Below are positions 1-64,000 of a stretch of DNA of 64,000 nucleotides, one piece after another (the stretch's first letter is position 1; each line of letters begins with the position of its first letter). The stretch is taken from NCBI GenBank assembly GCA_016183765.1, contig JACPEA010000007.1:152076-216075 (forward strand), written 5' to 3'. This DNA comes from Bacteroidota bacterium (GTDB taxonomy: Bacteria > Bacteroidota > Bacteroidia > Chitinophagales > Chitinophagaceae). The position numbers and the translations under genes are program-made. A model generated the notes under the pieces. That model searched no databases and was not told the origin of the DNA. It was given only the letters and a program-made list of their open reading frames with translations.

Positions 1-1
1 A

Positions 2-709
2 TCGCTGTCTTTATCGCTGAACAAACCGCTGATCGCGGTGCATCATATGCAGGCCCATGTGCTGGCCAACCTGATAGGCGAGGAGCGGCCTACATTCCCC
101 TTCCTCTGTTTGACCGTGAGTGGCGGTCATACACAGATCGTACTGGCGCGTTCGCCGCTTGACCTGGAAGTGATCGGTGAAACGATCGATGACGCTGCTG
201 GTGAGGCTTTTGATAAGAGTGCCAAATTACTGGGACTACCTTATCCCGGCGGTCCGCTGATCGACAAATATGCGAAAGAGGGGAACCCGCTGGCATTCAA
301 GTTCGCGGAGCCACAGATCCCTGAACTCAATTTCTCTTTCAGCGGGTTGAAGACCTCTGTTCTATACTTTCTGCAGAAACAGGAACCCGGTTTTATCCAG
401 GATAACCTTGCCGATATCTGTGCTTCGGTTCAATATACCATCATCAGCATTTTACTACGGAAACTGAAGAAAGCGGTTCAGCAAACCGGGGTGCGCCAGG
501 TTTGTATAGCAGGTGGTGTAAGCGCCAACAGCGGCCTGCGCAAAGCCCTGCAGGAAGCGGGCGTAAAACATGGCTGGGAAACCTTCATACCCAAATTCGA
601 ATACTGCACCGATAACGCCGCCATGATCGCCATTACGGCCTATTACAAATACCAGGCTGGCGAATTCACCGACCTCTCAGCAGGCCCCAGCGCCAGGGCG
701 GAATGGTAG
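2..709 (+). CDS. tsaD: tRNA N6-adenosine threonylcarbamoyltransferase TsaD (5'-truncated by the window edge)
   Basis: Open frame from base 2. Motifs HHMQAH, VSGGHT, DDAAGEAFDK, FSFSGLKT, GGVSAN and CTDNAAMI are typical of the TsaD/Kae1 family. Confidence 0.95.
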   Translation, partial: SLSLSLNKPLIAVHHMQAHVLANLIGEERPTFPFLCLTVSGGHTQIVLARSPLDLEVIGETIDDAAGEAFDKSAKLLGLPYPGGPLIDKYAKEGNPLAFKFAEPQIPELNFSFSGLKTSVLYFLQKQEPGFIQDNLADICASVQYTIISILLRKLKKAVQQTGVRQVCIAGGVSANSGLRKALQEAGVKHGWETFIPKFEYCTDNAAMIAITAYYKYQAGEFTDLSAGPSARAEW

Positions 710-810
710 ATCATTATTAATTAGAAATTAATAATTAGTAATTAGTAATGCACAACTTGTCTGCAGGAGGCGTCGTTTTTCACTACTTACTACTTACTAC
801 TTACTACTCG
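710..810. repeat. Intergenic short tandem repeats (AATTAGT-like and TACTTAC 7-mers)
   Basis: aattagaaattaataattagtaattagtaa and ctacttactacttactacttactac lie between two convergent genes. Confidence 0.8.
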
Positions 811-812
811 TT

Positions 813-1652
813 CTAATACTTCATCTCATTCAACTTCTCTGTCGGGTTCATCATATAGGTGATCATTGAGGTATCTTCCAGCAGTTCCACTACGCGGAAA
901 CCTTTGTAGGCTGTGCCCCAGTTGCCACCAACATGGGCGTCGAAGAAGAAGGGGATGTTGTTGCTCATCTTCACACCATCCTGGTCGTGCTCATGCCCGT
1001 GGAATACGGCTTTGAGGTTGGGATAGTTTTTGATAAGTTCAAAAAAAGCAGGCGTGTCGATGGCGTTTTTGGTCCACTTGGCCTGTGGTATGTGCAGGAA
1101 CAGGAAGACCTGTTTTTGCTGCCGGTGTTTATCCAGCGCCTGTTTCAGCCAGTCAAGGTCTGGTGAAAGGTATTTGCCCTCTTCATTGGAAGTATCTCCG
1201 AGGATGATGCCATGGTGTTTGATGGTGACATCATGGTTCAATGGGGTACCCCATACTTCCTGCCAGTAAGCGGGACTGACCATATCGTGGTTGCCGCGGG
1301 TGACATACCAGGGCATGGTGAGTTTGTCGAGCTGTTTTTTGGCAAGCGGCAGCAACTGTTTTTCGTTGTGGATGATATCGCCGTTGAACACGCAGAGATC
1401 GAGCGGGTTCTCTTGGTGAAAAGCGTTGATCTGGCCAATGACTTTTTCGATCATACCGTCAAAATCAGTCTGGGGTTGCCCGTAATGTGAGTCGGATGCC
1501 ACCACAAAACGCAGGCTTACTTTCCGGCGTAAGCGGTACACTTCTTCGGCCGAAAGCGCGCGAATGCCGCCCCCAAGCAGGAAGACAGAAGCGAAAGAGA
1601 CGTTCCGGATAAAAGACCGGCGGGAAACGGATGGGGTATTTTTTCCTGGCAT
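813..1652 (-). CDS. Calcineurin-like metallophosphoesterase with a twin-arginine (Tat-like) signal
   Basis: Likely start at 1652 (MPGKNTPSVSRRSFIR). Motifs DSH, GD, GNHD and GHEH. The longer 473 aa ORF-track extension overlaps the ABC-F gene antisense and is not real. Confidence 0.88.
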   Translation of the reverse strand: MPGKNTPSVSRRSFIRNVSFASVFLLGGGIRALSAEEVYRLRRKVSLRFVVASDSHYGQPQTDFDGMIEKVIGQINAFHQENPLDLCVFNGDIIHNEKQLLPLAKKQLDKLTMPWYVTRGNHDMVSPAYWQEVWGTPLNHDVTIKHHGIILGDTSNEEGKYLSPDLDWLKQALDKHRQQKQVFLFLHIPQAKWTKNAIDTPAFFELIKNYPNLKAVFHGHEHDQDGVKMSNNIPFFFDAHVGGNWGTAYKGFRVVELLEDTSMITYMMNPTEKLNEMKY

Positions 1653-1756
1653 TTGCTGAAAATTAAAGCGTAAACTTATCTTTTTTTCGGGTTCTGACAG
1701 GTTCGGGGGAGCATTGATAACTTTAAGTTCATCCCTCAAAATCCGTTGGTAAGTCT

Positions 1757-1764
1757 TACTTTTG
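1757..1764 (+). promoter_or_regulatory. Bacteroidota primary-sigma -7 element upstream of the ABC-F gene
   Basis: TACTTTTG matches TAnnTTTG, about 24 nt before the ATG at 1788. Confidence 0.6.
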
Positions 1765-1784
1765 CCGCCGAAAACAGCGTTTGA

Positions 1785-3413
<1,629 letters not shown>

Positions 3414-3457
3414 GTAAGCAAAGTATATATAGTATATAAAGTAAATAAGTATATATG

Positions 3458-3480
3458 AGGGCCGGGATTCCGGCCTTTGT
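3458..3480 (+). terminator. Putative intrinsic terminator after the ABC-F gene
   Basis: Hairpin ggccgg-gatt-ccggcc followed by tttgt. Confidence 0.55.
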
Positions 3481-3618
3481 GTTGGCGGAGGAGTAGGGTG
3501 ATAGGGTTGTACTATCCCGGGAGAAACGGAAAATGTGGATAAACCTGGAAAAATCAGATTTCCAAGCAGGTTTTCTACCCGTTTGTGAAGAAAATATTTA
3601 AAAAAAGGGTTTCTGATG

Positions 3619-3648
3619 TTGGTTTTTTGGCGCATTTCCTTACCTTTG
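3619..3648 (+). promoter_or_regulatory. Promoter of the rpmB-rpmG operon
   Basis: TTG at 3619-3621, a 19 nt spacer, then TACCTTTG at 3641-3648. This is the Bacteroidota -33/-7 arrangement. Confidence 0.7.
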
Positions 3649-3681
3649 CCTCCCGAAAAAATCGGAAAAAAATTCAGAGTC

Positions 3682-3918
3682 ATGGCAAGAGTATGTCAGG
3701 TTACAGGTAAAAAGCCCATCGTTGGTAACAGTGTTTCTCACTCAAACATCAAAACCAAGCGTCGTTTCTTACCTAATTTACAAAAGAAGCGTTTCTTTTT
3801 TGCTGAGGAAGACCGTTGGGTAACCATTAAAGTATCAGCAGATGCATTGAGGACCATCAACAAGAATGGTCTGTCTACTGTGATCAAATCCATGAGGGCA
3901 GAAGGCGTTAAAATCTAA
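3682..3918 (+). CDS. rpmB: 50S ribosomal protein L28
   Basis: [34 protein letters not shown]; start ATG at 3682. Confidence 0.97.
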
Positions 3919-3947
3919 CTTATTCACAAAGCAAACTACGCAATACA

Positions 3948-4130
3948 ATGGCAAGGAAAGGTAACAGGGTGCAGGTGATTTTGGAATGTACAGAGCATAA
4001 GACCAGCGGTCAGCCCGGTACAAGCCGTTATATCACTACCAAAAACAAGAAAAACACACCTGAGCGTGTGGAGTTAAAGAAGTATAACCCGATTCTGAAA
4101 AAAGTAACTGTTCATAAAGAAATCAAATAA
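3948..4130 (+). CDS. rpmG: 50S ribosomal protein L33
   Basis: [18 protein letters not shown]...[19 protein letters not shown]. Confidence 0.97.
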
Positions 4131-4132
4131 TC

Positions 4133-4306
4133 ATGGCTAAAGTAGCTTCTAAAAACGCGAAAGTAAAAGACCTTAAGGCTGCAGCTGAAGCAAAGAACTG
4201 GACCAAAGTGATCAAGGCTGTACGCAGTCCTAAATCCGGTGCCTATACTTTCAAAGAGCAGATCATCCACAAGGATAAGATCAAGGATTTCCTGTCTGAG
4301 AAATAA
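4133..4306 (+). CDS. Small conserved Bacteroidota protein (DUF4295-like), 57 aa, missed by the ORF track
   Basis: Translated by hand: MAKVASKNAKVKDLKAAAEAKNWTKVIKAVRSPKSGAYTFKEQIIHKDKIKDFLSEK. It occupies the usual position between rpmG and ftsY. Confidence 0.88.
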   Translation: MAKVASKNAKVKDLKAAAEAKNWTKVIKAVRSPKSGAYTFKEQIIHKDKIKDFLSEK

Positions 4307-4330
4307 TTGATCCCGGCGTATAAGATATTC

Positions 4331-4365
4331 AGAAAGCTTTCCCCTTTGTGTGGAAGGCTTTTTGT
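4331..4365 (+). terminator. Putative terminator of the rpmB-rpmG-DUF4295 operon
   Basis: Imperfect hairpin aaagctttcc...ggaaggcttt followed by ttgt. Confidence 0.5.
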
Positions 4366-4421
4366 ATTTAAACGCAAGGGAATTTGGGAATGAGCTAATT
4401 TGATAATTTGAAAATTCAGCT

Positions 4422-5384
4422 ATGAGTTTTTTAGGCAAACTGTTTGGCAAAAAGGAAAAAGAGAGTTTAGACCAGGGACTGGAAAAGACCAAGGAGAGTT
4501 TTTTCTCCAAGATCACCAAAGCCATTGCCGGCAAGAGTACGGTGGATGAGGAAGTGCTGGACAACCTGGAAGAAGCCCTGGTAAGCGCAGATGTGGGCAT
4601 TGAGACCACCATCCGGATCATTGAGCAGGTAGAAAAGCGGGTGAAACAGGACAAGTATGTGAACACCGAAGAGCTGAACAGGATATTGCAGGAAGAGATC
4701 GCTGCCATGCTGGTGGATGCAGCGGAACAGTCGTACAAGGACTTTGGCATTCCCGAAGGCAAAAAGCCCTATGTGATCCTGGTTGTTGGGGTGAATGGCG
4801 TAGGCAAAACCACCACCATCGGCAAACTGGCGCATAACTATAAAAAAGCCGGTAAAAGCGTGGTATTGGGTGCCGCGGATACGTTCCGTGCGGCTGCGGT
4901 TGACCAGTTGACCATCTGGAGCGAAAGGGTGGGTGTACCCATTGTAAAACAGGCCATGGGTTCAGACCCCAGCGCTGTGGCTTACGATACCGTTGCCAGT
5001 GCGGTTGCCAAAGGAGCGGATGTGGCCATCATTGATACGGCAGGACGTTTGCATAACAAAGCCCACCTGATGGATGAGCTGGCCAAGATTAAAAGGGCGA
5101 TCCAGAAGATCGTTCCCGGTGCGCCGCACGAAGTGATGCTGGTGCTGGACGGCTCTACCGGTCAGAATGCGTTGGAGCAGGCCAAACAATTCACGGCAAC
5201 CACAGATGTATCCGCCATTTCCATTACCAAACTGGACGGTACCGCCAAAGGCGGCGTAGTACTGGCCATCGCCAATCAATTCAAAATCCCCGTAAAATAT
5301 ATCGGCGTAGGAGAAAAGATCGATGACCTGATCATCTTTGATAAAAATGAGTTTGTAGACAGTCTCTTCAATTTGAATAAATAA
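4422..5384 (+). CDS. ftsY: Signal recognition particle receptor FtsY
   Basis: [39 protein letters not shown]. Confidence 0.97.
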
Positions 5385-5503
5385 AAGAACAGATGAGCAA
5401 GGAACCGAAGAACAGATGAACGGAAGTATTAGATACTGCTTATCCGTTCATCTGTTCCTTGTTCGTCTGTTCATCTGTTCTTCTGTTCGTCTGTTCATCT
5501 GTT
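5385..5503. repeat. GAACAGATG-type 9-mer repeats arranged as an inverted pair between convergent genes
   Basis: The left half repeats gaacagatg and the right half repeats catctgttc. The same unit recurs at about 63952-63985. Confidence 0.85.
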
Positions 5504-5980
5504 CTAAAAGGTATACCTGATTGCCAATCCTCCCCAGCCACCTTCAAAATAGTTGTAGCCGATGATGTTGAATGAGGGCTGCCAGTCGAAGCTAAGGTTC
5601 AACGGGGCTCCTTTGATCTTGTAATCCAGTCCCAATACCCCATCCACGCCGATGGCCAGTCCGTTTTCACGGGTAGGATAACGGTTTTTCCAGCTATCGC
5701 TCCAGACACCTACGTGTCCACCGCCACCCACGTACCATTTCAGTCCTTCCACATTTCCCAGGTTATTGTGGATCTCGTAAAGCCCGGTAAGCCGGAAACC
5801 GTCGGAGGAGATATAGCCCAATCCTTCGATCGCGTTTCTGTTGATAAAGTGTTTAACGGTAACGGCACCGGGATATACTTTTACACCCAGGGCGGTACGG
5901 TAATCGGTTCCCATGTTCTGTTGTGCCTGCGTCTGTACAAAGCCTGTAAGTATCAGCGCTACTACAAATAGTCGTTTCAT
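5504..5980 (-). CDS. Small exported protein, probable outer-membrane beta-barrel
   Basis: Sec signal (MKRLFVVALILTGFVQTQAQ), amphipathic beta-strands and a C-terminal aromatic IRYTF. Confidence 0.75.
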   Translation of the reverse strand: MKRLFVVALILTGFVQTQAQQNMGTDYRTALGVKVYPGAVTVKHFINRNAIEGLGYISSDGFRLTGLYEIHNNLGNVEGLKWYVGGGGHVGVWSDSWKNRYPTRENGLAIGVDGVLGLDYKIKGAPLNLSFDWQPSFNIIGYNYFEGGWGGLAIRYTF

Positions 5981-6082
5981 AAGCGTATTTTATCTCCTTT
6001 AATACAAAACCGTGCCAGAAATATAAAATGATCTCTCAAAGAATAGTTAAGGTTCAGATGCGGCTGTTTTTGGTTTTATAAT

Positions 6083-6090
6083 TAGGTTTG
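6083..6090 (+). promoter_or_regulatory. -7 promoter element whose last G lies 5 nt before the ATG of the polyprenyl synthetase
   Basis: TAGGTTTG at 6083-6090; ATG at 6095. Confidence 0.6.
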
Positions 6091-6094
6091 TAGC

Positions 6095-7060
6095 ATGCAT
6101 ACATTTAAAGAACTGGTAGCCGGTTTTGGAGAGCGTTTTGGTGTGAGGCATTTTCCGGAAACACCGGCAAGTCTGTACGAACCGGGTGAGTATTTTTTAT
6201 CCTGGGGAGGAAAACGTATCCGCCCGGTCATGTGTTTGATGGGCAATGAACTGTTTGCCGAGATCAGTAAAGATACCTGGCATGTGGCCACGGCTGTGGA
6301 ATTGTTCCACAACTTTACCCTGATCCACGATGATATCATGGATCAAGCGCCACTTCGCAGGGGCATGGAAACGGTACATGTGAAGTATGGGGTGAATACT
6401 GCGTTGCTGACGGGTGATGTGATGATGATCCGCGCCTATGAGTACCTGAACCTGGTAACCCCGCAGTACCTGCCGCGTATACTGGAACTGTTTAACCGCA
6501 CTGCCAGGGAAGTGTGCGAAGGTCAGCAGCTGGATATCGATTTCGAAAAAATGCCCGATGTGTCGCTGGATGCCTATATCCACATGATCAGTCTGAAGAC
6601 ATCCGTATTACTCGCAGCTACACTGGAAATGGGTGCCATACTGGGCGGCGCCAGCGAAGGCAACTGCAGGCATATCTATGAATTCGGAAAAAACCTGGGT
6701 ATCGCTTTCCAGGTGCAGGACGATTACCTGGATGCTTTTGGCGATCCGGAGAAATTCGGCAAGGAAGTAGGCGGGGATATCCGCCAGAATAAAAAGACCT
6801 TCCTGCTCATCCGTGCACAGGAACTGGCCAATGCGGAGCAGAAAAAAACACTGGAAACGCTGATGCAGCAGAACCCGGCCGATAAGGTGGAAAAAGTGCT
6901 GGACATTTTCCGCCAGTGCGGCGTAGATGCCTGGGCGGTGCAACTGAAAGAAAAATACTTACAAACGGCACTGAAACACCTGGAAGACATAGCCGTAGTA
7001 TCCAGCCGCAAAAAACCGCTGGAAGAACTGGCGTCTTTTTTAATTCAACGGGAGTACTGA
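6095..7060 (+). CDS. Polyprenyl (isoprenyl) diphosphate synthase
   Basis: GGKRIRP, HDDIMD (first aspartate-rich motif), GQQLD, LKTSVL, FQVQDDYLD (second aspartate-rich motif). Confidence 0.93.
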   Translation: MHTFKELVAGFGERFGVRHFPETPASLYEPGEYFLSWGGKRIRPVMCLMGNELFAEISKDTWHVATAVELFHNFTLIHDDIMDQAPLRRGMETVHVKYGVNTALLTGDVMMIRAYEYLNLVTPQYLPRILELFNRTAREVCEGQQLDIDFEKMPDVSLDAYIHMISLKTSVLLAATLEMGAILGGASEGNCRHIYEFGKNLGIAFQVQDDYLDAFGDPEKFGKEVGGDIRQNKKTFLLIRAQELANAEQKKTLETLMQQNPADKVEKVLDIFRQCGVDAWAVQLKEKYLQTALKHLEDIAVVSSRKKPLEELASFLIQREY

Positions 7061-7074
7061 TGGGGAAGGGGAGT

Positions 7075-7265
7075 CGTTAAAATAGTTAAAAGGGTTAAAA
7101 TAGTTAAAAGGGTTAAAGGGAGTTAAAATAGTTAAAGAAGGGAATTTCCTTTGGGTCATTTAACCCTTTTAACCAATTTAACCCAATTTACCCCCCCCCT
7201 TTAACCCCTTTTAACCCAATTTAACCCAGTTTAACTCCCTTTAACCCCCTTTAACCCCTTTAACT
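7075..7265. repeat. GGGTTAAA / TTTAACCC tandem repeats forming an inverted arrangement
   Basis: Repeated gttaaaa/gggttaaa units are followed by repeated ttaacccc/tttaaccc units. Confidence 0.85.
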
Positions 7266-7304
7266 TCCATACCTTCCTCTATCTCGATAACCAAAACCAA
7301 CTTC

Positions 7305-9002
7305 ATGTCTGATTCTGTTTTCAGGAAAAAATCAATAGATAAAATTGTGGCCGATTCTGCAGCCGGTTTGAGTGACGGGCACGGTGGTGGATTACGCAAA
7401 GTGCTGGGCGTGAAAGACCTTACTTTTATGGGTATAGCGGCGGTGATCGGTGCGGGTATATTCTCTACCATCGGTACGGCTGCCTTTAATGGCGGTCCGG
7501 GTATCGTGTTCCTGTTCATGATCACGGCGGTCACCTGTGGTTTCAGTGCCCTTTGTTATGCAGAATTTGCAAGCCGGGTGCCTATCGCCGGTAGTGCCTA
7601 TACCTATGCCTATGTTTCTTTTGGCGAGCTGGTAGCCTGGATCATTGGCTGGGCGCTGATACTGGAATATGCGATCGGTAATATCGTGGTGGCGATCAGC
7701 TGGAGCGGTTATTTCAACAACCTGCTGGAAGGGTTTCATATCGGACTTCCCGGCTGGCTGGCTACCAATGCCGGCAATGCACAGGTAGGATACGAGGAAG
7801 CCATGAAAGGACTTGCTGCCGGCCAGCCCCTGGAATCGTTGGGCAAGAATGCGAAAATGGGATATGATGCCATCATGCACGCGCCTGTGATCGGTGGCTG
7901 GAAGATGATCCTGAATATACCGGCGCTTGTGATCGTGTTCCTGATCACCATACTGGCTTATGTAGGGATCAAGGAAAGTAAGAAGAGCACCAACCTGATG
8001 GTGATCTTTAAGGTTTGTGTCATCATTTTCGTGATAGCCATCGGGTTCTTTTATGTGGACACCAAAAACTGGGATCCTTTTCTGCCCAATGGATTTGGCG
8101 GGGTACTGGCGGGTGTTTCTGCCGTATTCTATGCCTATATCGGGTTCGATGCGATCTCTACCACTGCTGAAGAATGTAAGAACCCGCAGCGCGATCTGCC
8201 CCGGGGTATGATCTATTCACTGCTGATCTGTACGGTACTGTATATCCTGATTGCGCTGGTATTGACGGGTATGGTGCATTTCAGCGAACTGAAAGTGGAT
8301 GACCCGCTGGCCTATGTGTTTGAAAAATTACACCTCAATAAGATCGGTTACCTGATATCGGTGAGTGCGGTGGTGGCCACTACCAGTGTATTGCTGGTGT
8401 TTCAGCTGGGCCAGCCGCGTATCTGGATGAGCATGAGTCGCGACGGACTTTTACCGAAAAAATTCGCCAAAGTGCATCCCAGGTTTCATACCCCATCTTT
8501 TGCAACGATCGTAACGGGATTCATGGTGGGGATCCCATCGTTGTTCGTATCCAGCAGCACGGTGACCGACCTGACCAGTATCGGAACCCTGTTCGCATTT
8601 GTACTGGTCTGCTTTGGCGTGTTGGTATTGCCTAAGCTGACCGATCCGAAACGGGCCGGCGCTTTCCGCTTGCCGTATATCAATGGTAAATACCTGATAC
8701 CCTTACTGGTGCTGCTGGTGATCTTCCTGTTCCGTGGCCGGATCGGGGATGCGCTTGCGAATATGGGATCGGAAAGTTACCAGGAAGTGCTGTTCCTGGT
8801 ATTCGTCGTGATCGCTGTGGTTACTGCTGTCAAGAGTTTTATCGGCAGTTATTCCGTGATCCCCGTGGTGGGAGCCTTGAGTTGTCTTTACCTGATGATC
8901 GAGATCCCCGCCATCAGCTGGCTCTGGTTTTTTGCCTGGATGGGATTGGGCCTGCTGATCTATTTCTTTTACGGGAGGAAACAGAGCAAACTGGCAGCTT
9001 AG
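7305..9002 (+). CDS. APC-family amino acid permease (cationic amino acid transporter-like)
   Basis: GIAAVIGAGIF, LCYAEFASRVPIAGSAYTY, GFDAISTTAEE and many TM helices. Confidence 0.92.
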   Translation: MSDSVFRKKSIDKIVADSAAGLSDGHGGGLRKVLGVKDLTFMGIAAVIGAGIFSTIGTAAFNGGPGIVFLFMITAVTCGFSALCYAEFASRVPIAGSAYTYAYVSFGELVAWIIGWALILEYAIGNIVVAISWSGYFNNLLEGFHIGLPGWLATNAGNAQVGYEEAMKGLAAGQPLESLGKNAKMGYDAIMHAPVIGGWKMILNIPALVIVFLITILAYVGIKESKKSTNLMVIFKVCVIIFVIAIGFFYVDTKNWDPFLPNGFGGVLAGVSAVFYAYIGFDAISTTAEECKNPQRDLPRGMIYSLLICTVLYILIALVLTGMVHFSELKVDDPLAYVFEKLHLNKIGYLISVSAVVATTSVLLVFQLGQPRIWMSMSRDGLLPKKFAKVHPRFHTPSFATIVTGFMVGIPSLFVSSSTVTDLTSIGTLFAFVLVCFGVLVLPKLTDPKRAGAFRLPYINGKYLIPLLVLLVIFLFRGRIGDALANMGSESYQEVLFLVFVVIAVVTAVKSFIGSYSVIPVVGALSCLYLMIEIPAISWLWFFAWMGLGLLIYFFYGRKQSKLAA

Positions 9003-9068
9003 GAATATCGAACGTTGAACAAGGAATGTTGAATGTTGAATGTGAATGTTGAATGTGAATGTTGAATT
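9003..9068. repeat. GAATGTT / GAATGT short tandem repeats
   Basis: gaacaaggaatgttgaatgttgaatgtgaatgttgaatgtgaatgttgaat; a near-identical unit recurs at about 63912-63950. Confidence 0.85.
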
Positions 9069-9126
9069 GGTGGGAAGCGAAACCGTCATGGTAGGGATAC
9101 TGGTGGGCAAAATCGCTTCTTATTTG

Positions 9127-9134
9127 TAATTTTG
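9127..9134 (+). promoter_or_regulatory. -7 promoter element whose last G lies 5 nt before the ATG of the Smr gene
   Basis: TAATTTTG at 9127-9134; ATG at 9139. Confidence 0.6.
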
Positions 9135-9138
9135 CCGT

Positions 9139-10164
9139 ATGAAATACCAGGTGGGTGATGAAATTATCGTACTGCTGAGCAATGAAGAGGGCAGGGTGGT
9201 AGAGATCATGAACGATCAGATGGTGATGATAGAAGTGCGGGGCGTAAAGTTCCCGGCTTATATGGACCAGATCGATTTTCCTTATTTCAAACGTTTTACG
9301 GAGAAAAAGCTCTTTGCCCAAAAGCCGGAGCCGAAAGTATATGTAGACCAGCTACCCAAAGAAAAACCCCAGCCCAACCAGATCAAAGTGGCAGATGGCG
9401 TGTGGTTATCATTCATTCCCAAATTCTCTCTCGACGATTTTAACGACGAAGTGGTTGACCTGCTCAAGATCCACCTGGTGAACAGGACCAATAAAGCCTA
9501 TCATTTTGTGTACACGCAGCAGTTCCTGGGTGAGACCGATTTTGAACTCCGTGCCGATATTGCTGCTTTCCATGATTTTTACCTGCACGATATCTCTTTT
9601 GAGCGCGTGAACGACAGTCCTTCCTTTGCTTTCGATTTTTCGCTGGTGAACCCCGAAAAAAAGAAAGCGCCGCATTTTGAAACTGCCCTTAAGCTGAAAC
9701 CCAAACAGGTGTTCAAACGTATTGAAGAAATGAAGGAGAACAACGAGCCGACCCTGTCGTACCAACTGTTCACCGACTACCCCGAAAAAACGGAAGAGCC
9801 ATATTTTGAACTGGGTTCGCTGGCCGCCAAAGGATTCAAAGTGTATGAAGCTTCCAAAGCCCGCCAGTACATGGAACCGGCCCGCTCGGTGGTGGACCTG
9901 CATATTGAAAAGCTGACCCATAGCTGGGAAAAACTGAGTAACCTGGAGATACTGGGCATACAGCTGAATGAGTTCCAGAAATGGTACGACCTGTCCATTG
10001 CCCATCACCAGCCGTCCCTGATCGTGATCCATGGGGTGGGTACCGGCAAACTGAAGGATGAGATCCACGATATCCTGAAGACCAAACGGGAGGTAAAAAC
10101 CTTCATCAACCAATACGACCCCCGCTTCGGCTACGGAGCCACCGAGATCTTTTTCCAGTACTAA
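9139..10164 (+). CDS. Smr/MutS2 C-terminal domain protein (Bacteroidota type)
   Basis: C-terminal VDLHIEKL ... VIHGVGTGKLK ... FGYGAT Smr signature; N-terminal KYQVGDEI SH3/KOW-like start. Confidence 0.88.
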   Translation: MKYQVGDEIIVLLSNEEGRVVEIMNDQMVMIEVRGVKFPAYMDQIDFPYFKRFTEKKLFAQKPEPKVYVDQLPKEKPQPNQIKVADGVWLSFIPKFSLDDFNDEVVDLLKIHLVNRTNKAYHFVYTQQFLGETDFELRADIAAFHDFYLHDISFERVNDSPSFAFDFSLVNPEKKKAPHFETALKLKPKQVFKRIEEMKENNEPTLSYQLFTDYPEKTEEPYFELGSLAAKGFKVYEASKARQYMEPARSVVDLHIEKLTHSWEKLSNLEILGIQLNEFQKWYDLSIAHHQPSLIVIHGVGTGKLKDEIHDILKTKREVKTFINQYDPRFGYGATEIFFQY

Positions 10165-10169
10165 TCCAA

Positions 10170-10237
10170 CATTCACTCATCCACTCATCCACTCATCCAC
10201 TCATTCACTCATTCACTCATTCACTCATTCACTCATT
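10170..10237. repeat. CACTCATT / CACTCATC 8-mer tandem repeat
   Basis: About eight tandem copies upstream of rnpB. Confidence 0.9.
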
Positions 10238-10248
10238 AAAAAGACCCG

Positions 10249-10256
10249 TATCTTTG
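10249..10256 (+). promoter_or_regulatory. rnpB promoter -7 element
   Basis: TATCTTTG ends 5-6 nt before the first P1 helix base of the RNA. Confidence 0.7.
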
Positions 10257-10261
10257 TATTT

Positions 10262-10634
10262 GCTACAAACCCGAACCATCGTGGCGCTTCAGGCGCCAAG
10301 GAAAGTCCGGACAGCGCAGGGCAACCCACCGGTTAAGCGCCGGCTTTCTGCAGTAATGCAGGAACGAGAAAGTGCCACAGAAAATAACTACCACACTTCG
10401 GTGTGGAAAAGGTGAAAATGTGAGGTAAAAGCTCACGGTCTTCCGTGGTAACACGGAACACGGGTAAACCTTGGGTGCTGTAATGCCATGTATAGGATCG
10501 TTCGAGGGCGGCTCGCTCAAGCCCGTGCTTTACGGCATGGCGCGGTCCAGGGTAGGCAGCAAGATCACGGCAGTAATGCCGGGGCCAGATAAATGATGGT
10601 GTAGAAACAGAATCCGGCTTATGAGGTTTGTAGC
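10262..10634 (+). ncRNA. rnpB: RNase P RNA (type A)
   Basis: P1 helix GCTACAAACC / GGTTTGTAGC. Conserved motifs AGGAAAGTCCGG, AAAGTGCCACAGAAA, GGTAAACC and ACAGAATCCGGCTTA. Confidence 0.96.
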
Positions 10635-10635
10635 T

Positions 10636-10708
10636 TTTTTTAGCTGCGGGCTGATAGCTGTGAGCTGCGAGCCAAACAAGCTCAGCGCTCACAGCTCATC
10701 GCTCATGG
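10636..10708. repeat. GAGCTGC-type 7-mer repeats in inverted arrangement (possible terminator-like hairpin)
   Basis: tagctgcgggctgatagctgtgagctgcgagcc ... gctcagcgctcacagctcatcgctcatggct. Confidence 0.6.
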
Positions 10709-10716
10709 CTTTCCCT

Positions 10717-10724
10717 TACATTTG
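10717..10724 (+). promoter_or_regulatory. -7 promoter element whose last G lies 5 nt before the prfB ATG
   Basis: TACATTTG at 10717-10724; ATG at 10729. Confidence 0.6.
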
Positions 10725-10728
10725 CAGC

Positions 10729-11821
10729 ATGACACAGGAACAGATCAAGATTATGAGGGACCGCGTTTTGGTCCTGAGGAGGTTTCTTTGACGTCGAGAA
10801 CCGCACATACAAAGTAGAAACCGACAGACAACTCTCACTTTCGCCGGGTTTCTGGGATGATAATGCCCGGGCCACGGCCATCATGAAAGAGATCAAGGTA
10901 AATGAGTACTGGTTAAAACTATACAAGCAGGTAGATACGGCTGTAGAGGATTTTGCCGTATTGTTTGATTTCTGGAAGGGTGGCGACGCAACCGAAGAAG
11001 AAGCCAGGGAAGCCTACGATCATGCCATACAGCAGATCGAAGATGCCGAGTTCAAGAGTACCCTGAACAAACCCGAAGATGAATTACCCGCAGTACTGCA
11101 GATCAACCCCGGGGCCGGTGGTACGGAAAGCCAGGACTGGGCTGAAATGCTGTTACGGATGTACCGCATGTACGGCGAAAAGCAGGGATGGAAAGTGACC
11201 GAGATCGATTACCAGGAAGGCGATGGGGCCGGTATCAAAAGCGCCACCCTGCAGTTCGATGGTGATTTCGCTTATGGCTTTTTAAAAGCGGAAAGCGGGG
11301 TACACCGCCTGGTACGTATTTCGCCTTTCGATAGTAATGCAAGAAGGCATACCTCATTTGCATCAGTATACGTATATCCGTTGATAGATGACAGCATCGA
11401 GATCAATGTGAACCCCAGTGATCTGGAATGGGCTTTTTACCGGAGTGGTGGCAGTGGCGGACAGAACGTAAACAAAGTAGAGACCGCCGTCAGGTTAAAA
11501 CATATACCCAGTGGTTTCATTGTGGAATGTCAGCAGGCGCGTACGCAGGGTGAGAACCGTGAACTGGCGTTGAAGATGCTGAAAAGCCGGTTGTATGAAG
11601 AGGAACTGCGCAAACGGCAGGAAGCCATGAATGCGACCAATGCCAATAAAAAGAAGATCGAGTGGGGCAGCCAGATACGCAGTTATGTGTTCCATCCTTA
11701 CAAGATGATCAAAGACCACCGTACCGATTATGAAGTAGGTAATGTGGGACCTGTAATGGATGGGGAACTGGATGGATTTATTAAGGCGTATTTGATGATG
11801 GAGAAGGAGGGGGATAGTTAG
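10729..11821 (+). CDS. prfB: Peptide chain release factor 2 with programmed +1 frameshift
   Basis: ORF1 [20 protein letters not shown] ends at CTT-TGA-C (10786-10792), with an internal SD AGGAGG at 10777-10782. The +1 frame continues DVENRTY... into the 10883 ORF, which contains SPF and GGQ. Confidence 0.97.
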
Positions 11822-11934
11822 TAGTTAGTAGTTGTTCGATAAGTCTAAAATTATTGAATATTTCAGACTTGATCCATACATAATAGATAAGTAATAATCA
11901 TAGATAGTGTCAAGTCTATTTGGTAACATCATGA

Positions 11935-12270
11935 TCATTTTTCTGACGGATGGTATGAACTGGTTTCCTTTTCCGTTGGATTGTAAAAGTGGGTCTCTAC
12001 CACTTTTACAACACCGCCGCCACCTTTCGGGTAATGCATTTCCTCGAGCATTAAACCATACTTGCCTTCCGTCCACAGATAAGGGTTGGCCGTTACTCCT
12101 GTGATGCTGAAAGAAGTAACAATAGGATCGAGCTGATGCATAGCTGAAAATAATTTGATGTCAGAGGTCATCTTTCCCACAAGCCAATTGTATAAATTCG
12201 TTGCACCGCTAACATTATTGAAATAATGTAGCACATAATAGCCAATAATTTTACCCTCTTTTACATATAC
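11935..12270 (-). pseudogene. Gene fragment of unknown function
   Basis: The frame is open upstream of the GTG at 12234 (RLPAVYVKEGKIIGYYVLHYF...) back to an in-frame stop, with no proper start. It is AT-rich. Confidence 0.35.
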
Positions 12271-12657
12271 AGCAGGTAGGCGGCTTTGGCCTCAGTTGCA
12301 TTGGTTTGCGCCTGTGTGGTCAGTAAGGAAAAACAGAAAATACAGGATACCAGTATTTTTTTCAACATATTCTTTGGTTTGATGAGTAGGGGCGGGACAG
12401 TTTACTGCCAGCAAAAATCAGATAGTGCGTTTGCTGGTTTTCAGTTCTGTTCTGTTCTGTTCTGCCTGTTGGTCTTACGATCGGGTGAAGGATCGATGCA
12501 GATCCAGGGATCTGAGAGAGGTTCATTGAATTGGCTTCGTGGCATTTCATAGGCAGATTCGAATAGTTGGGATATAATTTCCTTAAATGTATTAATATTT
12601 CGAAATTATGCTAAGTGAGGAAGAACCTCATTTTCTGAAGCGTCTCTTTTGATGATC

Positions 12658-12798
12658 GTTCTCCGCAGAAGTCTCCCCGGAGGGGGACTCTGCGGATTTG
12701 AAGCAGTTTAAAGATCGTTTGAAACAGTGTTTGTTAAAAGTGAGTAAGTAGCCCTCCGTAAGCCGCAGAGTCCTCTTCGAGAGACGTCTGCGGAGAAC
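12658..12798. repeat. REP/REPIN-like doublet: two GC-rich hairpins in inverted orientation
   Basis: Arm 12658-12695 (GTTCTCCGCAGAAGTCTCCCCGGAGGGGGACTCTGCGG) and arm 12763-12798 (CCGCAGAGTCCTCTTCGAGAGACGTCTGCGGAGAAC) are near reverse complements, and each folds on itself. Confidence 0.65.
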
Positions 12799-12812
12799 AG
12801 CCTGCAATATTT

Positions 12813-13661
12813 TCAGCCAATTTTATTAGATTTTTCAATGTTGCACTTCTTGCACAAGATTTGTAAATTTCTATAAGTGGTCGCCCCGCCTTTTGAAAAA
12901 GGTATAATGTGATCAAACTCCAAATTTTCCTGGCTACCACATTTTACGCACCTTCCTGAATCTCTATTCCAAACTTTGTCTTTTACATCTTGTGGTATTG
13001 GCTCTCTATTCCATTCAGAATCCCCGAATTGGTTTGAAATTAGCCCCTCCTCAAGAAGTTCTTTGAATACATCTCTTTGCAATTGTTTTTTACGCTCTTT
13101 TTCTAATAATTCTTGTCTAATTTGATCTTTCTCAGACTTCAATTGTTGATCTTTTAGCTGTTCTTGATATTCTATTCTTCTTTTTTCAATTTCAATTTTG
13201 TTTTCTTCATAAAATGAGTTTACATCTGTATTAAAAAATTTAAAACCATTTTGAATTAGTTTTTCTAACTCAGCTTCTGTTTTGATTCTAACTTCTCTTG
13301 CTGCAGAACCTTGGTTTGGCCCAACTATTCCAATTTGCTCAAGGTTGTCCATGATTCTGCCAGCACGATTATACCCTAATTTCATTCTTCGTTGAATAAG
13401 GGAAGTGCTGCCCATTTGGCTTTGAATTACAAGTCTTGCTGCGTCTTCTAGTAAAGGATCAAATTCGGCAGAAACGTTTTCATTCATTTCTTTTTCGCCT
13501 TTAGCGAAATAATCAATTAAATCATTTTTCTCTTGTTCTGATAAATTGACTTTTTTTTCACTAGGTTCTTTTGGTGATTCTTCTGAAATTAGATTAGTAG
13601 TATTGCTGGAACTTGGTTGTAAAGTTTTTTTTCCTAAAATTCGGTTTAGTAAGTTCATCAT
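12813..13661 (-). CDS. FtsK gamma (winged-helix) domain + coiled coil + HNH endonuclease fusion
   Basis: DPLLEDAARLVIQSQMGSTSLIQRRMKLGYNRAGRIMDNLEQIGIVGP is an FtsK-gamma signature. CVKCGSQENLEFDHIIPFSKGG...NLQILCKKCNIEK is an HNH signature. Confidence 0.85.
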   Translation of the reverse strand: MMNLLNRILGKKTLQPSSSNTTNLISEESPKEPSEKKVNLSEQEKNDLIDYFAKGEKEMNENVSAEFDPLLEDAARLVIQSQMGSTSLIQRRMKLGYNRAGRIMDNLEQIGIVGPNQGSAAREVRIKTEAELEKLIQNGFKFFNTDVNSFYEENKIEIEKRRIEYQEQLKDQQLKSEKDQIRQELLEKERKKQLQRDVFKELLEEGLISNQFGDSEWNREPIPQDVKDKVWNRDSGRCVKCGSQENLEFDHIIPFSKGGATTYRNLQILCKKCNIEKSNKIG

Positions 13662-13678
13662 ACAAGTATTTTAAAATA

Positions 13679-13848
13679 GTAGGCAACCTTCTTGGCTTTG
13701 CGAAGGGCGGGGGAGATTTTCCTTCTGCTGACTTGGCCACTAAAGCTCGATTAATAAAAGCCAATTTACTGAAGCACGGTCAGAAATCCAACAGCCGATA
13801 GCCAAGTACAAATGCCAACTTTTGCCAAGCAGCATGTTAGGCGTAGTT
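13679..13848 (-). other. attC-like recombination site A (170 bp)
   Basis: Read on the minus strand it runs AACTACGCCTAAC ... GTTGCCTAC, with inner arms CTTGGC/GCCAAG. It shares AAAGCCAATTTACTGAAGC and GGTCAGAAATCCAA with site C. Confidence 0.75.
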
Positions 13849-14803
13849 AGTCTGAGACAAACCTTGAAAAAAACTCATTACTCTTCTCTTGACTTTCAAA
13901 AGATGCAAGGTAGTCCAAGGCTATTTGTTCGCTATAATAAGCTGCCAATATATTTGTCATTCTCCTAAAAGCTTCAGGATGTGATTCGCTTTTTGAATTA
14001 CTCACAGTACCCATAATTGCAAAAAATGTACTGAGTACAGGGACAAAATTATTTTTTTCCATTTCGGGAAATAAATTGAATGCAGCTTTTTCAAAAATGG
14101 GATATGCAGAAAGGTCTGCTTTATATTCAATTTCGTGACTTCTGTCTTCTATGAATGCTTCGAATGGATGGTCTGCAAGGTTGGCAAAATTAGCTTCTTC
14201 ATCAAAATCGCCATTAATAAAATGACCAATTTCATGGCAAATAGTGAATAATTCTGAAAGCATTATCGAAACCATGTGAGACAAATATTTTGAATCCAAC
14301 TTTACTAATGCTCCAATAGGGAAATGATATTTTTTGTAGTTATCGAATAGTTCGTTCATGAATTTAATATAGTCATCGCTTGTAAGAGTCTTAATATCTC
14401 CTCTATTACAAAACCTCACAATTTTTGGATTATTCGTCGCATGAGCTAGTTTACCATGTTTATTAAGTAGTATAAATAATCCTTCATAAATTAAAACAGC
14501 ATATTTGCCTGTTGAGCTCTTGGAACAAGTTGCGTTAAAACTTCCATTTCGAACGAAACCAATAGCTAAAGAACTTTCAATTTTTTCTTTTAAGTCTGGT
14601 GAGACTGTATTTAGTATTGCATTTAGGTATTGATTTAGAAGAAATTTCATCTGATACATCCCATCTAATTGGTCAGGAGAAAGATGAACTACATCCTGGC
14701 TGTTAAGTTTTGTGAACTCAGGATCTTTTTCAAAAGGCAAATCATACACTTTCGTACAAATTTGTTGAAGATATTCAAGATATTCTTGAGCTGTGTCAAA
14801 CAT
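13847..14803 (-). CDS. HExxH zinc metallopeptidase, Lit / Peptidase U49-like
   Basis: ICHEIGHF followed by EYKADLSA and HP...R motifs. No signal peptide. Family assignment by motif only. Confidence 0.55.
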   Translation of the reverse strand: MFDTAQEYLEYLQQICTKVYDLPFEKDPEFTKLNSQDVVHLSPDQLDGMYQMKFLLNQYLNAILNTVSPDLKEKIESSLAIGFVRNGSFNATCSKSSTGKYAVLIYEGLFILLNKHGKLAHATNNPKIVRFCNRGDIKTLTSDDYIKFMNELFDNYKKYHFPIGALVKLDSKYLSHMVSIMLSELFTICHEIGHFINGDFDEEANFANLADHPFEAFIEDRSHEIEYKADLSAYPIFEKAAFNLFPEMEKNNFVPVLSTFFAIMGTVSNSKSESHPEAFRRMTNILAAYYSEQIALDYLASFESQEKSNEFFSRFVSD

Positions 14804-14832
14804 GCCTTTTCAATATTTAAAGAGGGTGATAG

Positions 14833-14976
14833 AATTACGCCTAACGGTTTGCAGCTACCCGAAGGGCGGGACTTATACCGCAAAACTTGATTTGAAAAAC
14901 TAATGTTTCATTACCCAAAAAACTTTTTTTAGAACGCGAAACCCCGCCTTTTGGCTAGCTGCTGTTATCGGCTGCC
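14833..14976 (-). other. attC-like recombination site B (144 bp)
   Basis: Imperfect palindrome: GCCTAAC-GGTTTGCAGCTA-CCCGAAGGGCGGG ... CCCGCCTTTTGGC-TAGCTGCT-GTTATCGGC. On the minus strand it ends in the canonical GTTAGGC (GTTRRRY). Confidence 0.8.
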
Positions 14977-15024
14977 TTTCTTCTCATTCTAGAGTCATGC
15001 GTCATATGCTTGTTATCATCTAAG

Positions 15025-16887
15025 TCACAAAGGGAAGAAACCTTGTCGGCCTCTTGTTTTTTCGTTAGTAAAATGTATATAGTTTATCTTTGATTTTAAT
15101 TCTTCTCTTGGTTCTTTATTGTCAAGGATTATTATTTGTCTATCATCTAAAGTATCCGCTAAGTCTTTAAAGAAAGCATCCTGCATATCTCTTGAAATTT
15201 CTTCTAGTTCGCCTTGCTCCTTTCCATGATAAGTTGTCAATGGAGAATCAATTATTATATTTCTTGGGTGTGCTAAATTATTACTTACACAATAGTCCAT
15301 AAGCCCAATTACAAAGGCAGAATAGGTAATGGCTCGAATTCCTTTTCCATGTGCATTTCTGTTTTTCTGATTTATAACGAAGTCAAATATGCTATAATCT
15401 GTATTGAAATTTACAGTAGCTACATTTGGATATTTCCAATTAGTGAGAATTACTTTTATTGTATCACATAAACCTTGAAGAATTGTATATTTTATGCCAT
15501 CAGATTGCTCTCCAACTTTAGGTTTCCTTGCAAGTTCGATTTCAAGTTGATTTCTTTGGCCATAATAGTTTGCAAGTTGTGTTTTGTAAAGTTCTTGCTC
15601 TTTTATTAGGGAAAGCTCAATTAACAACGCATCAATCTCCTCCTTTGTAGAAGATTTTATTGGTTCTATATTATTTTGAATTTCACTTTGAACAATTTGG
15701 TATTGTCGTTTGAGAGAAATTAATTCGTTATCCCTTTTGGATTTGTCGGAATTTAACTGAGCTAATGTGCTTTCTAAGTCAGAGAGTTTGATTTTAATTT
15801 TATCAATCTCCTTTTGAATTGAATCAATTACGCTTGAACTTTTTTTATCTTCTTCAATTATGCAATCGTAGTGGCCTTTGTCCATGTCACCACCACACAA
15901 AGGACACTTAATTGTTGTCAATTGAGAAAAGTAATCTTCTCCTTCTGTAATAAATGCTAATCGCTTTATATCACTATTGTAATGCTCTTGAAGTAAAACA
16001 AATCTGCTTCTTAATTCTTCGTGAAGAATATTTTTGGAATCCAGTTCACTAATTGAATTATAGAGTTGTTTCTTTTCTTTGGTTAAGGTTTCAAGTTGTA
16101 CGCTGGACTCTTGCAAGACAAGCGATAGCTTTTCTATTTTGGCTTGGAGTTGTTTTTGCTTTTCATTGGTTTTTTCCTTTTCTAGTATCAAAATCTTTTC
16201 AGAAAGGTCTTTAATTAAAGAATCTACAAATTCAAGTTTGCCCTTTATTCTACTGTGATAAATTTTAGCTTCCTCAACTTGTTCAAGTTCCTTTGCATCT
16301 TTTCCAGTAAGTAAAATTTCAAGAATGGATTGCTCTTGTATTTGCTGATTGAATTGTCCTGATGAATAAACGGGGGATTTTTCGGTAATGATTCTTTCCT
16401 CGTCAATCAAAGTTAATCTTGCTATATCTCTATAACTTATTTCTCTTTTTGCATTGTTCTTATTAATTCTAACATACTTTTCATCATAGCCAGAAAGTTG
16501 AAGAAGAAAACTGGATATGTTATCTTTTGAACCGTTAACATGTTGCGACTTTAATTCTCTTGCTGTGCCTTGTGTTTGGAACATGTCAATCTCTACTTCT
16601 TTTAATTTAAAAGTTCCGCCTTGCATATTTCTTGAAAGCGTGAATGTTTGTCCAGTGTAGGTTTTAATTTCAAGCAAAATATTTGAATAACCAATTGCTT
16701 CAGGTATTGCTTTGGGTGGATTGCTGCCACCAAGCATATAATTTATGCAAGCGAATACATAGGATTTACCAGTATCGGATAGACCTGAGATAACATTAAA
16801 ACCTTTTTCAAAAGTCAACTTTGCTGGCTTACTCGTTAGACCAGTTACGTGCAAGTTGCTAATGTAGAATCCGAAATTATTGTTCAT
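15025..16887 (-). CDS. lmuB: Lamassu LmuB, SMC/Rad50-like ABC ATPase
   Basis: Walker A GLSDTGKS, coiled coils with a CPLC zinc-hook motif, AHGKG signature and Walker B IIIDSP. 620 aa, the short form. Confidence 0.85.
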   Translation of the reverse strand: MNNNFGFYISNLHVTGLTSKPAKLTFEKGFNVISGLSDTGKSYVFACINYMLGGSNPPKAIPEAIGYSNILLEIKTYTGQTFTLSRNMQGGTFKLKEVEIDMFQTQGTARELKSQHVNGSKDNISSFLLQLSGYDEKYVRINKNNAKREISYRDIARLTLIDEERIITEKSPVYSSGQFNQQIQEQSILEILLTGKDAKELEQVEEAKIYHSRIKGKLEFVDSLIKDLSEKILILEKEKTNEKQKQLQAKIEKLSLVLQESSVQLETLTKEKKQLYNSISELDSKNILHEELRSRFVLLQEHYNSDIKRLAFITEGEDYFSQLTTIKCPLCGGDMDKGHYDCIIEEDKKSSSVIDSIQKEIDKIKIKLSDLESTLAQLNSDKSKRDNELISLKRQYQIVQSEIQNNIEPIKSSTKEEIDALLIELSLIKEQELYKTQLANYYGQRNQLEIELARKPKVGEQSDGIKYTILQGLCDTIKVILTNWKYPNVATVNFNTDYSIFDFVINQKNRNAHGKGIRAITYSAFVIGLMDYCVSNNLAHPRNIIIDSPLTTYHGKEQGELEEISRDMQDAFFKDLADTLDDRQIIILDNKEPREELKSKINYIHFTNEKTRGRQGFFPL

Positions 16888-17386
16888 TTTCTATTCCTCT
16901 TAAAAGTGATTCATTTGAAAATTCACCTCCCCAAACATCCAAATTGTTCTTAATAAAGAGAGAGAGTGTTTCATCGGAGTATGGTTTGAACTTATTGACA
17001 AGCCAAGAAGAAATTTCTTTCAAACTCATGGCGTATTCGGATTTATTGTATTCAAGAAACGGCTTTGTAAGTTCAGTTGCCTTGTATGTGATGCCTGTTG
17101 AATCAAAAACAGAATCTACTAATTGCTTACTGTGCATTAATGTCAGTCCTTTTTTTACCAATTCTCTTTTTACTAAAATTTCGGTTGTTCTGTGTGGTAT
17201 ACTTGGGTGAATACTTTTCGGTCCGCCTGGAACATCACTTGAATGAACTAGTATGTAGTCGTAATACACAAGTCGTTGTAAATCACAACCGTCAGGTTGT
17301 AATTCATTCAATAGATATAAAACTCTTAACCCGATTTCAAGGGGTGAATTGAAAACGCTTGTATTTCTTTCTTCAAATAGATTCAT
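16877..17386 (-). CDS. lmuC: Lamassu LmuC / ABC three-component system middle component
   Basis: FNSPLEIGLR...DLQRLVYYDYILVHS resembles ABC-3C middle components. It overlaps both neighbouring genes. Confidence 0.8.
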   Translation of the reverse strand: MNLFEERNTSVFNSPLEIGLRVLYLLNELQPDGCDLQRLVYYDYILVHSSDVPGGPKSIHPSIPHRTTEILVKRELVKKGLTLMHSKQLVDSVFDSTGITYKATELTKPFLEYNKSEYAMSLKEISSWLVNKFKPYSDETLSLFIKNNLDVWGGEFSNESLLRGIENEQ

Positions 17387-18471
17387 GACTTAACCCAAGT
17401 TAGTTTGTTTTCATTAGCAAGGTGATGGCAAATTCCGATTTTGTCTTGTGTCTTAGAAACTGAAAGCAATGCATTACTTTGAATGTTTAATGCAACTGCA
17501 GTTGCAGTTGTTTTTTTTACATTTTCATATCCACTAGAATGTGTTTGATTTGAAATGTCAACTACTCCATGAAATATTTCTTCTTTCAATTCAGCGAAGC
17601 AATTATTCCCAGTAGGCAAGCTGTCTCTGCTGAACTCATTCAATGCTTCAGCCCAATAAAAGCACTCTCGTTGCCGGTTGAAGTGGTCAAATAATTCCGT
17701 ATGTGAATTTAATTCTGTTATAGTGTGTACATCTATTTTGAGATGGTCGGAATATGCTTCAAATAATTGTTCAACGTATCTAATTGACATTTCAGCTTCA
17801 TGGATAGGATTAATTCTTGGCATCATTCTCCTTTTCAAACCTCCACCAAATCTTGCTGCATAATAACTGGTTTGTTTATGTTGCTCAATTAGTTCTTGAG
17901 GGTCTAAAAATGTGAAAATTGAAAAGTCAATCATTTCAATGTGTGCTTTTAGTTCAGACGACAGCGGAATGTCAACTTTCGTAGTTATACCTCCTTTGCA
18001 GTGTTTGTCCCATTCGATATATAATTGTTTTTTTAGTTCTTCTGGCTTTGTAAGATAATCACCAACTGTTGGGCCGACTCCCTTTGGTGCCACGAAATAG
18101 TATTTATTGGGTAACGAATAATCTTTTTTAAATGTGTAGTAACAAAGTTTTCCCAATTCTAACCAAATATCCCCTGGCATTAAGGCATTGCTATAGTGTT
18201 TACATTGGTAATTGTCCCATTTTCCACTTTCATCAATAATTGCCACAACGTCTCTTCCTTTATCCTTAGCTCCACCTGTTCTCCAAACCTTTATGTATTT
18301 TTTCTCAAAGTAGCCGGCAACCCATTCTCTAACTATGTCTTCAAACTCATCCTCAGATACAATCTTAAGCTTGTCAATTGCAGGAATGGGGGTTCCAATC
18401 AAAATATCCTGATTTGTCAGGAGTCCAATAGACTTGGGTCTTTCTGGTAATATTAGTTCTGCGTCAGCCAA
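17383..18471 (-). CDS. lmuA: Lamassu LmuA effector: Mrr/Cap4-like PD-(D/E)xK nuclease + ABC-3C C-terminal domain
   Basis: FEDIVREW...GGAKDKGRDVVA...YQCKHY nuclease motifs; C-terminal DKIGICHHLANE. TTG start. Confidence 0.8.
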   Translation of the reverse strand: MADAELILPERPKSIGLLTNQDILIGTPIPAIDKLKIVSEDEFEDIVREWVAGYFEKKYIKVWRTGGAKDKGRDVVAIIDESGKWDNYQCKHYSNALMPGDIWLELGKLCYYTFKKDYSLPNKYYFVAPKGVGPTVGDYLTKPEELKKQLYIEWDKHCKGGITTKVDIPLSSELKAHIEMIDFSIFTFLDPQELIEQHKQTSYYAARFGGGLKRRMMPRINPIHEAEMSIRYVEQLFEAYSDHLKIDVHTITELNSHTELFDHFNRQRECFYWAEALNEFSRDSLPTGNNCFAELKEEIFHGVVDISNQTHSSGYENVKKTTATAVALNIQSNALLSVSKTQDKIGICHHLANENKLTWVKS

Positions 18472-18516
18472 ATTTTATTTTTTTAATGTTGCTGTTTTTT
18501 CAATTTAGTTCTTTAA

Positions 18517-18691
18517 GGTTGCCGATAACATTCTAGAACAGGCGAAGGTTGTGGGGAGATATTCCTTCATCTGGCTTAGCCACTAATGCCTCGATTAGCT
18601 AAAGCCAATTTACTGAAGCTTGGTCAGAAATCCAAAGGCTGATGGGTTAACTACAAAACTACATCTTGCCAAGATGCGGTTTGACTGTAGT
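18517..18691 (-). other. attC-like recombination site C (about 175 bp)
   Basis: On the minus strand it ends in GTTATCGGCAACC. Its core is highly similar to site A (19 bp and 14 bp identical blocks at 18601-18619 and 18622-18635). Confidence 0.75.
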
Positions 18692-18702
18692 GTATTTCAG
18701 CA

Positions 18703-19965
18703 CTAGCTAATCACTTTTTCAATATCCTCTTTCCAGGTTTTGAATCCATTTTGTAAGTCTGCGTAATTATGGATAACTCTTTTGAAAGTATCTTCTCTTC
18801 TATTTATATATTCATTTTTTCCGTCTCTGATTATTTCATTGATGATTTTGTCTGTATTTGTCATTACTTTTTTTAAATCTTCTACATTAGCACTCACTGT
18901 CCAAATATAGGTTGCTTCTTCAGTGTCAAGTGTCTCCCAGACAATATGAAACTTTTCAATGCTACTTAAAAGAAATACAAATGAAAATGGTTTGTGAACA
19001 AAGCGTAGCTTTTGTATATGAGCTTGATGTTTACTTGAGAGATATCTTAGGTGTTTGTAATGTTTAGTTGTAGATTTTTCAAGAAGATTTTCAAAAAAGT
19101 CATTTTCAGTCTTAAATATTTTATTTCCATTTAAATTTTCAGTTGCCATGGTTTCAAGGTACTCATCCATGGTAAATAACTGTTTATCACCTAATAAATC
19201 CTTTTTTCTTATCGACTTCACAAAAGCAAATTTAACTTCTTCAATAAGAGTCTTGTCTATTTTCTCTATTTCTTCGGACTTGGCATTTTGTGAAATAATT
19301 CTGCCATCTAATGTTATAATAGATATAGCTACTTGAATTTTCTTTGTTTTTAATACACTTGAAAAATAATTTTTGATTGCGTCATATTCTTCTATGATGT
19401 TATCATTTATTATTTCAAATTCAATTTGTTTTTTAAAATGTTGTATCTTCTTTTCAAAAGCCACTTTTCCAGAAAGAAAGCTTACATGTTTGATTGGAAT
19501 TGAAAATGATTCATAGTAAGTTTCTTTCTTTGGTTCTCTTTGAATTTTTAGTTGAAGTTCTGTTGAGGTGTCTTTACTATCTTCTATTGATTTTTGTTGC
19601 AAAATCTTTATAGGATTGTTGCTATTTGAATTCGGTAATGGCTTGCTTGTGTTTATACTAAAAGACTGCAAAAGCCCTCTTGTTTCGATGCTTTTAAATT
19701 TTACTTTCTCTATTGTAATTAATGTTTCGGCTAGTTTGATTTGACTATTTGAAAATTTTGTTTCGCCTACGTCATATGATAAAACTTCTACGATTATTGT
19801 ACACTCATTTTCTATATAGTCAAGTACTCTTACTGTCCAGAATGCAGGTGCTTTTAATTTTATTGGAAAATCAGAAATTTGAACTTGCTCAAAATCTAAT
19901 GCAATCTCTTCTGTAAGAAAAGCTAAGTCGTCTTTAAACAAAATATTTAGCTCTTGTCCTTTCAT
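18703..19965 (-). CDS. Hypothetical cytoplasmic protein (420 aa), first cassette of the array
   Basis: Intact AT-rich ORF. The C-terminus KLRFVHKPFSFVFLL...WETLDTEEATYIW resembles a domain I recall from Bacteroidota DEAD/DEAH helicases, but no helicase motifs are present here. Confidence 0.7.
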   Translation of the reverse strand: MKGQELNILFKDDLAFLTEEIALDFEQVQISDFPIKLKAPAFWTVRVLDYIENECTIIVEVLSYDVGETKFSNSQIKLAETLITIEKVKFKSIETRGLLQSFSINTSKPLPNSNSNNPIKILQQKSIEDSKDTSTELQLKIQREPKKETYYESFSIPIKHVSFLSGKVAFEKKIQHFKKQIEFEIINDNIIEEYDAIKNYFSSVLKTKKIQVAISIITLDGRIISQNAKSEEIEKIDKTLIEEVKFAFVKSIRKKDLLGDKQLFTMDEYLETMATENLNGNKIFKTENDFFENLLEKSTTKHYKHLRYLSSKHQAHIQKLRFVHKPFSFVFLLSSIEKFHIVWETLDTEEATYIWTVSANVEDLKKVMTNTDKIINEIIRDGKNEYINRREDTFKRVIHNYADLQNGFKTWKEDIEKVIS

Positions 19966-20260
19966 TAGTAGATTGTTTAGGTAACATTACAAGCAACTTT
20001 ACAATGTACGTTATTTTATAAAAAATATAAAATATTTATCTTATATATTGATGAACAAGTAATGGATAGTTAAATAAATGAAGTAGTCAATTCGCTACTT
20101 TTAGAGCAAATAACTTCTGTAAATAGCATTTTACAATGAGCCCACATGCTATATATACACGTGCTAAATGTCAGTATGAAATTGCCCCCACAACTTTTTT
20201 GAATCCCCCTTGTGTCCCCCCGGGGTATATGTTTGATGTATATTATATGGGCAACTAAAA

Positions 20261-20314
20261 TGTTTACCCATTGTTTACCCCTTAATAAAAAAAACCTCAT
20301 AAGTCAATGACTTA
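20261..20314. other. Putative integrase arm-type sites and palindrome at the end of the cassette island
   Basis: TGTTTACCC repeated at 20261-20269 and 20272-20280; palindrome TAAGTCA-A-TGACTTA at 20300-20314, just outside the left att. Confidence 0.5.
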
Positions 20315-20336
20315 CAAGGCTTCTTATTTACTACTG

Positions 20337-20353
20337 GTGAACCGGATTGGATT
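20337..20353 (+). repeat. Left att core of the prophage (copy of the tRNA-Arg 3' end)
   Basis: GTGAACCGGATTGGATT, identical to 59640-59656. Confidence 0.93.
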
Positions 20354-20490
20354 AACAGGCATGTTTTCTGAAACCCTTTCCAGTACTGCGTTTCAGCCCC
20401 AACTATCAGATAACCAGTGAATTGTGGGTTTAAATCTATTCCCTCAAGTGTTATCCGGCGCAGAAAAGTGTAGTTAAAACCACTACTTTC

Positions 20491-20510
20491 GGTTAGGACA
20501 GCGTTAGGAA
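20491..20510 (+). other. Putative integrase arm-binding sites (left arm)
   Basis: GGTTAGGAC-AGCGTTAGGAA; AGCGTTAGGAA recurs at 59576-59586 inside the right end. Confidence 0.6.
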
Positions 20511-20512
20511 AA

Positions 20513-21313
20513 ATGAAACGATATAGTGTCAATCTCATTCTCTGGAGACACGACCCTGTCGGAGAGCTCAAAGATCAGTACCCAATTTACCTGAAAATTG
20601 TCGTTGAGGGAAAGAAATCTTACATCTCCACCGGAGTCGTTGTAAAGGCTATACAGTGGGATAGCAGTAATCAGTGCGTGGTGGCTCACCCGACCGCCCG
20701 GCTGCTTAACATGGATCTCACCAATCGCAAAAGCCAGGCTTTGCAGCGCATCATTAATTTGGAGCTGGGTGGAAAGGACTTCTCAGCCTTATCGCTGAAG
20801 CAGCAGCTGATAGGAACCAATCCATCCAACATCTTTGACTTCATCGATCGCTACTATGCTGAGGTGCGGGACAAACGTTCTACAGGTACTCTGATTCAGT
20901 ATCGCAAGCATCGAAACACACTCAAAGCCTTTCATGGTTCTGATGATCTTACCTTCGAACAGATAACTCCGGATTACCTGCTGAAGTTTGAGACACACCT
21001 GCGGAAGGAGATGAAGAACAATTACATCAACTCCATATTCAGGATGTACAAGGCCTTCTTCAATGCAGCCATCAAACGTGGTGTCACTACCAACTATCCT
21101 CTGCAGGGTGCAAATCCTGAAGACTGGGGTAAGCCTACAGCATTCGCTGCTGCCGGCGTACAGTACAGCGTCTATCTGCTCACCGGTGAGACCAGCGAAA
21201 GCTCTCCGACTCCGGTTGAAAAGCATGTAGACAAGAGCACTATCATCCTGGCTATTCCTTCCAATGGAGCAGCCAACGCTGATGTAGCTGTAAAAGGTAT
21301 CCTTGCCCTGTAA
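20513..21313 (+). pseudogene. Chimeric ORF: tyrosine integrase N-terminus (arm-binding + SAM-like core-binding domains) fused in frame at about 21100 to an unrelated 70 aa C-terminus, probably from a capsid-module gene
   Basis: YPIYLKIVVEGKKSYISTG (Bacteroidota arm-binding domain) and LTFEQITPDYLLKFETHL...FFNAAIKRG (SAM-like domain) stop at TNYP. There are no R-H-R-Y catalytic residues. The tail LQGANPEDWGK...TIILAIP is not integrase-like. Confidence 0.8.
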
Positions 21314-21344
21314 GCGTAGAGCACTTCTGTAACACTTTATATCC

Positions 21345-21376
21345 ACAGGCGGGGGTTTTCTCCGCCTGTTTTGTTA
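21345..21376 (+). terminator. Intrinsic terminator after the chimeric ORF
   Basis: ACAGGCGG-gggttttct-CCGCCTGT followed by tttgtt. Confidence 0.75.
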
Positions 21377-21398
21377 TACTTGAAAACACCTTGCACAG

Positions 21399-22040
21399 AT
21401 GACTCCAAACGAAATCACCACGCTGATCGCCTCAAACCTGGATAAGGAACTGGATATGCCTTTTAAACTCCAACTGATGGAGCGGGTGAAATACTGGCGC
21501 AGCCGGTTACTGGTCAATACCGTAAACAAGGATCCCTTCCAGCGACGGTTCTTCAAACAGACCCTGTATCTGACCATGGAGCCTTCTTCCAAGATTCGCT
21601 GTGCATCGCTGGTGAACATACCAGTGTCGGCCACACAGGTGGCAGTGCCGCAGGAGGTTATCGCCGGAAGCGTACAGTTCGACTACGTAGGTGGCGCAGA
21701 CGGTTCGTCTCCCTTTCAGCAACTGCAGGCCGGTACAGAGCTTTATCTCAGTAGCGGTAAATTCTACCCTCTCTGCGGACACTACGAATTCATCAACCGT
21801 TTCATAGTTACAGACAAGGAGCGATTACCGCTCATTCGCATTGACGCAATATTCGATGATCCTCAGTTGATACAGCAATTGAGTGCCGCTTGCACAGGAC
21901 AGACCTGCGACACGTGGAACCAGGAGTTTCCGGTAAACAATCAGATCATGCAACTGATCGTGCAGTCCATACTGCAGGTCGATTACAACCGTGCTGAGCG
22001 CGAGGATACTCCACAGATAGAAGTAAATAACACTAAATGA
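21399..22040 (+). CDS. crAss-like conserved virion structural protein (neck/ring or portal-vertex family)
   Basis: Resembles the conserved genes that follow the capsid genes in crAss-like phages (FDYVG..DG..PF; IRIDAIFDDP). Supported by position. Confidence 0.6.
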   Translation: MTPNEITTLIASNLDKELDMPFKLQLMERVKYWRSRLLVNTVNKDPFQRRFFKQTLYLTMEPSSKIRCASLVNIPVSATQVAVPQEVIAGSVQFDYVGGADGSSPFQQLQAGTELYLSSGKFYPLCGHYEFINRFIVTDKERLPLIRIDAIFDDPQLIQQLSAACTGQTCDTWNQEFPVNNQIMQLIVQSILQVDYNRAEREDTPQIEVNNTK

Positions 22041-22041
22041 T

Positions 22042-22656
22042 ATGGCAAAACAGATACTAAAACCAAGGATGATCTACTTGCGTGAGATATACACTCAATT
22101 CGCGCAGAGTGAACTGGATAAACATCCTGAGTGGTGGGGAAAATATGAACAGAAGGTCAAGCTTAAAAACTGCTACATCTACGCCAAGGAGCGGGATCAT
22201 GTGGTACTGAAGATGAGCTGGTACAGCTTCAAGGAGATAGTAGAAAGCTACTTCCACAAAGCAAAGGCCGCTATCATCCAGGGTGAAACACTTCGCATCG
22301 GGGCCAGTGTCGGTAAGATACGAGCCATACGTGTAGAGCGGAATTTCTCCAACCCGGTGATAGACTGGGTGAAGACCTACACCAACAAGGAGTTCGATGA
22401 GAAGGGTCACCTGATCAAACGCTACTATACGGACGAAGACTGGTGCAGAATAGAGTGGGAGAAATTCGGTGTACTCAGCAATGAGAGCATCTACAACTTT
22501 TACCCGGCCACCCGTAACATGGCCACCAATAAAGGGTTCAAAGCAGAGTTTGTACAAGCCTTGCGAAAAGACCCGCTGTTGAAGTTTAAATACAAGTTCT
22601 ACCCATACGTGAAGGTAGAACGCAAACAGACCAAAGATGAACTACAACCTCTGTAG
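22042..22656 (+). CDS. crAss-like IHF/HU-like DNA-binding protein
   Basis: FKEIVESYFHKAKAAIIQGETLRIGASVGKIRAIRVER resembles the HU/IHF fold. It sits just before the tail genes, as in crAss-like phages. Confidence 0.6.
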   Translation: MAKQILKPRMIYLREIYTQFAQSELDKHPEWWGKYEQKVKLKNCYIYAKERDHVVLKMSWYSFKEIVESYFHKAKAAIIQGETLRIGASVGKIRAIRVERNFSNPVIDWVKTYTNKEFDEKGHLIKRYYTDEDWCRIEWEKFGVLSNESIYNFYPATRNMATNKGFKAEFVQALRKDPLLKFKYKFYPYVKVERKQTKDELQPL

Positions 22657-23428
22657 CATGCGCGAAGTGATCGGAAGGATCATCCGTAACACACGGTTAC
22701 AGGATTCTTCCTTCATTGAAAGTATGCATGACTGGATATTCGAAGCTGTCTCCATGATGAAGACCAAGCAGACACTGCAGGGTGACTGGGAGGAGGTCAA
22801 CGTGGTGTTTCACAAAGGACAGTGGCCATGCGGACTGGTGTATGTCGACGCGGTCGAGTACAATGGTAACCGCCTGGTTCATGGAGGTAGCGTACGGCCG
22901 GCGGAGAAAGAGACGGCCTATCTCAATCCAGCGAATGGAGACATCTTCTTCTCAGAGGTGAACAAAGTGCCTACCACAGAGAACCACAGCATCTATGTTA
23001 CCAAGATGACCGAGGCCAGAAGCCTGCCTGCGGGTAAAGATTACTACACCACTGATACACCCGGTTACATTACCACTTCATTCGCTGATGGTAAAGTGAC
23101 GGTGTATTTCAGGCGTTACCCGGTGGATAAGGATGGCATACCGATGATCCCTGACAATGAGAACTTCAAGCAGGCCATCTACTGGTACGTACGAGCCATG
23201 ATGATCGGTGCAGGTTACCCCGATAAGGCATTCTCCTACGAGCAGTGCTTTGAAAAGTTTGAGAAACTCTATGCGCCCAGGGCTGTGGCTGAGATCCGGT
23301 ATCCGACACCGGACGAGATGGAGCACAGGGTCAACACGTTTGTACGATTCATGCCACCTCAGAACTATTACGACAACTTCTTCCGGAACGATTTCGGAGA
23401 AGGTATTTATGATACCAAAGTCTGGTAA
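22637..23428 (+). CDS. Tail tubular / ring protein (P22 gp4-like family of crAss-like phages)
   Basis: REVIGRIIRN...DWIFEA start; YITTSFADGKVTVYFRRYPVDKDGIPMIPDNENFKQAIYWYV; directly precedes the stabilization gene. Confidence 0.7.
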   Translation: MNYNLCSMREVIGRIIRNTRLQDSSFIESMHDWIFEAVSMMKTKQTLQGDWEEVNVVFHKGQWPCGLVYVDAVEYNGNRLVHGGSVRPAEKETAYLNPANGDIFFSEVNKVPTTENHSIYVTKMTEARSLPAGKDYYTTDTPGYITTSFADGKVTVYFRRYPVDKDGIPMIPDNENFKQAIYWYVRAMMIGAGYPDKAFSYEQCFEKFEKLYAPRAVAEIRYPTPDEMEHRVNTFVRFMPPQNYYDNFFRNDFGEGIYDTKVW

Positions 23429-23431
23429 GTA

Positions 23432-26400
23432 ATGCAAAACTTTAAACGCCTCTCCCGTGACACTCGTCTTCAGGAGCAACCTGAGGGAACCATACCGTTT
23501 GGTAAGAACGGGATCGTTAACTACGTGAAGAACGCAGTGTACAACGAGCCCGGCTTTATCCCATCGGCCAGCGTCATTCCTTACAAGTACAACGGGGTGA
23601 TAGAGACGGATAAGTATCCCATTATCTTCAGTACCAACGATGTCAATTCAGCGATCGGCTTCTACAATCCTGACGAGGATACTTATATTCCCATCCTCAA
23701 TGATGCAACCCTGCCATTCAAGTTGGGCTTTAAGGTAGCAAACTTCATCACCGGTCAGGTACAGCGTAACTACAAAGGGGAATTGGTAGGCGCTTTCACA
23801 GATAAGGTGCTGAACCCCTTCTACCTGAACTTTGACAATCCCCAGGTCACTTCGCTGCAGGATATGCTGCTGTTCCCGGGCACCCAATCCCCAACAGTGA
23901 ACATCGCGCTCACCAGCGGGGGAACTCTGTTGCCGGGAGCCTACTATGTAGCTGTCAAGCTTCTCAAGAATGACGGTACTGAGACGGCCTACCTGACGGT
24001 GAGTGCCCCACAGATCGTGAGCGGTACCACCAATACAGTGACCGATAAGGCCATCCAGGTATCAGTAAGCCAGATAGATACGGAATACGAACTGGTACAG
24101 CTGGCCATCATCCGCAAAACCAACGGAGTGACCTCTGTTGTACAGCTGGCCAGCCCCATCACCGCTTCTGCGAATCTGACCTATATCTATACCGGCAATG
24201 AGCTCAGTGAAGACATTACACTGGAAGAGGTACTGATCGCCCCGGCACATTACACCAGGGTGGAGACGATCGGCCAGTTGAACGATGCACTCTACATCAC
24301 GGGACTGGATTCAGAACCGGAAGAGCGCTTACAGAAATACGTGAACAAGATCCGCCTCAAATGGCACAGCAGTCTGCTGACCATCAGTCCTGCCAGCGAT
24401 GATCTGAAGAATAGCAAGGAGAAGACCTTCATGCACGATGAGGTGGGTGCTTTCTATATCCGATTCCGGAAGACATCCGGCGGCTTCACCAAGAACTTCC
24501 ATATACCTGGGCCAGCGCTAACCAGCGACCAGAAGTCTCCCTCTACAGTAGCTACTGCTGAGGGACTGGTGGCCAGCAAGTTCCAGGTGGATGATATCAT
24601 CACTGTCTTTGATGCTGCTTCTAAAAGTGGCTACTGCAGTGGGTATGCGAATGCCTCTGAAACCTATCCTAATACCGACGATTACAACTCCAGTGCTGTG
24701 GGCGGGGAAGATCTCCGCAACCAACCTGTAAGGCATCACCGATTCCCATCGATCCAGTGGTGCAAGGATAACCTCTACAGCGGTAATCCTGCCTACGGTA
24801 AAACGGCCCTGGATAAGCTGGGTATATCAGTGGAGAATATCGTACTGCCCAATAAGTACGCTTCAGCTTTCAACGGGTATGAGATACTGTATGCAAAGCG
24901 CAATATCGCCAATTCGACTGTACTGGGGCAGAGTCTCCTGCTGTTTGGCGCCAGGGCCAAGGGACAGACCGAATTCTCTCCGGCCAACTTCTACTCGACC
25001 GGCGGTAACTTTCACTCCGAGATCAACTACAAGAGCGGTGGTGATACTCTGTATGTAGACCAGAGCATCTTCCACCTGCATCCTTTCGATACACTATACA
25101 ACAGACCGGCTGTAAAGCCAGACTATCTTTCGCTGCAGTTACAGCTGAAGCGGGAACCGCTGACAACAACACCCAATCAGAACAGCGGTAGTTTCATAGA
25201 GGACGGCGGCCCGGATCAGGATCGCGGTACCGTGTTTCTGTTCGATTACATTACCAGCGGACTGACCCCCACCAGCCCAACCAAGAAGCTGAAAGCTGTC
25301 AAGGATACCCAGTACGTACCTAATCACGTGGAGATCGGTAAGTGGAAGAACAAGGGTATTGAGACCTTCTTCGGCGGACGGATAACCAATCCTGAGGCAT
25401 TGATAGCCAGCGGCAATGTGGACACCAACCAGGTATGGACAGATCGTGGCCGGCGTAAAGGAGTCACTACAGAGACCACCTTTCTGACCAACATGAAAGC
25501 CATTCGCTCCAATGTATACCTGCCCTTTACCGGTCAATCGCTGGTAAGAGCTGGAGTGTCCCCCAGCCTGACAGCGTCTCCCGTATTGTACGGCGGCGAC
25601 AGCTTCATCAGCGACTACACGTTCCACACATACGGCTCCTGGTCATTTGCCTACGGAGGTGACAACGAGAGCCAGAATAAGACAGGTACCATCACCGTGC
25701 GTAGGTTTATCTGTGAGACGGCCAGTAATCTGTACAGCCGTTTTGAGGACGCTGCAAATCCTTACAGCCGGTATTATCCCGTCAGTACCTTGGCCCCGGG
25801 AGACCCGAGCAACTACACCAGAACCTGGATCCGCTCCAGCGACCCTAATCAGTTTGGATACAGCAAGGACAGTAATGCACTGGATGACCTGATATCCACC
25901 TCTATATTCGACACCTACGTGGAAAGCGTGACATCGCACCCGTACCGGATACACCGTGGCGGTAAACTCAGCCGACAGACCAAGTTCAGAAGCTGGAAGA
26001 CCTTCCTGCCGCTGGATTACTACGAGATGCAGAAGAACATGGGCCGACCCGTCAACCTGGAAGGTATGGATGACCGGTTGCTGATCCACTGTGAGAACGC
26101 GCTGTTCCTTACACAGGATAAGGCCAAGCTGGAGAGCGACCTGATCGGTGTTACACTGGGCTCAGGAGATATTTTCCGCTTTGAGCCTCAGGAAGGACTG
26201 AGCGCCAAACTCGGTTATGCCGGTACCCAACATCAACTGGCCTGTGTGCGTACACCGTTTGGTTATGTATTCATAGACTCTGACCAGGGACAGTTGTTTC
26301 TGTACAAAGGAACACCGAAGCTGATCAATAACTGGATGAACACTTTCTTCCAGCAGTATCTCAGACTGAAGGAAATCAACGTCTTCAATGGTAATGGGTA

Positions 26401-28768
26401 CACGATCGGTTATGACCCACAGTTCAAACGACTGCTGCTGACCGTCAAGAACAGACGCCTGGCCTCAGGTGCTGATGTGCCTACCTATACAGACAGTATG
26501 CTGCCTACACTGGAGACCGGTGATATCGTATACAAAGACGGCCGCATGCAGCGATTCCTAGGCATCAACAATCCGGGAACCACCCTTGTGAACTGTGAGG
26601 TACCAAGTGCTGGCTCCATATCTAATTTTACAGCTACGATACCGGAGACCACCGCAGTGGGAACTGTGATCGGTAACGTGGGTGGAACCCATGTAAAAGA
26701 TCGTTTTCTCTCTGGAGACACTACGCCATTCAGCATGAATGCCGCCGGGGCCATATCTGTAACGAGTCCGCTGGATTACTACAAACAGAATACTTACAAC
26801 TTCACCGGTGGAGCCACAGGCGATGATGGTGCCCCAGTAACCTTCAGTGTCACCATCAATGTTACACTGGTAGCTTCAGCTCCGACCTTAGGAGACGGTG
26901 AGGTGACCATACTGGATACAGCCATCAATAATGATGAGCTGTTCACTGCCGTAGGTGTAAGCCGCGGTGGTCTTGCCATTGCTTATGCGATCACTGCCGG
27001 CAATGATGGCGCCTTCTCTATAAACAGCTCCACGGGTGTAGTCAAGGTAGCGGATGCTTCTAAGCTGGACGGTATCAATAAACCACGATATGATCTAACC
27101 ATCACTGCTACCACAACTGAAGGAACCGGAACTGCCACACTAATAGTGCATGTACTGCACGTGAACCGGCCACCGGTGCCCAGTAACCTGGAGATAACCA
27201 TCCTGGATACAACGGCTACCGGTGCTGAAGTATTGGTACTGGATACAGACGGGCTGGACCTGGAAAAAGATCCATTGAGCTTTGTACTGGTCGACCAGAC
27301 AGTGCCTGGAGTATTCCAGTTCAATCCGGCCACACTAACCATCAAGCTGGTGAACAACAGTTTGCTGGATCCATCGGTGAAAGCGGTGCATGTATTACAG
27401 ATGACAGTCAGTGACCCGTACCATAACCCGGTACCGTTCACAGTGACCATCAACGTGAAATACGACAGGGCCAGCGTGGCCTTCGAACCTGCAACACCTT
27501 CCTGTACCGGTAGTGCGCCTACCTGCGCTCCCGGATATACCTTGAGCCCTGACCAGACAACCTGTACCAAGGTAACCACTACCCCTGCGGCCAGCAGCGG
27601 CGGTTCAGGTATAGGATTGCAGCACTACTCTTACAGTCAATATTCTCTCTGGGGCTCTATCATTTATCCTGAAGGAACATACGGAAATGATGGAGCTGTA
27701 AACCAGAAAGTTGATACATCACTGATACTTGCTTCTGCACCCCTGTTTGGATACAAGCCTGTGGGAGAGTCTACTTATGCTGGCAGTCTTTGGGGTAACC
27801 CTACCTCAGGTACTGCTCAGGATGGTACCACCGGCCGCCTGAACCGTACTGGTGTATGGAAACAGGGTAGTCAGGTATACATGGGAGAACTCGGCTTTAG
27901 TCGGCAGTTCAATATCCCGGCTACCGGTAAGTATCTGATCGGTGTGGGAGCAGATGATGCTGCCACCATCAAGATCAACGGGGTGACCATCGTATCCCAA
28001 AACCTGACAGCCATCAATGCTTCTTTCAATACCTACTATGCAGCGGGTGTCGCTGGAACAGCAGATCTGTTCCGGTACTGGCATGTGTACGAGATGACCC
28101 TGAATGCAGGTGTGAACATCATATCCGTTTCCAGTAACAATACAGGGTCTATCGGTTTGATCGGGGTGGAAGTGTACAGTGCCACCATTACTCAGCTCAA
28201 AGCTCTCACCAATGAAAGCGAACTGGCCCCGTACATCATCTTCTCCTCAGCGAAACCAGCCTTTGGCTCAGTAGATGACGGTGATTTCTCTGATATCGGT
28301 ACCTACAATTGTGATGCGCATCCCGGTTACGTCCTGGTATATGACCCTGCCACCAGTGCATACAGCTGCCGATTGATCGAAACTGCCACACCAACACCGG
28401 GAACCAGTACACGTGCATGGGCGCAGATCGCTGTAAGGGATGTGAGGCTGTCCAAGCTTATACAATACAAGGATAACCTGAACCTGACGCCAAAGGCCAA
28501 ATTCCAGGATATCGACGTGCCTTACTACGCTCCTGTACTGAACCATCTGGATTGCGGAGGCACTGTGGTCAGCTTCCTGAATGCAGCCAAGTCTGGTAGC
28601 GCTCAGAAGCTCAACTGTACTACCGGTACGGGCAGTATTGTCAAGTACACAGTACCTGCCGGCAGTTATATGCAGACAGACTCACAGGCATCTGTAGATG
28701 CTATAGCACAGACAGAGGCTGATGCCAATAAACAATCTTACGCTAACACAAACGGCACTTGCTCATGA
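23432..28768 (+). CDS. Tail stabilization / muzzle protein (N-terminal part) extended with three cadherin-like domains, a PA14-like domain and a C-terminal DUF5977-like domain
   Basis: Start RLSRDTRLQEQPEGT; core GDSFISDYTF and GSGDIF..EP..GYAGTQH. Cadherin-like repeats at about 26600-27470, GADDAATIKING (PA14-like), and VKYTVPAGSY...SQASVDAIA...ANKQSYANTNGTC (DUF5977-like). Confidence 0.75.
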   Translation: MQNFKRLSRDTRLQEQPEGTIPFGKNGIVNYVKNAVYNEPGFIPSASVIPYKYNGVIETDKYPIIFSTNDVNSAIGFYNPDEDTYIPILNDATLPFKLGFKVANFITGQVQRNYKGELVGAFTDKVLNPFYLNFDNPQVTSLQDMLLFPGTQSPTVNIALTSGGTLLPGAYYVAVKLLKNDGTETAYLTVSAPQIVSGTTNTVTDKAIQVSVSQIDTEYELVQLAIIRKTNGVTSVVQLASPITASANLTYIYTGNELSEDITLEEVLIAPAHYTRVETIGQLNDALYITGLDSEPEERLQKYVNKIRLKWHSSLLTISPASDDLKNSKEKTFMHDEVGAFYIRFRKTSGGFTKNFHIPGPALTSDQKSPSTVATAEGLVASKFQVDDIITVFDAASKSGYCSGYANASETYPNTDDYNSSAVGGEDLRNQPVRHHRFPSIQWCKDNLYSGNPAYGKTALDKLGISVENIVLPNKYASAFNGYEILYAKRNIANSTVLGQSLLLFGARAKGQTEFSPANFYSTGGNFHSEINYKSGGDTLYVDQSIFHLHPFDTLYNRPAVKPDYLSLQLQLKREPLTTTPNQNSGSFIEDGGPDQDRGTVFLFDYITSGLTPTSPTKKLKAVKDTQYVPNHVEIGKWKNKGIETFFGGRITNPEALIASGNVDTNQVWTDRGRRKGVTTETTFLTNMKAIRSNVYLPFTGQSLVRAGVSPSLTASPVLYGGDSFISDYTFHTYGSWSFAYGGDNESQNKTGTITVRRFICETASNLYSRFEDAANPYSRYYPVSTLAPGDPSNYTRTWIRSSDPNQFGYSKDSNALDDLISTSIFDTYVESVTSHPYRIHRGGKLSRQTKFRSWKTFLPLDYYEMQKNMGRPVNLEGMDDRLLIHCENALFLTQDKAKLESDLIGVTLGSGDIFRFEPQEGLSAKLGYAGTQHQLACVRTPFGYVFIDSDQGQLFLYKGTPKLINNWMNTFFQQYLRLKEINVFNGNGYTIGYDPQFKRLLLTVKNRRLASGADVPTYTDSMLPTLETGDIVYKDGRMQRFLGINNPGTTLVNCEVPSAGSISNFTATIPETTAVGTVIGNVGGTHVKDRFLSGDTTPFSMNAAGAISVTSPLDYYKQNTYNFTGGATGDDGAPVTFSVTINVTLVASAPTLGDGEVTILDTAINNDELFTAVGVSRGGLAIAYAITAGNDGAFSINSSTGVVKVADASKLDGINKPRYDLTITATTTEGTGTATLIVHVLHVNRPPVPSNLEITILDTTATGAEVLVLDTDGLDLEKDPLSFVLVDQTVPGVFQFNPATLTIKLVNNSLLDPSVKAVHVLQMTVSDPYHNPVPFTVTINVKYDRASVAFEPATPSCTGSAPTCAPGYTLSPDQTTCTKVTTTPAASSGGSGIGLQHYSYSQYSLWGSIIYPEGTYGNDGAVNQKVDTSLILASAPLFGYKPVGESTYAGSLWGNPTSGTAQDGTTGRLNRTGVWKQGSQVYMGELGFSRQFNIPATGKYLIGVGADDAATIKINGVTIVSQNLTAINASFNTYYAAGVAGTADLFRYWHVYEMTLNAGVNIISVSSNNTGSIGLIGVEVYSATITQLKALTNESELAPYIIFSSAKPAFGSVDDGDFSDIGTYNCDAHPGYVLVYDPATSAYSCRLIETATPTPGTSTRAWAQIAVRDVRLSKLIQYKDNLNLTPKAKFQDIDVPYYAPVLNHLDCGGTVVSFLNAAKSGSAQKLNCTTGTGSIVKYTVPAGSYMQTDSQASVDAIAQTEADANKQSYANTNGTCS

Positions 28769-29526
28769 CACCAGGATGCACCAACCCGGCAGCAGCGAAT
28801 TACAATCCTGCGGCGGATACAGAAGATTACAGCTGTATATACCTCAAACGGTATGACGGGACTTGTTATGCCTTTCAGGATGTACCACCCAGCGAGATCG
28901 AAGACAAGTCTTTCACGCTCTCGTTTTCGCTGGAAGAGATGGACTGGGTGATGTTCCATGACTACATCCCGGACTTCTACTTCAGTACCCGCAACAGGCT
29001 GTTCAACCTGAAAGGCAATAAGATATACAAGCATAACGCCGGAGCTCCCGGTGTATACCATAGTTCAACACCGAAGTCCTTTTTCATTGACATGGTATTC
29101 GCTGACAAGCAGGAGATGCTCCTGCGCAGTGTTGAGTGGATCACAGAGGTGATAGGTAACAACGTGGAGACCGAGATGTCGACGCTGACCCACATCACCA
29201 TCTGGAATGCTCAGCAGTGTACCGGCCGTATCGCACTGTCCAGCGTGTTTGATCAGCTGCAGTACAGCACACACAGAAAGACCCAGGGAAAGTGGTCTTT
29301 CAACCATATCCGGGACATGGTCAAGACCCGTGGAACTACCTTCCTGCTTGATATATTTAACAATTTTGCAGTGATTAGTAACTCAATTTCACAGACTAAG
29401 CCATGGTATGAAAAAGCCCTGTTATCCGATAACTACTTTGTGATACGCTTCGAATTCGATAACACCAGCGGTAAACAGATCTTCTTCCATGGTGCTGATA
29501 TTAATGATAAACTTACCCCACGATGA
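28765..29526 (+). CDS. C-terminal part of the muzzle/stabilization protein encoded as a separate gene
   Basis: ATGA overlap with the upstream stop (the ORF track starts at TTG 28759). It opens with a GCTNPAAANYNPAA..DYSC motif, then FTLSFS...WVMFHDYIPDFYFSTRNRLF...IYKHN, which resembles the C-terminal part of crAss-like stabilization proteins. Confidence 0.7.
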   Translation: MTPGCTNPAAANYNPAADTEDYSCIYLKRYDGTCYAFQDVPPSEIEDKSFTLSFSLEEMDWVMFHDYIPDFYFSTRNRLFNLKGNKIYKHNAGAPGVYHSSTPKSFFIDMVFADKQEMLLRSVEWITEVIGNNVETEMSTLTHITIWNAQQCTGRIALSSVFDQLQYSTHRKTQGKWSFNHIRDMVKTRGTTFLLDIFNNFAVISNSISQTKPWYEKALLSDNYFVIRFEFDNTSGKQIFFHGADINDKLTPR

Positions 29527-30404
29527 GCCTCATTGCACGCTATAAAAAATACGGATTCGGCAGTTCGATGACCCCCGATCAGATGCAGGCGGCTACAACT
29601 GCAGGTGCTACAGCCGGCCTTGTGGGCCAGGTAGCCGAAGCTGCTTTTCCTCCCAACAGGTACGGACGTACAGCTACGGCTGGAAATGTACTGGGGGATG
29701 CCGGTAAGTTCGGCGCTATGGGGGCACAGGTGGCCGGACCATGGGGAGCTGTGGCTGGTGCCGGTATCGGACTGGTGACCGGGCTGTTCCGCAGTGGAGC
29801 ACAGAAGAAAGCAGAGCAGGAAGCAAAGATGCATGAGAGTTGGGCTATGCAGCAGAATGATCAGGCCAACGCCGCTGCCCGGATCGGTGCAGACCCTTCG
29901 CTTGTGAAGGGTAACCTGGCAGCCGGATACTACGCTGCTGGAGGTGAGTTGAAAGATTCCACAACAGTGAAAGTACCTAAGATCGATATGGCTGAAGAAC
30001 TGCGTGCGATCAATGCCGGGAAAACAGGATTTACTGCAGCGCAACGCGACAGTATCGCAAGTACATTCAATAAAGATGCTTACGCTCAGCACAAAAATGG
30101 TTCCGCAACACCGCTCTCCTCTACAGCCATCCAGTTCAATGGGCCGTCACACGAGAACGGTGGTATCCAGATCCCAGGGAAGAACGCTGAGGTAGAAGGT
30201 GGAGAAACCAGCACAGGCGACTATGTGTTCTCTGAACGCTTAGGATTCGCTCAACTGCATAAACCTATCGCCCGTGCCATCGGCAAGCTGGAACAGAAGC
30301 CGGCTTCTCCGGAGCGTATCAACAGCTTGAAACTGCTGAAAGGAGAGGAGGGCAAACTGAAAGTATTACAGGAATACACCAAGCAACGGCTTGGATTAAA
30401 CTGA
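29523..30404 (+). CDS. crAss-like virion cargo/ejection protein
   Basis: Gly/Ala-rich membrane-like segment (GAQVAGPWGAVAGAGIGLVTGLF) and the motif GPSHENGGI...EVEGGET...YVFSERL typical of crAss-like cargo genes. Confidence 0.7.
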   Translation: MSLIARYKKYGFGSSMTPDQMQAATTAGATAGLVGQVAEAAFPPNRYGRTATAGNVLGDAGKFGAMGAQVAGPWGAVAGAGIGLVTGLFRSGAQKKAEQEAKMHESWAMQQNDQANAAARIGADPSLVKGNLAAGYYAAGGELKDSTTVKVPKIDMAEELRAINAGKTGFTAAQRDSIASTFNKDAYAQHKNGSATPLSSTAIQFNGPSHENGGIQIPGKNAEVEGGETSTGDYVFSERLGFAQLHKPIARAIGKLEQKPASPERINSLKLLKGEEGKLKVLQEYTKQRLGLN

Positions 30405-30409
30405 TCGTT

Positions 30410-31372
30410 ATGAATAAAGATACCGCATTGATGAAGAAGTTCGCTGGCAGGAGACTGTTGGCGGCAGGTGGCCCGGGCGTTCTAGTGAAGGATCCAAAGA
30501 TGCTTACCTGGGTGAATGAACTGACTGGCAGTCCGGCATTGCCTGCTGCTGCGTCTGAGCCAAAGAAGTGGGAACCGGTACAGATGCTTGATCAACCCAG
30601 GATGTTTACACCTGTAGGGTCGGAACCGGCGTCTGCAACTCTGTTTGACAAGGTTCCCAGTGGGGCAGTAGCTGGTAACAACTCACAGGCCACTCAGCCT
30701 TCTATCTGGAATAAGTTGGGTACCATAGCTTCCAGTGCTGCGAAGAACAGCGGACAACTGATACCCTATATCTCCAATATCGCTAACTCTTTCCGCAAAC
30801 CCATGCGGCCTTTGCGTCCACTGACCCTTGATCCGGTTACAGCTGAGCGTGTATCCGGCGATGCTCAGCGGGTAGAAGCTGACCATACCATGCGGACACA
30901 GAACCTGGCAGCGGATCGTAACCTGGATGAGAATTCAGCAGCAGCCGTAAAAGCTGCGAACCTTGCCGGCTCCATTACAGCGAAAAACGGTATTGCTCAG
31001 TGGGAGGCCAACACCAACGCTGGATTGCGTACCCAGGCTAATCAGTTGAATGCCGGCATTGCAGCTCAGAACAACTCACTGCTGTCACGTTACAACGATA
31101 ACCTGGTAGACTGGAACAATACAGTACAGCGTACACAGTCTGAGAACATCGCCAATGCGGCCGATAAATACATCAACATCAAAAATGACCAGGACAAGGG
31201 TGACCTTGAGAAGCGCAAGCTGGGAATATACAGTCAGCTGTTCAAGAACAGTGGTGTGATGGGACGTGCCGTTGACGGTTACAAGACCTGGTTGAAAGAG
31301 AATAACCTGACAGATCCCACCATACAGGCGTATGGCGGTAAGATGACATCACGTAAAAAAGTATTTCGCTAA
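30410..31372 (+). CDS. Putative virion cargo/ejection protein
   Basis: Ala/Asn/Gln-rich helical protein inside the cargo gene block. Confidence 0.55.
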   Translation: MNKDTALMKKFAGRRLLAAGGPGVLVKDPKMLTWVNELTGSPALPAAASEPKKWEPVQMLDQPRMFTPVGSEPASATLFDKVPSGAVAGNNSQATQPSIWNKLGTIASSAAKNSGQLIPYISNIANSFRKPMRPLRPLTLDPVTAERVSGDAQRVEADHTMRTQNLAADRNLDENSAAAVKAANLAGSITAKNGIAQWEANTNAGLRTQANQLNAGIAAQNNSLLSRYNDNLVDWNNTVQRTQSENIANAADKYINIKNDQDKGDLEKRKLGIYSQLFKNSGVMGRAVDGYKTWLKENNLTDPTIQAYGGKMTSRKKVFR

Positions 31373-33597
31373 TGGGACTCTACGACGGATATCAACTGGC
31401 TAACAGCCGGGCTATACCACAATTCCGAGGTTCTGTTGTACCTGATCTGGTACAGGTATCTGGTCAGTTGCAGCAGTACTACGATAAGGCAGTAGAGACC
31501 AACGACTACACTGCCCGACTCATCAACAGCTTGCAGGCTCATCCCAATGACCAGCGGGAGCTGAGTGAATGGTCAAAGGGTTACCGGGAGAAGATCAACA
31601 AGCTTTCTCAGCGTCCAGATATGGAAAATGCGCTGAGAGAGGTCACCATGCTTGCCCGTCAGGTACCAGATGAATACCAGAAGCAGTTCGGCCAGCGTGT
31701 TAAAGATCTCGCGGACTACTCTGAAAAACTCAAGAAGGATGCTGAACTCTATATCACCAGCGGTGGTGAGAAAGGTATCAGTCCTATCACTCATAAAAAG
31801 GCACTCGCTGCCTCACTGTGGCTGGATAAGCAGGCCAAGGAACAGGCTGCAAAACTGGGACAGCCCCTGACCCGGTTCACAGGGCATGAGGTTGTGGGAG
31901 AGATCGATCTGCCTAAGATGACAGACGAGGCACTGGCTCACGTTGATCCTAAGAAATATGGTTTTGAAGTGGTTCAGGGAACAGATGGTAACTGGCTGAA
32001 GAAGACCGGAACGACCACTACCAGACTGACTCCTCAGGAGATCACCGCTATCACCAACAGTTACTTTGATGCCAGCGACAAGTACAGACAGTACTTGAAT
32101 CAGCAGCATCTGTTCAATACTTACGAGAAGGACTACAGCAACATAGACCCATCTCAGTTCAGCGATGGAACGGTACTCGATCGTTCGCTGCGTATGCAGA
32201 ATGGCAAGCCTGTCACTGATAAGAACGGTCGGCAGATCGTCGACACCTATACCGCAACTGATTATATCAAGCGATTGGTATCCAAAGGTGTGGCTCCGGC
32301 AGATGCTATGCGTCAGTTGGATTTTGTGATGCAGGACAAGGCCAATCGCCAGAAAGCTATCGCATACGCACAGAAATACGTACGGAACGATTCTATCTCT
32401 ACCATGGATATATCTGCCAATCCATTCGCACTGAAAAAGCTGGATGATTACGAGATACCCATCACAGCCCAGGTTCTTCAACCTGTCAGCGGATTCCAGC
32501 ATGACTCTCCGGATAAACTGAAGACAGCCATCGACTCAACCGAACAGGCAACCAAGGAATTGCAGAACAATATCGGCGTATGGAGAGCCAACAATGTGGC
32601 TCGCCAGACCGGCCCCATCGGTGATCCGAAGACCAGGTTCTATGATAAGAACGGTACAGATATCACCTTTGATGTATGGCGTAAGGAAGACCTGTACAAA
32701 CAATCTGCGCAGCAACTCAAAGACCTGCAGAACCGCCAGAAGCAGGTATTCGAGCAGGCTGGCTATAAACCATCACCGCAGTTGATCGAAAAAGCAGAGA
32801 AAGCACGTGCTGACGCCTTTGAGAAGAACCGTGCTATTCCTATGGGTGATGGTACAACAACGTATGACGATGATCGTGGACGGTTGGCTGGCCAGCAGGC
32901 TTATGATGCAGTGATGCAGAATACACCCGGTTATAAACGAGCCAAGCAACTCATGGCCGAGGATGCGAAGAACAAATCCGCTGTAGTGGGTGTGACCCGT
33001 TTCAGTAATAAGAAAGTGAACGATGCGATAGAAACTGCCTTTGATAACCTTGTGATAGGACTGGATAAGGGTGACCTGCAGTCCGGTATGATCGGTGCCA
33101 CATGGGCCGCTACCAACAACAAAGGTCAGGCTGGTACACCACTGAATGCCAAGGATTATGCACTCCTGCGTGGTAAGGGCAAATTCGCCGGTACTATGGT
33201 AGATGCTGACGGCCAGATCAAGATGATGTTCAAGGCTGACAATACTGCCCGTAACACCAAAGGTGATCAGGTTGGAGAAGCTTACATCGTTAAAGTACCT
33301 GCATTTGCAGGTGTAGCAGAGTCCATGGTTAAAGAGGGTATGGTTCGGGAAGCTGAGCAGTACATCCGCCAGAATATTGGCGCCATTGATGACCGACCTA
33401 ATAAGAGCGGTATGATCAGCTTGGGCCCGGGCAAAGATGTCCGCGTGGACAGGATTCCTGGCTCAACAGGCGAGCCCGATAACTACCGACTGACCATTCC
33501 AACTACCAGCGGACCTCAGCAGGTATCACTCCCTGACCCCAACGCAGTTACCTCTTACTTCATGAAAATGCTTGAAAACAGCGCTAAACGTAGATAA
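31372..33597 (+). CDS. Putative virion cargo/ejection protein (741 aa)
   Basis: Translationally coupled (TAATG overlaps) between cargo genes. Confidence 0.55.
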   Translation: MGLYDGYQLANSRAIPQFRGSVVPDLVQVSGQLQQYYDKAVETNDYTARLINSLQAHPNDQRELSEWSKGYREKINKLSQRPDMENALREVTMLARQVPDEYQKQFGQRVKDLADYSEKLKKDAELYITSGGEKGISPITHKKALAASLWLDKQAKEQAAKLGQPLTRFTGHEVVGEIDLPKMTDEALAHVDPKKYGFEVVQGTDGNWLKKTGTTTTRLTPQEITAITNSYFDASDKYRQYLNQQHLFNTYEKDYSNIDPSQFSDGTVLDRSLRMQNGKPVTDKNGRQIVDTYTATDYIKRLVSKGVAPADAMRQLDFVMQDKANRQKAIAYAQKYVRNDSISTMDISANPFALKKLDDYEIPITAQVLQPVSGFQHDSPDKLKTAIDSTEQATKELQNNIGVWRANNVARQTGPIGDPKTRFYDKNGTDITFDVWRKEDLYKQSAQQLKDLQNRQKQVFEQAGYKPSPQLIEKAEKARADAFEKNRAIPMGDGTTTYDDDRGRLAGQQAYDAVMQNTPGYKRAKQLMAEDAKNKSAVVGVTRFSNKKVNDAIETAFDNLVIGLDKGDLQSGMIGATWAATNNKGQAGTPLNAKDYALLRGKGKFAGTMVDADGQIKMMFKADNTARNTKGDQVGEAYIVKVPAFAGVAESMVKEGMVREAEQYIRQNIGAIDDRPNKSGMISLGPGKDVRVDRIPGSTGEPDNYRLTIPTTSGPQQVSLPDPNAVTSYFMKMLENSAKRR

Positions 33598-36500
33598 TGT
33601 TCAACCCAAACGACTTGCCAGGACAGGATCCTGGTAAACTGATACCTAAAGCAAGCTCTCCCGGTAAAGGGTTCAAAGCTTCAGACCTACCCACCTTTGG
33701 TAACACACCGGTGGGTAATCCTGTTTTAGGGGGTACCATCAATGACACTTCCTTCGATGACTTCAGGTTCCAGCCCAAGTTCGCTGCCGACAACCAGCTG
33801 CTGCGTGCACAGGATCAGAAGTGGTATGAACAGGCTGGACTGGCGATCGGTAATGGTGTGGCCAATACCGTTACAGGTCTGCTGGAAGGTATGGGGTACC
33901 TGGGTTCGCTGGCAACTGAGTGGGGAGATGACCGGAACTACAGCAACGCGCTGACAGAGACCATGCGTAACTGGCACAACCCGCTGGGTGAGATCTATGC
34001 TGAAAGGCCTGACCAGGTATTCGATCTCAAGGATCCGGCCTGGTGGTTCTCCAACATACAACAGCTCGCAGAAAGTGCCGGTGCCTTTGCGATAGAGGGA
34101 GCAGCACTGGGAAAGGTATTTGGAGGATTGGCAGCGCGTGCTGCTGGTGCCATGGCCAAAGAAGCACAGCTAGGCAGAGCCGCCGTACGGGCAGCAGGAC
34201 AGACAATGTCCGCCGCAACCCTGGCTTACACCGAAGGAGCCATGTCTGGTTACCGGATATACGACGCTGCTTATAAGACCAACTACCAGCGAATGGTAGA
34301 TAAAGGCGCCAGTCCTGAGGAAGCAGATGAGCGTGCCAAACAGATCGCCTCCCACGCGGCGGCCACTACGGTACAGATGAATACAGTGATGAACACAGCA
34401 CTGAATCTGACCGCCTTAGCGCCTATGTTCCATTCCGAAGAGGATCTGGTAGAAACCTGGGCTCGCAAAAAGGGTCAAGGTGCCATGGCGGAAGGGGAAT
34501 CCCTGGCCGCTTACAAATCCCGTTTAAAGAGTGCAGGTTTTGATGACGCTGCACTGAAAGATATACTGGTACACCGCAAAGGGCTGTCATCTCTGACAGG
34601 TGAAGCTCTGCAGGAAGGTATCGAAGAGGTTAATACTCAGTACGCTGAAGCTGAAGGTAAACGAGTGGGAGAGGGTAAGAGCCGGTCACTGGTCGAATCC
34701 CTGACAGATCTCAACAGATACATCACCGACGTTACCAACGAAGAGGGCGCACTCAACTTCGTTCTGGGTTCTCTGGGTGGTGTGGCTCAGACCGCACTGC
34801 TGGACAGGATCCCGATACACCGGGTACCGGTAACAGGTGCTGACGGCAAGCCTCTGGTCACCAAGGACAGTGAGGGTAATGAGAAATACCAGACCAGACT
34901 GGTAACGGCCAGAACTGCCAATGAATTCGGTGTACGTGAATACTTCACCGGCATCAAGGACAGCCTGCTCAAGGATGTCAATCATATCGAGGATCTGAAC
35001 GCAAGGCTGATCAAAGCTGTTACAGCGAAAGATGAAGTGGCAGCTGCCAACCTACGGGATGAACTCTTTGCTGTTGGTGCACTGGACAGTGTCACCAAAG
35101 GACTGGCTGAGAACTGGAAACAACAATACCGCAATATTGCTGAGGTCGACAACAGCAAGGATCTGGCCCGGGAACTGGACCAGCCTATCGAGACTCTGAA
35201 GACACAGTTGACTGAAGCGCAACAGCAGGCAGCACCTGCCGAAGAGATAGCTGCCATACAACAGCAACTGAGCGATCAGATCAAACAGCAGACAGAGCTG
35301 GAAGGGAAGACAGACGCTATACTGAAGGGTTATGCCAAGGATATGAAAGACATGTCCTACAAGCAGAAGGCTGAAAGAGCGATCGCTGATCTGGATGCGC
35401 TGCACAATATGCACCAGCAGGTTCAAAGAGACCTGGTAGATCAGTTCAATCCGGTTACAGCAGAGCTGGCCGACCACGTATTCCTACGCAAGGCTGACCT
35501 GTATCTGCGGAAGAACAACCTCAACCGGTTCAAGGAAGAGCTGGATGCGATGGAGCTTGCAGAGCTGGACGCTTCAGCAGACACGGTAGAGCGAGAACGT
35601 TTACGACACCTCAACTACGCCGGTGCCTGGGAGCGTACCTCCAAAAAGATGCAGGAGGACGTGAACCAGATGCAGACGTTGGCCAAGCGCATCAGTGACG
35701 GTGATACTGCCGCTGTACGCGAGTTAACACGGATACTGAGTAAGTATCGCCCGGTAGGATACAATGAGACTGACCTGGGTTCCGCTGTAAAAGCAGCTGT
35801 GGATAGTATCAATCGACGCTATGCACAGATGGAAGCCAGCATCAAGAAATCCGAAGAGGATCTGAAAACCCTTTCTGGTTTCTCTGCCTGGCTGGAACGT
35901 AATCCGGGCAAGACCTGGAAGGACTTCATGAGTGATGTATCCGGTAACCAGATATTTGAGATACGTAAATCCAACTACGATCGTGCTGTAGCTGAGCATG
36001 CCATTGCAGAGGAGAATCTGCAGCATGTCCTCTCAGCGAAAGGTCAGCAGGAGTTCATACAACGCGCAACAGAGCATCGCAACCAGTTGGTGGCTGAGCT
36101 GAACAAGAAGAATCAGACCTACAACGACGCGATGCTGTTGAAGATGCAGGACAAGAAGGCGGTAGCTGAGATGTCCGTGAAGAGTAAGACCGTACTGGCC
36201 CAAAAGCTGGAGAAGCAGTTAGCTGATAAAACCAGTGAGCTCAATGAGCTGGTAGATAAGCTGAATGGTATTAACCGTGAACTGAAAGAACTGGGTGTAC
36301 ATGGCATACTGAAGCTCAATAAGGTCATTCCACTGAAGCAACAGCAGACCAGGCTCAAGCGGGAGATCACCTCTGTGCAGACACAGATCGATTCTCTGCG
36401 TGAGCAGCTGGCCCTGCTGGATGCCAAGATAGATGCCGGTATCGCACAGGCAGCTGAGCCTGTAACACCGGAAAACGTAGAAGAGACCCCTGAACCCAAT

Positions 36501-38852
36501 CCGGAAGATTATATTCAGGAACAGCCGGAAGATGACGGCATTCCGCACCCGGACGAGAAACCAAAGTCATCTTACACAGCGGACGATTTCCAACTGGACC
36601 CTGACAACCCTGAAGATGCCTACATCATGTTTTGGGATACACTATCTCCCGCAGCCGGTGAGGCACTGGAGAGATTGCAGAATGAGATGGTCAAGAGCGT
36701 ATTCAGCCTCAACAGGTACAACCAGATCATGAGCCCTCTGGTAAAAGCCGGACAGATCACCGAAGAGCAGAAGTCTGAAGGTGCCGTCGTGCTGCGCCAG
36801 TATCTGGAGCACCTCAAGCAGCCTGCAGAAACCATGGCAACTCAGCCTGTAGTCGACGTAACCGAAAGTACCGGACTGGCTGCAGATGAGTATGTAGAAC
36901 CGTTCCCGGCTGAGAGTGAAGAGATATTCATCAATGATTCGCTGGCAAACGAAGACGAGCTGACCAGCGATTTCTTCTACGAAGATGTGGAGGTCAATAA
37001 GACCGCTGATGCTATCTCAGCAGCAACCAGTGGCATCAAATATGTAGAGGGCGTAATTCCTGGTACCGATAAGGTAGTTATCCGTACAGAATACAACGAG
37101 GACGGTGGTCCGGCGCTGGATCCGCAGAGTAGTAAAGCTCTGTTGATCCATAATAAGGTACAGAAGGGAGATGAAGTCATTTTACAGGTAGACAAGGATT
37201 ACAAGGGAACCCGTAGGGTAATGAATCGTCTGGCCACCGATGAAGATGGTAACCCGGCGATGGAGGATGACAGCTTCGATCAGTATACAGATGGTACCTC
37301 CATCCGCATGACCACCAAGCCCGGAGAGAACTGGGCTGGTTTTGCAGATGTGCCCATCAAGATCATACACAAGAAAACCGGGGAAGTCATCGGTTATCTG
37401 CGTACGGCCAGCTGGGTCAATCAGACCAAGGGTGCCGGCAATTACCGCAACATGACCGACCTGTTTCCAGCCGATGAGAACGGTAACCGGATGGAAGGTA
37501 ACGTGCAGTTTCAGACCGACAGGTTACTGGCTATCCGCAAGAAGATCGCACACGGCTGGAACAAAGACAAGAACTACACCATCACAACCCGTATCACAGC
37601 ACGCGGTAAGGGATATGTGTTCCATAACGGGGAGCTGACTGAGAGTACCTTACGCGAGAAGGTGAAGCTTCGCCAGGCCAGCAACAGTTTATCTGACCCT
37701 AATCTGGTATTCGGTATCGCGCACAAGATCAGTGACTCACTGACATTTGGCGTTGACCGTGGGGTGCCTTTTGATGGACCCTTGCAGGAGCTGACTGAGA
37801 AGCAGAAGCAGAAGTTCGCTGGTGCTCCTGTGGTGTTCTTACCGATGCCAGATGGCAGCCACAAGGTGCAGCCGCTGCTCACAGCGAAATTCGATACCCG
37901 TGGTCGTGACATGAACACCCTGTTGCGAGCCATAGAGCTGCATCTGCAGGCCGGTGTCGCTGAGGATGCGTTGTTTACCAAGCACATGGAGCTGATGGAT
38001 AAGACCGGATTCGATATCCGCACCAAAGAAGGCCTGCAGAATCTGATCAACCAACACTACACCTTCACCAACCAGTTCAAGGATGGAACTACAGCTGTGG
38101 ACGCTCCGGCTATCAATGGTAAGAAAGAGCTGCAGTTCATGTTTGCTGTTACCGGGGATGAGACCAACGTCAAAGCCCTCATCAAAGCCGGCGTTGCTTT
38201 TGGCGGGAAACTGGCCAAGGCACAGCTGGTCGACGGTAAGCTCAGTGATGACTTTGTTTCGCTGATGAAGAGTGGGTTTGAAGGTAAGCTGGATGGTCGG
38301 CCTCGCTTTAAGACCGTCACCTTCACCAAAGGTGATATCAAAGGAGTCAATAATAATTCTCCGATAACCGAAGTGGGTATCAACGTAGATGGAAAGACCT
38401 GGTCAAAGACCCACCCCAATTACAATGCCTACCTGAAAAGCTTCACCCGTACCAGTGTGTACGGTAAGCACCAGGTTAACGGAACCTACGTATACGGAGC
38501 GAACTCGTCAGTGATACTGGACGATGGTCCAATATTCGCTCAGTCTGAGGTGAAGGTAGTAGCGTCACCTGCAGAACTGCCTACAGGCGATGGCGCCAAC
38601 GAAGAACTCAGCGCTGAAGAAATCGCAGCACTGATGGAGAGTACCCGCAATGCAAGTCTGTTCGCACCGAGTGCTATCAAGCCGGTTATCCAGCCTGTGG
38701 GTGAGGAGCTGACGTACGAGAACCTGAAGAAGCTGCAAGATCTGGTGGCGGACCCTAACGGGTTACCTGTATATGAGGTACTGGAAAGGTTACAGAAGTT
38801 GGGAATCACACATATTCCGGATGGATATAATCCATTCGTAAAGTGCTCATGA
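33597..38852 (+). CDS. Large virion cargo protein (1751 aa) preceding the virion RNA polymerase
   Basis: N-terminal membrane-like segments, EALQEGIEEVNTQY motif, long coiled coils and an acidic linker. The position matches the large co-ejected proteins of crAss-like phages. Confidence 0.65.
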   Translation: MFNPNDLPGQDPGKLIPKASSPGKGFKASDLPTFGNTPVGNPVLGGTINDTSFDDFRFQPKFAADNQLLRAQDQKWYEQAGLAIGNGVANTVTGLLEGMGYLGSLATEWGDDRNYSNALTETMRNWHNPLGEIYAERPDQVFDLKDPAWWFSNIQQLAESAGAFAIEGAALGKVFGGLAARAAGAMAKEAQLGRAAVRAAGQTMSAATLAYTEGAMSGYRIYDAAYKTNYQRMVDKGASPEEADERAKQIASHAAATTVQMNTVMNTALNLTALAPMFHSEEDLVETWARKKGQGAMAEGESLAAYKSRLKSAGFDDAALKDILVHRKGLSSLTGEALQEGIEEVNTQYAEAEGKRVGEGKSRSLVESLTDLNRYITDVTNEEGALNFVLGSLGGVAQTALLDRIPIHRVPVTGADGKPLVTKDSEGNEKYQTRLVTARTANEFGVREYFTGIKDSLLKDVNHIEDLNARLIKAVTAKDEVAAANLRDELFAVGALDSVTKGLAENWKQQYRNIAEVDNSKDLARELDQPIETLKTQLTEAQQQAAPAEEIAAIQQQLSDQIKQQTELEGKTDAILKGYAKDMKDMSYKQKAERAIADLDALHNMHQQVQRDLVDQFNPVTAELADHVFLRKADLYLRKNNLNRFKEELDAMELAELDASADTVERERLRHLNYAGAWERTSKKMQEDVNQMQTLAKRISDGDTAAVRELTRILSKYRPVGYNETDLGSAVKAAVDSINRRYAQMEASIKKSEEDLKTLSGFSAWLERNPGKTWKDFMSDVSGNQIFEIRKSNYDRAVAEHAIAEENLQHVLSAKGQQEFIQRATEHRNQLVAELNKKNQTYNDAMLLKMQDKKAVAEMSVKSKTVLAQKLEKQLADKTSELNELVDKLNGINRELKELGVHGILKLNKVIPLKQQQTRLKREITSVQTQIDSLREQLALLDAKIDAGIAQAAEPVTPENVEETPEPNPEDYIQEQPEDDGIPHPDEKPKSSYTADDFQLDPDNPEDAYIMFWDTLSPAAGEALERLQNEMVKSVFSLNRYNQIMSPLVKAGQITEEQKSEGAVVLRQYLEHLKQPAETMATQPVVDVTESTGLAADEYVEPFPAESEEIFINDSLANEDELTSDFFYEDVEVNKTADAISAATSGIKYVEGVIPGTDKVVIRTEYNEDGGPALDPQSSKALLIHNKVQKGDEVILQVDKDYKGTRRVMNRLATDEDGNPAMEDDSFDQYTDGTSIRMTTKPGENWAGFADVPIKIIHKKTGEVIGYLRTASWVNQTKGAGNYRNMTDLFPADENGNRMEGNVQFQTDRLLAIRKKIAHGWNKDKNYTITTRITARGKGYVFHNGELTESTLREKVKLRQASNSLSDPNLVFGIAHKISDSLTFGVDRGVPFDGPLQELTEKQKQKFAGAPVVFLPMPDGSHKVQPLLTAKFDTRGRDMNTLLRAIELHLQAGVAEDALFTKHMELMDKTGFDIRTKEGLQNLINQHYTFTNQFKDGTTAVDAPAINGKKELQFMFAVTGDETNVKALIKAGVAFGGKLAKAQLVDGKLSDDFVSLMKSGFEGKLDGRPRFKTVTFTKGDIKGVNNNSPITEVGINVDGKTWSKTHPNYNAYLKSFTRTSVYGKHQVNGTYVYGANSSVILDDGPIFAQSEVKVVASPAELPTGDGANEELSAEEIAALMESTRNASLFAPSAIKPVIQPVGEELTYENLKKLQDLVADPNGLPVYEVLERLQKLGITHIPDGYNPFVKCS

Positions 38853-39011
38853 TTTCTTTCGTGGCCACACAGCGTAGACAAATATCACCAGTAGTAAAAT
38901 TCCAAAAGCTTTGAGCCAAGAGAGCACCAGAGGATTCATAGCATGAGTTTAAATGGGGTAGAAAGATAGGTAACTATCCTTAAATTTAAAAACAGTATTA
39001 ATTGTAAGTGT

Positions 39012-42000
39012 ATGTCACAGCATTGTAGTTTCTTAGCTCCCAACGGCGAAAAATCATTACTCTACGCTGCTCTTGAGCAGAAAGTGGGCGCCGATAAAGC
39101 CACACAGCTCTGGAGTCTCAGTAAATCCAGAGAGTTTCAAAAGCAGTTTTCCGATGTGGAGAAAGACAGCAACGGTGAAGTGGTTGCAGATGCATTGCTG
39201 AGCGTGTTCACCAACGACAGTAAACCCACTGCAATCAGTAAAGACATCACTATTCCGCTGAGCTTCAACACAATGAACGAATTCACCAAGACCTTCGGTA
39301 AGATCGTAGAGCTGGCACGTAAAAATCCAGAGATCACTTACAAGTTCCCGTTCACACCGGCTACGAAGCTGAGTATTGAAGGTAAGCGGTACGACGGTGA
39401 TAAGCTTGCCAATCTCTTATACAGCGAAACTCTGCCAACCAATCTGGTGTTTGACCAGACTCTGCAGGCTCGTATGTTCAACCTGCCACGGGTATTCACC
39501 AAAGGATTGGTGATGGAGATTAACGATCCCCTGGAGTTCGATGAGGCAGCTATGAAGCGCCAGATGGATGACTACTTCGTACGCGTGCGGGACGATAACG
39601 GTGAGATGACCGATAAGTATTTCGACCTGGAGAAGCAGAATGAGATCATCGACATGCTGATGTACATGTTGTACAACAACTACAACCACCCTAAACTGCA
39701 GGGCCCCCGCTGGAAGGTAATTGGGAATCATAAGGACTTGATACTCCAAGGATTACAGGCGCAGTTCGAGTTCTACTCCAACCCTGAGAAATACGGTACG
39801 GAAGGTATCCTTCCCGACCAGGCCAAAGAGATCGCTGGCAACTACCGAATGGTGTTGAACGCTTTCTATACACCTGGCCAGAAGAACAACTTCTGGGAGT
39901 TCACCATCAAGGCGATGGAGGGACTCGGCTTCCGGGTCAAGGGGCCACTGGATACAAAGACCAACGACATTGAGGAGACCAGTGATGAAGAGATACAGGA
40001 ATCCAACGGTCAGTCACTGCGTGACTGGTACAGCAGCTCCTTTGAGCTGGATCCCCGGGACACTGCCAGTGTACGGATGAAGATGTTCCTGATGTCCATT
40101 GAGAAGAGTAAGATAGGTGACGAACTCAAGCCCCGGCAGATCAGCCTGGCATTCAACAATGAGGACACCCGGCGGAAGATCATCACCAAGGAAAAGCAGT
40201 TCACCATCCGTGCTGCAGATACGGTAGCCAAGCACCTCAAGCTTACTGCGTTATCCGGATTGCCACTGGAGATGTCAGGTACTGAGCGTAACCGTCGTTC
40301 AGAGGCCATCGCTACCATTGAAGCTTCCAAAGCTCCCACTACCGTGGTACGCGCTACCGCAACCCACGTGATCAATGCTGAAGAGGCAGAGCAGTTCCGC
40401 GAACAGATGGAAGCGGAGGAAGGCTATACACCTAAAGCCGGAGATGTGTTCATCAAGCTGGAACATTACCAACAGCGAAAGAACATCTTGAGCGTGGAGA
40501 AGAATATCATGGGCACACCTAAGCTGGCCGGATTCGACAGTGTATTCATGGATATGGTTTCGCTGTTGGCTGACCGTAAGCCTGGTTACAGTGGATACCT
40601 CAAGGCACTGCAGGAGAGTGGTAAGCCTGAACTGATGCGTGCAGCCCAGAAGCTGGAGGCAGCTCCCAAGCATATTCAGAACGAATTTGTTGCGGTGATG
40701 TCCAAGCAATACCAGCAGATGATGATGATACTGTTCCGTAAATCCTTCAACGGATTCCTGGAAGGTCGTGTCATCAACGCCAACCGGGCCAGCGAGGTCG
40801 ACACACTTATTTCTCAGTGGAAAGAGAATCAGAAAGCCAGTCCCATTCTGAATCGGGACGAGGCTGGTATCGTACGGGTAGACCGTAGAATTGCTGAGGG
40901 CTTTTACGAAACCCTGAAAGAACTGCAGGAGCGGCAGATCACCAATGCCCGGGAGCGTGCCAAGCTGGACGAGGACTGGTTCGACCTGTTCAAAGCGGTA
41001 CTGGAGGATAACGGTATCAACCTTTCTGATCAAGCCCTCAACCAGGTAAAGCAGATGGGTCCTCAACTTGGTAAGAACACCACGCTGGGTGGAGCCGGAT
41101 ACCAGGGGATCACAGCATTGCTTATCAAGCGTTTGTATATAGGCGCCGGAGAAGTCACCGTACAGCAGGGCGAGGATGAGTTCGGAGAGGAAGCTGATAT
41201 TGAGCCCTTCAAGGTCAACAACCCACTGTACACAGAGGGTACCGCTATGCGGATCCTGGCTAACATTGAAGCCAACTACACCGATAACCTGCATTCACAG
41301 ACCTTACGTAACTCTGAAGGTAAGACCATCTATGCCTACGGCCTCAACACAGCACTGTCACATGCTATTCGACAGATCACAGATGACGGGCCAGAGGGTG
41401 AAGCTTACCGTAACCGGTTTACGGCCGCCTACAACAAGGAGAGCTGGCTACTGAACTTCCTCAGGACTGGTGGTACCCAGGGACGGGGTCGATTCAAGCT
41501 GGCCTATCTGGATGGTATCAAGAACGAATTCGGAACCCGGGATGGTGTTACCAGACCAGAGATGTCCGACAGGGAACAATGGCTCACCGTGCTGTCCCTG
41601 TTCCATAACCGTGGTAACAGCCAGGCACACTACGTAAGCCTGACACACTCTGATAAGACTACCACTCCGGTGTTCCTCAATGGCCCCAGAGAGTACCAGA
41701 TATTCAATCTGCGGGAAGGTAAACACGTGTACTCCAAGAACATACTGGATAAGGTTGTCAATCATGTATTCATCGCTGAGTACAATCGTATCCGGGAATC
41801 ACAGAAGAAGCAGGCAGAGGGCGGTGCATACGACCTGAAGAACTACAACGAAGGCAGTAAATACTTCTACGCTCTACCACTGTTCAACTATGAGAACATG
41901 GTTTCGCTGCAGCAGAAAGGTGCGCTGAGCCCTGAGGATGTGAAAGCCATCTGGGTCAGCGAGAGCAAGCTGAACGACCAAACCCACCCGCTGTTCAGTG

Positions 42001-45000
42001 CGGTGGTGCGTAAACTGATCGCCATGCAGCTGACAGCCATGACCAGCGAAACCATGGACTCCTGGCAGAGATCTGGTTTACTGGAGGCTGGTCTGCCGGG
42101 CACAGACTTTTACCTGAATCGGCTCATGCGTAATGCCGGCTATGTGAACAACGACGGTAAGTACAGTGATAAGGCATGGGTGAACGATAACGAAAAGCCT
42201 GTGGATCCGGAAACAGTGAAATCACTGAAGACCAGGCTTGCCGCAGCTGAGTATACAGTCAACAGTTTCCTGTTCAATGTATCCGGTTCCCAACTATTCT
42301 ACGGAGACCCGGCATTGGCCTGGAAAGGAAGCATCAATAAGACCCTGATCGAATACGGTAAACGTCTGGCCAAGGATATCGCTCCGGGTACCGACGGCAA
42401 CTGGGAAGGGAACTCAACTTACAACGCGGTTACCATTGAGGAATACACACCACTGGTGGAGGAACTGAAAGGTATCCCGGGTTATGAATCCGCGGTAGAG
42501 GGCTCAGATGCGGCCGAACTGACCACAGTGAAAGAACAGCTGGACGTACTGTTTGCGCTTGGTAAAAACATCACGCAGGAACAGTACGAACGGGCAATAG
42601 ATATCATTAACCACCCTGACGAGAACGGATACTACAGCTTTGAAGCTGATCCTGAACTGGACAGGCTGGTGAGGGAGAATATCACACTGCAGATAGATAA
42701 GCCGGTCGTAGCCGGACTAATGGAAACACAGGACGGTGTTATGCGTTACGACTACGTGAAATCAGCCTCTATGGCTCTGTATCCGCCGATGATCGCTGGA
42801 ATGGAGCTGGACAAGCTTCGCAAGGCCATGGAAGCTGGCAACGTACAGCGAGTCAACTTCTCCACAGCGAAGAAACTGGGAGCTCCGGCCGTGAAGCTTT
42901 CCATCTTCAATGCAGATAATACCATCAATGAAAAGGCATTCCAGTCCTCGGCCTGGACAGGAAAGAGTACCAATGGCGCTACTGTTCCCTCTGCCCGTCA
43001 GGTAATGAACAGAGACAATTTCAGGATACAGCAGGATGTTCCCTATGATGCCACCAAGGAAGAGATACGCATGGTTTCACAGATGAACAAGCTGATCGCA
43101 GAGAGTATCGCCACCATCCGACATCCGTTCAAGTTTGAGGGAGCTGAGTATACTGGTCAACAGATACGCGACATCAAGGAAGACATTCGCAAGAAGCTCA
43201 TCACCATCGCCCACCAGCGATTCCTGGACGAGATCGGCGCCACGGAGAAGGATGGTACTATCACAGTAAGCAATCGTAAAAAACTGTACGAGCGGTTAAA
43301 GGCCAGCGTGCTGTCAACCAAAGGTTACAGCCTGAACGATACTGCCGCCATACAGTCCTTCGTCAACAACAGTGACGAGCTTACGCTGCCGCTGATCTTT
43401 ACACCATCAGCCGGCAAATTCGAATCGTTGTTGATGAGTATGATCAAAGATGTTACCAGCATGAAGATGCCTGGTAAATCCTATGTACAGGCATCACCTG
43501 CCGGTTTCAAGCTGATGAAGACCTGGGAAGAAAGCAATCTTGACCGCAACAATATTGTATGGACCAAACCTTTCACAGGTAACCTGCAGACTGCACACAT
43601 CGGGGAAGATGGACGGGTTGTACCGGCTCAGGTACTGGTAAGCTTCAACTACTTTACCAAGAACGGTCAGCGAATCGATATCCGCAAGTTCATCAAAGAG
43701 GTGGACGGTAAGAAGATGATCGATACCGATAAGCTTCTGCCGGAACTGTTCCAGTTGATCGGAGCCCGTATCCCCAACCAGAAGCACTCATCCATGCTGC
43801 CTATCGAGATCGTAGGCTTCCTGCCTGAGACCATGGCTGACACCATTGTAGTACCAGCTGGTATCACCAGGCAGATGGGTGCTGACTTCGACGTGGATAA
43901 GCTGTATACGTACAAGCGTTCCTACCAACAGACCGGAGATCAGCTGAGTGTTGCAGGCACCACTGAAGCGGATACCGATGAGGAGGTCTACCTGAAGAAC
44001 CGGTACTTCGATATTCACTGGTCAGTATTGACCAATCCGGAGATGCTTCCCCGCATGATGAGTCCGCTGGATATAGATGACCTGAAAGCGGAAGCTGAGA
44101 AACGTGCTAAGAAGGGAGTCGACTATTACTTTGGCCCTACCTATCAGCTCAATGACTTCCAGAGCATGAAAGATGCCAAGCGCGGTGTGGGTAGTTCCTC
44201 ACTGGCTGTGACAAACAATGCTGTTGTCCAGGACAAGAACCTGTGGTTAGGCACCATGGAGATCGATGAGGAGACTGGTGATGTACGCCATATTTCTAAG
44301 CCTATCACCATTAACGGTGTGGAGTATACCCACTTATCCGGGTATGCAAATACTTTGGAGAAAAGAACCAAGACCGATACCCTGGTAAACATCCAGTCAG
44401 AGTTCGTGGATAACGCCAGAAACCGGGTAGTTGGTTCACTCAACCTGAATTCCTTCACAACAGATGCAGCGTATGCAATGAGTCGTCTGCAGACTCTGGA
44501 TAGCCACGCAATGAATGCCGACGGGACATCGGAACTGACGCCCGGACAGGCCATCAGCAGCAAAGAAATCGTAGACTTACTGACGCAACCGATTATCATC
44601 GAGTATGCTGCCCGCATGGCACGGCAATCAGACTCCCTGTCTTCAGCCTCAGCGAATGCTCAGCAGGTGGTATATGAGGCGCTGGCTAAGGACTACGCAC
44701 AGGATGCTCCCCAGCTCGAACACCTGAACCTGTTTAAAGCACTGGATGAGATCGGCCAGCAGTTGACAACCCTGCAGACCCTGACCACTACTGATACCCG
44801 CGGTGCCGGTAAGAGTCTCTTGGACACCCTATCGCTGGCAGAGAAAAGATCACGGTTAGGCGTCAACGCTTACGAATACAAGATCCAGGGAATGGGGACT
44901 GTGTTCTTTAACAACGAAGCAGAGACCGAGGTAGGTGCGTTATACCGTATGGGTAACGAGACAGCTATCAAAGTGTTCTCAGCAGATCTGCCATATCAGA

Positions 45001-48000
45001 AACTGACCTCAGTATTCGATATCGTGCGCAGACAGTCAGGTAGAGAAGAATTGGGCCGGGAACTGAAAGAGACACTGTTCGACGGGCTGCGTTCTTACGT
45101 GTTCGGCAGTTCCAGGTTACAGTTATGGTCTGACGCCTATAAGGAGCGTATACGCCTGTTGTTCAATATCAATGGTAACGACAGCCTGGCTAAACGGGTT
45201 GCCCAGGCCAAGGAGAGCTGGGGAAAGCACAACTATTTCCTGCAGCGGCTGCATACGCAGATAGACCCCACGGAACTGAAGCCTGACCTGATCAAGTATG
45301 AAGCCAGTAAGGCGCTGCAGTTGGATGACGAGGAGAATGTTCGTGGCTGGCTGAATCTGCTGTCGTCCGCTGATGAGGAGCAGAAGCGGCTGGGTGAGGA
45401 TCTCATCCGGTACTCTTACCTGACCGGTGGATTACAGAGCGCTGACAACTTCGTCAAGTATATCCCGTTCTCCTACATCAGCGGAACCCAGATCGGGCAT
45501 GAGCTGAGAAATGTACATGCACGACTGGAGGAACATGCAAATAATCCTGTATTCATTGAACAGTTCTTTCAGCACAACCCCATGTATACAAAGCAACTGG
45601 GTGCAAAGCTCAAAGAATCCGGAGTTGAATACGAAACGGCCCCAGACAGCTTCAAGCTGCCAGGCTTGTCAGATTCTACCGAGAACCCTGCATCAAACCT
45701 GGTCGTAAGGGTGAGGATAGGTAGCAAAGAGGTCAATGCTTATCCCAATTACCTGTCTTACCGGGACGGAAAGCAATGGGTACTCTATAAAAAGCGCAGC
45801 AGTGATTTTGATCAGCACGGTGTTAGGTATACCCGTATTGACACCCTGGGCTCCAAAACTGTCTCAGAATACAACGAGAACAGTGAGGAGCAACGTTCTG
45901 TATTCACGGAGAACCGTGCGAATAACTACGAATACATGACACCGGAGTACCGAAAGATCGAGGATCAGGATGTACACATGCTGGCATCTAAGATCGGGAT
46001 CTTCAAGAACTCCGGAAACTACAACGATATCACCCAAGCTCTGAGTGTGATCGCTGCCGATACACAGCAGCCTGATCATATCCGTGCACTGAGCAGCATG
46101 CTGGAATCTGCCAAGCGTATGTCGATTGAGGCTGACCTGTTGAAGAACTTCTCAGCGGCCAACGACCTCACCCTCTCCATTGGGAAGAATGGCCGTAGCC
46201 TGGGTACACTGGATTCTATGACCGGTGTATTGACCCTCAATCCTAAGATGCATTCTTCCAAGCAGGAACTGGCCGGTACGCTGTTACATGAGCTGCTACA
46301 TTATCATACAGCTTTCACACTGACAGCGCTGGAAGATGAGAGCGTATGGGCTACACGCGGAATATCTGCCAGGTCACAGGCAAGTCTGCGGAAGATCCGG
46401 GAACAGCTTGCTGATACGGATATTGCAGAAAAGGCGGCACAGCTGACCGACCTGCGTAAGATAGCGCTGGACAAACTCCGCAACGAGGTCATTGCTAAAG
46501 AGGGAGTCGACGGTTGGGCCAAACGTCAGGCAGAAGTTAGCAGCGGTACTATCAACGGACAGTATTCGCATCTGCTTTATGGCCTGTCCAGCAATACAGA
46601 ATTCATTACACACCTGTTCACGGATGGAGCCGTTATCGAATACCTGAACAACATCCCTCACAGCGAAAAGAAATCACTGTTGGGCCGTATCCGCGACCTG
46701 ATCAGCGAACTCTGGAGCAGCCTGATGGACGCGTTGGGCGTTAGAGAGGATTCGCTGATGGAAGAGGCTGTGCATAAGGCGCTGGAGATCCTGACCTACG
46801 ATAAGGCATCAGACTTCAAGGCTGATAACAGCATGACCGGAATGGACAGCATCATCAATGCTTCTTTCAGTGATTTCTCTCCTATACAGAAGATCATCGG
46901 TAAGCTGGAAGAGCAGAAGTCCGAATTGATACGCAGCTATACCGGTGTGACCAAACGCGGGGATAGTGTGGCTATCTCCAGAAAGATACGAGCTATTGAA
47001 GCTGATATCAGGGAACTACAGGAAGACGCGGATCTGCTGCAGGTGGCCAGCATTGGTAAGCGCCAGTTAAGCTGGGTCAACTCTATTACCAACAACACTC
47101 AGGCTACAGCGAATCAACTGATGACGGCTGTACGTTTGAATGATGTGTGGAACGGAGTGATCGACCTGATCTACGGTAACGAGAGTGTAGAAGCTGATGC
47201 TGACCTGATGCAGATCCAACAGCAGGCCAACCGGAACCGGGCCAAGTTAAACGCACGTTTACGCGACTACATGACCGATATCAGCCAGGGCACCATCAAA
47301 CCGGCGGACTGGTTACCGTCTAACCTGCAGGATCTGGGTAAATACAACAGCCAGATACGCTCTATGTCATCCGCTGCTCACTCACAGGTGTTACAATACA
47401 TCTCAGGGTTCGTAGAGACCACCGGAAGACAGCGTGATGAAGAGGCCCGTCGTATCGTCAAAGCTCTGCGTAAACTGGAAAAGGACATGCTAGCACACAG
47501 CGGTGGCAAGACCCAGTTGCAGGCTCTCTACAATAAACTGATGCAACAAAATGTGGATGAGAACGATACCAAGACCTGGGGACTGGTACAACAGTACAGC
47601 TCTCAGTGGTTCTCATGGAGACAACAACAGATAGCTAAACGCAATGCTATCCTGCGTAAGTATGCCAAGGATAAAACACCAGGAGCTGATGTGACAAAGA
47701 ACATGGAGAATCGGGCTGCCAGGGCACTGGCTTGGAAGATGTACTGGAAAGAACTGAAAGACAATGCCGTACTGATAGATACCCGGGTGTTATTTAACCC
47801 TGAGACCGGAGAGCTGAATACCGGTATCGAAGACTACCTGAAATCGCTGGCAGCAGGGGTGGGAGAGGATCATGTACAGACCATCCTGGAACGTGCACAG
47901 ACCCGGTACAAAGAATACCTGAATGAGCGGGATGTGCTGTTTGAGAAACTGCAGGAAGAATTCGAACGGGGAGAGCTTACACAAGAGAAGATGGATGAAG

Positions 48001-50219
48001 AGAAGAGTGTATTCGTAGAGAATTACTCTCCTAATGCTTTCTTCGACGAGAAGAAAGGCGGTGAGTTCACCATGGGTATGAATGCAGATAAGTACATCGT
48101 TATCGCTCCCAAGGCAGCCAAGACCGAGTTTTGGGATCAGAATTATCGAGAGGTAATGCAGGATGAGCAACTAAAGAGTTTCTACAGCCGCTATAAGACG
48201 ATGATGGATACATTGCTATCCTTCCTGCCTAAAACAGTACAGGAGAATGCCGGCGCATCATTCTTGCCAGCGGTGGCCAAGTCACTGGTAGCAGATAACC
48301 TGGACATCAAAGCTTACTTCGAGAATTACTCCAAGCGTTTTGTAGAATCAGTAGCAGCCGATGGCTGGAGCGAGGCCATGAATGCCCGCGCTTACAATAA
48401 GATACCACTGGAATTTGTGGATGATACTGTACCGGTAGCTGACCGCAGCCGGGACATTATCCGCATCGCTGAGGTGTTTGCCACCATGGCCACCCACTAC
48501 CGTCACTTCTCTGCAGCGAAAGACGTGATCGAGATGGGAGAGAGTATCATCGAAGAGATACACCACGCCGAGAGTAGTGGTACCGTGCAGATGGAGCAGA
48601 ACGGTAAGATCGTGACCGTACAGAAAGGCCTGGAAAACGCGATCAAAGCCCTGCGTTACCTGAAAGAGTACAGCGTCTATCGCAAACCTAAAGCACTGGA
48701 GTTCTCTCTGGGTGGTAAGTTGTTCGCTGAGAGGACTGAGGAGGGTACCAAGTACAGCCTTAACCCGCTCACACAGACCGCCATCAGTAACAAGGTTCGG
48801 GACCTGATGGTACAGCGCGAAAAGCTGGAGAAGGAATTCTTGAACCCTGAAGGTGAGCAGATGACCGTGGAGGAATACACCAAGCAACGGGAAGCTATTG
48901 ACAAACAGTTGGAACCTTATGTAGGTTACACACTGTACGGAAGTAAGGTGGGTGACAAACTGATCGGTATCAACCAGCTCAAAGCGTTAGCCTTCAACCC
49001 TTTCTCTGCAGTTGCCAACGTAAGCTTCGGTCTGCTGTCAGTTTACATCCATGCCAGCGGACGTCAGGATTTCACCCGCGGTGAGGTCAACCAGGCCTTT
49101 AAGAAGTTGTTGAATCTGCCGGGATCCGCTGAACAGGAAAAGATCATGAACCTGATGGAGCGTCTGGGCATCATGGGGGATATCGTGGACAGCCATTACG
49201 GCCGGGTACCACAGAACCGGGATAACATACCGACCTGGAAGAAGCTGGCCGACCCCTTCCAACTGATGCGTAGTTCTGACTTCTTCATGAAGGGGGTAAC
49301 TACTGTGGCCCATCTGCTGCACCAGAAGATCGAGGTAGAGACCGCTGAGGGTAAACAAACCATTCCGCTGTACGATGCTTTCAATACAGACGGCGAATGG
49401 GATACTAAGAAATACGGAGAGCGGCCGGAGTGGTCTTCCAAGGACATGCAGGAGCAAAAAGCCTTTGATAAACTGCGGAACAGGGTCATACGCCTGAATA
49501 TGATCATACACGGTAACCAGGATAAGAACTCACCGAAGCTTCTCAATAAGAGCGTGGTGGGCCGACTGATCGGTCAGTTCCGACTGAGCTGGTTACCGGA
49601 AGGCTGGTACAACCGATTCCAGGATGAACACTTTGATCAGCAACTGGGAAGAGCTGTGAAAGGACGTTACCGTACCATTGGCCAGCTCGGCTGGGGAGGT
49701 AATATGATGGTACTGGGCCGATCACTACTGAATCTGATACCGGGAGTAAAAGTGGATACCTGGAGCGGCATCCCGCTCAATAACGGTAAGTCGCTTGCTG
49801 ATAGCGCTGTGGATGTGGAGAACATGCACAGGAACCTTACAGAGCTTGGGTTCTTCCTGACACTCAGTGCGGCCATCCTGTCGCTGAGGTACCTGGGAGG
49901 GGATGATGAAGATAAGGTTGCCGATGGAGCCATGAAGATCCTGATCAACCAGCTTATCCGCGGTAAGCAGGATATCGACTTCTACGTATCCCCAAGCGTG
50001 TTCGACACGGTAACCCGGGACTTCATCCCAGCGAGCAATGTCATCAAGGACTATATGAAACTGGTCAAAGCCACAGGTAAACTGATGCTGGACGATGACT
50101 ACGAGTTCTCTGAGTGGATGTTGAAAATGACCAAAGCTGGTCTGCCGATTCCGGAAGCTGCGCTGGTTAATAAGGTGAAGTTCATGATGACCAAGAACTT
50201 GGATGACATGCAGAATTAA
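39012..50219 (+). CDS. Giant virion-packaged two-barrel DNA-dependent RNA polymerase polyprotein (3735 aa)
   Basis: Catalytic DFDVD (aa 1625-1629, nt 43884-43898) in the context TRQMGADFDVDKLY; upstream FRIQQDVP and IGARIPNQKHSSM; HELLH zincin motif at aa 2426-2430; N-terminal C..LAPNG.KS.L motif. Confidence 0.88.
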   Translation: MSQHCSFLAPNGEKSLLYAALEQKVGADKATQLWSLSKSREFQKQFSDVEKDSNGEVVADALLSVFTNDSKPTAISKDITIPLSFNTMNEFTKTFGKIVELARKNPEITYKFPFTPATKLSIEGKRYDGDKLANLLYSETLPTNLVFDQTLQARMFNLPRVFTKGLVMEINDPLEFDEAAMKRQMDDYFVRVRDDNGEMTDKYFDLEKQNEIIDMLMYMLYNNYNHPKLQGPRWKVIGNHKDLILQGLQAQFEFYSNPEKYGTEGILPDQAKEIAGNYRMVLNAFYTPGQKNNFWEFTIKAMEGLGFRVKGPLDTKTNDIEETSDEEIQESNGQSLRDWYSSSFELDPRDTASVRMKMFLMSIEKSKIGDELKPRQISLAFNNEDTRRKIITKEKQFTIRAADTVAKHLKLTALSGLPLEMSGTERNRRSEAIATIEASKAPTTVVRATATHVINAEEAEQFREQMEAEEGYTPKAGDVFIKLEHYQQRKNILSVEKNIMGTPKLAGFDSVFMDMVSLLADRKPGYSGYLKALQESGKPELMRAAQKLEAAPKHIQNEFVAVMSKQYQQMMMILFRKSFNGFLEGRVINANRASEVDTLISQWKENQKASPILNRDEAGIVRVDRRIAEGFYETLKELQERQITNARERAKLDEDWFDLFKAVLEDNGINLSDQALNQVKQMGPQLGKNTTLGGAGYQGITALLIKRLYIGAGEVTVQQGEDEFGEEADIEPFKVNNPLYTEGTAMRILANIEANYTDNLHSQTLRNSEGKTIYAYGLNTALSHAIRQITDDGPEGEAYRNRFTAAYNKESWLLNFLRTGGTQGRGRFKLAYLDGIKNEFGTRDGVTRPEMSDREQWLTVLSLFHNRGNSQAHYVSLTHSDKTTTPVFLNGPREYQIFNLREGKHVYSKNILDKVVNHVFIAEYNRIRESQKKQAEGGAYDLKNYNEGSKYFYALPLFNYENMVSLQQKGALSPEDVKAIWVSESKLNDQTHPLFSAVVRKLIAMQLTAMTSETMDSWQRSGLLEAGLPGTDFYLNRLMRNAGYVNNDGKYSDKAWVNDNEKPVDPETVKSLKTRLAAAEYTVNSFLFNVSGSQLFYGDPALAWKGSINKTLIEYGKRLAKDIAPGTDGNWEGNSTYNAVTIEEYTPLVEELKGIPGYESAVEGSDAAELTTVKEQLDVLFALGKNITQEQYERAIDIINHPDENGYYSFEADPELDRLVRENITLQIDKPVVAGLMETQDGVMRYDYVKSASMALYPPMIAGMELDKLRKAMEAGNVQRVNFSTAKKLGAPAVKLSIFNADNTINEKAFQSSAWTGKSTNGATVPSARQVMNRDNFRIQQDVPYDATKEEIRMVSQMNKLIAESIATIRHPFKFEGAEYTGQQIRDIKEDIRKKLITIAHQRFLDEIGATEKDGTITVSNRKKLYERLKASVLSTKGYSLNDTAAIQSFVNNSDELTLPLIFTPSAGKFESLLMSMIKDVTSMKMPGKSYVQASPAGFKLMKTWEESNLDRNNIVWTKPFTGNLQTAHIGEDGRVVPAQVLVSFNYFTKNGQRIDIRKFIKEVDGKKMIDTDKLLPELFQLIGARIPNQKHSSMLPIEIVGFLPETMADTIVVPAGITRQMGADFDVDKLYTYKRSYQQTGDQLSVAGTTEADTDEEVYLKNRYFDIHWSVLTNPEMLPRMMSPLDIDDLKAEAEKRAKKGVDYYFGPTYQLNDFQSMKDAKRGVGSSSLAVTNNAVVQDKNLWLGTMEIDEETGDVRHISKPITINGVEYTHLSGYANTLEKRTKTDTLVNIQSEFVDNARNRVVGSLNLNSFTTDAAYAMSRLQTLDSHAMNADGTSELTPGQAISSKEIVDLLTQPIIIEYAARMARQSDSLSSASANAQQVVYEALAKDYAQDAPQLEHLNLFKALDEIGQQLTTLQTLTTTDTRGAGKSLLDTLSLAEKRSRLGVNAYEYKIQGMGTVFFNNEAETEVGALYRMGNETAIKVFSADLPYQKLTSVFDIVRRQSGREELGRELKETLFDGLRSYVFGSSRLQLWSDAYKERIRLLFNINGNDSLAKRVAQAKESWGKHNYFLQRLHTQIDPTELKPDLIKYEASKALQLDDEENVRGWLNLLSSADEEQKRLGEDLIRYSYLTGGLQSADNFVKYIPFSYISGTQIGHELRNVHARLEEHANNPVFIEQFFQHNPMYTKQLGAKLKESGVEYETAPDSFKLPGLSDSTENPASNLVVRVRIGSKEVNAYPNYLSYRDGKQWVLYKKRSSDFDQHGVRYTRIDTLGSKTVSEYNENSEEQRSVFTENRANNYEYMTPEYRKIEDQDVHMLASKIGIFKNSGNYNDITQALSVIAADTQQPDHIRALSSMLESAKRMSIEADLLKNFSAANDLTLSIGKNGRSLGTLDSMTGVLTLNPKMHSSKQELAGTLLHELLHYHTAFTLTALEDESVWATRGISARSQASLRKIREQLADTDIAEKAAQLTDLRKIALDKLRNEVIAKEGVDGWAKRQAEVSSGTINGQYSHLLYGLSSNTEFITHLFTDGAVIEYLNNIPHSEKKSLLGRIRDLISELWSSLMDALGVREDSLMEEAVHKALEILTYDKASDFKADNSMTGMDSIINASFSDFSPIQKIIGKLEEQKSELIRSYTGVTKRGDSVAISRKIRAIEADIRELQEDADLLQVASIGKRQLSWVNSITNNTQATANQLMTAVRLNDVWNGVIDLIYGNESVEADADLMQIQQQANRNRAKLNARLRDYMTDISQGTIKPADWLPSNLQDLGKYNSQIRSMSSAAHSQVLQYISGFVETTGRQRDEEARRIVKALRKLEKDMLAHSGGKTQLQALYNKLMQQNVDENDTKTWGLVQQYSSQWFSWRQQQIAKRNAILRKYAKDKTPGADVTKNMENRAARALAWKMYWKELKDNAVLIDTRVLFNPETGELNTGIEDYLKSLAAGVGEDHVQTILERAQTRYKEYLNERDVLFEKLQEEFERGELTQEKMDEEKSVFVENYSPNAFFDEKKGGEFTMGMNADKYIVIAPKAAKTEFWDQNYREVMQDEQLKSFYSRYKTMMDTLLSFLPKTVQENAGASFLPAVAKSLVADNLDIKAYFENYSKRFVESVAADGWSEAMNARAYNKIPLEFVDDTVPVADRSRDIIRIAEVFATMATHYRHFSAAKDVIEMGESIIEEIHHAESSGTVQMEQNGKIVTVQKGLENAIKALRYLKEYSVYRKPKALEFSLGGKLFAERTEEGTKYSLNPLTQTAISNKVRDLMVQREKLEKEFLNPEGEQMTVEEYTKQREAIDKQLEPYVGYTLYGSKVGDKLIGINQLKALAFNPFSAVANVSFGLLSVYIHASGRQDFTRGEVNQAFKKLLNLPGSAEQEKIMNLMERLGIMGDIVDSHYGRVPQNRDNIPTWKKLADPFQLMRSSDFFMKGVTTVAHLLHQKIEVETAEGKQTIPLYDAFNTDGEWDTKKYGERPEWSSKDMQEQKAFDKLRNRVIRLNMIIHGNQDKNSPKLLNKSVVGRLIGQFRLSWLPEGWYNRFQDEHFDQQLGRAVKGRYRTIGQLGWGGNMMVLGRSLLNLIPGVKVDTWSGIPLNNGKSLADSAVDVENMHRNLTELGFFLTLSAAILSLRYLGGDDEDKVADGAMKILINQLIRGKQDIDFYVSPSVFDTVTRDFIPASNVIKDYMKLVKATGKLMLDDDYEFSEWMLKMTKAGLPIPEAALVNKVKFMMTKNLDDMQN

Positions 50220-50281
50220 CCGCTTACAAGCTGCATAGTATACAAAATAAGGGTTGAGAGTGCAAGGTACTTTTACGTACT

Positions 50282-51043
50282 ATGGCACTCCAACCCGTAC
50301 TAACATTAACTGAACTGGCCCCTGATGCCAGTTACCTGATAGTAAAAGACAATACAGGTGTGTATAATGCGCAGTCCAATCCTGGTGGATTTGGTACACC
50401 GAACCCTGCCAGTGCAGATGTAACTGCCGCCATATTTCACCTGTCGAGTTTTACAGACATCACAAAATCCTTTGGATACAGAGTAGGTACGTTTTCGTCC
50501 TTCTTAGCCAGCCAGATGAAGGCTACTGTAGGCACTTTTATGGGGATCAGTGATCGGGATGTATTCAGGGATGGGGTATACTCTATGAAGTACTACCTGG
50601 CTTTCGCTGTAGTTGATACGATAACCTTCGCTTCGGGTTCCAAGCAGTTTGCACTGACCAACGCTGACACGGTATTTGCTACAGGTGTTGGATTTGTGAT
50701 CCCATCCTTAAATGGCACCAAGGTCTATTTCATCGACCGTACGCAGCCGTTAACCAACAGCGGAGGATATGTCACAGAAGCCCTACCCACATTCACCGCA
50801 GCGAAAGCTATTGAGAAGGTGTATGAAGGTGATCTCAAATTCCTTAATGACAAAGCTGGTACCAACGGATTGAATGCAGATATCGCTGCAGCCTGTGACG
50901 ATAACTGTGATTGCATTGATGAGGAGTACAAGAATGTCTGGAAACGTTATACCTGGAAAGTAAGTATGGAGTCTAAGTTCTCCAGAAAGCTGTTCAGTGA
51001 AGCTCACACACTTGCTGTTGAACTTGAAAGCTACGCACTATAA
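50282..51043 (+). CDS. Phage tail hub / fibre-attachment-like structural protein
   Basis: DNTGVYNAQSNPGGFGTPNP and DGVYSMKY motifs as I recall them from Bacteroidota podovirus tail genes. Supported by position. Confidence 0.5.
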   Translation: MALQPVLTLTELAPDASYLIVKDNTGVYNAQSNPGGFGTPNPASADVTAAIFHLSSFTDITKSFGYRVGTFSSFLASQMKATVGTFMGISDRDVFRDGVYSMKYYLAFAVVDTITFASGSKQFALTNADTVFATGVGFVIPSLNGTKVYFIDRTQPLTNSGGYVTEALPTFTAAKAIEKVYEGDLKFLNDKAGTNGLNADIAAACDDNCDCIDEEYKNVWKRYTWKVSMESKFSRKLFSEAHTLAVELESYAL

Positions 51044-51786
51044 TGTTATTTCCTACACCACATATCAACACCAGCCAAAATACAGCATTGGAAAAGCTCA
51101 GTGACCTGGGCTATAACTATTTCCTGCGCGAAAAATATCAGCTGCATTTTGACAATAAGCATACGGATCGTAAGTACCTGCTGCTGTTGCAGGCTATCGG
51201 CTCCTGGGATAACCGCTCTGGCGCTGTCAATGCCTTCACTGAGGCTCAGCTTGCCAACATGCTCGACAGGTTAACCTGCGTTTCCAAGGATCCGCTGGTG
51301 AAATACCAGCCACCGGTTACCGGAGGTACCTGCGGTGTCGGTGGAACTACCGCCGGACTGGGATACGCAGCAGGTCTGAGTGGAAGCCTGAGCGGTATCA
51401 CCCTTGGCATTCTCAATACCCGCAGCATCAACCTGACACTGGTCAACGATACATTGTCAGCTAACACCAATGTATCCAATGTGAGCGGTAATGCTTTGAC
51501 AGTGCTTACCGATGGTTTGTACGTCACACAAGCTTCGACGGGTACCAGTAAGTTCATCCGGTCGGATGCATTTACAACCTCAACCCAGTATAACGATGTT
51601 TCGCTGAAGGATAAGCAGTTCGTGGTGACCTATCGCGGATATGGAGAGTTGTATTACAACTGGGCCAATCCCAGCGATCCTCTGAACGAGTTTCAACTGG
51701 TAGGTACAGGTGGGTTCAATATTACAATACCAGGATTCGATGTCACATTGGATCCTAATAACACCTTCCACATCCTGATACTATGA
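51043..51786 (+). CDS. Hypothetical phage tail-associated protein
   Basis: Intact ORF coupled to its neighbours; Gly-rich linker and beta-rich C-terminus. Confidence 0.5.
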   Translation: MLFPTPHINTSQNTALEKLSDLGYNYFLREKYQLHFDNKHTDRKYLLLLQAIGSWDNRSGAVNAFTEAQLANMLDRLTCVSKDPLVKYQPPVTGGTCGVGGTTAGLGYAAGLSGSLSGITLGILNTRSINLTLVNDTLSANTNVSNVSGNALTVLTDGLYVTQASTGTSKFIRSDAFTTSTQYNDVSLKDKQFVVTYRGYGELYYNWANPSDPLNEFQLVGTGGFNITIPGFDVTLDPNNTFHILIL

Positions 51787-54700
51787 AAAAAGTAATATCC
51801 ATACTGGTACTGATCGGGGTCTTGACACTGGCTTTCAGTCTTGGACTGCATGCGCAACCTGTCATGCAACGGGCTACCGGATCCACAACAGTGGCCGACA
51901 GTCGCCTGATGGTACAGTTGAACTTCTTTCTGCCTAAATATACCGATACTACCGTGGCCAACTCCAGCAAAGGAGTCGACAGTTGCGGGGCGTTGATATT
52001 CACCACCGATAACAAAATATGGGTTCGTGAATGTTCTCCAAAGCGCTGGGCCTATGTGGCCAGCGGCAATTACCTGAACAGTAAACTCAATATCAGTGAT
52101 ACGGCCAACATGCTGCAGACCTATGTAAGGGTGCAGCGTTTCCTGGATTCGCTGGTAGCTGTGCAGTTGCGTGTGCAGAGTAAGCAGCCTATTGGCAACT
52201 ATCTGCAAGCCGGCAACAATCTGGCTGATGTCAGTAACGTCAATACAGCTCGCAGTAACCTTGGCGTCTTCTCCAAAGCGGACACCACTGCCCCGGGCGG
52301 TATGTACCCGTGGAGTAACCCGCTGGGATTCCTCACATCAGCGACTGGTAGTTACCAACGCGTGAGTAAAGTTGACACACTATTTCCTGTCCGGGGAATT
52401 TTGGACTTTTCAGCTGAGTTCAATCTCACTGATTACCCTACAAAGACAACCGTGTCGATTGCACGGATTGCATCCAGTAAGATCACAGGTTTGGCTAATG
52501 GCGCTTACTTTGATACAACCTCTCTCATTCCACGTTTCAATCAACGGGTTCTATACTCTGATATAGCTGGGATGTTAGCCGGTTATCTACCACTATCCCT
52601 TCCATCAAGCAAAGCTGTAGTACTGAATGGAAACACATTGGATTTTTACGGTACAAATGGAGCGGGCCAATATACTTCAGGTAGGGTTGTAGTCTATCCT
52701 AACTTCGGTGGCGTTGGCTATCAGGTGGGTGGTAATTTTTATGGCTTGGCGGTAGATACACTTGGTATTGGGTCTTATTCAAGCCATGCAGGTAAGCCGC
52801 TTAACTACGCATCGAATTATTCCGCCAATATGGGCGATAATTCTCTCATAAATAGGCTGTATGCTGACGGCAGGTATATTAGCAAGACTGGTACGGACAC
52901 TATCTCAGGCGTTAAGACATTTACCGGATACCCGCTTACTTTAGATGGCACAACTCTTTCGTTAAAGAATTACACCAACATAAATATCTATGATGGTCAG
53001 CCTATCAACTGGAGAAGAACGAGCGATAATGCTTACATGGGTTATATTCAAGATAACCAAGTAGACGAGTGGCAATTTGATGCAACCCCTGGAGTACACA
53101 TGACTGTTCGCATTCCTGATATAAGGTTGGCAACAGGAACAAGTGGCAAGGTGAAGATCGGAGCAAATAGCGCAGCAGCACAAGCATTGGATGTGGTTGG
53201 TACTATTCGGCAATCATCTGTAGCATCTTCCGTTTTAAAGGCAAATGCGTCGGGTGATATAGTGGCTGCTGTGGCAGGTACAGATTATCAGGCAGCATTG
53301 GGCTTTACTCCCGAAAACGTTGCCAATAAGGGTGCCGCCAACGGATATGCGCCTATAGGATCCGATTCCAAGATAGCTACAACCTACCTGCCAGCTATCA
53401 CCATGAATAATGTGTTCACAGCGGCCAGCCAGTCGGCTATGTTAGCCCTTTCGGCGGTGGTGGGTGATATGTGTGTGCGCACGGATAGTACCATAACCTA
53501 TGTACTCCAGGTAGCAGCGCCTTCCAATCCGGCAGCATGGGTTAAGATACTAAGCCCATCGGCACCAGTTTCCTCTGTAAATGGGAAGACAGGAGTTGTG
53601 AGCCTGCTCACATCCGATATATCAGAGGGAGGCACATCCTACTATTGGACTGCAGCCAGATCCCGTGCTGCGCAATCAGTATCTGCTGTTGGTTTGACCT
53701 ATAACAATACCACAGGGGATATATCCATTACTGCAGGTTATGTGATACCTACCACCACAGATATCAGTAATGGGAATACGGCATATAGCAAGCGGGTAAC
53801 GGCGGTCGATCTGTCTGCCTCTACGCTTACGATCACTTTTGCTGATGCTTCAACAGTAACAGCTTCTGTACCTACATTCAACCAGAATACTACCGGCAAC
53901 GCTGGTACTGTTACAAACGGTGTTTATACAACAACATTCAATGGATTAGGTGATGCAAGGTATTTACAGCTAACTGGTGGGACATTAACAGGTGGGCTCG
54001 CCGGTACAACAGCATCATTTTCACTTGGAAATATTTCAGGTGGTATTGGTTCTGTAAAGAACCTAACTGTTACTAATACAAATGGTGCGGTTGGTGATTT
54101 TGCTGGATTAAACTTTGCATACTATAACAGTACAACAAATTTTGCGTACATAGGAACAGTTCTTACCAGTGCTGCATCTAATTCAGCAGCTGATTTAGTT
54201 TTCGGGGTTAAGGCAAATGCGTCTGCAACAACTGTTACAGAATACATGAGAATTGCTGTTGGTGGAGCAACAACTTGGGCAGGTAGCGGTACCTTTAGTG
54301 GTACAGTAACATCTGGTGTTGCTAAAATAGGTACTTGGTCTGCTTCATCAAGCTACGCTCGTTTCGGACATTCAAGCTACGATGTTGCAAGCAACTCTGG
54401 ATTTCTTCAAAGAAGTGATGGATTTTTATATCTTGAAGGTTCTTCTCTCTACGTGTCCGCTGTAGCAGGTTCAAGTGATGTTATAGTATATGCTGATAAT
54501 GGTGGTAAGATTGGGAAGATGGTTATCGGTTCTGGTCTATCATTTAGCGGAGGTACTCTATCAGCAACAGGTGGTTCTGCTGGTACTGTAACAGGTAGTG
54601 GTACTGTTGGATATATACCATTGTGGAATAGCGCAAGTGATATTGGTAATAGTCAGATAAGCCAAAGTGGGGGTTTAGTGAACATCAATGGTAACATACA

Positions 54701-55985
54701 ATTTGTTAACGCATATGTAACTTCCGGTTTCCAATTTAAATGGGGAGGTACTAACAGGGGTGGTATATACCAACTAAGTGCATGGACTGGTGGAGCTGCA
54801 AATTATAGCACAGTTATAGCAGCAGAAAGTGGATACGGTTTAAATCTCTACGTAGATGGAACTGCAACAAAAGGTTTTACAATAGCTACAACAGGTGCTG
54901 CCACTCTTACAGGTAGTGGAGTTGGAATTACGTACGTTAATACTGATGCTACATTTTACCATATATACAAAAGCGCAACAAGTACAGATAGAGGTTACAT
55001 AGGTAATGGAGCAAGTGTTTTTACTGGAGGTGCTGTAACAGATTTCGGTATTGGTGTGCCTTCTGGTGGGTCAGTAAACTTTGCGGTGGGAGGTACTGTG
55101 TACCAATCAATTGCTTCTACCGGAGCTACTACATTCTCATCATCAGTAACAGCATCATCGTTCTCTGGTGCAGGTACAGGATTAACTGGAACTGCAAGTA
55201 GTTTGACTGCTGGTTTTGCTACAAAATGGGGTAACGGTTCATACACATTTAACGAAGCTAATGCAGGAACTATTAGCGCTTTAGTTGTATTAGACGGCCC
55301 AAATGCTCAATACAGATTAAGCGCAAGTGTTTCTCAAGTACAAACATTCTTAGGTCTTGGCTCTGCTGCTTACTTAAACTCTAACCTTTCATCTTTCACA
55401 AACGATGCTGGATTTATTACTAATTCAACTTCAGGTTTAATTAATTACTACACTTCAACACAAATACAGAATTTTTTTGGTGGATCTTCTGCAATAACCG
55501 GTTACAACAAAACAAACTGGGATGCTGCGTACGGTTGGGGTAATCACGCTTCAGCAGGTTACTTGACATCATCTACTGCTGCATCAACTTATGTTCCTTA
55601 CAGTGGTGCAATTGGTAACGTAACGTTAGGAACGTATACTATGTCAGCAAGTGCTTTTTATGAAACATCTGATATACGCTTGAAAAAACTACATGAAGTT
55701 GTAATGAGTTCAGATGGTATAATGGCAATACAGTATACATTCAAACCATCTGGTGAAGACAAATGGGGTTACTCTGCACAACAAGTAAGAAATATACTTC
55801 CTTATGCTGTTCATGAAGATAGCGAAGGATGGCTGAAGGTTGATTACACAACAGTGCATACTTACAAAATCATGATGCTTGAGAAGCAAGTGGAGAAGCA
55901 GAATACCACTATCCAACAACAGATTAAAGTGATCGCCAGTTTCGAAGAGAGGATTTCTAAACTTGAAAAATTGTTAGAGAAATGA
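51783..55985 (+). CDS. Tail-fibre-like protein (1400 aa) with an N-terminal Sec-type signal peptide and a C-terminal intramolecular chaperone (Peptidase S74) domain
   Basis: Signal MKKVISILVLIGVLTLAFSLGLHA-Q. Fibre modules NKGAANGYAP and SSVNGKTGVVSL. C-terminal TSDIRLKK...WGYSAQQV..ILPYAV...LKVDY plus a coiled coil. Confidence 0.8.
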   Translation: MKKVISILVLIGVLTLAFSLGLHAQPVMQRATGSTTVADSRLMVQLNFFLPKYTDTTVANSSKGVDSCGALIFTTDNKIWVRECSPKRWAYVASGNYLNSKLNISDTANMLQTYVRVQRFLDSLVAVQLRVQSKQPIGNYLQAGNNLADVSNVNTARSNLGVFSKADTTAPGGMYPWSNPLGFLTSATGSYQRVSKVDTLFPVRGILDFSAEFNLTDYPTKTTVSIARIASSKITGLANGAYFDTTSLIPRFNQRVLYSDIAGMLAGYLPLSLPSSKAVVLNGNTLDFYGTNGAGQYTSGRVVVYPNFGGVGYQVGGNFYGLAVDTLGIGSYSSHAGKPLNYASNYSANMGDNSLINRLYADGRYISKTGTDTISGVKTFTGYPLTLDGTTLSLKNYTNINIYDGQPINWRRTSDNAYMGYIQDNQVDEWQFDATPGVHMTVRIPDIRLATGTSGKVKIGANSAAAQALDVVGTIRQSSVASSVLKANASGDIVAAVAGTDYQAALGFTPENVANKGAANGYAPIGSDSKIATTYLPAITMNNVFTAASQSAMLALSAVVGDMCVRTDSTITYVLQVAAPSNPAAWVKILSPSAPVSSVNGKTGVVSLLTSDISEGGTSYYWTAARSRAAQSVSAVGLTYNNTTGDISITAGYVIPTTTDISNGNTAYSKRVTAVDLSASTLTITFADASTVTASVPTFNQNTTGNAGTVTNGVYTTTFNGLGDARYLQLTGGTLTGGLAGTTASFSLGNISGGIGSVKNLTVTNTNGAVGDFAGLNFAYYNSTTNFAYIGTVLTSAASNSAADLVFGVKANASATTVTEYMRIAVGGATTWAGSGTFSGTVTSGVAKIGTWSASSSYARFGHSSYDVASNSGFLQRSDGFLYLEGSSLYVSAVAGSSDVIVYADNGGKIGKMVIGSGLSFSGGTLSATGGSAGTVTGSGTVGYIPLWNSASDIGNSQISQSGGLVNINGNIQFVNAYVTSGFQFKWGGTNRGGIYQLSAWTGGAANYSTVIAAESGYGLNLYVDGTATKGFTIATTGAATLTGSGVGITYVNTDATFYHIYKSATSTDRGYIGNGASVFTGGAVTDFGIGVPSGGSVNFAVGGTVYQSIASTGATTFSSSVTASSFSGAGTGLTGTASSLTAGFATKWGNGSYTFNEANAGTISALVVLDGPNAQYRLSASVSQVQTFLGLGSAAYLNSNLSSFTNDAGFITNSTSGLINYYTSTQIQNFFGGSSAITGYNKTNWDAAYGWGNHASAGYLTSSTAASTYVPYSGAIGNVTLGTYTMSASAFYETSDIRLKKLHEVVMSSDGIMAIQYTFKPSGEDKWGYSAQQVRNILPYAVHEDSEGWLKVDYTTVHTYKIMMLEKQVEKQNTTIQQQIKVIASFEERISKLEKLLEK

Positions 55986-56878
55986 GATACACAAAAACAG
56001 TACTAATCGCACTGCTTCTATGTATATGCTTGAGCTTCACCAGTTCTTATTATTGGTCATGGGCTGGACTTGCATCAAACCAAACTGTAAGTTGGGATAA
56101 TGCTAACAATGCTGTGACCAATGGGTATTTCGCTGCAAGAGGTGTGGCTGGAACGGGGTCAAAACAAATTACCAAATCGGAAGCGTTAACGTATTATTGG
56201 ATCAATCCACGTAATGCCACCCTGTGGGATAAGGCTAACAGTCAACTGGTTGTCAAACAAGATATCACCGCTGGAGACGTGTTGAACGCAAGTGGCACAT
56301 TATACTTCAGCAGTCAAGCAGGTCACACAACTTATGGGTGGGCTAATCCTTGTGCAGTTGGAACAACCGGAAGTGCAACTGTTTACTATCAATCTCCATT
56401 AGCGGTTAGTTCTAAATTATATGGAAGTGCAAGCTATGGATTATTCCTAAGTGACCCACCACTTAACACAGACTGGTTCAATCTTAATGGAACCCCTGTT
56501 AAGTTGGATACTTATGCATCTTACCCAGAAATGTACAGGTATGTTACAACCATTGGATACTGTGTGAGTGGTGGTATAACAAACAATACAGGAAGAACAA
56601 TATTCGTAACATTCGCAACTGGCGCACCGTGTTCAGATGTACTATACTTTACTGGTTCATATACCAGAGCAGCGGATGGACTAACCTACACATGGTATCT
56701 TAACTACAATGTCATATCAGGTAATACAGTACAAGCTACACAAACTGCAATTAGCGATTTAACAGGAGTTGCGTTAGTGTCTGGAGACGCTATTACACAG
56801 ATAAATGGTGGGGCAACCATTACGGAGTATATCTGTAGCAGTAATGCACAAATAGTTCTTTCTAATCCTTTACCGTAA
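55982..56878 (+). CDS. Hypothetical exported protein in the fibre block
   Basis: Hydrophobic signal MRYTKTVLIALLLCICLSFTS; Cys- and Thr-rich beta protein. Confidence 0.6.
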   Translation: MRYTKTVLIALLLCICLSFTSSYYWSWAGLASNQTVSWDNANNAVTNGYFAARGVAGTGSKQITKSEALTYYWINPRNATLWDKANSQLVVKQDITAGDVLNASGTLYFSSQAGHTTYGWANPCAVGTTGSATVYYQSPLAVSSKLYGSASYGLFLSDPPLNTDWFNLNGTPVKLDTYASYPEMYRYVTTIGYCVSGGITNNTGRTIFVTFATGAPCSDVLYFTGSYTRAADGLTYTWYLNYNVISGNTVQATQTAISDLTGVALVSGDAITQINGGATITEYICSSNAQIVLSNPLP

Positions 56879-56891
56879 ATAAACAGATAAC

Positions 56892-57290
56892 ATGAAAATC
56901 TTAACAGTATTACTGAGCCTGATGTTAACGCTCACATCTTCTGCCAGCGAAATCCATCCTACAGCTGTGACTGTAACCGCTCAGGTGAGTTCCACTGTAA
57001 TGAGTGAGACGCTGGTGATCCCCAAAGGTGCAAAGCAGATCAATCCTGTCGTTGTAACCTTCAAGGGAGACTCCGCTTACTCAGTGAGCTGGGTTGTCAA
57101 CAAGATCACCAGCGACACCACGGTGGACAGTTATGGTGAGGTATACCTTAACGGCAAGCAAGGTTATCCTATCGTACAGTTCGGTATCACTATTCCGAAA
57201 GCGATCATCAATAGTTGGGGACTGGACAACTCTTCCATTGATGACTTCATATTCAAACTACCCGAGATGAAACGTTTCGTTCGTAAATAA
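56892..57290 (+). CDS. Hypothetical exported protein
   Basis: Signal MKILTVLLSLMLTLTSSA. Confidence 0.6.
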   Translation: MKILTVLLSLMLTLTSSASEIHPTAVTVTAQVSSTVMSETLVIPKGAKQINPVVVTFKGDSAYSVSWVVNKITSDTTVDSYGEVYLNGKQGYPIVQFGITIPKAIINSWGLDNSSIDDFIFKLPEMKRFVRK

Positions 57291-57319
57291 TTTATCACTT
57301 AAACCCTAAATCACAGATC

Positions 57320-57673
57320 ATGAAAACAGTAGTATTATTCTGCATCGCAGCATTTATCACCACAGCATCTTTTGGCCAGGAAAAGTCTAAAGGAGACACA
57401 CTCTACATCGACTTTTCGAAAGTTCAAACGATCATATTCACGGACAGCTCTAAGCAAAAGAAGCCCGTGAAAGCTTACAACACAGAAGCCCTGGTAAAAG
57501 GTGACGTGTTGATTGCTACCAAACAGTACTGGTATCAGCTCTTGGTATTCATGAAAGGCAGCAAGAATGGAGATTTCACACAGCAACAGACCGAGCAGTT
57601 GCAGCAGCCTTTCTATGAGTATGCCGTTGAATGGGAGAAAATACTGCAGCAGAGTACACAACCAAAGAAGTAA
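57320..57673 (+). CDS. Hypothetical exported protein
   Basis: Signal MKTVVLFCIAAFITTASFG-Q. Confidence 0.6.
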   Translation: MKTVVLFCIAAFITTASFGQEKSKGDTLYIDFSKVQTIIFTDSSKQKKPVKAYNTEALVKGDVLIATKQYWYQLLVFMKGSKNGDFTQQQTEQLQQPFYEYAVEWEKILQQSTQPKK

Positions 57674-57707
57674 ACCGTAAACTATAACCCCCTTATACTC
57701 TAAACCC

Positions 57708-58205
57708 ATGAAAAGCCTACTCACTATCAGCGTTTTGACCTTACTGAACATCAAATTGAATTTCCTTCCAACAGGTACTCTTATGGCCGCAATGGCTGCC
57801 TCCATTGTGCTTGACTTTGTAACCGGGCTTATCAAAGCTGTTATTGCCAAAGACGCCAGAACCAGCCAGGGATACCGTAAAACAGTTGTCAAGTTTATGC
57901 AGTATGGCGGTGCTGTATGTGTGAGTATGCTGATGAAATTCCTGATGATGAGATCCGGAGAGACAGCCATGCAGGCTATCAGTCCGTATGCAGACTATCT
58001 GAACAATGGCCTGCTGATATTCATCCTCTTCATTGAGATCACTTCTATTCTGGAGAATATGTACGCGATCGATAACTCCAGTCCATTCGCTCAGTACTTC
58101 ATCAAGCCCTTGCTTTCTATTATGACTGTAGCTATCAAGAACAATTCCATTGCGAAGAAAGCTGCAGAACAGATGGAAGCTAAGGACCAAACTCCAACAT
58201 CATGA
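57708..58205 (+). CDS. Holin (phage_holin_4_1-like)
   Basis: IVLDFVTGLIKA...TSQGYRKTVVKF...FIEITSILEN; three TM segments. Confidence 0.85.
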   Translation: MKSLLTISVLTLLNIKLNFLPTGTLMAAMAASIVLDFVTGLIKAVIAKDARTSQGYRKTVVKFMQYGGAVCVSMLMKFLMMRSGETAMQAISPYADYLNNGLLIFILFIEITSILENMYAIDNSSPFAQYFIKPLLSIMTVAIKNNSIAKKAAEQMEAKDQTPTS

Positions 58206-58849
58206 AATCAAATAATCTACCATCCCCCTTACCACTGTTACTACTGCTGACGGCTATCTTAACGATAGCCTTCAGTTCTTGCGGGGTAACCAACAAGAAC
58301 AGATCGAGCAGCAGTTCACAAGTGGACAGCAGTAACACAGAGGTCAATAAGGAAACTGATTTATTCTGGAGTGAAGCAGCCCGTAAGTATGGTTTAACAA
58401 CTAAACACAGTGGCTTTACTTTCAAGATAGATTCCAGTTACCTGAAGCTTCGGTTCTATCCTTCTGACTCAGTGAATAACACCGGGCCAGTAGTGATATC
58501 GCAGGACTCTACCGGTAAGACAGTAATAGATCCTGGTGGCCGCAAATTGAAATCTGTTGAAGACAGCCGTAAAAAGACAACTGCTACCGGTAACCTGAAT
58601 ACCAGTGTTGGTAATGATTCTACCGTTACCTCTTACCTGGCATCCAAAACCAGAAGCGATAGTTCCAGTACAACAGTAAGTAAGAAAGCCAAGACCACGG
58701 AGGCAAAGACCTTTCGCTGGCAGCCGCCGTGGTATGCGTATCCGCTGGTGATCGCAGCCTTACTTGCTATCTGGAAATTCAGATTATACCGTCGTAATAA
58801 ATCAGAGGCAGTCATTCCTTACTCATCACCTAACGATACTGCAGTATGA
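58202..58849 (+). CDS. Lipoprotein with C-terminal TM helix, unimolecular-spanin-like
   Basis: Lipobox AFSS-C, Ser/Thr-rich body, and C-terminal WYAYPLVIAALLAIWKF followed by basic residues. It lies between the holin and the endolysin. Confidence 0.65.
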   Translation: MKSNNLPSPLPLLLLLTAILTIAFSSCGVTNKNRSSSSSQVDSSNTEVNKETDLFWSEAARKYGLTTKHSGFTFKIDSSYLKLRFYPSDSVNNTGPVVISQDSTGKTVIDPGGRKLKSVEDSRKKTTATGNLNTSVGNDSTVTSYLASKTRSDSSSTTVSKKAKTTEAKTFRWQPPWYAYPLVIAALLAIWKFRLYRRNKSEAVIPYSSPNDTAV

Positions 58850-59472
58850 TACTGTCTACGGTACTCTCCAGACAAACTCCGGTAACAATTGCCAGCGCCA
58901 GGTCGCTGGAAGCGTATCAGGAAAGTTGGAACAACATGGTCATCCGGGAGGTCATGCGCCCACAGATTGTCAACTGTGCCAAGCAGATTGCCAAGTATCG
59001 TCGCAATTTCGAGCTGGCAGTCAATGGCACCAAAGTACCATGGCAATTCGCAGGTATCATTTATTTCCGGGAAGATGGATTGCAGTTCAAGGGACATCCG
59101 CATAACGGGGACTCACTTCGCAGGCGTACAGTGAATGTACCGGCCGGCAGACCAGTGGCAAGTCCTAAGTATGCAGATGGTTATTCCTTCATGGAGAGCT
59201 TCGCTGATCTGATAGCACTCAAGCGCTGGGATAAAGTACCGGTATGGAATATGCCATCACTGTTATACTACTTTGAATCCAACAATGGATTTGGCTACAG
59301 AAGGTTGCATAACCCCATCATGACACCTTATCTGTGGTCAGGAACCAACTACTACACCAGTGGTAAGTTCATAGCAGATGGCCACTATGATCAGCAAACA
59401 GTAGACAAGCAGGTAGGAGCTGCTCCTTTGCTGCGCTACCTGACAGATAAAACCCTCGGAATTATTGATTGA
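58846..59472 (+). CDS. Endolysin, lysozyme-family (COG5526-like)
   Basis: VPWQFAGIIYFRE...HNGDSL...TVNVPAGRP...NNGFGY...PYLWSGTNYY..GKFIADG. Confidence 0.8.
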   Translation: MILSTVLSRQTPVTIASARSLEAYQESWNNMVIREVMRPQIVNCAKQIAKYRRNFELAVNGTKVPWQFAGIIYFREDGLQFKGHPHNGDSLRRRTVNVPAGRPVASPKYADGYSFMESFADLIALKRWDKVPVWNMPSLLYYFESNNGFGYRRLHNPIMTPYLWSGTNYYTSGKFIADGHYDQQTVDKQVGAAPLLRYLTDKTLGIID

Positions 59473-59505
59473 TTAGTTTTCTTATATAGCAGTTAAATTG
59501 GTATC

Positions 59506-59532
59506 GGCCTGGTGTTCTCACCGGGCCTTTTT
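59506..59532 (+). terminator. Intrinsic terminator of the late/lysis operon
   Basis: GGCCTGGTG-ttct-CACCGGGCC followed by TTTTT. Confidence 0.8.
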
Positions 59533-59575
59533 ACGGATAGGAAGTGAGGTGTGGATAAATATACCAGATTAGGGG

Positions 59576-59586
59576 AGCGTTAGGAA
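59576..59586 (+). other. Putative integrase arm-binding site (right arm)
   Basis: AGCGTTAGGAA, identical to 20500-20510. Confidence 0.6.
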
Positions 59587-59639
59587 CTTTTCAAACTGCG
59601 TTGTATCTGATTGATAATCAACGCAGTCTGAAATAAGTT

Positions 59640-59656
59640 GTGAACCGGATTGGATT
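59640..59656 (+). repeat. Right att core (overlaps the tRNA-Arg 3' end)
   Basis: GTGAACCGGATTGGATT, identical to 20337-20353. Confidence 0.93.
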
Positions 59657-59714
59657 CGAACCAATGACCTGCTGCTTAGAAGGCAGCTGCTCTATCCAGC
59701 TGAGCTACCGGTCC
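59641..59714 (-). tRNA. tRNA-Arg (anticodon UCU), CCA not encoded
   Basis: GGACCGGTAGCTCAGCTGGATAGAGCAGCTGCCTTCTAAGCAGCAGGTCATTGGTTCGAATCCAATCCGGTTCA folds as a cloverleaf with anticodon loop CTTCTAA. Confidence 0.97.
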
Positions 59715-59943
59715 TTAGAGGGTTTGTCGTTTGTGGTTGTTATACAACAACTACAGACCACAAACCTTTTCACGGGTTGCAAAATAAGGGAAAAAAAGGT
59801 TCAGAACCAAGCGGGAAGCGTGGGTAGGGGTTTTCAACCGCTTTTTCTATGCAGGCACCGCGCCTTTGTGCCTTTGCGGGCATTTTCCTACCCGGAAATG
59901 CCGGTAAGCTGAAATCACTTTACTTTGTTGAAACGATTGCCGA

Positions 59944-61437
59944 ATGAGTTATAACTATCTTCCGCTTGACCGGAAATGGCTGCATTTTTCGCAGGTCAAA
60001 CACCTGCTGGATTTTGACCAGCAGGTCTCCATCACTTTCGATGCCCACGAACGCATACTGGCCTGCCGCAACTACCTGGATGCCAAAATGGAAGACAAGG
60101 ACCGCCTTTATTATGGTATCAATACCGGCTTTGGTTTTTTACAGAATGTGAAGATAGACGGCAGCCAGATCGAACAGCTGCAATACAACCTGGTGGTCTC
60201 GCATGCCTGCGGACTGGGAGAGGAGGTTCCCCGCGATATCGTGAAACTGATGCTGATGCTCAAGATCAAATCGCTCAGTTATGGTAACAGTGGTGTGCAG
60301 ATCGATACGGTGATCAGGCTGATGGACATGTACAACAACGATGTACTGCCCGTGATCTATACCCAGGGTTCTTTGGGCGCTTCTGGCGACCTGGCGCCGC
60401 TCAGTCACCTGAGCCTGCCCTTGCTGGGCCTGGGCGAAGTGTACCACCAGGGCCGTAAAATGTCTGCCGCAGAAGCCATGCAATTATTCGGCTGGCAGCC
60501 CATTCAACTGCAGAGCAAAGAGGGGCTGGCCCTGATCAACGGAACCCAGTTCATGAGCGCCTACGGCATGTACTGCCTGAAACAGGCCGAACACCTGCTG
60601 CAGATGGCCGATCTGATCAGTGCCCTGTCGTTCGATGCGTTTGACTGCATCACAGAGCCCCTGAACCCCCATATCCATGCGCTGCGGGCTCATAAAGGAC
60701 AGGTGACCACGGCCAGGGTGTTACTGGAGCATCTGCAGGGCAGTGCCATAACCAGCCAGGCAAAGACCCAGGTACAGGACCCTTATTCTTTCCGATGCAT
60801 ACCCCAGGTGCATGGCGCCAGCAAGGATGCATTCGACCATATCCTCGATGTTTTTGTGCGCGAGATCAATTCGGTGACCGATAACCCCAATGTATTCCCC
60901 GAGGAAGACCTGATCGTAAGCGGCGGTAATTTTCATGGACAGCCCCTGGCATTATCGCTGGATTACTTGGCCATAGCCATGAGCGAGATCGCCAATATCT
61001 CCGAAAGAAGGACCTACCAGCTCATCAGCGGCCAGCGCGGCCTGCCCCTGTTCCTGGTGAAAGATGCGGGACTGAACTCAGGATTCATGATCCCCCAATA
61101 CACGGCGGCGGGTATCGTGAGCGAGAACAAACAACTCTGCACGCCAGCTTCCGTAGACAGTATATCTTCTTCCAATAACCAGGAAGATCATGTAAGCATG
61201 GGCGCCAATGCCGCCACCAAATGTTTCCGGGTAATCCAGAACGTAGAAAAAGTACTGGCCATCGAACTGCTCAGCGCTGCGCAGGCACTCGAATTCAGGC
61301 GCCCCCAGCACTCATCCCCCAAACTGGAACAGCTCATGGCATCCTTCCGCCAGATCGTCCCCTTCAACGAAGCCGACCGTCTCCTCCATGACGACATGGT
61401 TGCCGCGATCGGGTTTGTGAGAAAATTTGTGCAGTAG
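59944..61437 (+). CDS. hutH: Histidine ammonia-lyase
   Basis: YGINTGFG, GSLGASGDLAPL (ASG MIO tripeptide), KEGLALING, QDPYSFRCIPQVHG, SGGNFHG, QEDHVSMG. Confidence 0.96.
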   Translation: MSYNYLPLDRKWLHFSQVKHLLDFDQQVSITFDAHERILACRNYLDAKMEDKDRLYYGINTGFGFLQNVKIDGSQIEQLQYNLVVSHACGLGEEVPRDIVKLMLMLKIKSLSYGNSGVQIDTVIRLMDMYNNDVLPVIYTQGSLGASGDLAPLSHLSLPLLGLGEVYHQGRKMSAAEAMQLFGWQPIQLQSKEGLALINGTQFMSAYGMYCLKQAEHLLQMADLISALSFDAFDCITEPLNPHIHALRAHKGQVTTARVLLEHLQGSAITSQAKTQVQDPYSFRCIPQVHGASKDAFDHILDVFVREINSVTDNPNVFPEEDLIVSGGNFHGQPLALSLDYLAIAMSEIANISERRTYQLISGQRGLPLFLVKDAGLNSGFMIPQYTAAGIVSENKQLCTPASVDSISSSNNQEDHVSMGANAATKCFRVIQNVEKVLAIELLSAAQALEFRRPQHSSPKLEQLMASFRQIVPFNEADRLLHDDMVAAIGFVRKFVQ

Positions 61438-61499
61438 GGGCTTTGTTTCGATTTGTTTGATCAGGAGTAGTTGGGGAAGCAGTTCCTTGATTAGAGGGT

Positions 61500-61875
61500 G
61501 TGTTTGGCTATGAGCTTCGAGCTTTGAGCTGCGAGCATCCAGTATCCAGCATCCAGTATCCAGCAACTCAATTCCCCCATTCCTTCCTCTGAATATGCAG
61601 TCAGCAGCAATCAAAGCATTCACTCATTCTATCATCCACTCATTCGCTCATTGATTTTCTGCATCCAGCCCCCAGCAACTCCCATTCACTCATTGATATC
61701 CTTCATCTGTTCCTTGTCTCATCTGTTCCTATTTTCCTTTTACTCAATTCATACTTTCTTCGCCTCCGCTTCGCCTTTTCTTCGCTCTGCGGCCAGTAAA
61801 TCAGCGTAAAAAGCGAAGAAAGGGCGAAGGAATAGTGAATCAATAATGAATCAATAATGAATCAATAATGAAGCA
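61500..61875. repeat. Cluster of short tandem repeats (GAGCTTC, ATCCAGT/C, CATTCACT, AATCAATAATG)
   Basis: Several 7-11 nt units in tandem; aatcaataatg occurs three times at about 61839-61871. Confidence 0.8.
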
Positions 61876-62179
61876 ATCTATTAGATATATTGATTTATAT
61901 CTATTTATAAATATCATTTATTCGTTTTATATAATTGTGTCCAGCGTATAGTCCTAAGTCATTATGATAGAATTATTTATGTGGTCTGGAGAAAATTTTC
62001 TGCTTCACCACAAACGATTGCAACCAGGATGATCCGGTATTCCAACACCTGTTCCGTATCCGGTAGATCCGCAGCAACGTGGTCCTTTCAGTCACCCTCC
62101 GCGTACCCTCCCCGTCCTCCGCGGCTCCTGCGGTGAACAGCAGTTGTATGCCAACCTGCAACCTGCCGACAGGCAGATG

Positions 62180-62220
62180 CGCCACCCCCAATCCCTCAAT
62201 CCCCCAATCCCCCAATCCCT
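62180..62220. repeat. CCCCAATC 8-mer tandem repeat
   Basis: ccccaatccctcaatcccccaatcccccaatccc directly upstream of the glnS promoter. Confidence 0.8.
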
Positions 62221-62228
62221 TACCTTTG
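62221..62228 (+). promoter_or_regulatory. glnS promoter -7 element
   Basis: TACCTTTG about 22 nt before the ATG at 62250. Confidence 0.65.
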
Positions 62229-62249
62229 CAGACCTAAGAAAGCAAAGCA

Positions 62250-63911
62250 ATGAGCGAAGAAAAGAGCCTGAATTTTATCGAAGAGATCGTAGAAGAGGAT
62301 CTGAAGACCGGAAAATACAAATCCATCGTTACCCGATTCCCGCCGGAACCGAATGGTTACCTGCATATCGGGCATGCCAAGAGTATCTGTCTCAATTTTG
62401 GACTGGCCAAAAAATACGGTGGCAAGACCAACCTGCGTTTTGACGATACCAACCCCACCACTGAAGAGACCGAATATGTGGAAAGCATCAAAGACGATGT
62501 TCGCTGGCTGGGTTTTGAATGGGCCAACGAGTTCTATGCTTCTGATTATTTTGAACAGTTATATGTTTTTGCGGTAACCCTGATCAAAAAAGGGCTGGCT
62601 TATGTGGATGACAGCACCAGTGAAGAGATCGCCGAACAGAAAGGTACCCCCACTGTACCGGGAACAAGAAACCGCTATGCCGAAAGAAGTATTGAGGAGA
62701 ACCTGCAGCTGTTCGCAGATATGCGTGCCGGAAAATATGCAGATGGTTCCAAAGTATTGCGTGCCCGCATCGATATGGCTTCGCATAATATGCTGCTGCG
62801 CGATCCGATCCTGTACCGCATCAAACATGCACATCACCACCGCACCGGCGATAACTGGTGCATTTACCCGATGTATGATTTTGCGCACGGACAAAGTGAT
62901 GCGATCGAGAACATCACCCACTCGATCTGTACGCTGGAATTCATCCCGCACCGCGACCTGTACAACTGGTGTATTGAGAAACTGGAGATCTTCCCTTCAC
63001 ACCAATATGAGTTTGCACGTTTGAACATGACCTATACCATCATGAGCAAACGCAAACTGCTGCAACTGGTGAACGAGGGACATGTGACGGGTTGGGACGA
63101 TCCCCGTATGTCCACTATCAGTGGTATGCGCAGGAGAGGTTATCCCGCTGAAGCGATCCGCGAATTCTGCGACCGTATCGGCGTGGCCAAACGTGAGAAC
63201 CTGATCGATATAGGTCTGCTCGAATTCTGTGTGCGTGAACAGCTGAACAGGATCGCCCTGCGCAGGATGGTGGTGTTCGATCCGCTGAAACTGGTGATCA
63301 CCAATTATCCCGAAGGAGAAGAACACCTGCAGAGCGAGAACAATCCCGAAGATCCCAATGCCGGACACCGTGATATCCCTTTCAGCAGGGAACTCTACAT
63401 TGAGCGGGAAGATTTTATGGAGAACCCGCCCAAAAAATATTTCAGGCTGGCTCCCGGACAGATGGTGCGCCTGAAAAGCGCCTATATCATCCGCTGCGAG
63501 GAACTGGTGAAAGATGCGGCCGGAAACATTACTGAAGTGAGATGTACCTATATCCCCGAGAGCAAAAGTGGTTCCGATACTTCGGGTATCAACGTGAAAG
63601 GCACATTGCACTGGGTAAGCGTGAAACACGCTGTTACTGCAGAAGTGCGTCTGTACGACCGTCTCTTCAAAGTTGAGGACGTGGCCAATGCTGAAGGCGA
63701 TTTCAAAGACCATATCAACGAAGATTCCCTCACCGTACTCGCGAATGCCTATGCTGAACCTGCTTTGCTCAACGATACACCGGATGACCGCTACCAGTTC
63801 ATCCGCAAAGGATATTTCTGTCTCGACAAGGACAGCAGCGCGGACAAACTGGTCTTCAACAGAACGGTTACATTGAAAGACGCATGGGCGAAGGAAGCGA
63901 AGAAAAGCTAG
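62250..63911 (+). CDS. glnS: Glutamine--tRNA ligase
   Basis: [17 protein letters not shown] (HIGH motif), [20 protein letters not shown]. Confidence 0.96.
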
Positions 63912-63985
63912 GAATATTGAATATTGAACAAGGAATGATGAATGTTGAATGGAACAGATGAACAGATGAGCAAGGAACAGACGAA
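63912..63985. repeat. GAATATT / GAATGTT and GAACAGATG repeats
   Basis: Same units as at 9003-9068 and 5385-5503. Confidence 0.8.
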
Positions 63986-64000
63986 GGAGGGGCGGGAATT

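What the first reader, a model, noticed from the sequence alone, without database searches (positions are those of the whole stretch)
23432..29526. Muzzle/stabilization gene split in two, with about 700 aa of adhesin domains grafted at the break
Seen: the stabilization-like core ends near aa 1050. It is followed by three cadherin-like repeats (about 26600-27470), a PA14-like beta-sandwich bracketed by two Cys-rich CxxGYxL motifs, and a DUF5977-like C-terminus. The remaining muzzle-like segment (WVMFHDYIPDFY...IYKHN) is a separate gene starting at an ATGA overlap with a GCTNPAAANYNP motif. Inference: the tail tip itself displays Ca2+/glycan-binding modules, perhaps for biofilm or capsule adhesion. 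The nozzle may be assembled from two chains, or occasionally joined by a -1 frameshift at the overlap.
Basis: partly seen in the sequence, partly recalled or inferred. Interest (0 to 1): 0.62.

Follow-up and report, generated by a model that had tools for sequence, protein, structure and literature searches.

The report
Split crAss-type tail muzzle with adhesin arm
In this crAss-like prophage remnant the tail-tip "muzzle" gene is truly cut into two adjacent genes, with a ~770-residue adhesin-like arm ending the first piece; more than 100 related uncultured phages share the split, so it is a conserved design and not an error or a frameshift trick.

Summary
ORF A (23432-28768, 1778 aa) and ORF B (28765-29526, 253 aa) overlap by ATGA.

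- **What the two ORFs are.** Together they are the homologue of the crAss001 muzzle protein gp44, which GenBank calls "stabilization protein".
- **Where the break lies.** Homology to single-chain relatives ends at ORF A aa 1007 (KRLLLTVKN) and resumes at ORF B aa ~48 (SFTLSFS). Fused relatives have only a 3-10 residue hairpin turn there. The site maps to gp44 ~1200/1201, in its C-terminal beta-propeller part.
- **ORF A's arm.** After the break come a 48-aa tail, three cadherin-fold domains, an EGF-like knot, a weakly PA14-like beta-sandwich, a second Cys knot and DUF5977.
- **ORF B's head.** It starts with a conserved Cys motif. That motif also occurs as a repeat in T9SS-sorted Bacteroidota surface proteins.
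- **The split is conserved.** More than 120 stand-alone ORF B homologues exist. In 27 related split loci the junction shows overlaps, gaps of 1-86 nt, all three relative frames, and even an extra gene in between. A conserved frameshift fusion is therefore excluded, and no slippery site exists here.
- **Best reading.** This is a two-chain muzzle subunit whose propeller is completed in trans, which gives the modular arm a free end.
- **Not tested.** Glycan or Ca2+ binding was not tested.
- **Caveat.** The prophage lacks a capsid gene, so this copy is probably a relic.
- **Novelty.** New variant of a known kind.

The parts
22637..23428 (+). Ring protein 1 gene (CrAss_Ring_1), directly upstream, as gp43 lies upstream of gp44 in crAss001
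   Evidence: Pfam PF24228, E 1.6e-34. The same gene order is seen in L001-L005 and in crAss001.
23432..26452 (+). ORF A aa 1-1007: muzzle core, by homology covering the ring-joining start, the propeller blades, and the IG and crass-type regions. It ends in the strand KRLLLTVKN.
   Evidence: 239 homologues were found, 43-61% identical among those listed. Close homologues hit Pfam crAss_MUZ at E 1e-23. hhalign of fused relatives against gp44 gives prob 95.6%. The core match ends at aa 1006-1011 in fused forms.
26453..26596 (+). ORF A aa 1008-1055: tail specific to the split clade (helix plus beta-hairpin), ending in Cys1055, which is invariant in the 50 aligned arm-bearing homologues
   Evidence: Absent from fused forms. 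Conserved in split forms. Secondary structure from the AF2 model.
26612..27460 (+). Three tandem cadherin-fold domains (aa 1061-1145, 1156-1242, 1253-1343)
   Evidence: Pfam Cadherin. AF2 model pLDDT ~90. Foldseek matches to CELSR1, protocadherin-15 and cadherin-23 at E 1e-17 to 9e-21.
27503..27568 (+). Cys knot 1, cEGF-like (C1358, C1365-APGYTL...C1378)
   Evidence: cEGF hit in 9 of 12 homologues, best E 1.8e-6.
27563..28246 (+). Beta-sandwich domain, weakly PA14-like (aa ~1378-1605)
   Evidence: PA14 hits are below threshold: 16.7-19.1 bits against a cut-off of 24, in 5 of 12 homologues. The AF2 model shows a strand-rich domain. Some relatives lack this domain, and others have it without the cadherins.
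28310..28474 (+). Cys knot 2 (C1627-DAHPGYVL...C1646) and a small beta domain
   Evidence: Sequence and conserved Cys residues. Faint sushi-like resemblance only.
28574..28765 (+). DUF5977 domain forming the exact C-terminus of ORF A
   Evidence: Pfam PF19404, 1-65/65, E 3e-17. It is the only copy in the host genome. The model shows beta strands plus a long helix.
28765..28768 (+). ATGA stop/start overlap; ORF B is in the -1 frame relative to ORF A
   Evidence: The same ATGA is seen in L001, L006, L007 and L022. Other relatives have different geometries.
28774..28878 (+). ORF B head: motif GCTNPAAANYNPAADTEDYSC (C5...C24) plus a beta-hairpin carrying C34
   Evidence: Near-invariant in 38 aligned stand-alone homologues. 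Across the stand-alone B proteins aligned, 125 have Cys at all three positions. AF2 pLDDT 76-90. The motif recurs 8-23 times in T9SS-sorted surface proteins and in many large ORFs of related genomes.
28903..29523 (+). ORF B aa ~47-253: C-terminal part of the muzzle (last propeller strands and blades, and the C-terminal end)
   Evidence: 40-57% identity to the C-termini of fused 1218-1354 aa relatives. Matches the C-terminal ~200 aa of many 1180-1780 aa proteins. phrog_15100 positions 1547-1764 of 1783. hhalign to gp44 1220-1313, E 8e-6. The Foldseek top hits are the two crAss001 muzzle entries 7QOK_A (E 8.5e-6) and 7QOL_P, the only matches with E <= 0.001.

Best explanation
ORF A and ORF B are two separately translated chains that together make one subunit of the crAss-type tail muzzle. 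The muzzle is the hexameric gatekeeper at the tail end, homologous to crAss001 gp44 and, more distantly, to the T7 nozzle.

The ancestral single gene was cut in a tight beta-hairpin of the C-terminal beta-propeller region, between the strands LLLTVKN and SFTLSFS. I infer that chain B supplies the missing strands, the last blades and the C-terminal end in trans, and that the ATGA overlap couples translation of the two chains.

The cut gives chain A a free C-terminus. A linear, modular arm is built on it: a 48-aa tail, three cadherin-fold spacers, an EGF-like knot, a PA14-like sandwich, a second knot and DUF5977. Six such arms per virion would project from the muzzle and most likely act as built-in host-surface adhesins or receptor-binding arms.

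Shown here:
- homology of both pieces to the two ends of fused muzzle genes;
- the exact break point;
- conservation of the split;
- the domain content;
- the modular variation of the arm.

Inferred:
- completion of the fold in trans;
- outward projection of the arm;
- the adhesin function.

In this particular genome the gene sits in a prophage that lacks a capsid gene, so it is probably a well-preserved relic.
For: - **Both ends match one family.** ORF A aa 7-440 hit phrog_15100 positions 13-480, and ORF B hits positions 1547-1764 of 1783.
- **Fused relatives exist.** Ten fused relatives carry the ORF B segment right after the core. In 70 fused proteins the core match ends at query aa ~1006-1011, and in most the B domain starts within about 0-5 residues. 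Their junction loops are 3-10 residues.
- **Muzzle identity.** Ring_1 lies directly upstream. crAss_MUZ hits relatives. hhalign to gp44 gives prob 95.6%, with the break at gp44 ~1200/1201. ORF B aligns to gp44 1220-1313. ORF B's Foldseek top hit is 7QOK.
- **The split is conserved.** More than 120 stand-alone B homologues at 46-65% identity lie on contigs up to ~100 kb. 27 split loci were examined. Junction geometry, measured in 25 of them, varies, and the other two (L008, L028) have an extra ORF between A and B.
- **The orphan strand behaves as expected.** Strand SFTLSFS has low confidence in the ORF B model, as expected if its partner strand is in chain A.
- **The arm.** The model is high-confidence and has a cadherin fold. 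Relatives carry none, some or other arm modules.
- **Precedent.** Nozzle blades completed in trans are seen in Pseudomonas phage A1002 (PMC13730344).
Against: - No structure or multimer prediction of A plus B could be run, so trans-completion is inferred.
- The window's own ORF A and ORF B do not reach any Pfam crAss_MUZ or crAss_MUZ_C threshold themselves. The link goes through relatives, profile comparison and fold.
- The ORF B model is only moderate (pLDDT 63).
- Split forms without any arm exist (1044-1065 aa), so the split is not strictly tied to an arm.
- The PA14 assignment is below threshold, and no binding function was tested.
- The prophage appears defective: no Crass_capsid match in a 99.98% complete genome. 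The control for that search rang nowhere.
Confidence: 0.78

Rival explanations
1. A programmed -1 ribosomal frameshift or readthrough at the ATGA overlap occasionally makes a single A-arm-B polypeptide, with the two-ORF picture as only the default product.
For: ORF B is in the -1 frame of ORF A and its frame is open from 28747. Some fused relatives carry in-frame inserts of 60-320 aa at the same junction.
Against: There is no X_XXY_YYZ heptamer in the last 170 nt of ORF A. Relatives have the junction in frames 0, +1 and +2, with gaps up to 86 nt, TAA stops, and extra ORFs of 107 and 180 aa between A and B. The DUF5977 model ends exactly at the stop codon.
Confidence: 0.03
2. The split is an artefact or decay: a sequencing indel, or a pseudogenising mutation in a dying prophage.
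For: Reads could not be inspected.
Against: The same two-gene architecture, with the same ATGA in the closest relatives, is found on ~90-100 kb phage contigs from many samples. Both ORFs are full length relative to homologues. A simple indel could not create the 770-aa arm, the stop after DUF5977 and the conserved ORF B head motif.
Confidence: 0.02
3. The two chains do form the muzzle, but the arm is not an adhesin. It is a structural strut, for example a dock for tail fibres or a brace to the tail barrel, and ORF B's Cys motif is merely a folding knot.
For: In phage A1002 the second nozzle chain carries a fibre-dock 'rope'. Ig and cadherin folds are common in non-binding phage decoration and spacer roles. 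The PA14 assignment is weak.
Against: The arm modules are swapped, lost and gained among close relatives. That is the usual pattern for receptor-binding parts and not for conserved struts. The arm's modules (cadherin, EGF-like, PA14-like, DUF5977) and ORF B's head motif are of extracellular or surface-protein type.
Confidence: 0.15

Closest known systems
PhicrAss001 gp44 muzzle protein (GenBank 'stabilization protein'; PDB 7QOK/7QOL; Pfam crAss_MUZ PF25731, crAss_MUZ_C PF25729; Bayfield et al. 2023, PMC10172136)
   Same: Same genomic position after ring protein 1. Profile-profile homology over gp44 927-1338. ORF B's best fold match. Length variation through insertions is already noted for this family.
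   Different: gp44 is one 1371-aa chain. The insertions reported for it lie in the IG2 and crass domains. Here the gene is cut in the C-terminal propeller part, chain A ends in a 770-aa adhesin-like arm, and chain B begins with an extra Cys motif. Sequence similarity is remote (~20%).
Split nozzle of Pseudomonas podophage A1002 (gp39 nozzle-rope plus gp42 nozzle-base; PLoS Biol 2026, PMC13730344)
   Same: A podovirus nozzle-type protein partitioned into two chains. Incomplete propeller blades and the platform are completed in trans by beta-strand addition. One chain carries a long extra appendage.
   Different: An unrelated lineage, with no homology tested. The order and partition of the domains differ. 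The A1002 appendage docks fibres. Trans-completion is shown by cryo-EM there and only inferred here.
Single-chain muzzle-type genes of FpV4-like Flavobacterium phages (e.g. Fpv1 gp30, 1783 aa; phrog_15100)
   Same: Same family; the ORF B segment matches its C-terminus. Hosts are also Bacteroidota.
   Different: Fused as one ORF, and only ~23% identical. No cultured phage in the GenBank set searched shows the split form.
Modular receptor-binding proteins of phages with Ig/cadherin spacers and lectin-like tips
   Same: Tandem Ig-fold spacers followed by a beta-sandwich and a small terminal domain. Modules are exchanged between relatives.
   Different: Here the array is not a separate fibre gene. 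It is the C-terminus of a muzzle fragment.

Membership tests
Crassvirus muzzle protein (crAss001 gp44; Pfam PF25731 / PF25729) | The window's own proteins score above Pfam's gathering cut-off for crAss_MUZ or crAss_MUZ_C | tested here: not met
   No hit at E<=0.1 for ORF A or ORF B. crAss_MUZ_C hits 2 of 38 ORF B homologues at E 0.0013 only.
Crassvirus muzzle protein (crAss001 gp44; Pfam PF25731 / PF25729) | Close homologues (45-57% identical over the core) are crAss_MUZ members | tested here: met
   P0060 E 1.6e-23; P0009, which has the same architecture, E 5e-22; P0049 E 2.4e-14.
Crassvirus muzzle protein (crAss001 gp44; Pfam PF25731 / PF25729) | Profile-level homology to gp44 that includes its C-terminal part | tested here: met
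   hhalign A1 against gp44 927-1338, prob 95.6%, E 1e-8. A2 against gp44 1220-1313, prob 83.8%.
Crassvirus muzzle protein (crAss001 gp44; Pfam PF25731 / PF25729) | Fold match to the solved muzzle | tested here: met
   The ORF B model has 7QOK_A as top hit (E 8.5e-6, prob 1.0, 191 columns). It and the second crAss001 muzzle entry, 7QOL_P, are the only matches with E <= 0.001. The model is only moderate, pLDDT 63. The core of ORF A was not modelled.
Crassvirus muzzle protein (crAss001 gp44; Pfam PF25731 / PF25729) | Gene lies directly downstream of ring protein 1 in the tail module, upstream of the cargo and virion-RNAP genes | tested here: met
   CrAss_Ring_1 at 22637-23428. Virion-RNAP-like giant ORF at 39012-50219. 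Same order in L001-L005 and in crAss001.
Crassvirus muzzle protein (crAss001 gp44; Pfam PF25731 / PF25729) | Forms a hexamer at the tail end that gates ejection | not testable with these tools
   Needs cryo-EM or biochemistry.
Two-chain (split) nozzle, A1002 type | Propeller and platform completed in trans by strands of a second chain | tested here: inconclusive
   The break lies in a 3-10 residue hairpin between two strands of fused relatives and maps into gp44's C-terminal propeller part. No multimer model or structure is available.
Two-chain (split) nozzle, A1002 type | Homology to A1002 gp39/gp42 | not tested
   The sequences were not fetched. The resemblance claimed is of design only.
Cadherin domain (PF00028) | Pfam score above the cut-off, and cadherin fold | tested here: met
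   47.5 bits against a cut-off of 28.8. Foldseek E 9e-21 to CELSR1 EC4-7 over ~370 columns.
Cadherin domain (PF00028) | Canonical inter-domain Ca2+ motifs (LDRE, DxNDNxP, DxD) | tested here: inconclusive
   By eye the linkers read LDYYKQ / HVNRPP / LDPSVK, so the acidic motifs are largely absent. No quantitative test was made.
PA14 domain (PF07691) | Pfam score above the gathering cut-off (24 bits) | tested here: not met
   16.7-19.1 bits, covering profile positions 53-85 only, in 5 of 12 homologues. A profile search of PDB sequences gave no PA14 hit.
DUF5977 (PF19404) | Full-length match above the cut-off | tested here: met
   63.3 bits against a cut-off of 25, positions 1-65 of 65.
Programmed -1 ribosomal frameshift | Slippery heptamer in the overlap, and a conserved frame relation in relatives | tested here: not met
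   No heptamer. The frame relation and spacing vary, and ORFs intervene in two loci.

The most novel reading that the evidence does not exclude
In a large clade of environmental crAss-like phages of Bacteroidota, the muzzle propeller is built from two chains that meet inside a single blade, two strands from each. They are held together by a clade-specific tail on chain A and a head on chain B, possibly through an inter-chain disulfide between A-Cys1055 and B-Cys34.

This fission happened once. It turned the muzzle into a hub for freely exchangeable, fibre-like receptor arms. It was reversed by precise re-fusion several times, seen as five fused groups nested in the split clade.

B's head motif would be a small extracellular module shared with host T9SS surface proteins and re-used as an assembly clasp.
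Probability: 0.3. Interest if true: 0.65.

Novelty: new variant of a known kind. Interest (0 to 1): 0.5.

Why it matters
The crAss muzzle is described as one giant chain with a unique fold that gates DNA and cargo ejection. This finding shows that a large, uncultured branch of the family builds it from two chains.

The cut site tolerates in-frame inserts, whole extra genes and a swappable adhesin arm. That points to a natural, permissive site for host-range modules in crAss-like phages.

It also gives a second, independent case of a split nozzle after phage A1002. The arm's modules and ORF B's head motif suggest what these phages touch first on Chitinophagaceae and other Bacteroidota surfaces.

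The idea is directly testable by co-expression, multimer prediction and cryo-EM.

Tried and rejected
- **PDB by sequence.** A sequence search with ORF A gave only weak cadherin hits, and with ORF B only noise. A profile of the fused relatives against PDB sequences gave nothing. The link to gp44 needed hhalign and Foldseek.
- **Related loci.** The search for related loci with the single ORF B sequence found nothing in IMG/VR. The alignment-based scan worked.
- **PA14-like domain.** A profile of the domain against PDB sequences gave only faint sushi and EGF hits to the Cys knots. Foldseek with the whole arm was dominated by cadherin and Ig hits in both PDB and BFVD, so the sandwich could not be named.
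- **Extra 465-aa gene.** A gene of 465 aa sits beside the fused muzzle of L004. I checked whether it was a relocated arm. It has no similarity to anything here and no Pfam hit.
- **Inter-chain disulfide.** One apparent pair (P0050/P0348) keeps the A Cys without the B Cys. The losses are phylogenetically clustered. It is kept only as a speculative lead.
- **Literature.** No paper describing a split muzzle in Crassvirales was found.
Full report
**1. What is in the sequence**

ORF A runs 23432-28768 (+, 1778 aa). ORF B starts at the ATG at 28765 and ends at 29526 (253 aa). The two overlap in ATGA, with ORF B in the -1 frame.

The gene directly upstream (22637-23428) is a crAss ring protein 1 (Pfam CrAss_Ring_1, E 1.6e-34). 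The gene at 21399-22040 is weakly Ring_2-like.

This is the tail and cargo module of a crAss-like phage. The order matches crAss001, where gp43 (ring 1) precedes gp44. GenBank labels gp44 "stabilization protein" and Bayfield et al. 2023 renamed it "muzzle protein".

**2. The two ORFs are the two ends of one muzzle gene**

- ORF A aa 7-440 match positions 13-480 of phrog_15100, and ORF B aa 48-236 match positions 1547-1764 of the same 1783-position family.
- A search with ORF A aa 1-1060 found 239 homologues; those listed are 43-61% identical, many on 87-106 kb contigs.
- Ten of these, 1218-1354 aa long, carry the ORF B segment fused at their C-terminus, 40-57% identical to ORF B aa ~50-250.
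- An exhaustive search with ORF B found 1822 relatives. Very many are the last ~200 residues of 1180-1780 aa proteins.
- In 70 fused proteins the match to the core ends at query aa ~1006-1011. In most of them the B domain starts within about 0-5 residues.
- Their junctions read, for example...KRILLTVKN-GSKR-FTLSYS... That is two strands joined by a 3-10 residue turn.
- In the window the same strands are KRLLLTVKN (ORF A aa 999-1007) and SFTLSFS (ORF B aa 49-55).

**3. Link to the solved muzzle**

- The window's own proteins do not reach any Pfam muzzle model.
- Homologues 45-57% identical to ORF A do reach it: crAss_MUZ at E 1e-14 to 1e-23.
- A profile of the fused relatives aligns with crAss001 gp44 residues 927-1338 (hhalign prob 95.6%, E 1e-8). 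This places the break at gp44 ~1200/1201, between YFTYKDH and CLCYSEL.
- The ORF B family aligns with gp44 1220-1313.
- An AlphaFold2 model of ORF B (pLDDT 63) has the crAss001 muzzle entries as its only Foldseek matches in the PDB with E <= 0.001 (7QOK_A, E 8.5e-6, and 7QOL_P, E 2.6e-5).
- According to Bayfield et al., IG2 and the crass domain occupy gp44 318-1021, inserted into blade 3 of a seven-bladed, T7-nozzle-like propeller.
- The break at ~1200 therefore lies in the C-terminal propeller part (inference).
- The run YTIGYD / RLLLTVKN / SFTLSFS / WVMFHD looks like one four-stranded blade. If so, the cut would fall inside a blade, with two strands from each chain (inference).
- In the ORF B model the orphan strand region (aa 45-62) is the least confident. 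That fits a partner strand located in chain A.

**4. The split is a conserved design**

- More than 120 stand-alone ~250-aa homologues of ORF B exist, 46-65% identical, many on ~90-100 kb contigs that also carry an ORF A homologue.
- Of the related loci examined, 27 are split and 10 are fused.
- The junction was measured in 25 of the split loci:
  - ATGA in the closest relatives;
  - TAATG;
  - gaps of 1, 2, 3, 5, 15, 18 or 86 nt;
  - ORF B in all three frames relative to ORF A.
- The other two split loci carry another ORF between A and B: 180 aa in L008 and a 107-aa Cys-rich protein in L028.
- There is no slippery heptamer near the window's overlap.
- A frameshift fusion, a sequencing indel and prophage decay are thus all very unlikely.
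- In GenBank phages only fused forms were found (FpV4-like Flavobacterium phages and one uncultured crAss-like phage, cr127_1), so no cultured phage with the split is on record there.

**5. What the split clade added at the break**

- **On chain A.** There is a conserved 48-aa tail (aa 1008-1055: a helix plus a hairpin). It ends in Cys1055, which is invariant in the 50 aligned arm-bearing homologues.
- **On chain B.** There is a head of ~45 aa: M-x(1-5)-GCTNPxAxNYNPxAxxDDGSC, followed by a hairpin with a third Cys.
- **Where else the motif occurs.** It has no Pfam family. It occurs 8-23 times in large T9SS-sorted (Por_Secre_tail) Bacteroidota proteins, and repeatedly in large ORFs of genomes of the host's order.
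- **A speculative disulfide.** An inter-chain disulfide is therefore only a speculative lead.

**6. The arm**

The AlphaFold2 model of ORF A aa 1001-1778 is confident (pLDDT 88). It contains, in order:

- three Ig/cadherin-fold domains, which Foldseek matches to cadherin ectodomains at E down to 9e-21 (Pfam Cadherin above cut-off);
- a cEGF-like Cys knot;
- a ~230-aa beta-sandwich that is PA14-like only at sub-threshold level;
- a second CxxGYxL knot with a small beta domain;
- DUF5977, which ends exactly at the stop codon.

By eye, the cadherin linkers lack the canonical acidic Ca2+ motifs.

Relatives carry very different arms on the same tail:

- no arm at all (1044-1065 aa);
- one cadherin domain;
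- three cadherins only;
- cadherins plus DUF5977 without the sandwich;
- the sandwich without cadherins;
- unrelated domains.

Some fused relatives also have in-frame inserts of 60-320 aa at the same hairpin. The site is therefore a hot spot for variable modules, which is the pattern expected of receptor-binding parts.

**7. Evolution**

In a FastTree of the core (179 proteins) all deep branches are fused. crAss001 gp44 and Fpv1 gp30 are single chains too. The fused state is therefore most likely ancestral.

All split forms fall in one 120-member clade. Five fused groups are nested inside it, so the tree needs about six changes of state.

All split forms share the same A tail and B head. One fission followed by re-fusions, or recombination, therefore seems more likely than repeated fission. 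This was not tested rigorously.

**8. Mechanism proposed**

The proposal is two chains with coupled translation. Chain B completes the propeller and the C-terminal end in trans. Chain A keeps the rest of the muzzle and ends in a free, linear arm.

A long linear array cannot easily be an internal insert, because its two ends lie far apart. Cutting the chain removes that constraint (inference).

The closest precedent in design is the split nozzle of Pseudomonas phage A1002. There, cryo-EM shows incomplete blades completed by a second chain that also carries a long appendage.

**9. Caveats on this copy**

Earlier notes describe this prophage as having lost its head and replication genes. Consistent with that, no Crass_capsid match exists in the 99.98% complete genome, although that search had no positive control. 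An integrase-like fragment sits at 20513-21313.

The gene pair is intact, but here it is probably a relic. The biology belongs to the phage lineage.

**10. Verdict**

- It is a new variant of a known kind, of moderate interest.

Noticed in passing
L028:6681-7004 and L008:6459-7001: In two related phage contigs an extra ORF sits between the muzzle pieces A and B. One is a 107-aa Cys-rich protein (CPGC...C..C..CGH pattern). The other is a 180-aa protein with no similarity to the arm.
   Followed up: partly
L004:5586-6983 (also L005:1672-3069): A phage with a fused 1218-aa muzzle (P0058), the nearest fused relative of the window's clade, has an extra 465-aa gene between ring protein 1 and the muzzle. 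It has no Pfam hit and no similarity to any arm here.
   Followed up: partly
window 28774-28836; also G038, G044, G052, G053 and proteins P0159, P0164, P0169: The ~22-aa motif CTNPxAxNYNPxAxxDDGSC is a widespread repeat with no Pfam family. It occurs in up to 23 copies in large, partly T9SS-sorted Bacteroidota proteins, with 34 matches in one related genome.
   Followed up: partly
window 26594-26596 (ORF A Cys1055) and 28864-28866 (ORF B Cys34): These two Cys residues are nearly always present together. Three A/B pairs have lost both, and one apparent pair is discordant. This may indicate an inter-chain disulfide.
   Followed up: partly
G005:C14:27492-27644 and G019:C11:31731-31997: Two other genomes of the same genus hold long ORFs (1636 and 1467 aa) with weak matches to the ORF B domain. 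They are probably single-chain muzzle genes of other crAss-like (pro)phages.
   Followed up: no
whole genome G000: No Crass_capsid (PF23898) match anywhere in the 99.98% complete host genome. The search had no positive control.
   Followed up: partly
window 29523-30404: The 293-aa ORF right after ORF B has a faint hit to crAss cargo protein 1 (crAss_CARG1, E 0.009) and to an internal virion protein PHROG. This fits the gp45 position in crAss001.
   Followed up: no
P0124 (418 aa, 2-kb contig): An ORF B homologue is preceded in frame by two PKD domains and the Cys motif. It is either a B chain with its own N-terminal extension or a 5'-truncated in-frame arm-B fusion.
   Followed up: no

Follow-up and report, generated by a model that had tools for sequence, protein, structure and literature searches.

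The window, that is, the whole 64,000-nucleotide stretch of bacterial DNA that was analysed, contains a giant open reading frame encoding a gp66-type virion RNA polymerase fused to a gp65-type zincin, and this frame lies in a prophage remnant without head, packaging or early genes. We put the probability of this reading at about 0.85. The 3735-aa frame is open throughout, and its organization is as follows:

39012–50219, forward strand: whole ORF (3735 aa), the fused orthologue of phi14:2 gp66 and gp65
39012–45977, forward strand: gp66-like part (aa 1 to ~2322)
42246–44876, forward strand: polymerase core (aa 1079–1955), delimited by phmmer against the PDB
43767–43781, forward strand: RIPNQ (aa 1586–1590), an invariant stretch that precedes the catalytic motif
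43884–43898, forward strand: DFDVD (aa 1625–1629), predicted Mg-binding catalytic motif, aligned with DFDID (1361–1365) of gp66
45924–46016, forward strand: variable linker (aa ~2305–2335), the site where the separate phi14:2 gp66 and gp65 genes meet
45978–50216, forward strand: gp65-like part (aa 2323–3735), a zincin-like domain and then a long conserved tail
46287–46301, forward strand: HELLH (aa 2426–2430), putative zincin metal-binding and catalytic motif, modelled on a long helix C-terminal to a three-stranded sheet
46599–46610, forward strand: EFIT (aa 2530–2533), with E2530 invariant and likely the third metal ligand, as in gluzincins

The gp66-like part comprises N-terminal domains, a two-barrel polymerase core and C-terminal domains, and ends at about residue 2322, where the C-terminus of gp66 falls when the protein is aligned by MAFFT with phi14:2 gp66 and gp65 joined end to end. 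A phmmer search of the PDB matched the gp66 structure (6vr4_A) with an E value of 2.8e-27, in two blocks that align residues 1079–1639 with gp66 875–1389 and residues 1654–1955 with gp66 1483–1787, placing DFDVD opposite DFDID. The connector of gp66 corresponds to its residues 1095–1238 (bioRxiv 10.1101/2020.03.07.982082); mapping onto gp66 predicts that the core contains the two double-psi beta-barrels as well as this connector. The structure prediction that the first-pass annotation had suggested for comparison with gp66 agrees with this assignment. The AlphaFold2 model of residues 1080–1960 has 6vr4_A as its sole significant match in the PDB (Foldseek E 7.8e-23, TMq 0.51, 973 columns), and DFDVD is flanked by strands in this model, whose confidence is moderate (pLDDT 62.9). 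In addition, the 3735-aa protein is matched by PHROG 16227, a virion structural protein (E 2e-44). With the whole protein as query and a cut-off of E 1, Pfam returned only Enkurin (E 0.011) and SprT-like (E 0.14) at noise level. No 19-residue window exceeds 1.5 on the Kyte-Doolittle scale, so that the protein has no clear membrane helix.

The protein shares with phi14:2 gp66 the DFDxD motif and the RIPNQ block, and its gene likewise lies after the genes for tail and cargo proteins and the one in the gp67 position. The similarity in sequence and model to 6VR4, the motif and this gene neighbourhood together uphold the original assignment of the frame to the virion RNA polymerases of crAss-like phages, the Crassvirales. 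The two proteins differ in that their identity is about 26%, in that the window's protein is about 140 residues longer before the junction and is fused in frame to a gp65 orthologue that phi14:2 encodes as a separate gene, and in that its gene resides in a chromosomal remnant, whereas phi14:2 is a free phage.

The RIPNQ, DFDVD, HELLH and EFIT motifs are all located at the residues originally reported. Given the protein's own composition, 0.066 HExxH and 0.034 DFDxD motifs are expected by chance, so that the occurrence of either one by itself is no more than mildly improbable; it is conservation among homologues, not these counts, that establishes the motifs as real. At least 396 homologues of 3.1–6.2 kaa were found, mostly from phage contigs of 87–100 kb, and IMG/VR contributes 222 relatives, many of them with terminal repeats. 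Both motifs are present in 116 of the 120 homologues listed, spaced 784–1189 residues apart, and the polymerase motif reads DFDVD or DFDID in 116 of the 120. In an alignment of 70 sequences, H2426, E2427, H2430, Y2523 and E2530 are invariant, as is the entire RIPNQ...DFDVDK block; the HExxH...E signature of the zincin type is thus real and conserved.

The gp65 protein of phi14:2 displays the equivalent elements, HEIMH at residue 245 and a corresponding YG..N.HEF block; the counterpart of EFIT is HEF in phi14:2 gp65 and NEF in N4 gp50. The window's protein, phi14:2 gp65 and the crAssphage zincin protein all combine HExxH with an invariant Glu some 100 residues further on in a YG..N.EF block, a long conserved tail and a virion cargo context. 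In contrast to gp65, the zincin part of the window's protein constitutes the C-terminal third of a polymerase chain, and the BLAST similarity between the two is marginal (E 0.006). The AlphaFold2 model of residues 2323–2720 is mostly helical (mean pLDDT 81.8), and its elements are ordered as a sheet, the HExxH helix and the Glu helix. As to the helical C-terminal region of about 1300 residues that had been described, the length holds, with about 1305 residues after HELLH, and the helical character holds in the model for residues 2323–2720. A profile of the zincin matched projannalysin (E 0.0016). In BFVD, the Foldseek matches of the zincin model (E 5e-5 to 5e-3) include internal core proteins, an N4-like virion RNAP and a crAssphage entry named 'RNAP associated protein fused to zincin protease'; the module thus resembles those of N4-type virion polymerases and of podovirus internal core proteins. 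Against the PDB, the Foldseek search with this model found nothing significant (best E 0.44); the weak matches were mainly zincins, with selecase at a probability of 0.97 over 71 columns only (E ≥0.44).

The two parts meet in a linker at residues ~2305–2335, where conservation falls, the length varies, and the end of gp66 and the start of gp65 both map. Any cleavage of the protein would be predicted to occur in this linker, and the MPTase-type zincin may be the protease that cuts the chain there. Self-processing by the zincin is a published hypothesis for gp65/gp66/gp67 fusions (bioRxiv 10.1101/2020.03.07.982082), and has likewise been proposed for the MPTase zincin domains of polyvalent proteins (Iyer et al. 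2017, PMC5512222), so that neither the idea of a self-processing polyprotein nor the protein fusion is new. A role of the zincin directed at the host is another published option, and proteolysis has been shown for no member of the family (bioRxiv 10.1101/2020.03.07.982082; PMC5512222). Three-part gp67-gp66-gp65 polyproteins of other crAss-like phages are attributed to Yutin et al. 2018 in the account of Drobysheva et al. They contain the same modules in the same order as the window, and relatives of 5.3–6.2 kaa hold the gp67-position, gp66 and gp65 proteins in one chain, the N-terminal ~1650 aa of which are homologous to the 1751-aa protein encoded upstream of the window's polymerase. By contrast, only the last two modules are fused in the window, preceded by a gap of 159 nt. 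Some relatives carry helicase, His phosphatase, NADAR or ART domains, and the window's protein has none of these.

The N4 virion polymerase, gp50 (Schitoviridae), is the closest architectural analogue. In both proteins about 1000 N-terminal residues precede the polymerase, which is followed by an HExxH domain and more than 1000 C-terminal residues, and proteins of both kinds are ejected with the DNA. The polymerases themselves are unrelated, that of N4 being T7-like and the present one two-barrel. An N4-type identity for the window's polymerase was considered and is not supported: the core is gp66-like, and the whole-protein Pfam search at E values up to 1 revealed no T7-like polymerase domain, the families diagnostic of gp50 relatives (PF21769 and others) being absent from its results.

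This architecture gives substance to an alternative that we rate somewhat below even odds, namely that the protein functions as a single uncleaved chain like that of N4, with a C-terminal part that regulates, autoinhibits or anchors the polymerase, or with a zincin directed at the host, for instance at peptidoglycan or proteins, a kind of role already in print. Comparison by hhalign links the zincin module to domain C1 of N4 gp50 (probability 82%, E 1e-5), and the BFVD match to the N4-like virion RNAP (E 5e-4) points in the same direction. N4 gp50 has been solved as a chain of 3500 residues whose C-terminal domain binds the polymerase and autoinhibits it (PMC13434306), and fusions of two parts and of three parts both occur among the relatives of the window's protein. 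On the other hand, phi14:2 and PhicrAss001 encode the partners as separate proteins, which indicates that the partners need not be joined in order to function and renders processing of the fused forms plausible. Furthermore, the helical tail has no detectable similarity to N4 C2 (hhalign probability 2.7%), so that the evidence for homology does not extend to the C-terminal module in its entirety. The zincin may either cut the chain in the linker or stay attached as in N4.

The chromosomal location proposed for the gene is secure, with housekeeping genes on both flanks of the phage block and the window lying within a contig of 233.7 kb. Before the block, prfB ends at 11821; hutH (59944) and glnS (62250) follow it. 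The host genome has a size of 3.67 Mb and is 99.98% complete. The elements of the block surrounding the polymerase gene are the following:

20337–20353, forward strand: attL, 17 bp (GTGAACCGGATTGGATT), a copy of the tRNA-Arg 3′ end
20513–21313, forward strand: truncated integrase with arm-binding and SAM-like domains only
21399–33597, forward strand: upstream tail and cargo genes, assigned by PHROGs, tblastn with phi14:2 g072 and Pfam PF25731
33597–38852, forward strand: gp67-position gene (1751 aa), assigned by blastp (28–39% identity) and synteny
50282–59472, forward strand: downstream remnant genes, including two small virion-type genes, a 1400-aa tail fibre and a holin
59640–59714, reverse strand: tRNA-Arg(TCT), the 3′ end of which (59640–59656) is attR

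The 17-bp att repeat is the sole common sequence of at least 16 nucleotides between 59480–59760 and 11800–21450. The upstream genes comprise a gp74-like virion protein, a gp73-position gene, a tail tubular-like gene, internal virion or cargo proteins and the muzzle crAss_MUZ (23432–28768), which matches PF25731 at about 23798 and has a split-off C-terminal piece. The blastp matches of the gp67-position protein mostly span about 1600 aa, with E values from 0 to ~1e-72. Downstream of the polymerase, further genes occupy the position of the lysis cassette. PHROGs searches with the last 76 aa of the truncated integrase frame, the gp67-position protein and two more ORFs of the remnant gave no significant match (best E value 0.075). 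The gene order agrees with phi14:2 g074 to g065 and with the metagenomic relatives, and the polymerase gene has the neighbourhood typical of the gp66 family, after tail/muzzle and cargo genes and beside the gp67 and gp65 orthologues.

The remnant is bounded, as a functional prophage would be, by direct att repeats at a tRNA gene, while complete integrase, packaging, head and replication modules are lacking. Homology of the integrase to the full 382-aa integrase of a related phage ends at residue 198 (nt ~21107), leaving it without the catalytic domain. In a related contig the full integrase directly follows the lysis genes, an arrangement that predicts the order seen in the window's prophage. 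The remnant measures 39.3 kb, compared with 87–100 kb for complete relatives, and the early/replicative module is missing. When 24 phi14:2 virion proteins were searched against the whole genome by tblastn, only the tail tubular protein and g066 found matches, both within the window. Head genes were probed with these distant phi14:2 proteins and with one Pfam terminase family: neither Terminase_6N nor a phi14:2-like portal or capsid gene was detected anywhere in the genome, 99.98% complete, although very divergent copies could escape such probes.

Cryptic prophages that arise by internal deletion are known, for example the defective prophages of E. coli K-12. The remnant resembles them in its retained att repeats, broken integrase, lost essential modules and stranded genes, and differs in its crAss-like parent, which belongs to a mostly non-integrating group. 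An integrase of the window's type occurs in only one of 23 near-complete relatives, which makes a temperate lifestyle unusual for the group. Any homologue of the polymerase is found in only 3 of the 401 genomes of the host family, the other two (G134 and G393) being distant at 28% identity. These two homologues are too distant to inform on the window's own clade. A scan of genome contigs with the single sequence found no relative, and an alignment-based scan recovered only two, on a Flavihumibacter MAG contig (48% identity) and a 'Rickettsiales' MAG contig (25% identity).

The intact condition of the frame could also be read as host co-option, either as a second, rifampicin-insensitive RNA polymerase, as the first-pass annotation had suggested, or as a defence or exclusion factor; we regard this as highly improbable. 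Every frame of the 39-kb remnant is full length, with sizes that match those in free-phage relatives, and the catalytic and zincin residues are all kept. Intact giant frames would fit retention by selection, and fit recent deletion equally well. The fibre and lysis genes have been kept too, however, as expected of recent decay and not of selective retention; moreover, the remnant is confined to one genome, with homologues as rare in the family as stated above. The crystal structure of gp66 has the catalytic motif in a conformation unable to catalyse (bioRxiv 10.1101/2020.03.07.982082), and the early-gene templates have been deleted here. A promoter and terminator scan around the gene yielded no signal that stands out, with counts at or below those of shuffled sequence in a sigma-70-based search that is poorly suited to Bacteroidota. 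The idea of a host polymerase is therefore unsupported, since the gene sits in a beheaded prophage without an integrase catalytic domain, terminase, portal, capsid or early genes, the last being the natural template of gp66. The gene is most probably a well-preserved relic within a prophage remnant, not a second host polymerase. More improbable still is that the prophage is whole and inducible, or the join an assembly error, with the polymerase still serving a live phage: att repeats, a tRNA site and an intact late region are present, but the integrase has no catalytic domain, 39.3 kb falls far short of complete relatives, no terminase and no phi14:2-like portal or capsid gene was detected in the genome with the probes described above, and both flanks are chromosomal sequence on a single contig.

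The remnant would have originated when a temperate crAss-like phage inserted itself at the 3′ end of tRNA-Arg(TCT). One internal deletion of roughly 50–60 kb would then have removed half of the integrase and the early/replication, terminase, portal and capsid genes, leaving tail, cargo, fibre and lysis genes with full-length frames, and stranding a polymerase that would have neither a virion as carrier nor early genes as template. In phi14:2, gp66 is a middle/late virion gene transcribed by the host RNA polymerase (bioRxiv 10.1101/2020.03.07.982082). By extension from what is established for that phage, the present gene would have been read by the host enzyme in the same period of infection, and its product packed into the capsid, extruded with the DNA and refolded to transcribe the early replicative module in a rifampicin-insensitive manner. 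The enzyme would be a DNA-dependent RNA polymerase with two barrels in a single chain, and DFDVD would be its metal-binding site.

Taken by itself, the protein is a minor addition to a family with hundreds of metagenomic members, in which the fusion and the zincin domain have already been described. A full-length, apparently undamaged polymerase–zincin fusion in a bacterial genome nevertheless provides a defined sequence from which the fused protein could be cloned to address whether the zincin cuts the chain and whether the polymerase needs such cleavage for activation. The link between the crAss-type and N4-type zincins suggests a shared cargo module and a testable non-proteolytic role. It is tentatively conceivable that the zincin and tail form one ancestral ejection and regulation module that also occurs in N4-type polymerases, at their C-terminus, and in internal core proteins of the T7 type. 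In that case a two-barrel and an unrelated T7-like polymerase would have been grafted independently onto one cargo module and, by analogy with N4, the crAss-type chain would stay uncleaved, its C-terminal part acting as an autoinhibitor or anchor and not as a protease. Finally, the att repeats at the tRNA gene and the half integrase are direct evidence that a crAss-like phage with this polymerase can integrate.

The RNAP-zincin ORF is a single open frame, and the four motifs that the first-pass annotation placed in its product are all found at the residues it gave:

39012–50219, plus strand: RNAP-zincin ORF, 3735 codons with no interruption
aa 1586–1590 of the product: RIPNQ
aa 1625–1629: DFDVD
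aa 2426–2430: HELLH
aa 2530–2533: EFIT

By themselves the motifs are suggestive at most, since the protein's own amino-acid composition gives chance expectations of 0.066 for HExxH and 0.034 for DFDxD; the weight is supplied by the homologues. A protein search returned at least 396 of these (E below 1e-5). The 120 listed measure 3139–6242 aa and lie mostly on contigs of 87–100 kb, and 116 of them contain HExxH and DFDxD-type motifs together, at a spacing of 784–1189 residues.

The proposed identity as a crAss-like virion RNA polymerase is supported by sequence and by predicted structure. In a PDB sequence search a single chain was matched, the virion RNA polymerase gp66 of Cellulophaga phage phi14:2 (6vr4_A; E 2.8e-27), in two stretches (query 1079–1639 with gp66 875–1389, and query 1654–1955 with gp66 1483–1787) that align IGARIPNQ...GADFDVDKLY with IGYRIPNQ...GSDFDIDKMY of gp66. 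An AlphaFold2 model of aa 1080–1960 is of moderate quality (pLDDT 62.9), and Foldseek returned 6vr4_A as its sole significant match in the PDB (E 7.8e-23, TM 0.51, 973 columns). The model is therefore consistent with a gp66-type pair of double-psi beta-barrels, and the refuting condition named in the first-pass annotation, absence of such a pair, did not arise. The PHROGs description is 'virion structural protein' (E 2e-44), and tblastn against phage genomes matched crAss-like phages only, namely phi14:2, the FpV4 group of Flavobacterium phages and gut crAss-like phages.

The gene order in phi14:2 is g074, g073, g072 (tail tubular), g071, g070, g069, g068, g067, g066 and g065, where g066 encodes the polymerase (2180 aa) and g065 the 'RNA polymerase associated protein' (1421 aa). 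When 70 homologues were aligned with concatenated phi14:2 gp66 and gp65, the junction of the two genes mapped to about aa 2322, inside a region (aa ~2305–2335) of low conservation and variable length. The embedded zincin motif holds up: H2426, E2427, H2430, Y2523 and E2530 are invariant among the 70 homologues, and in gp65 the counterparts of HELLH and YGLSSNTEF are HEIMH (residue 245) and the YGFTNVHEF block, with which they align. From the mapped junction and this motif match, the ORF is a gp66-like part (aa 1 to ~2322) joined to a gp65-like part (aa ~2323–3735), whereas in phi14:2 the zincin part is the separate neighbouring gene g065. Upstream, a separate gp67-position ORF (33597–38852; 1751 aa) is homologous to the first ~1650 residues of relatives of 5.3–6.2 kaa, so that three states exist in the clade: unfused (phi14:2), two-part (the window) and three-part. 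Many relatives (P0027–P0034, P0035, P0048, P0054, P0082, P0109 and others) bear additional Pfam domains, including PIF1/UvrD-type helicase, His_Phos_1, NADAR (PF08719), PF18760 and PF18762, and behave like polyvalent proteins with variable cargo; the window protein has none of these.

The predicted model of aa 2323–2720 is good (pLDDT 81.8); its elements include a three-stranded sheet, a long helix with HExxH and a later helix with E2530. Its matches to solved structures are weak, the best being zincins: PprI/IrrE, selecase (prob 0.97, 71 columns), LTA4 hydrolase and abylysin. The domain profile matches projannalysin (E 0.0016) and, over the Glu helix, an 'internal virion protein' (9sfn_G; E 0.007). 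Significant matches were obtained among predicted viral structures (prob 1.0, E 5e-5 to 5e-3), including a Pseudomonas phage internal core protein, 'large polyvalent protein associated domain' proteins, the virion-encapsulated RNA polymerase of N4-like Vibrio phage phi 1, Bordetella phage internal protein D and a crAssphage 'RNAP associated protein fused to zincin protease'.

Self-processing of such fusions, as suggested in the first-pass annotation, is an already published hypothesis, autoprocessing having been proposed also for the MPTase domains of polyvalent proteins, N4-type virion polymerases included (PMC5512222). A serious rival is that the protein stays single-chain and its zincin is regulatory. 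The virion RNA polymerase of Escherichia phage N4, gp50, was described and solved as one 3500-residue chain whose CTD dampens the polymerase (PMC13434306), and profile-profile comparison relates its C1 region to the zincin domain (prob 82%, E 1e-5, 45 columns), aligning AETllHElxHxhT with METLIHELVHAST; a greedy alignment places the N4 NEF block on the EF of EFIT. A related zincin beside a virion polymerase therefore does not alone imply self-cleavage. The remaining tail of the window protein shows no similarity to the helical C2 domain of N4 (prob 2.7%).

The ORF lies in a crAss-like prophage remnant between attL and attR of a tRNA-Arg gene:

left of 11821: housekeeping genes, the last being prfB
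20337–20353: second copy of the 17-base repeat GTGAACCGGATTGGATT of the tRNA-Arg 3' end, 160 bp upstream of the integrase gene
20513–21313: integrase frame with arm-binding and SAM-like domains
28759–29526: C-terminal piece of the muzzle, a separate 255-aa ORF with a 10-nt overlap with the 1778-aa muzzle gene
59640–59714, minus strand: tRNA-Arg(TCT), 3' end toward the phage block
59944: hutH, right flank
62250: glnS, right flank

The repeat is the sole shared 16-mer or longer between the two regions compared. No catalytic domain was found in the integrase frame, which is 44% identical to residues 1–201 of the complete 382-aa integrase on metagenomic contig L004, the similarity ending at residue 198. 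On this contig, which encodes a 49%-identical polymerase, the integrase gene (29258–30406) directly follows the lysis genes, so that the predicted prophage order is attL, int, early genes, head, tail, polymerase, fibres, lysis, attR. The window follows this order, except that all that would lie between int residue 198 and the gp74-like gene (21399) is missing. Each gene of the retained block has its counterpart, of similar size, in phi14:2 and the metagenomic relatives. The muzzle, identified by Pfam crAss_MUZ, is split likewise in relatives (1724+251 aa and 1218+278 aa in the L003 and L004 gene lists), and the split is therefore a clade feature rather than decay. The genome (99.98% complete) lacks Terminase_6N, and the terminase, portal and capsid proteins of phi14:2 matched nothing in it. 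The att sites are 39.3 kb apart, against 87–100 kb for complete relatives, which indicates a loss of ~50–60 kb. Just outside attL, a low-GC island (12813–19965, minus strand; 0.32–0.38 versus 0.47 for the genome) encodes an ABC-3C/Lamassu-type set (SMC-like ATPase, MC2, Mrr_cat+CTD6) and an FtsK-gamma+HNH protein; this island does not belong to the remnant.

IMG/VR holds 222 relatives, many bearing terminal repeats, and the patterns used to search the species-genome collection found only 2 loci. The Phage_int_SAM_5 integrase, the remnant's type, occurs in only 1 of 23 near-complete phage relatives (G401–G423, 87–100 kb), and L004 with its complete integrase is one more case; integration seems a minority trait within the clade. 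A 293-kb ENA scaffold (L003) encodes, at its extreme end, a 48%-identical giant polymerase in the same gene order, and may be another integrated copy cut off on its right by the scaffold end, since 293 kb exceeds the length for a phage of this type. Other relatives are more remote. A 1416-aa chromosomal protein from another genus of the family (L013:367–4617, G134:C16), 27% identical to polymerase aa 1460–1733, reads FRVPNN...GSDFGIDALY and lacks HExxH; Gly replaces the middle catalytic Asp, so this could be a relative that has lost catalysis and sits in a different context. A 43.9-kb contig of a genome of the family (L017, G393:C20), possibly of phage or prophage origin, has a gp66-like 2720-aa frame around 3818–4504 with GYRIPTQ...GSDFDIDKLF and without HExxH, an unfused polymerase. 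The 25%-identical relative on a 72-kb contig of a MAG labelled 'Rickettsiales bacterium' (L021, RXKF01000051.1) probably belongs to a binned crAss-like phage contig, not to Rickettsiales.

In phi14:2, gp66 transcribes the early replicative module, and g066 itself is a middle/late gene transcribed by host RNAP; the catalytic motif of crystalline gp66 adopts a catalysis-incompetent conformation (bioRxiv 10.1101/2020.03.07.982082), which implies activation upon ejection. The idea of a second host polymerase is unsupported by context: early module, capsid and packaging machinery are all gone from the remnant, and homologues are rare in chromosomes, being present in only 3 of the family's 401 genomes, the window's included, the other two being distant. 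A sigma-70-type scan for promoters and terminators near the gene, of a kind ill-suited to Bacteroidota, gave no more hits than shuffled sequence did. The simplest reading is that the RNAP-zincin ORF is a recently stranded gene and not a host polymerase. The relation between its zincin module and those of N4-type virion polymerases and of the core proteins of podoviruses is the most useful new angle, and it suggests a non-proteolytic alternative for the zincin.
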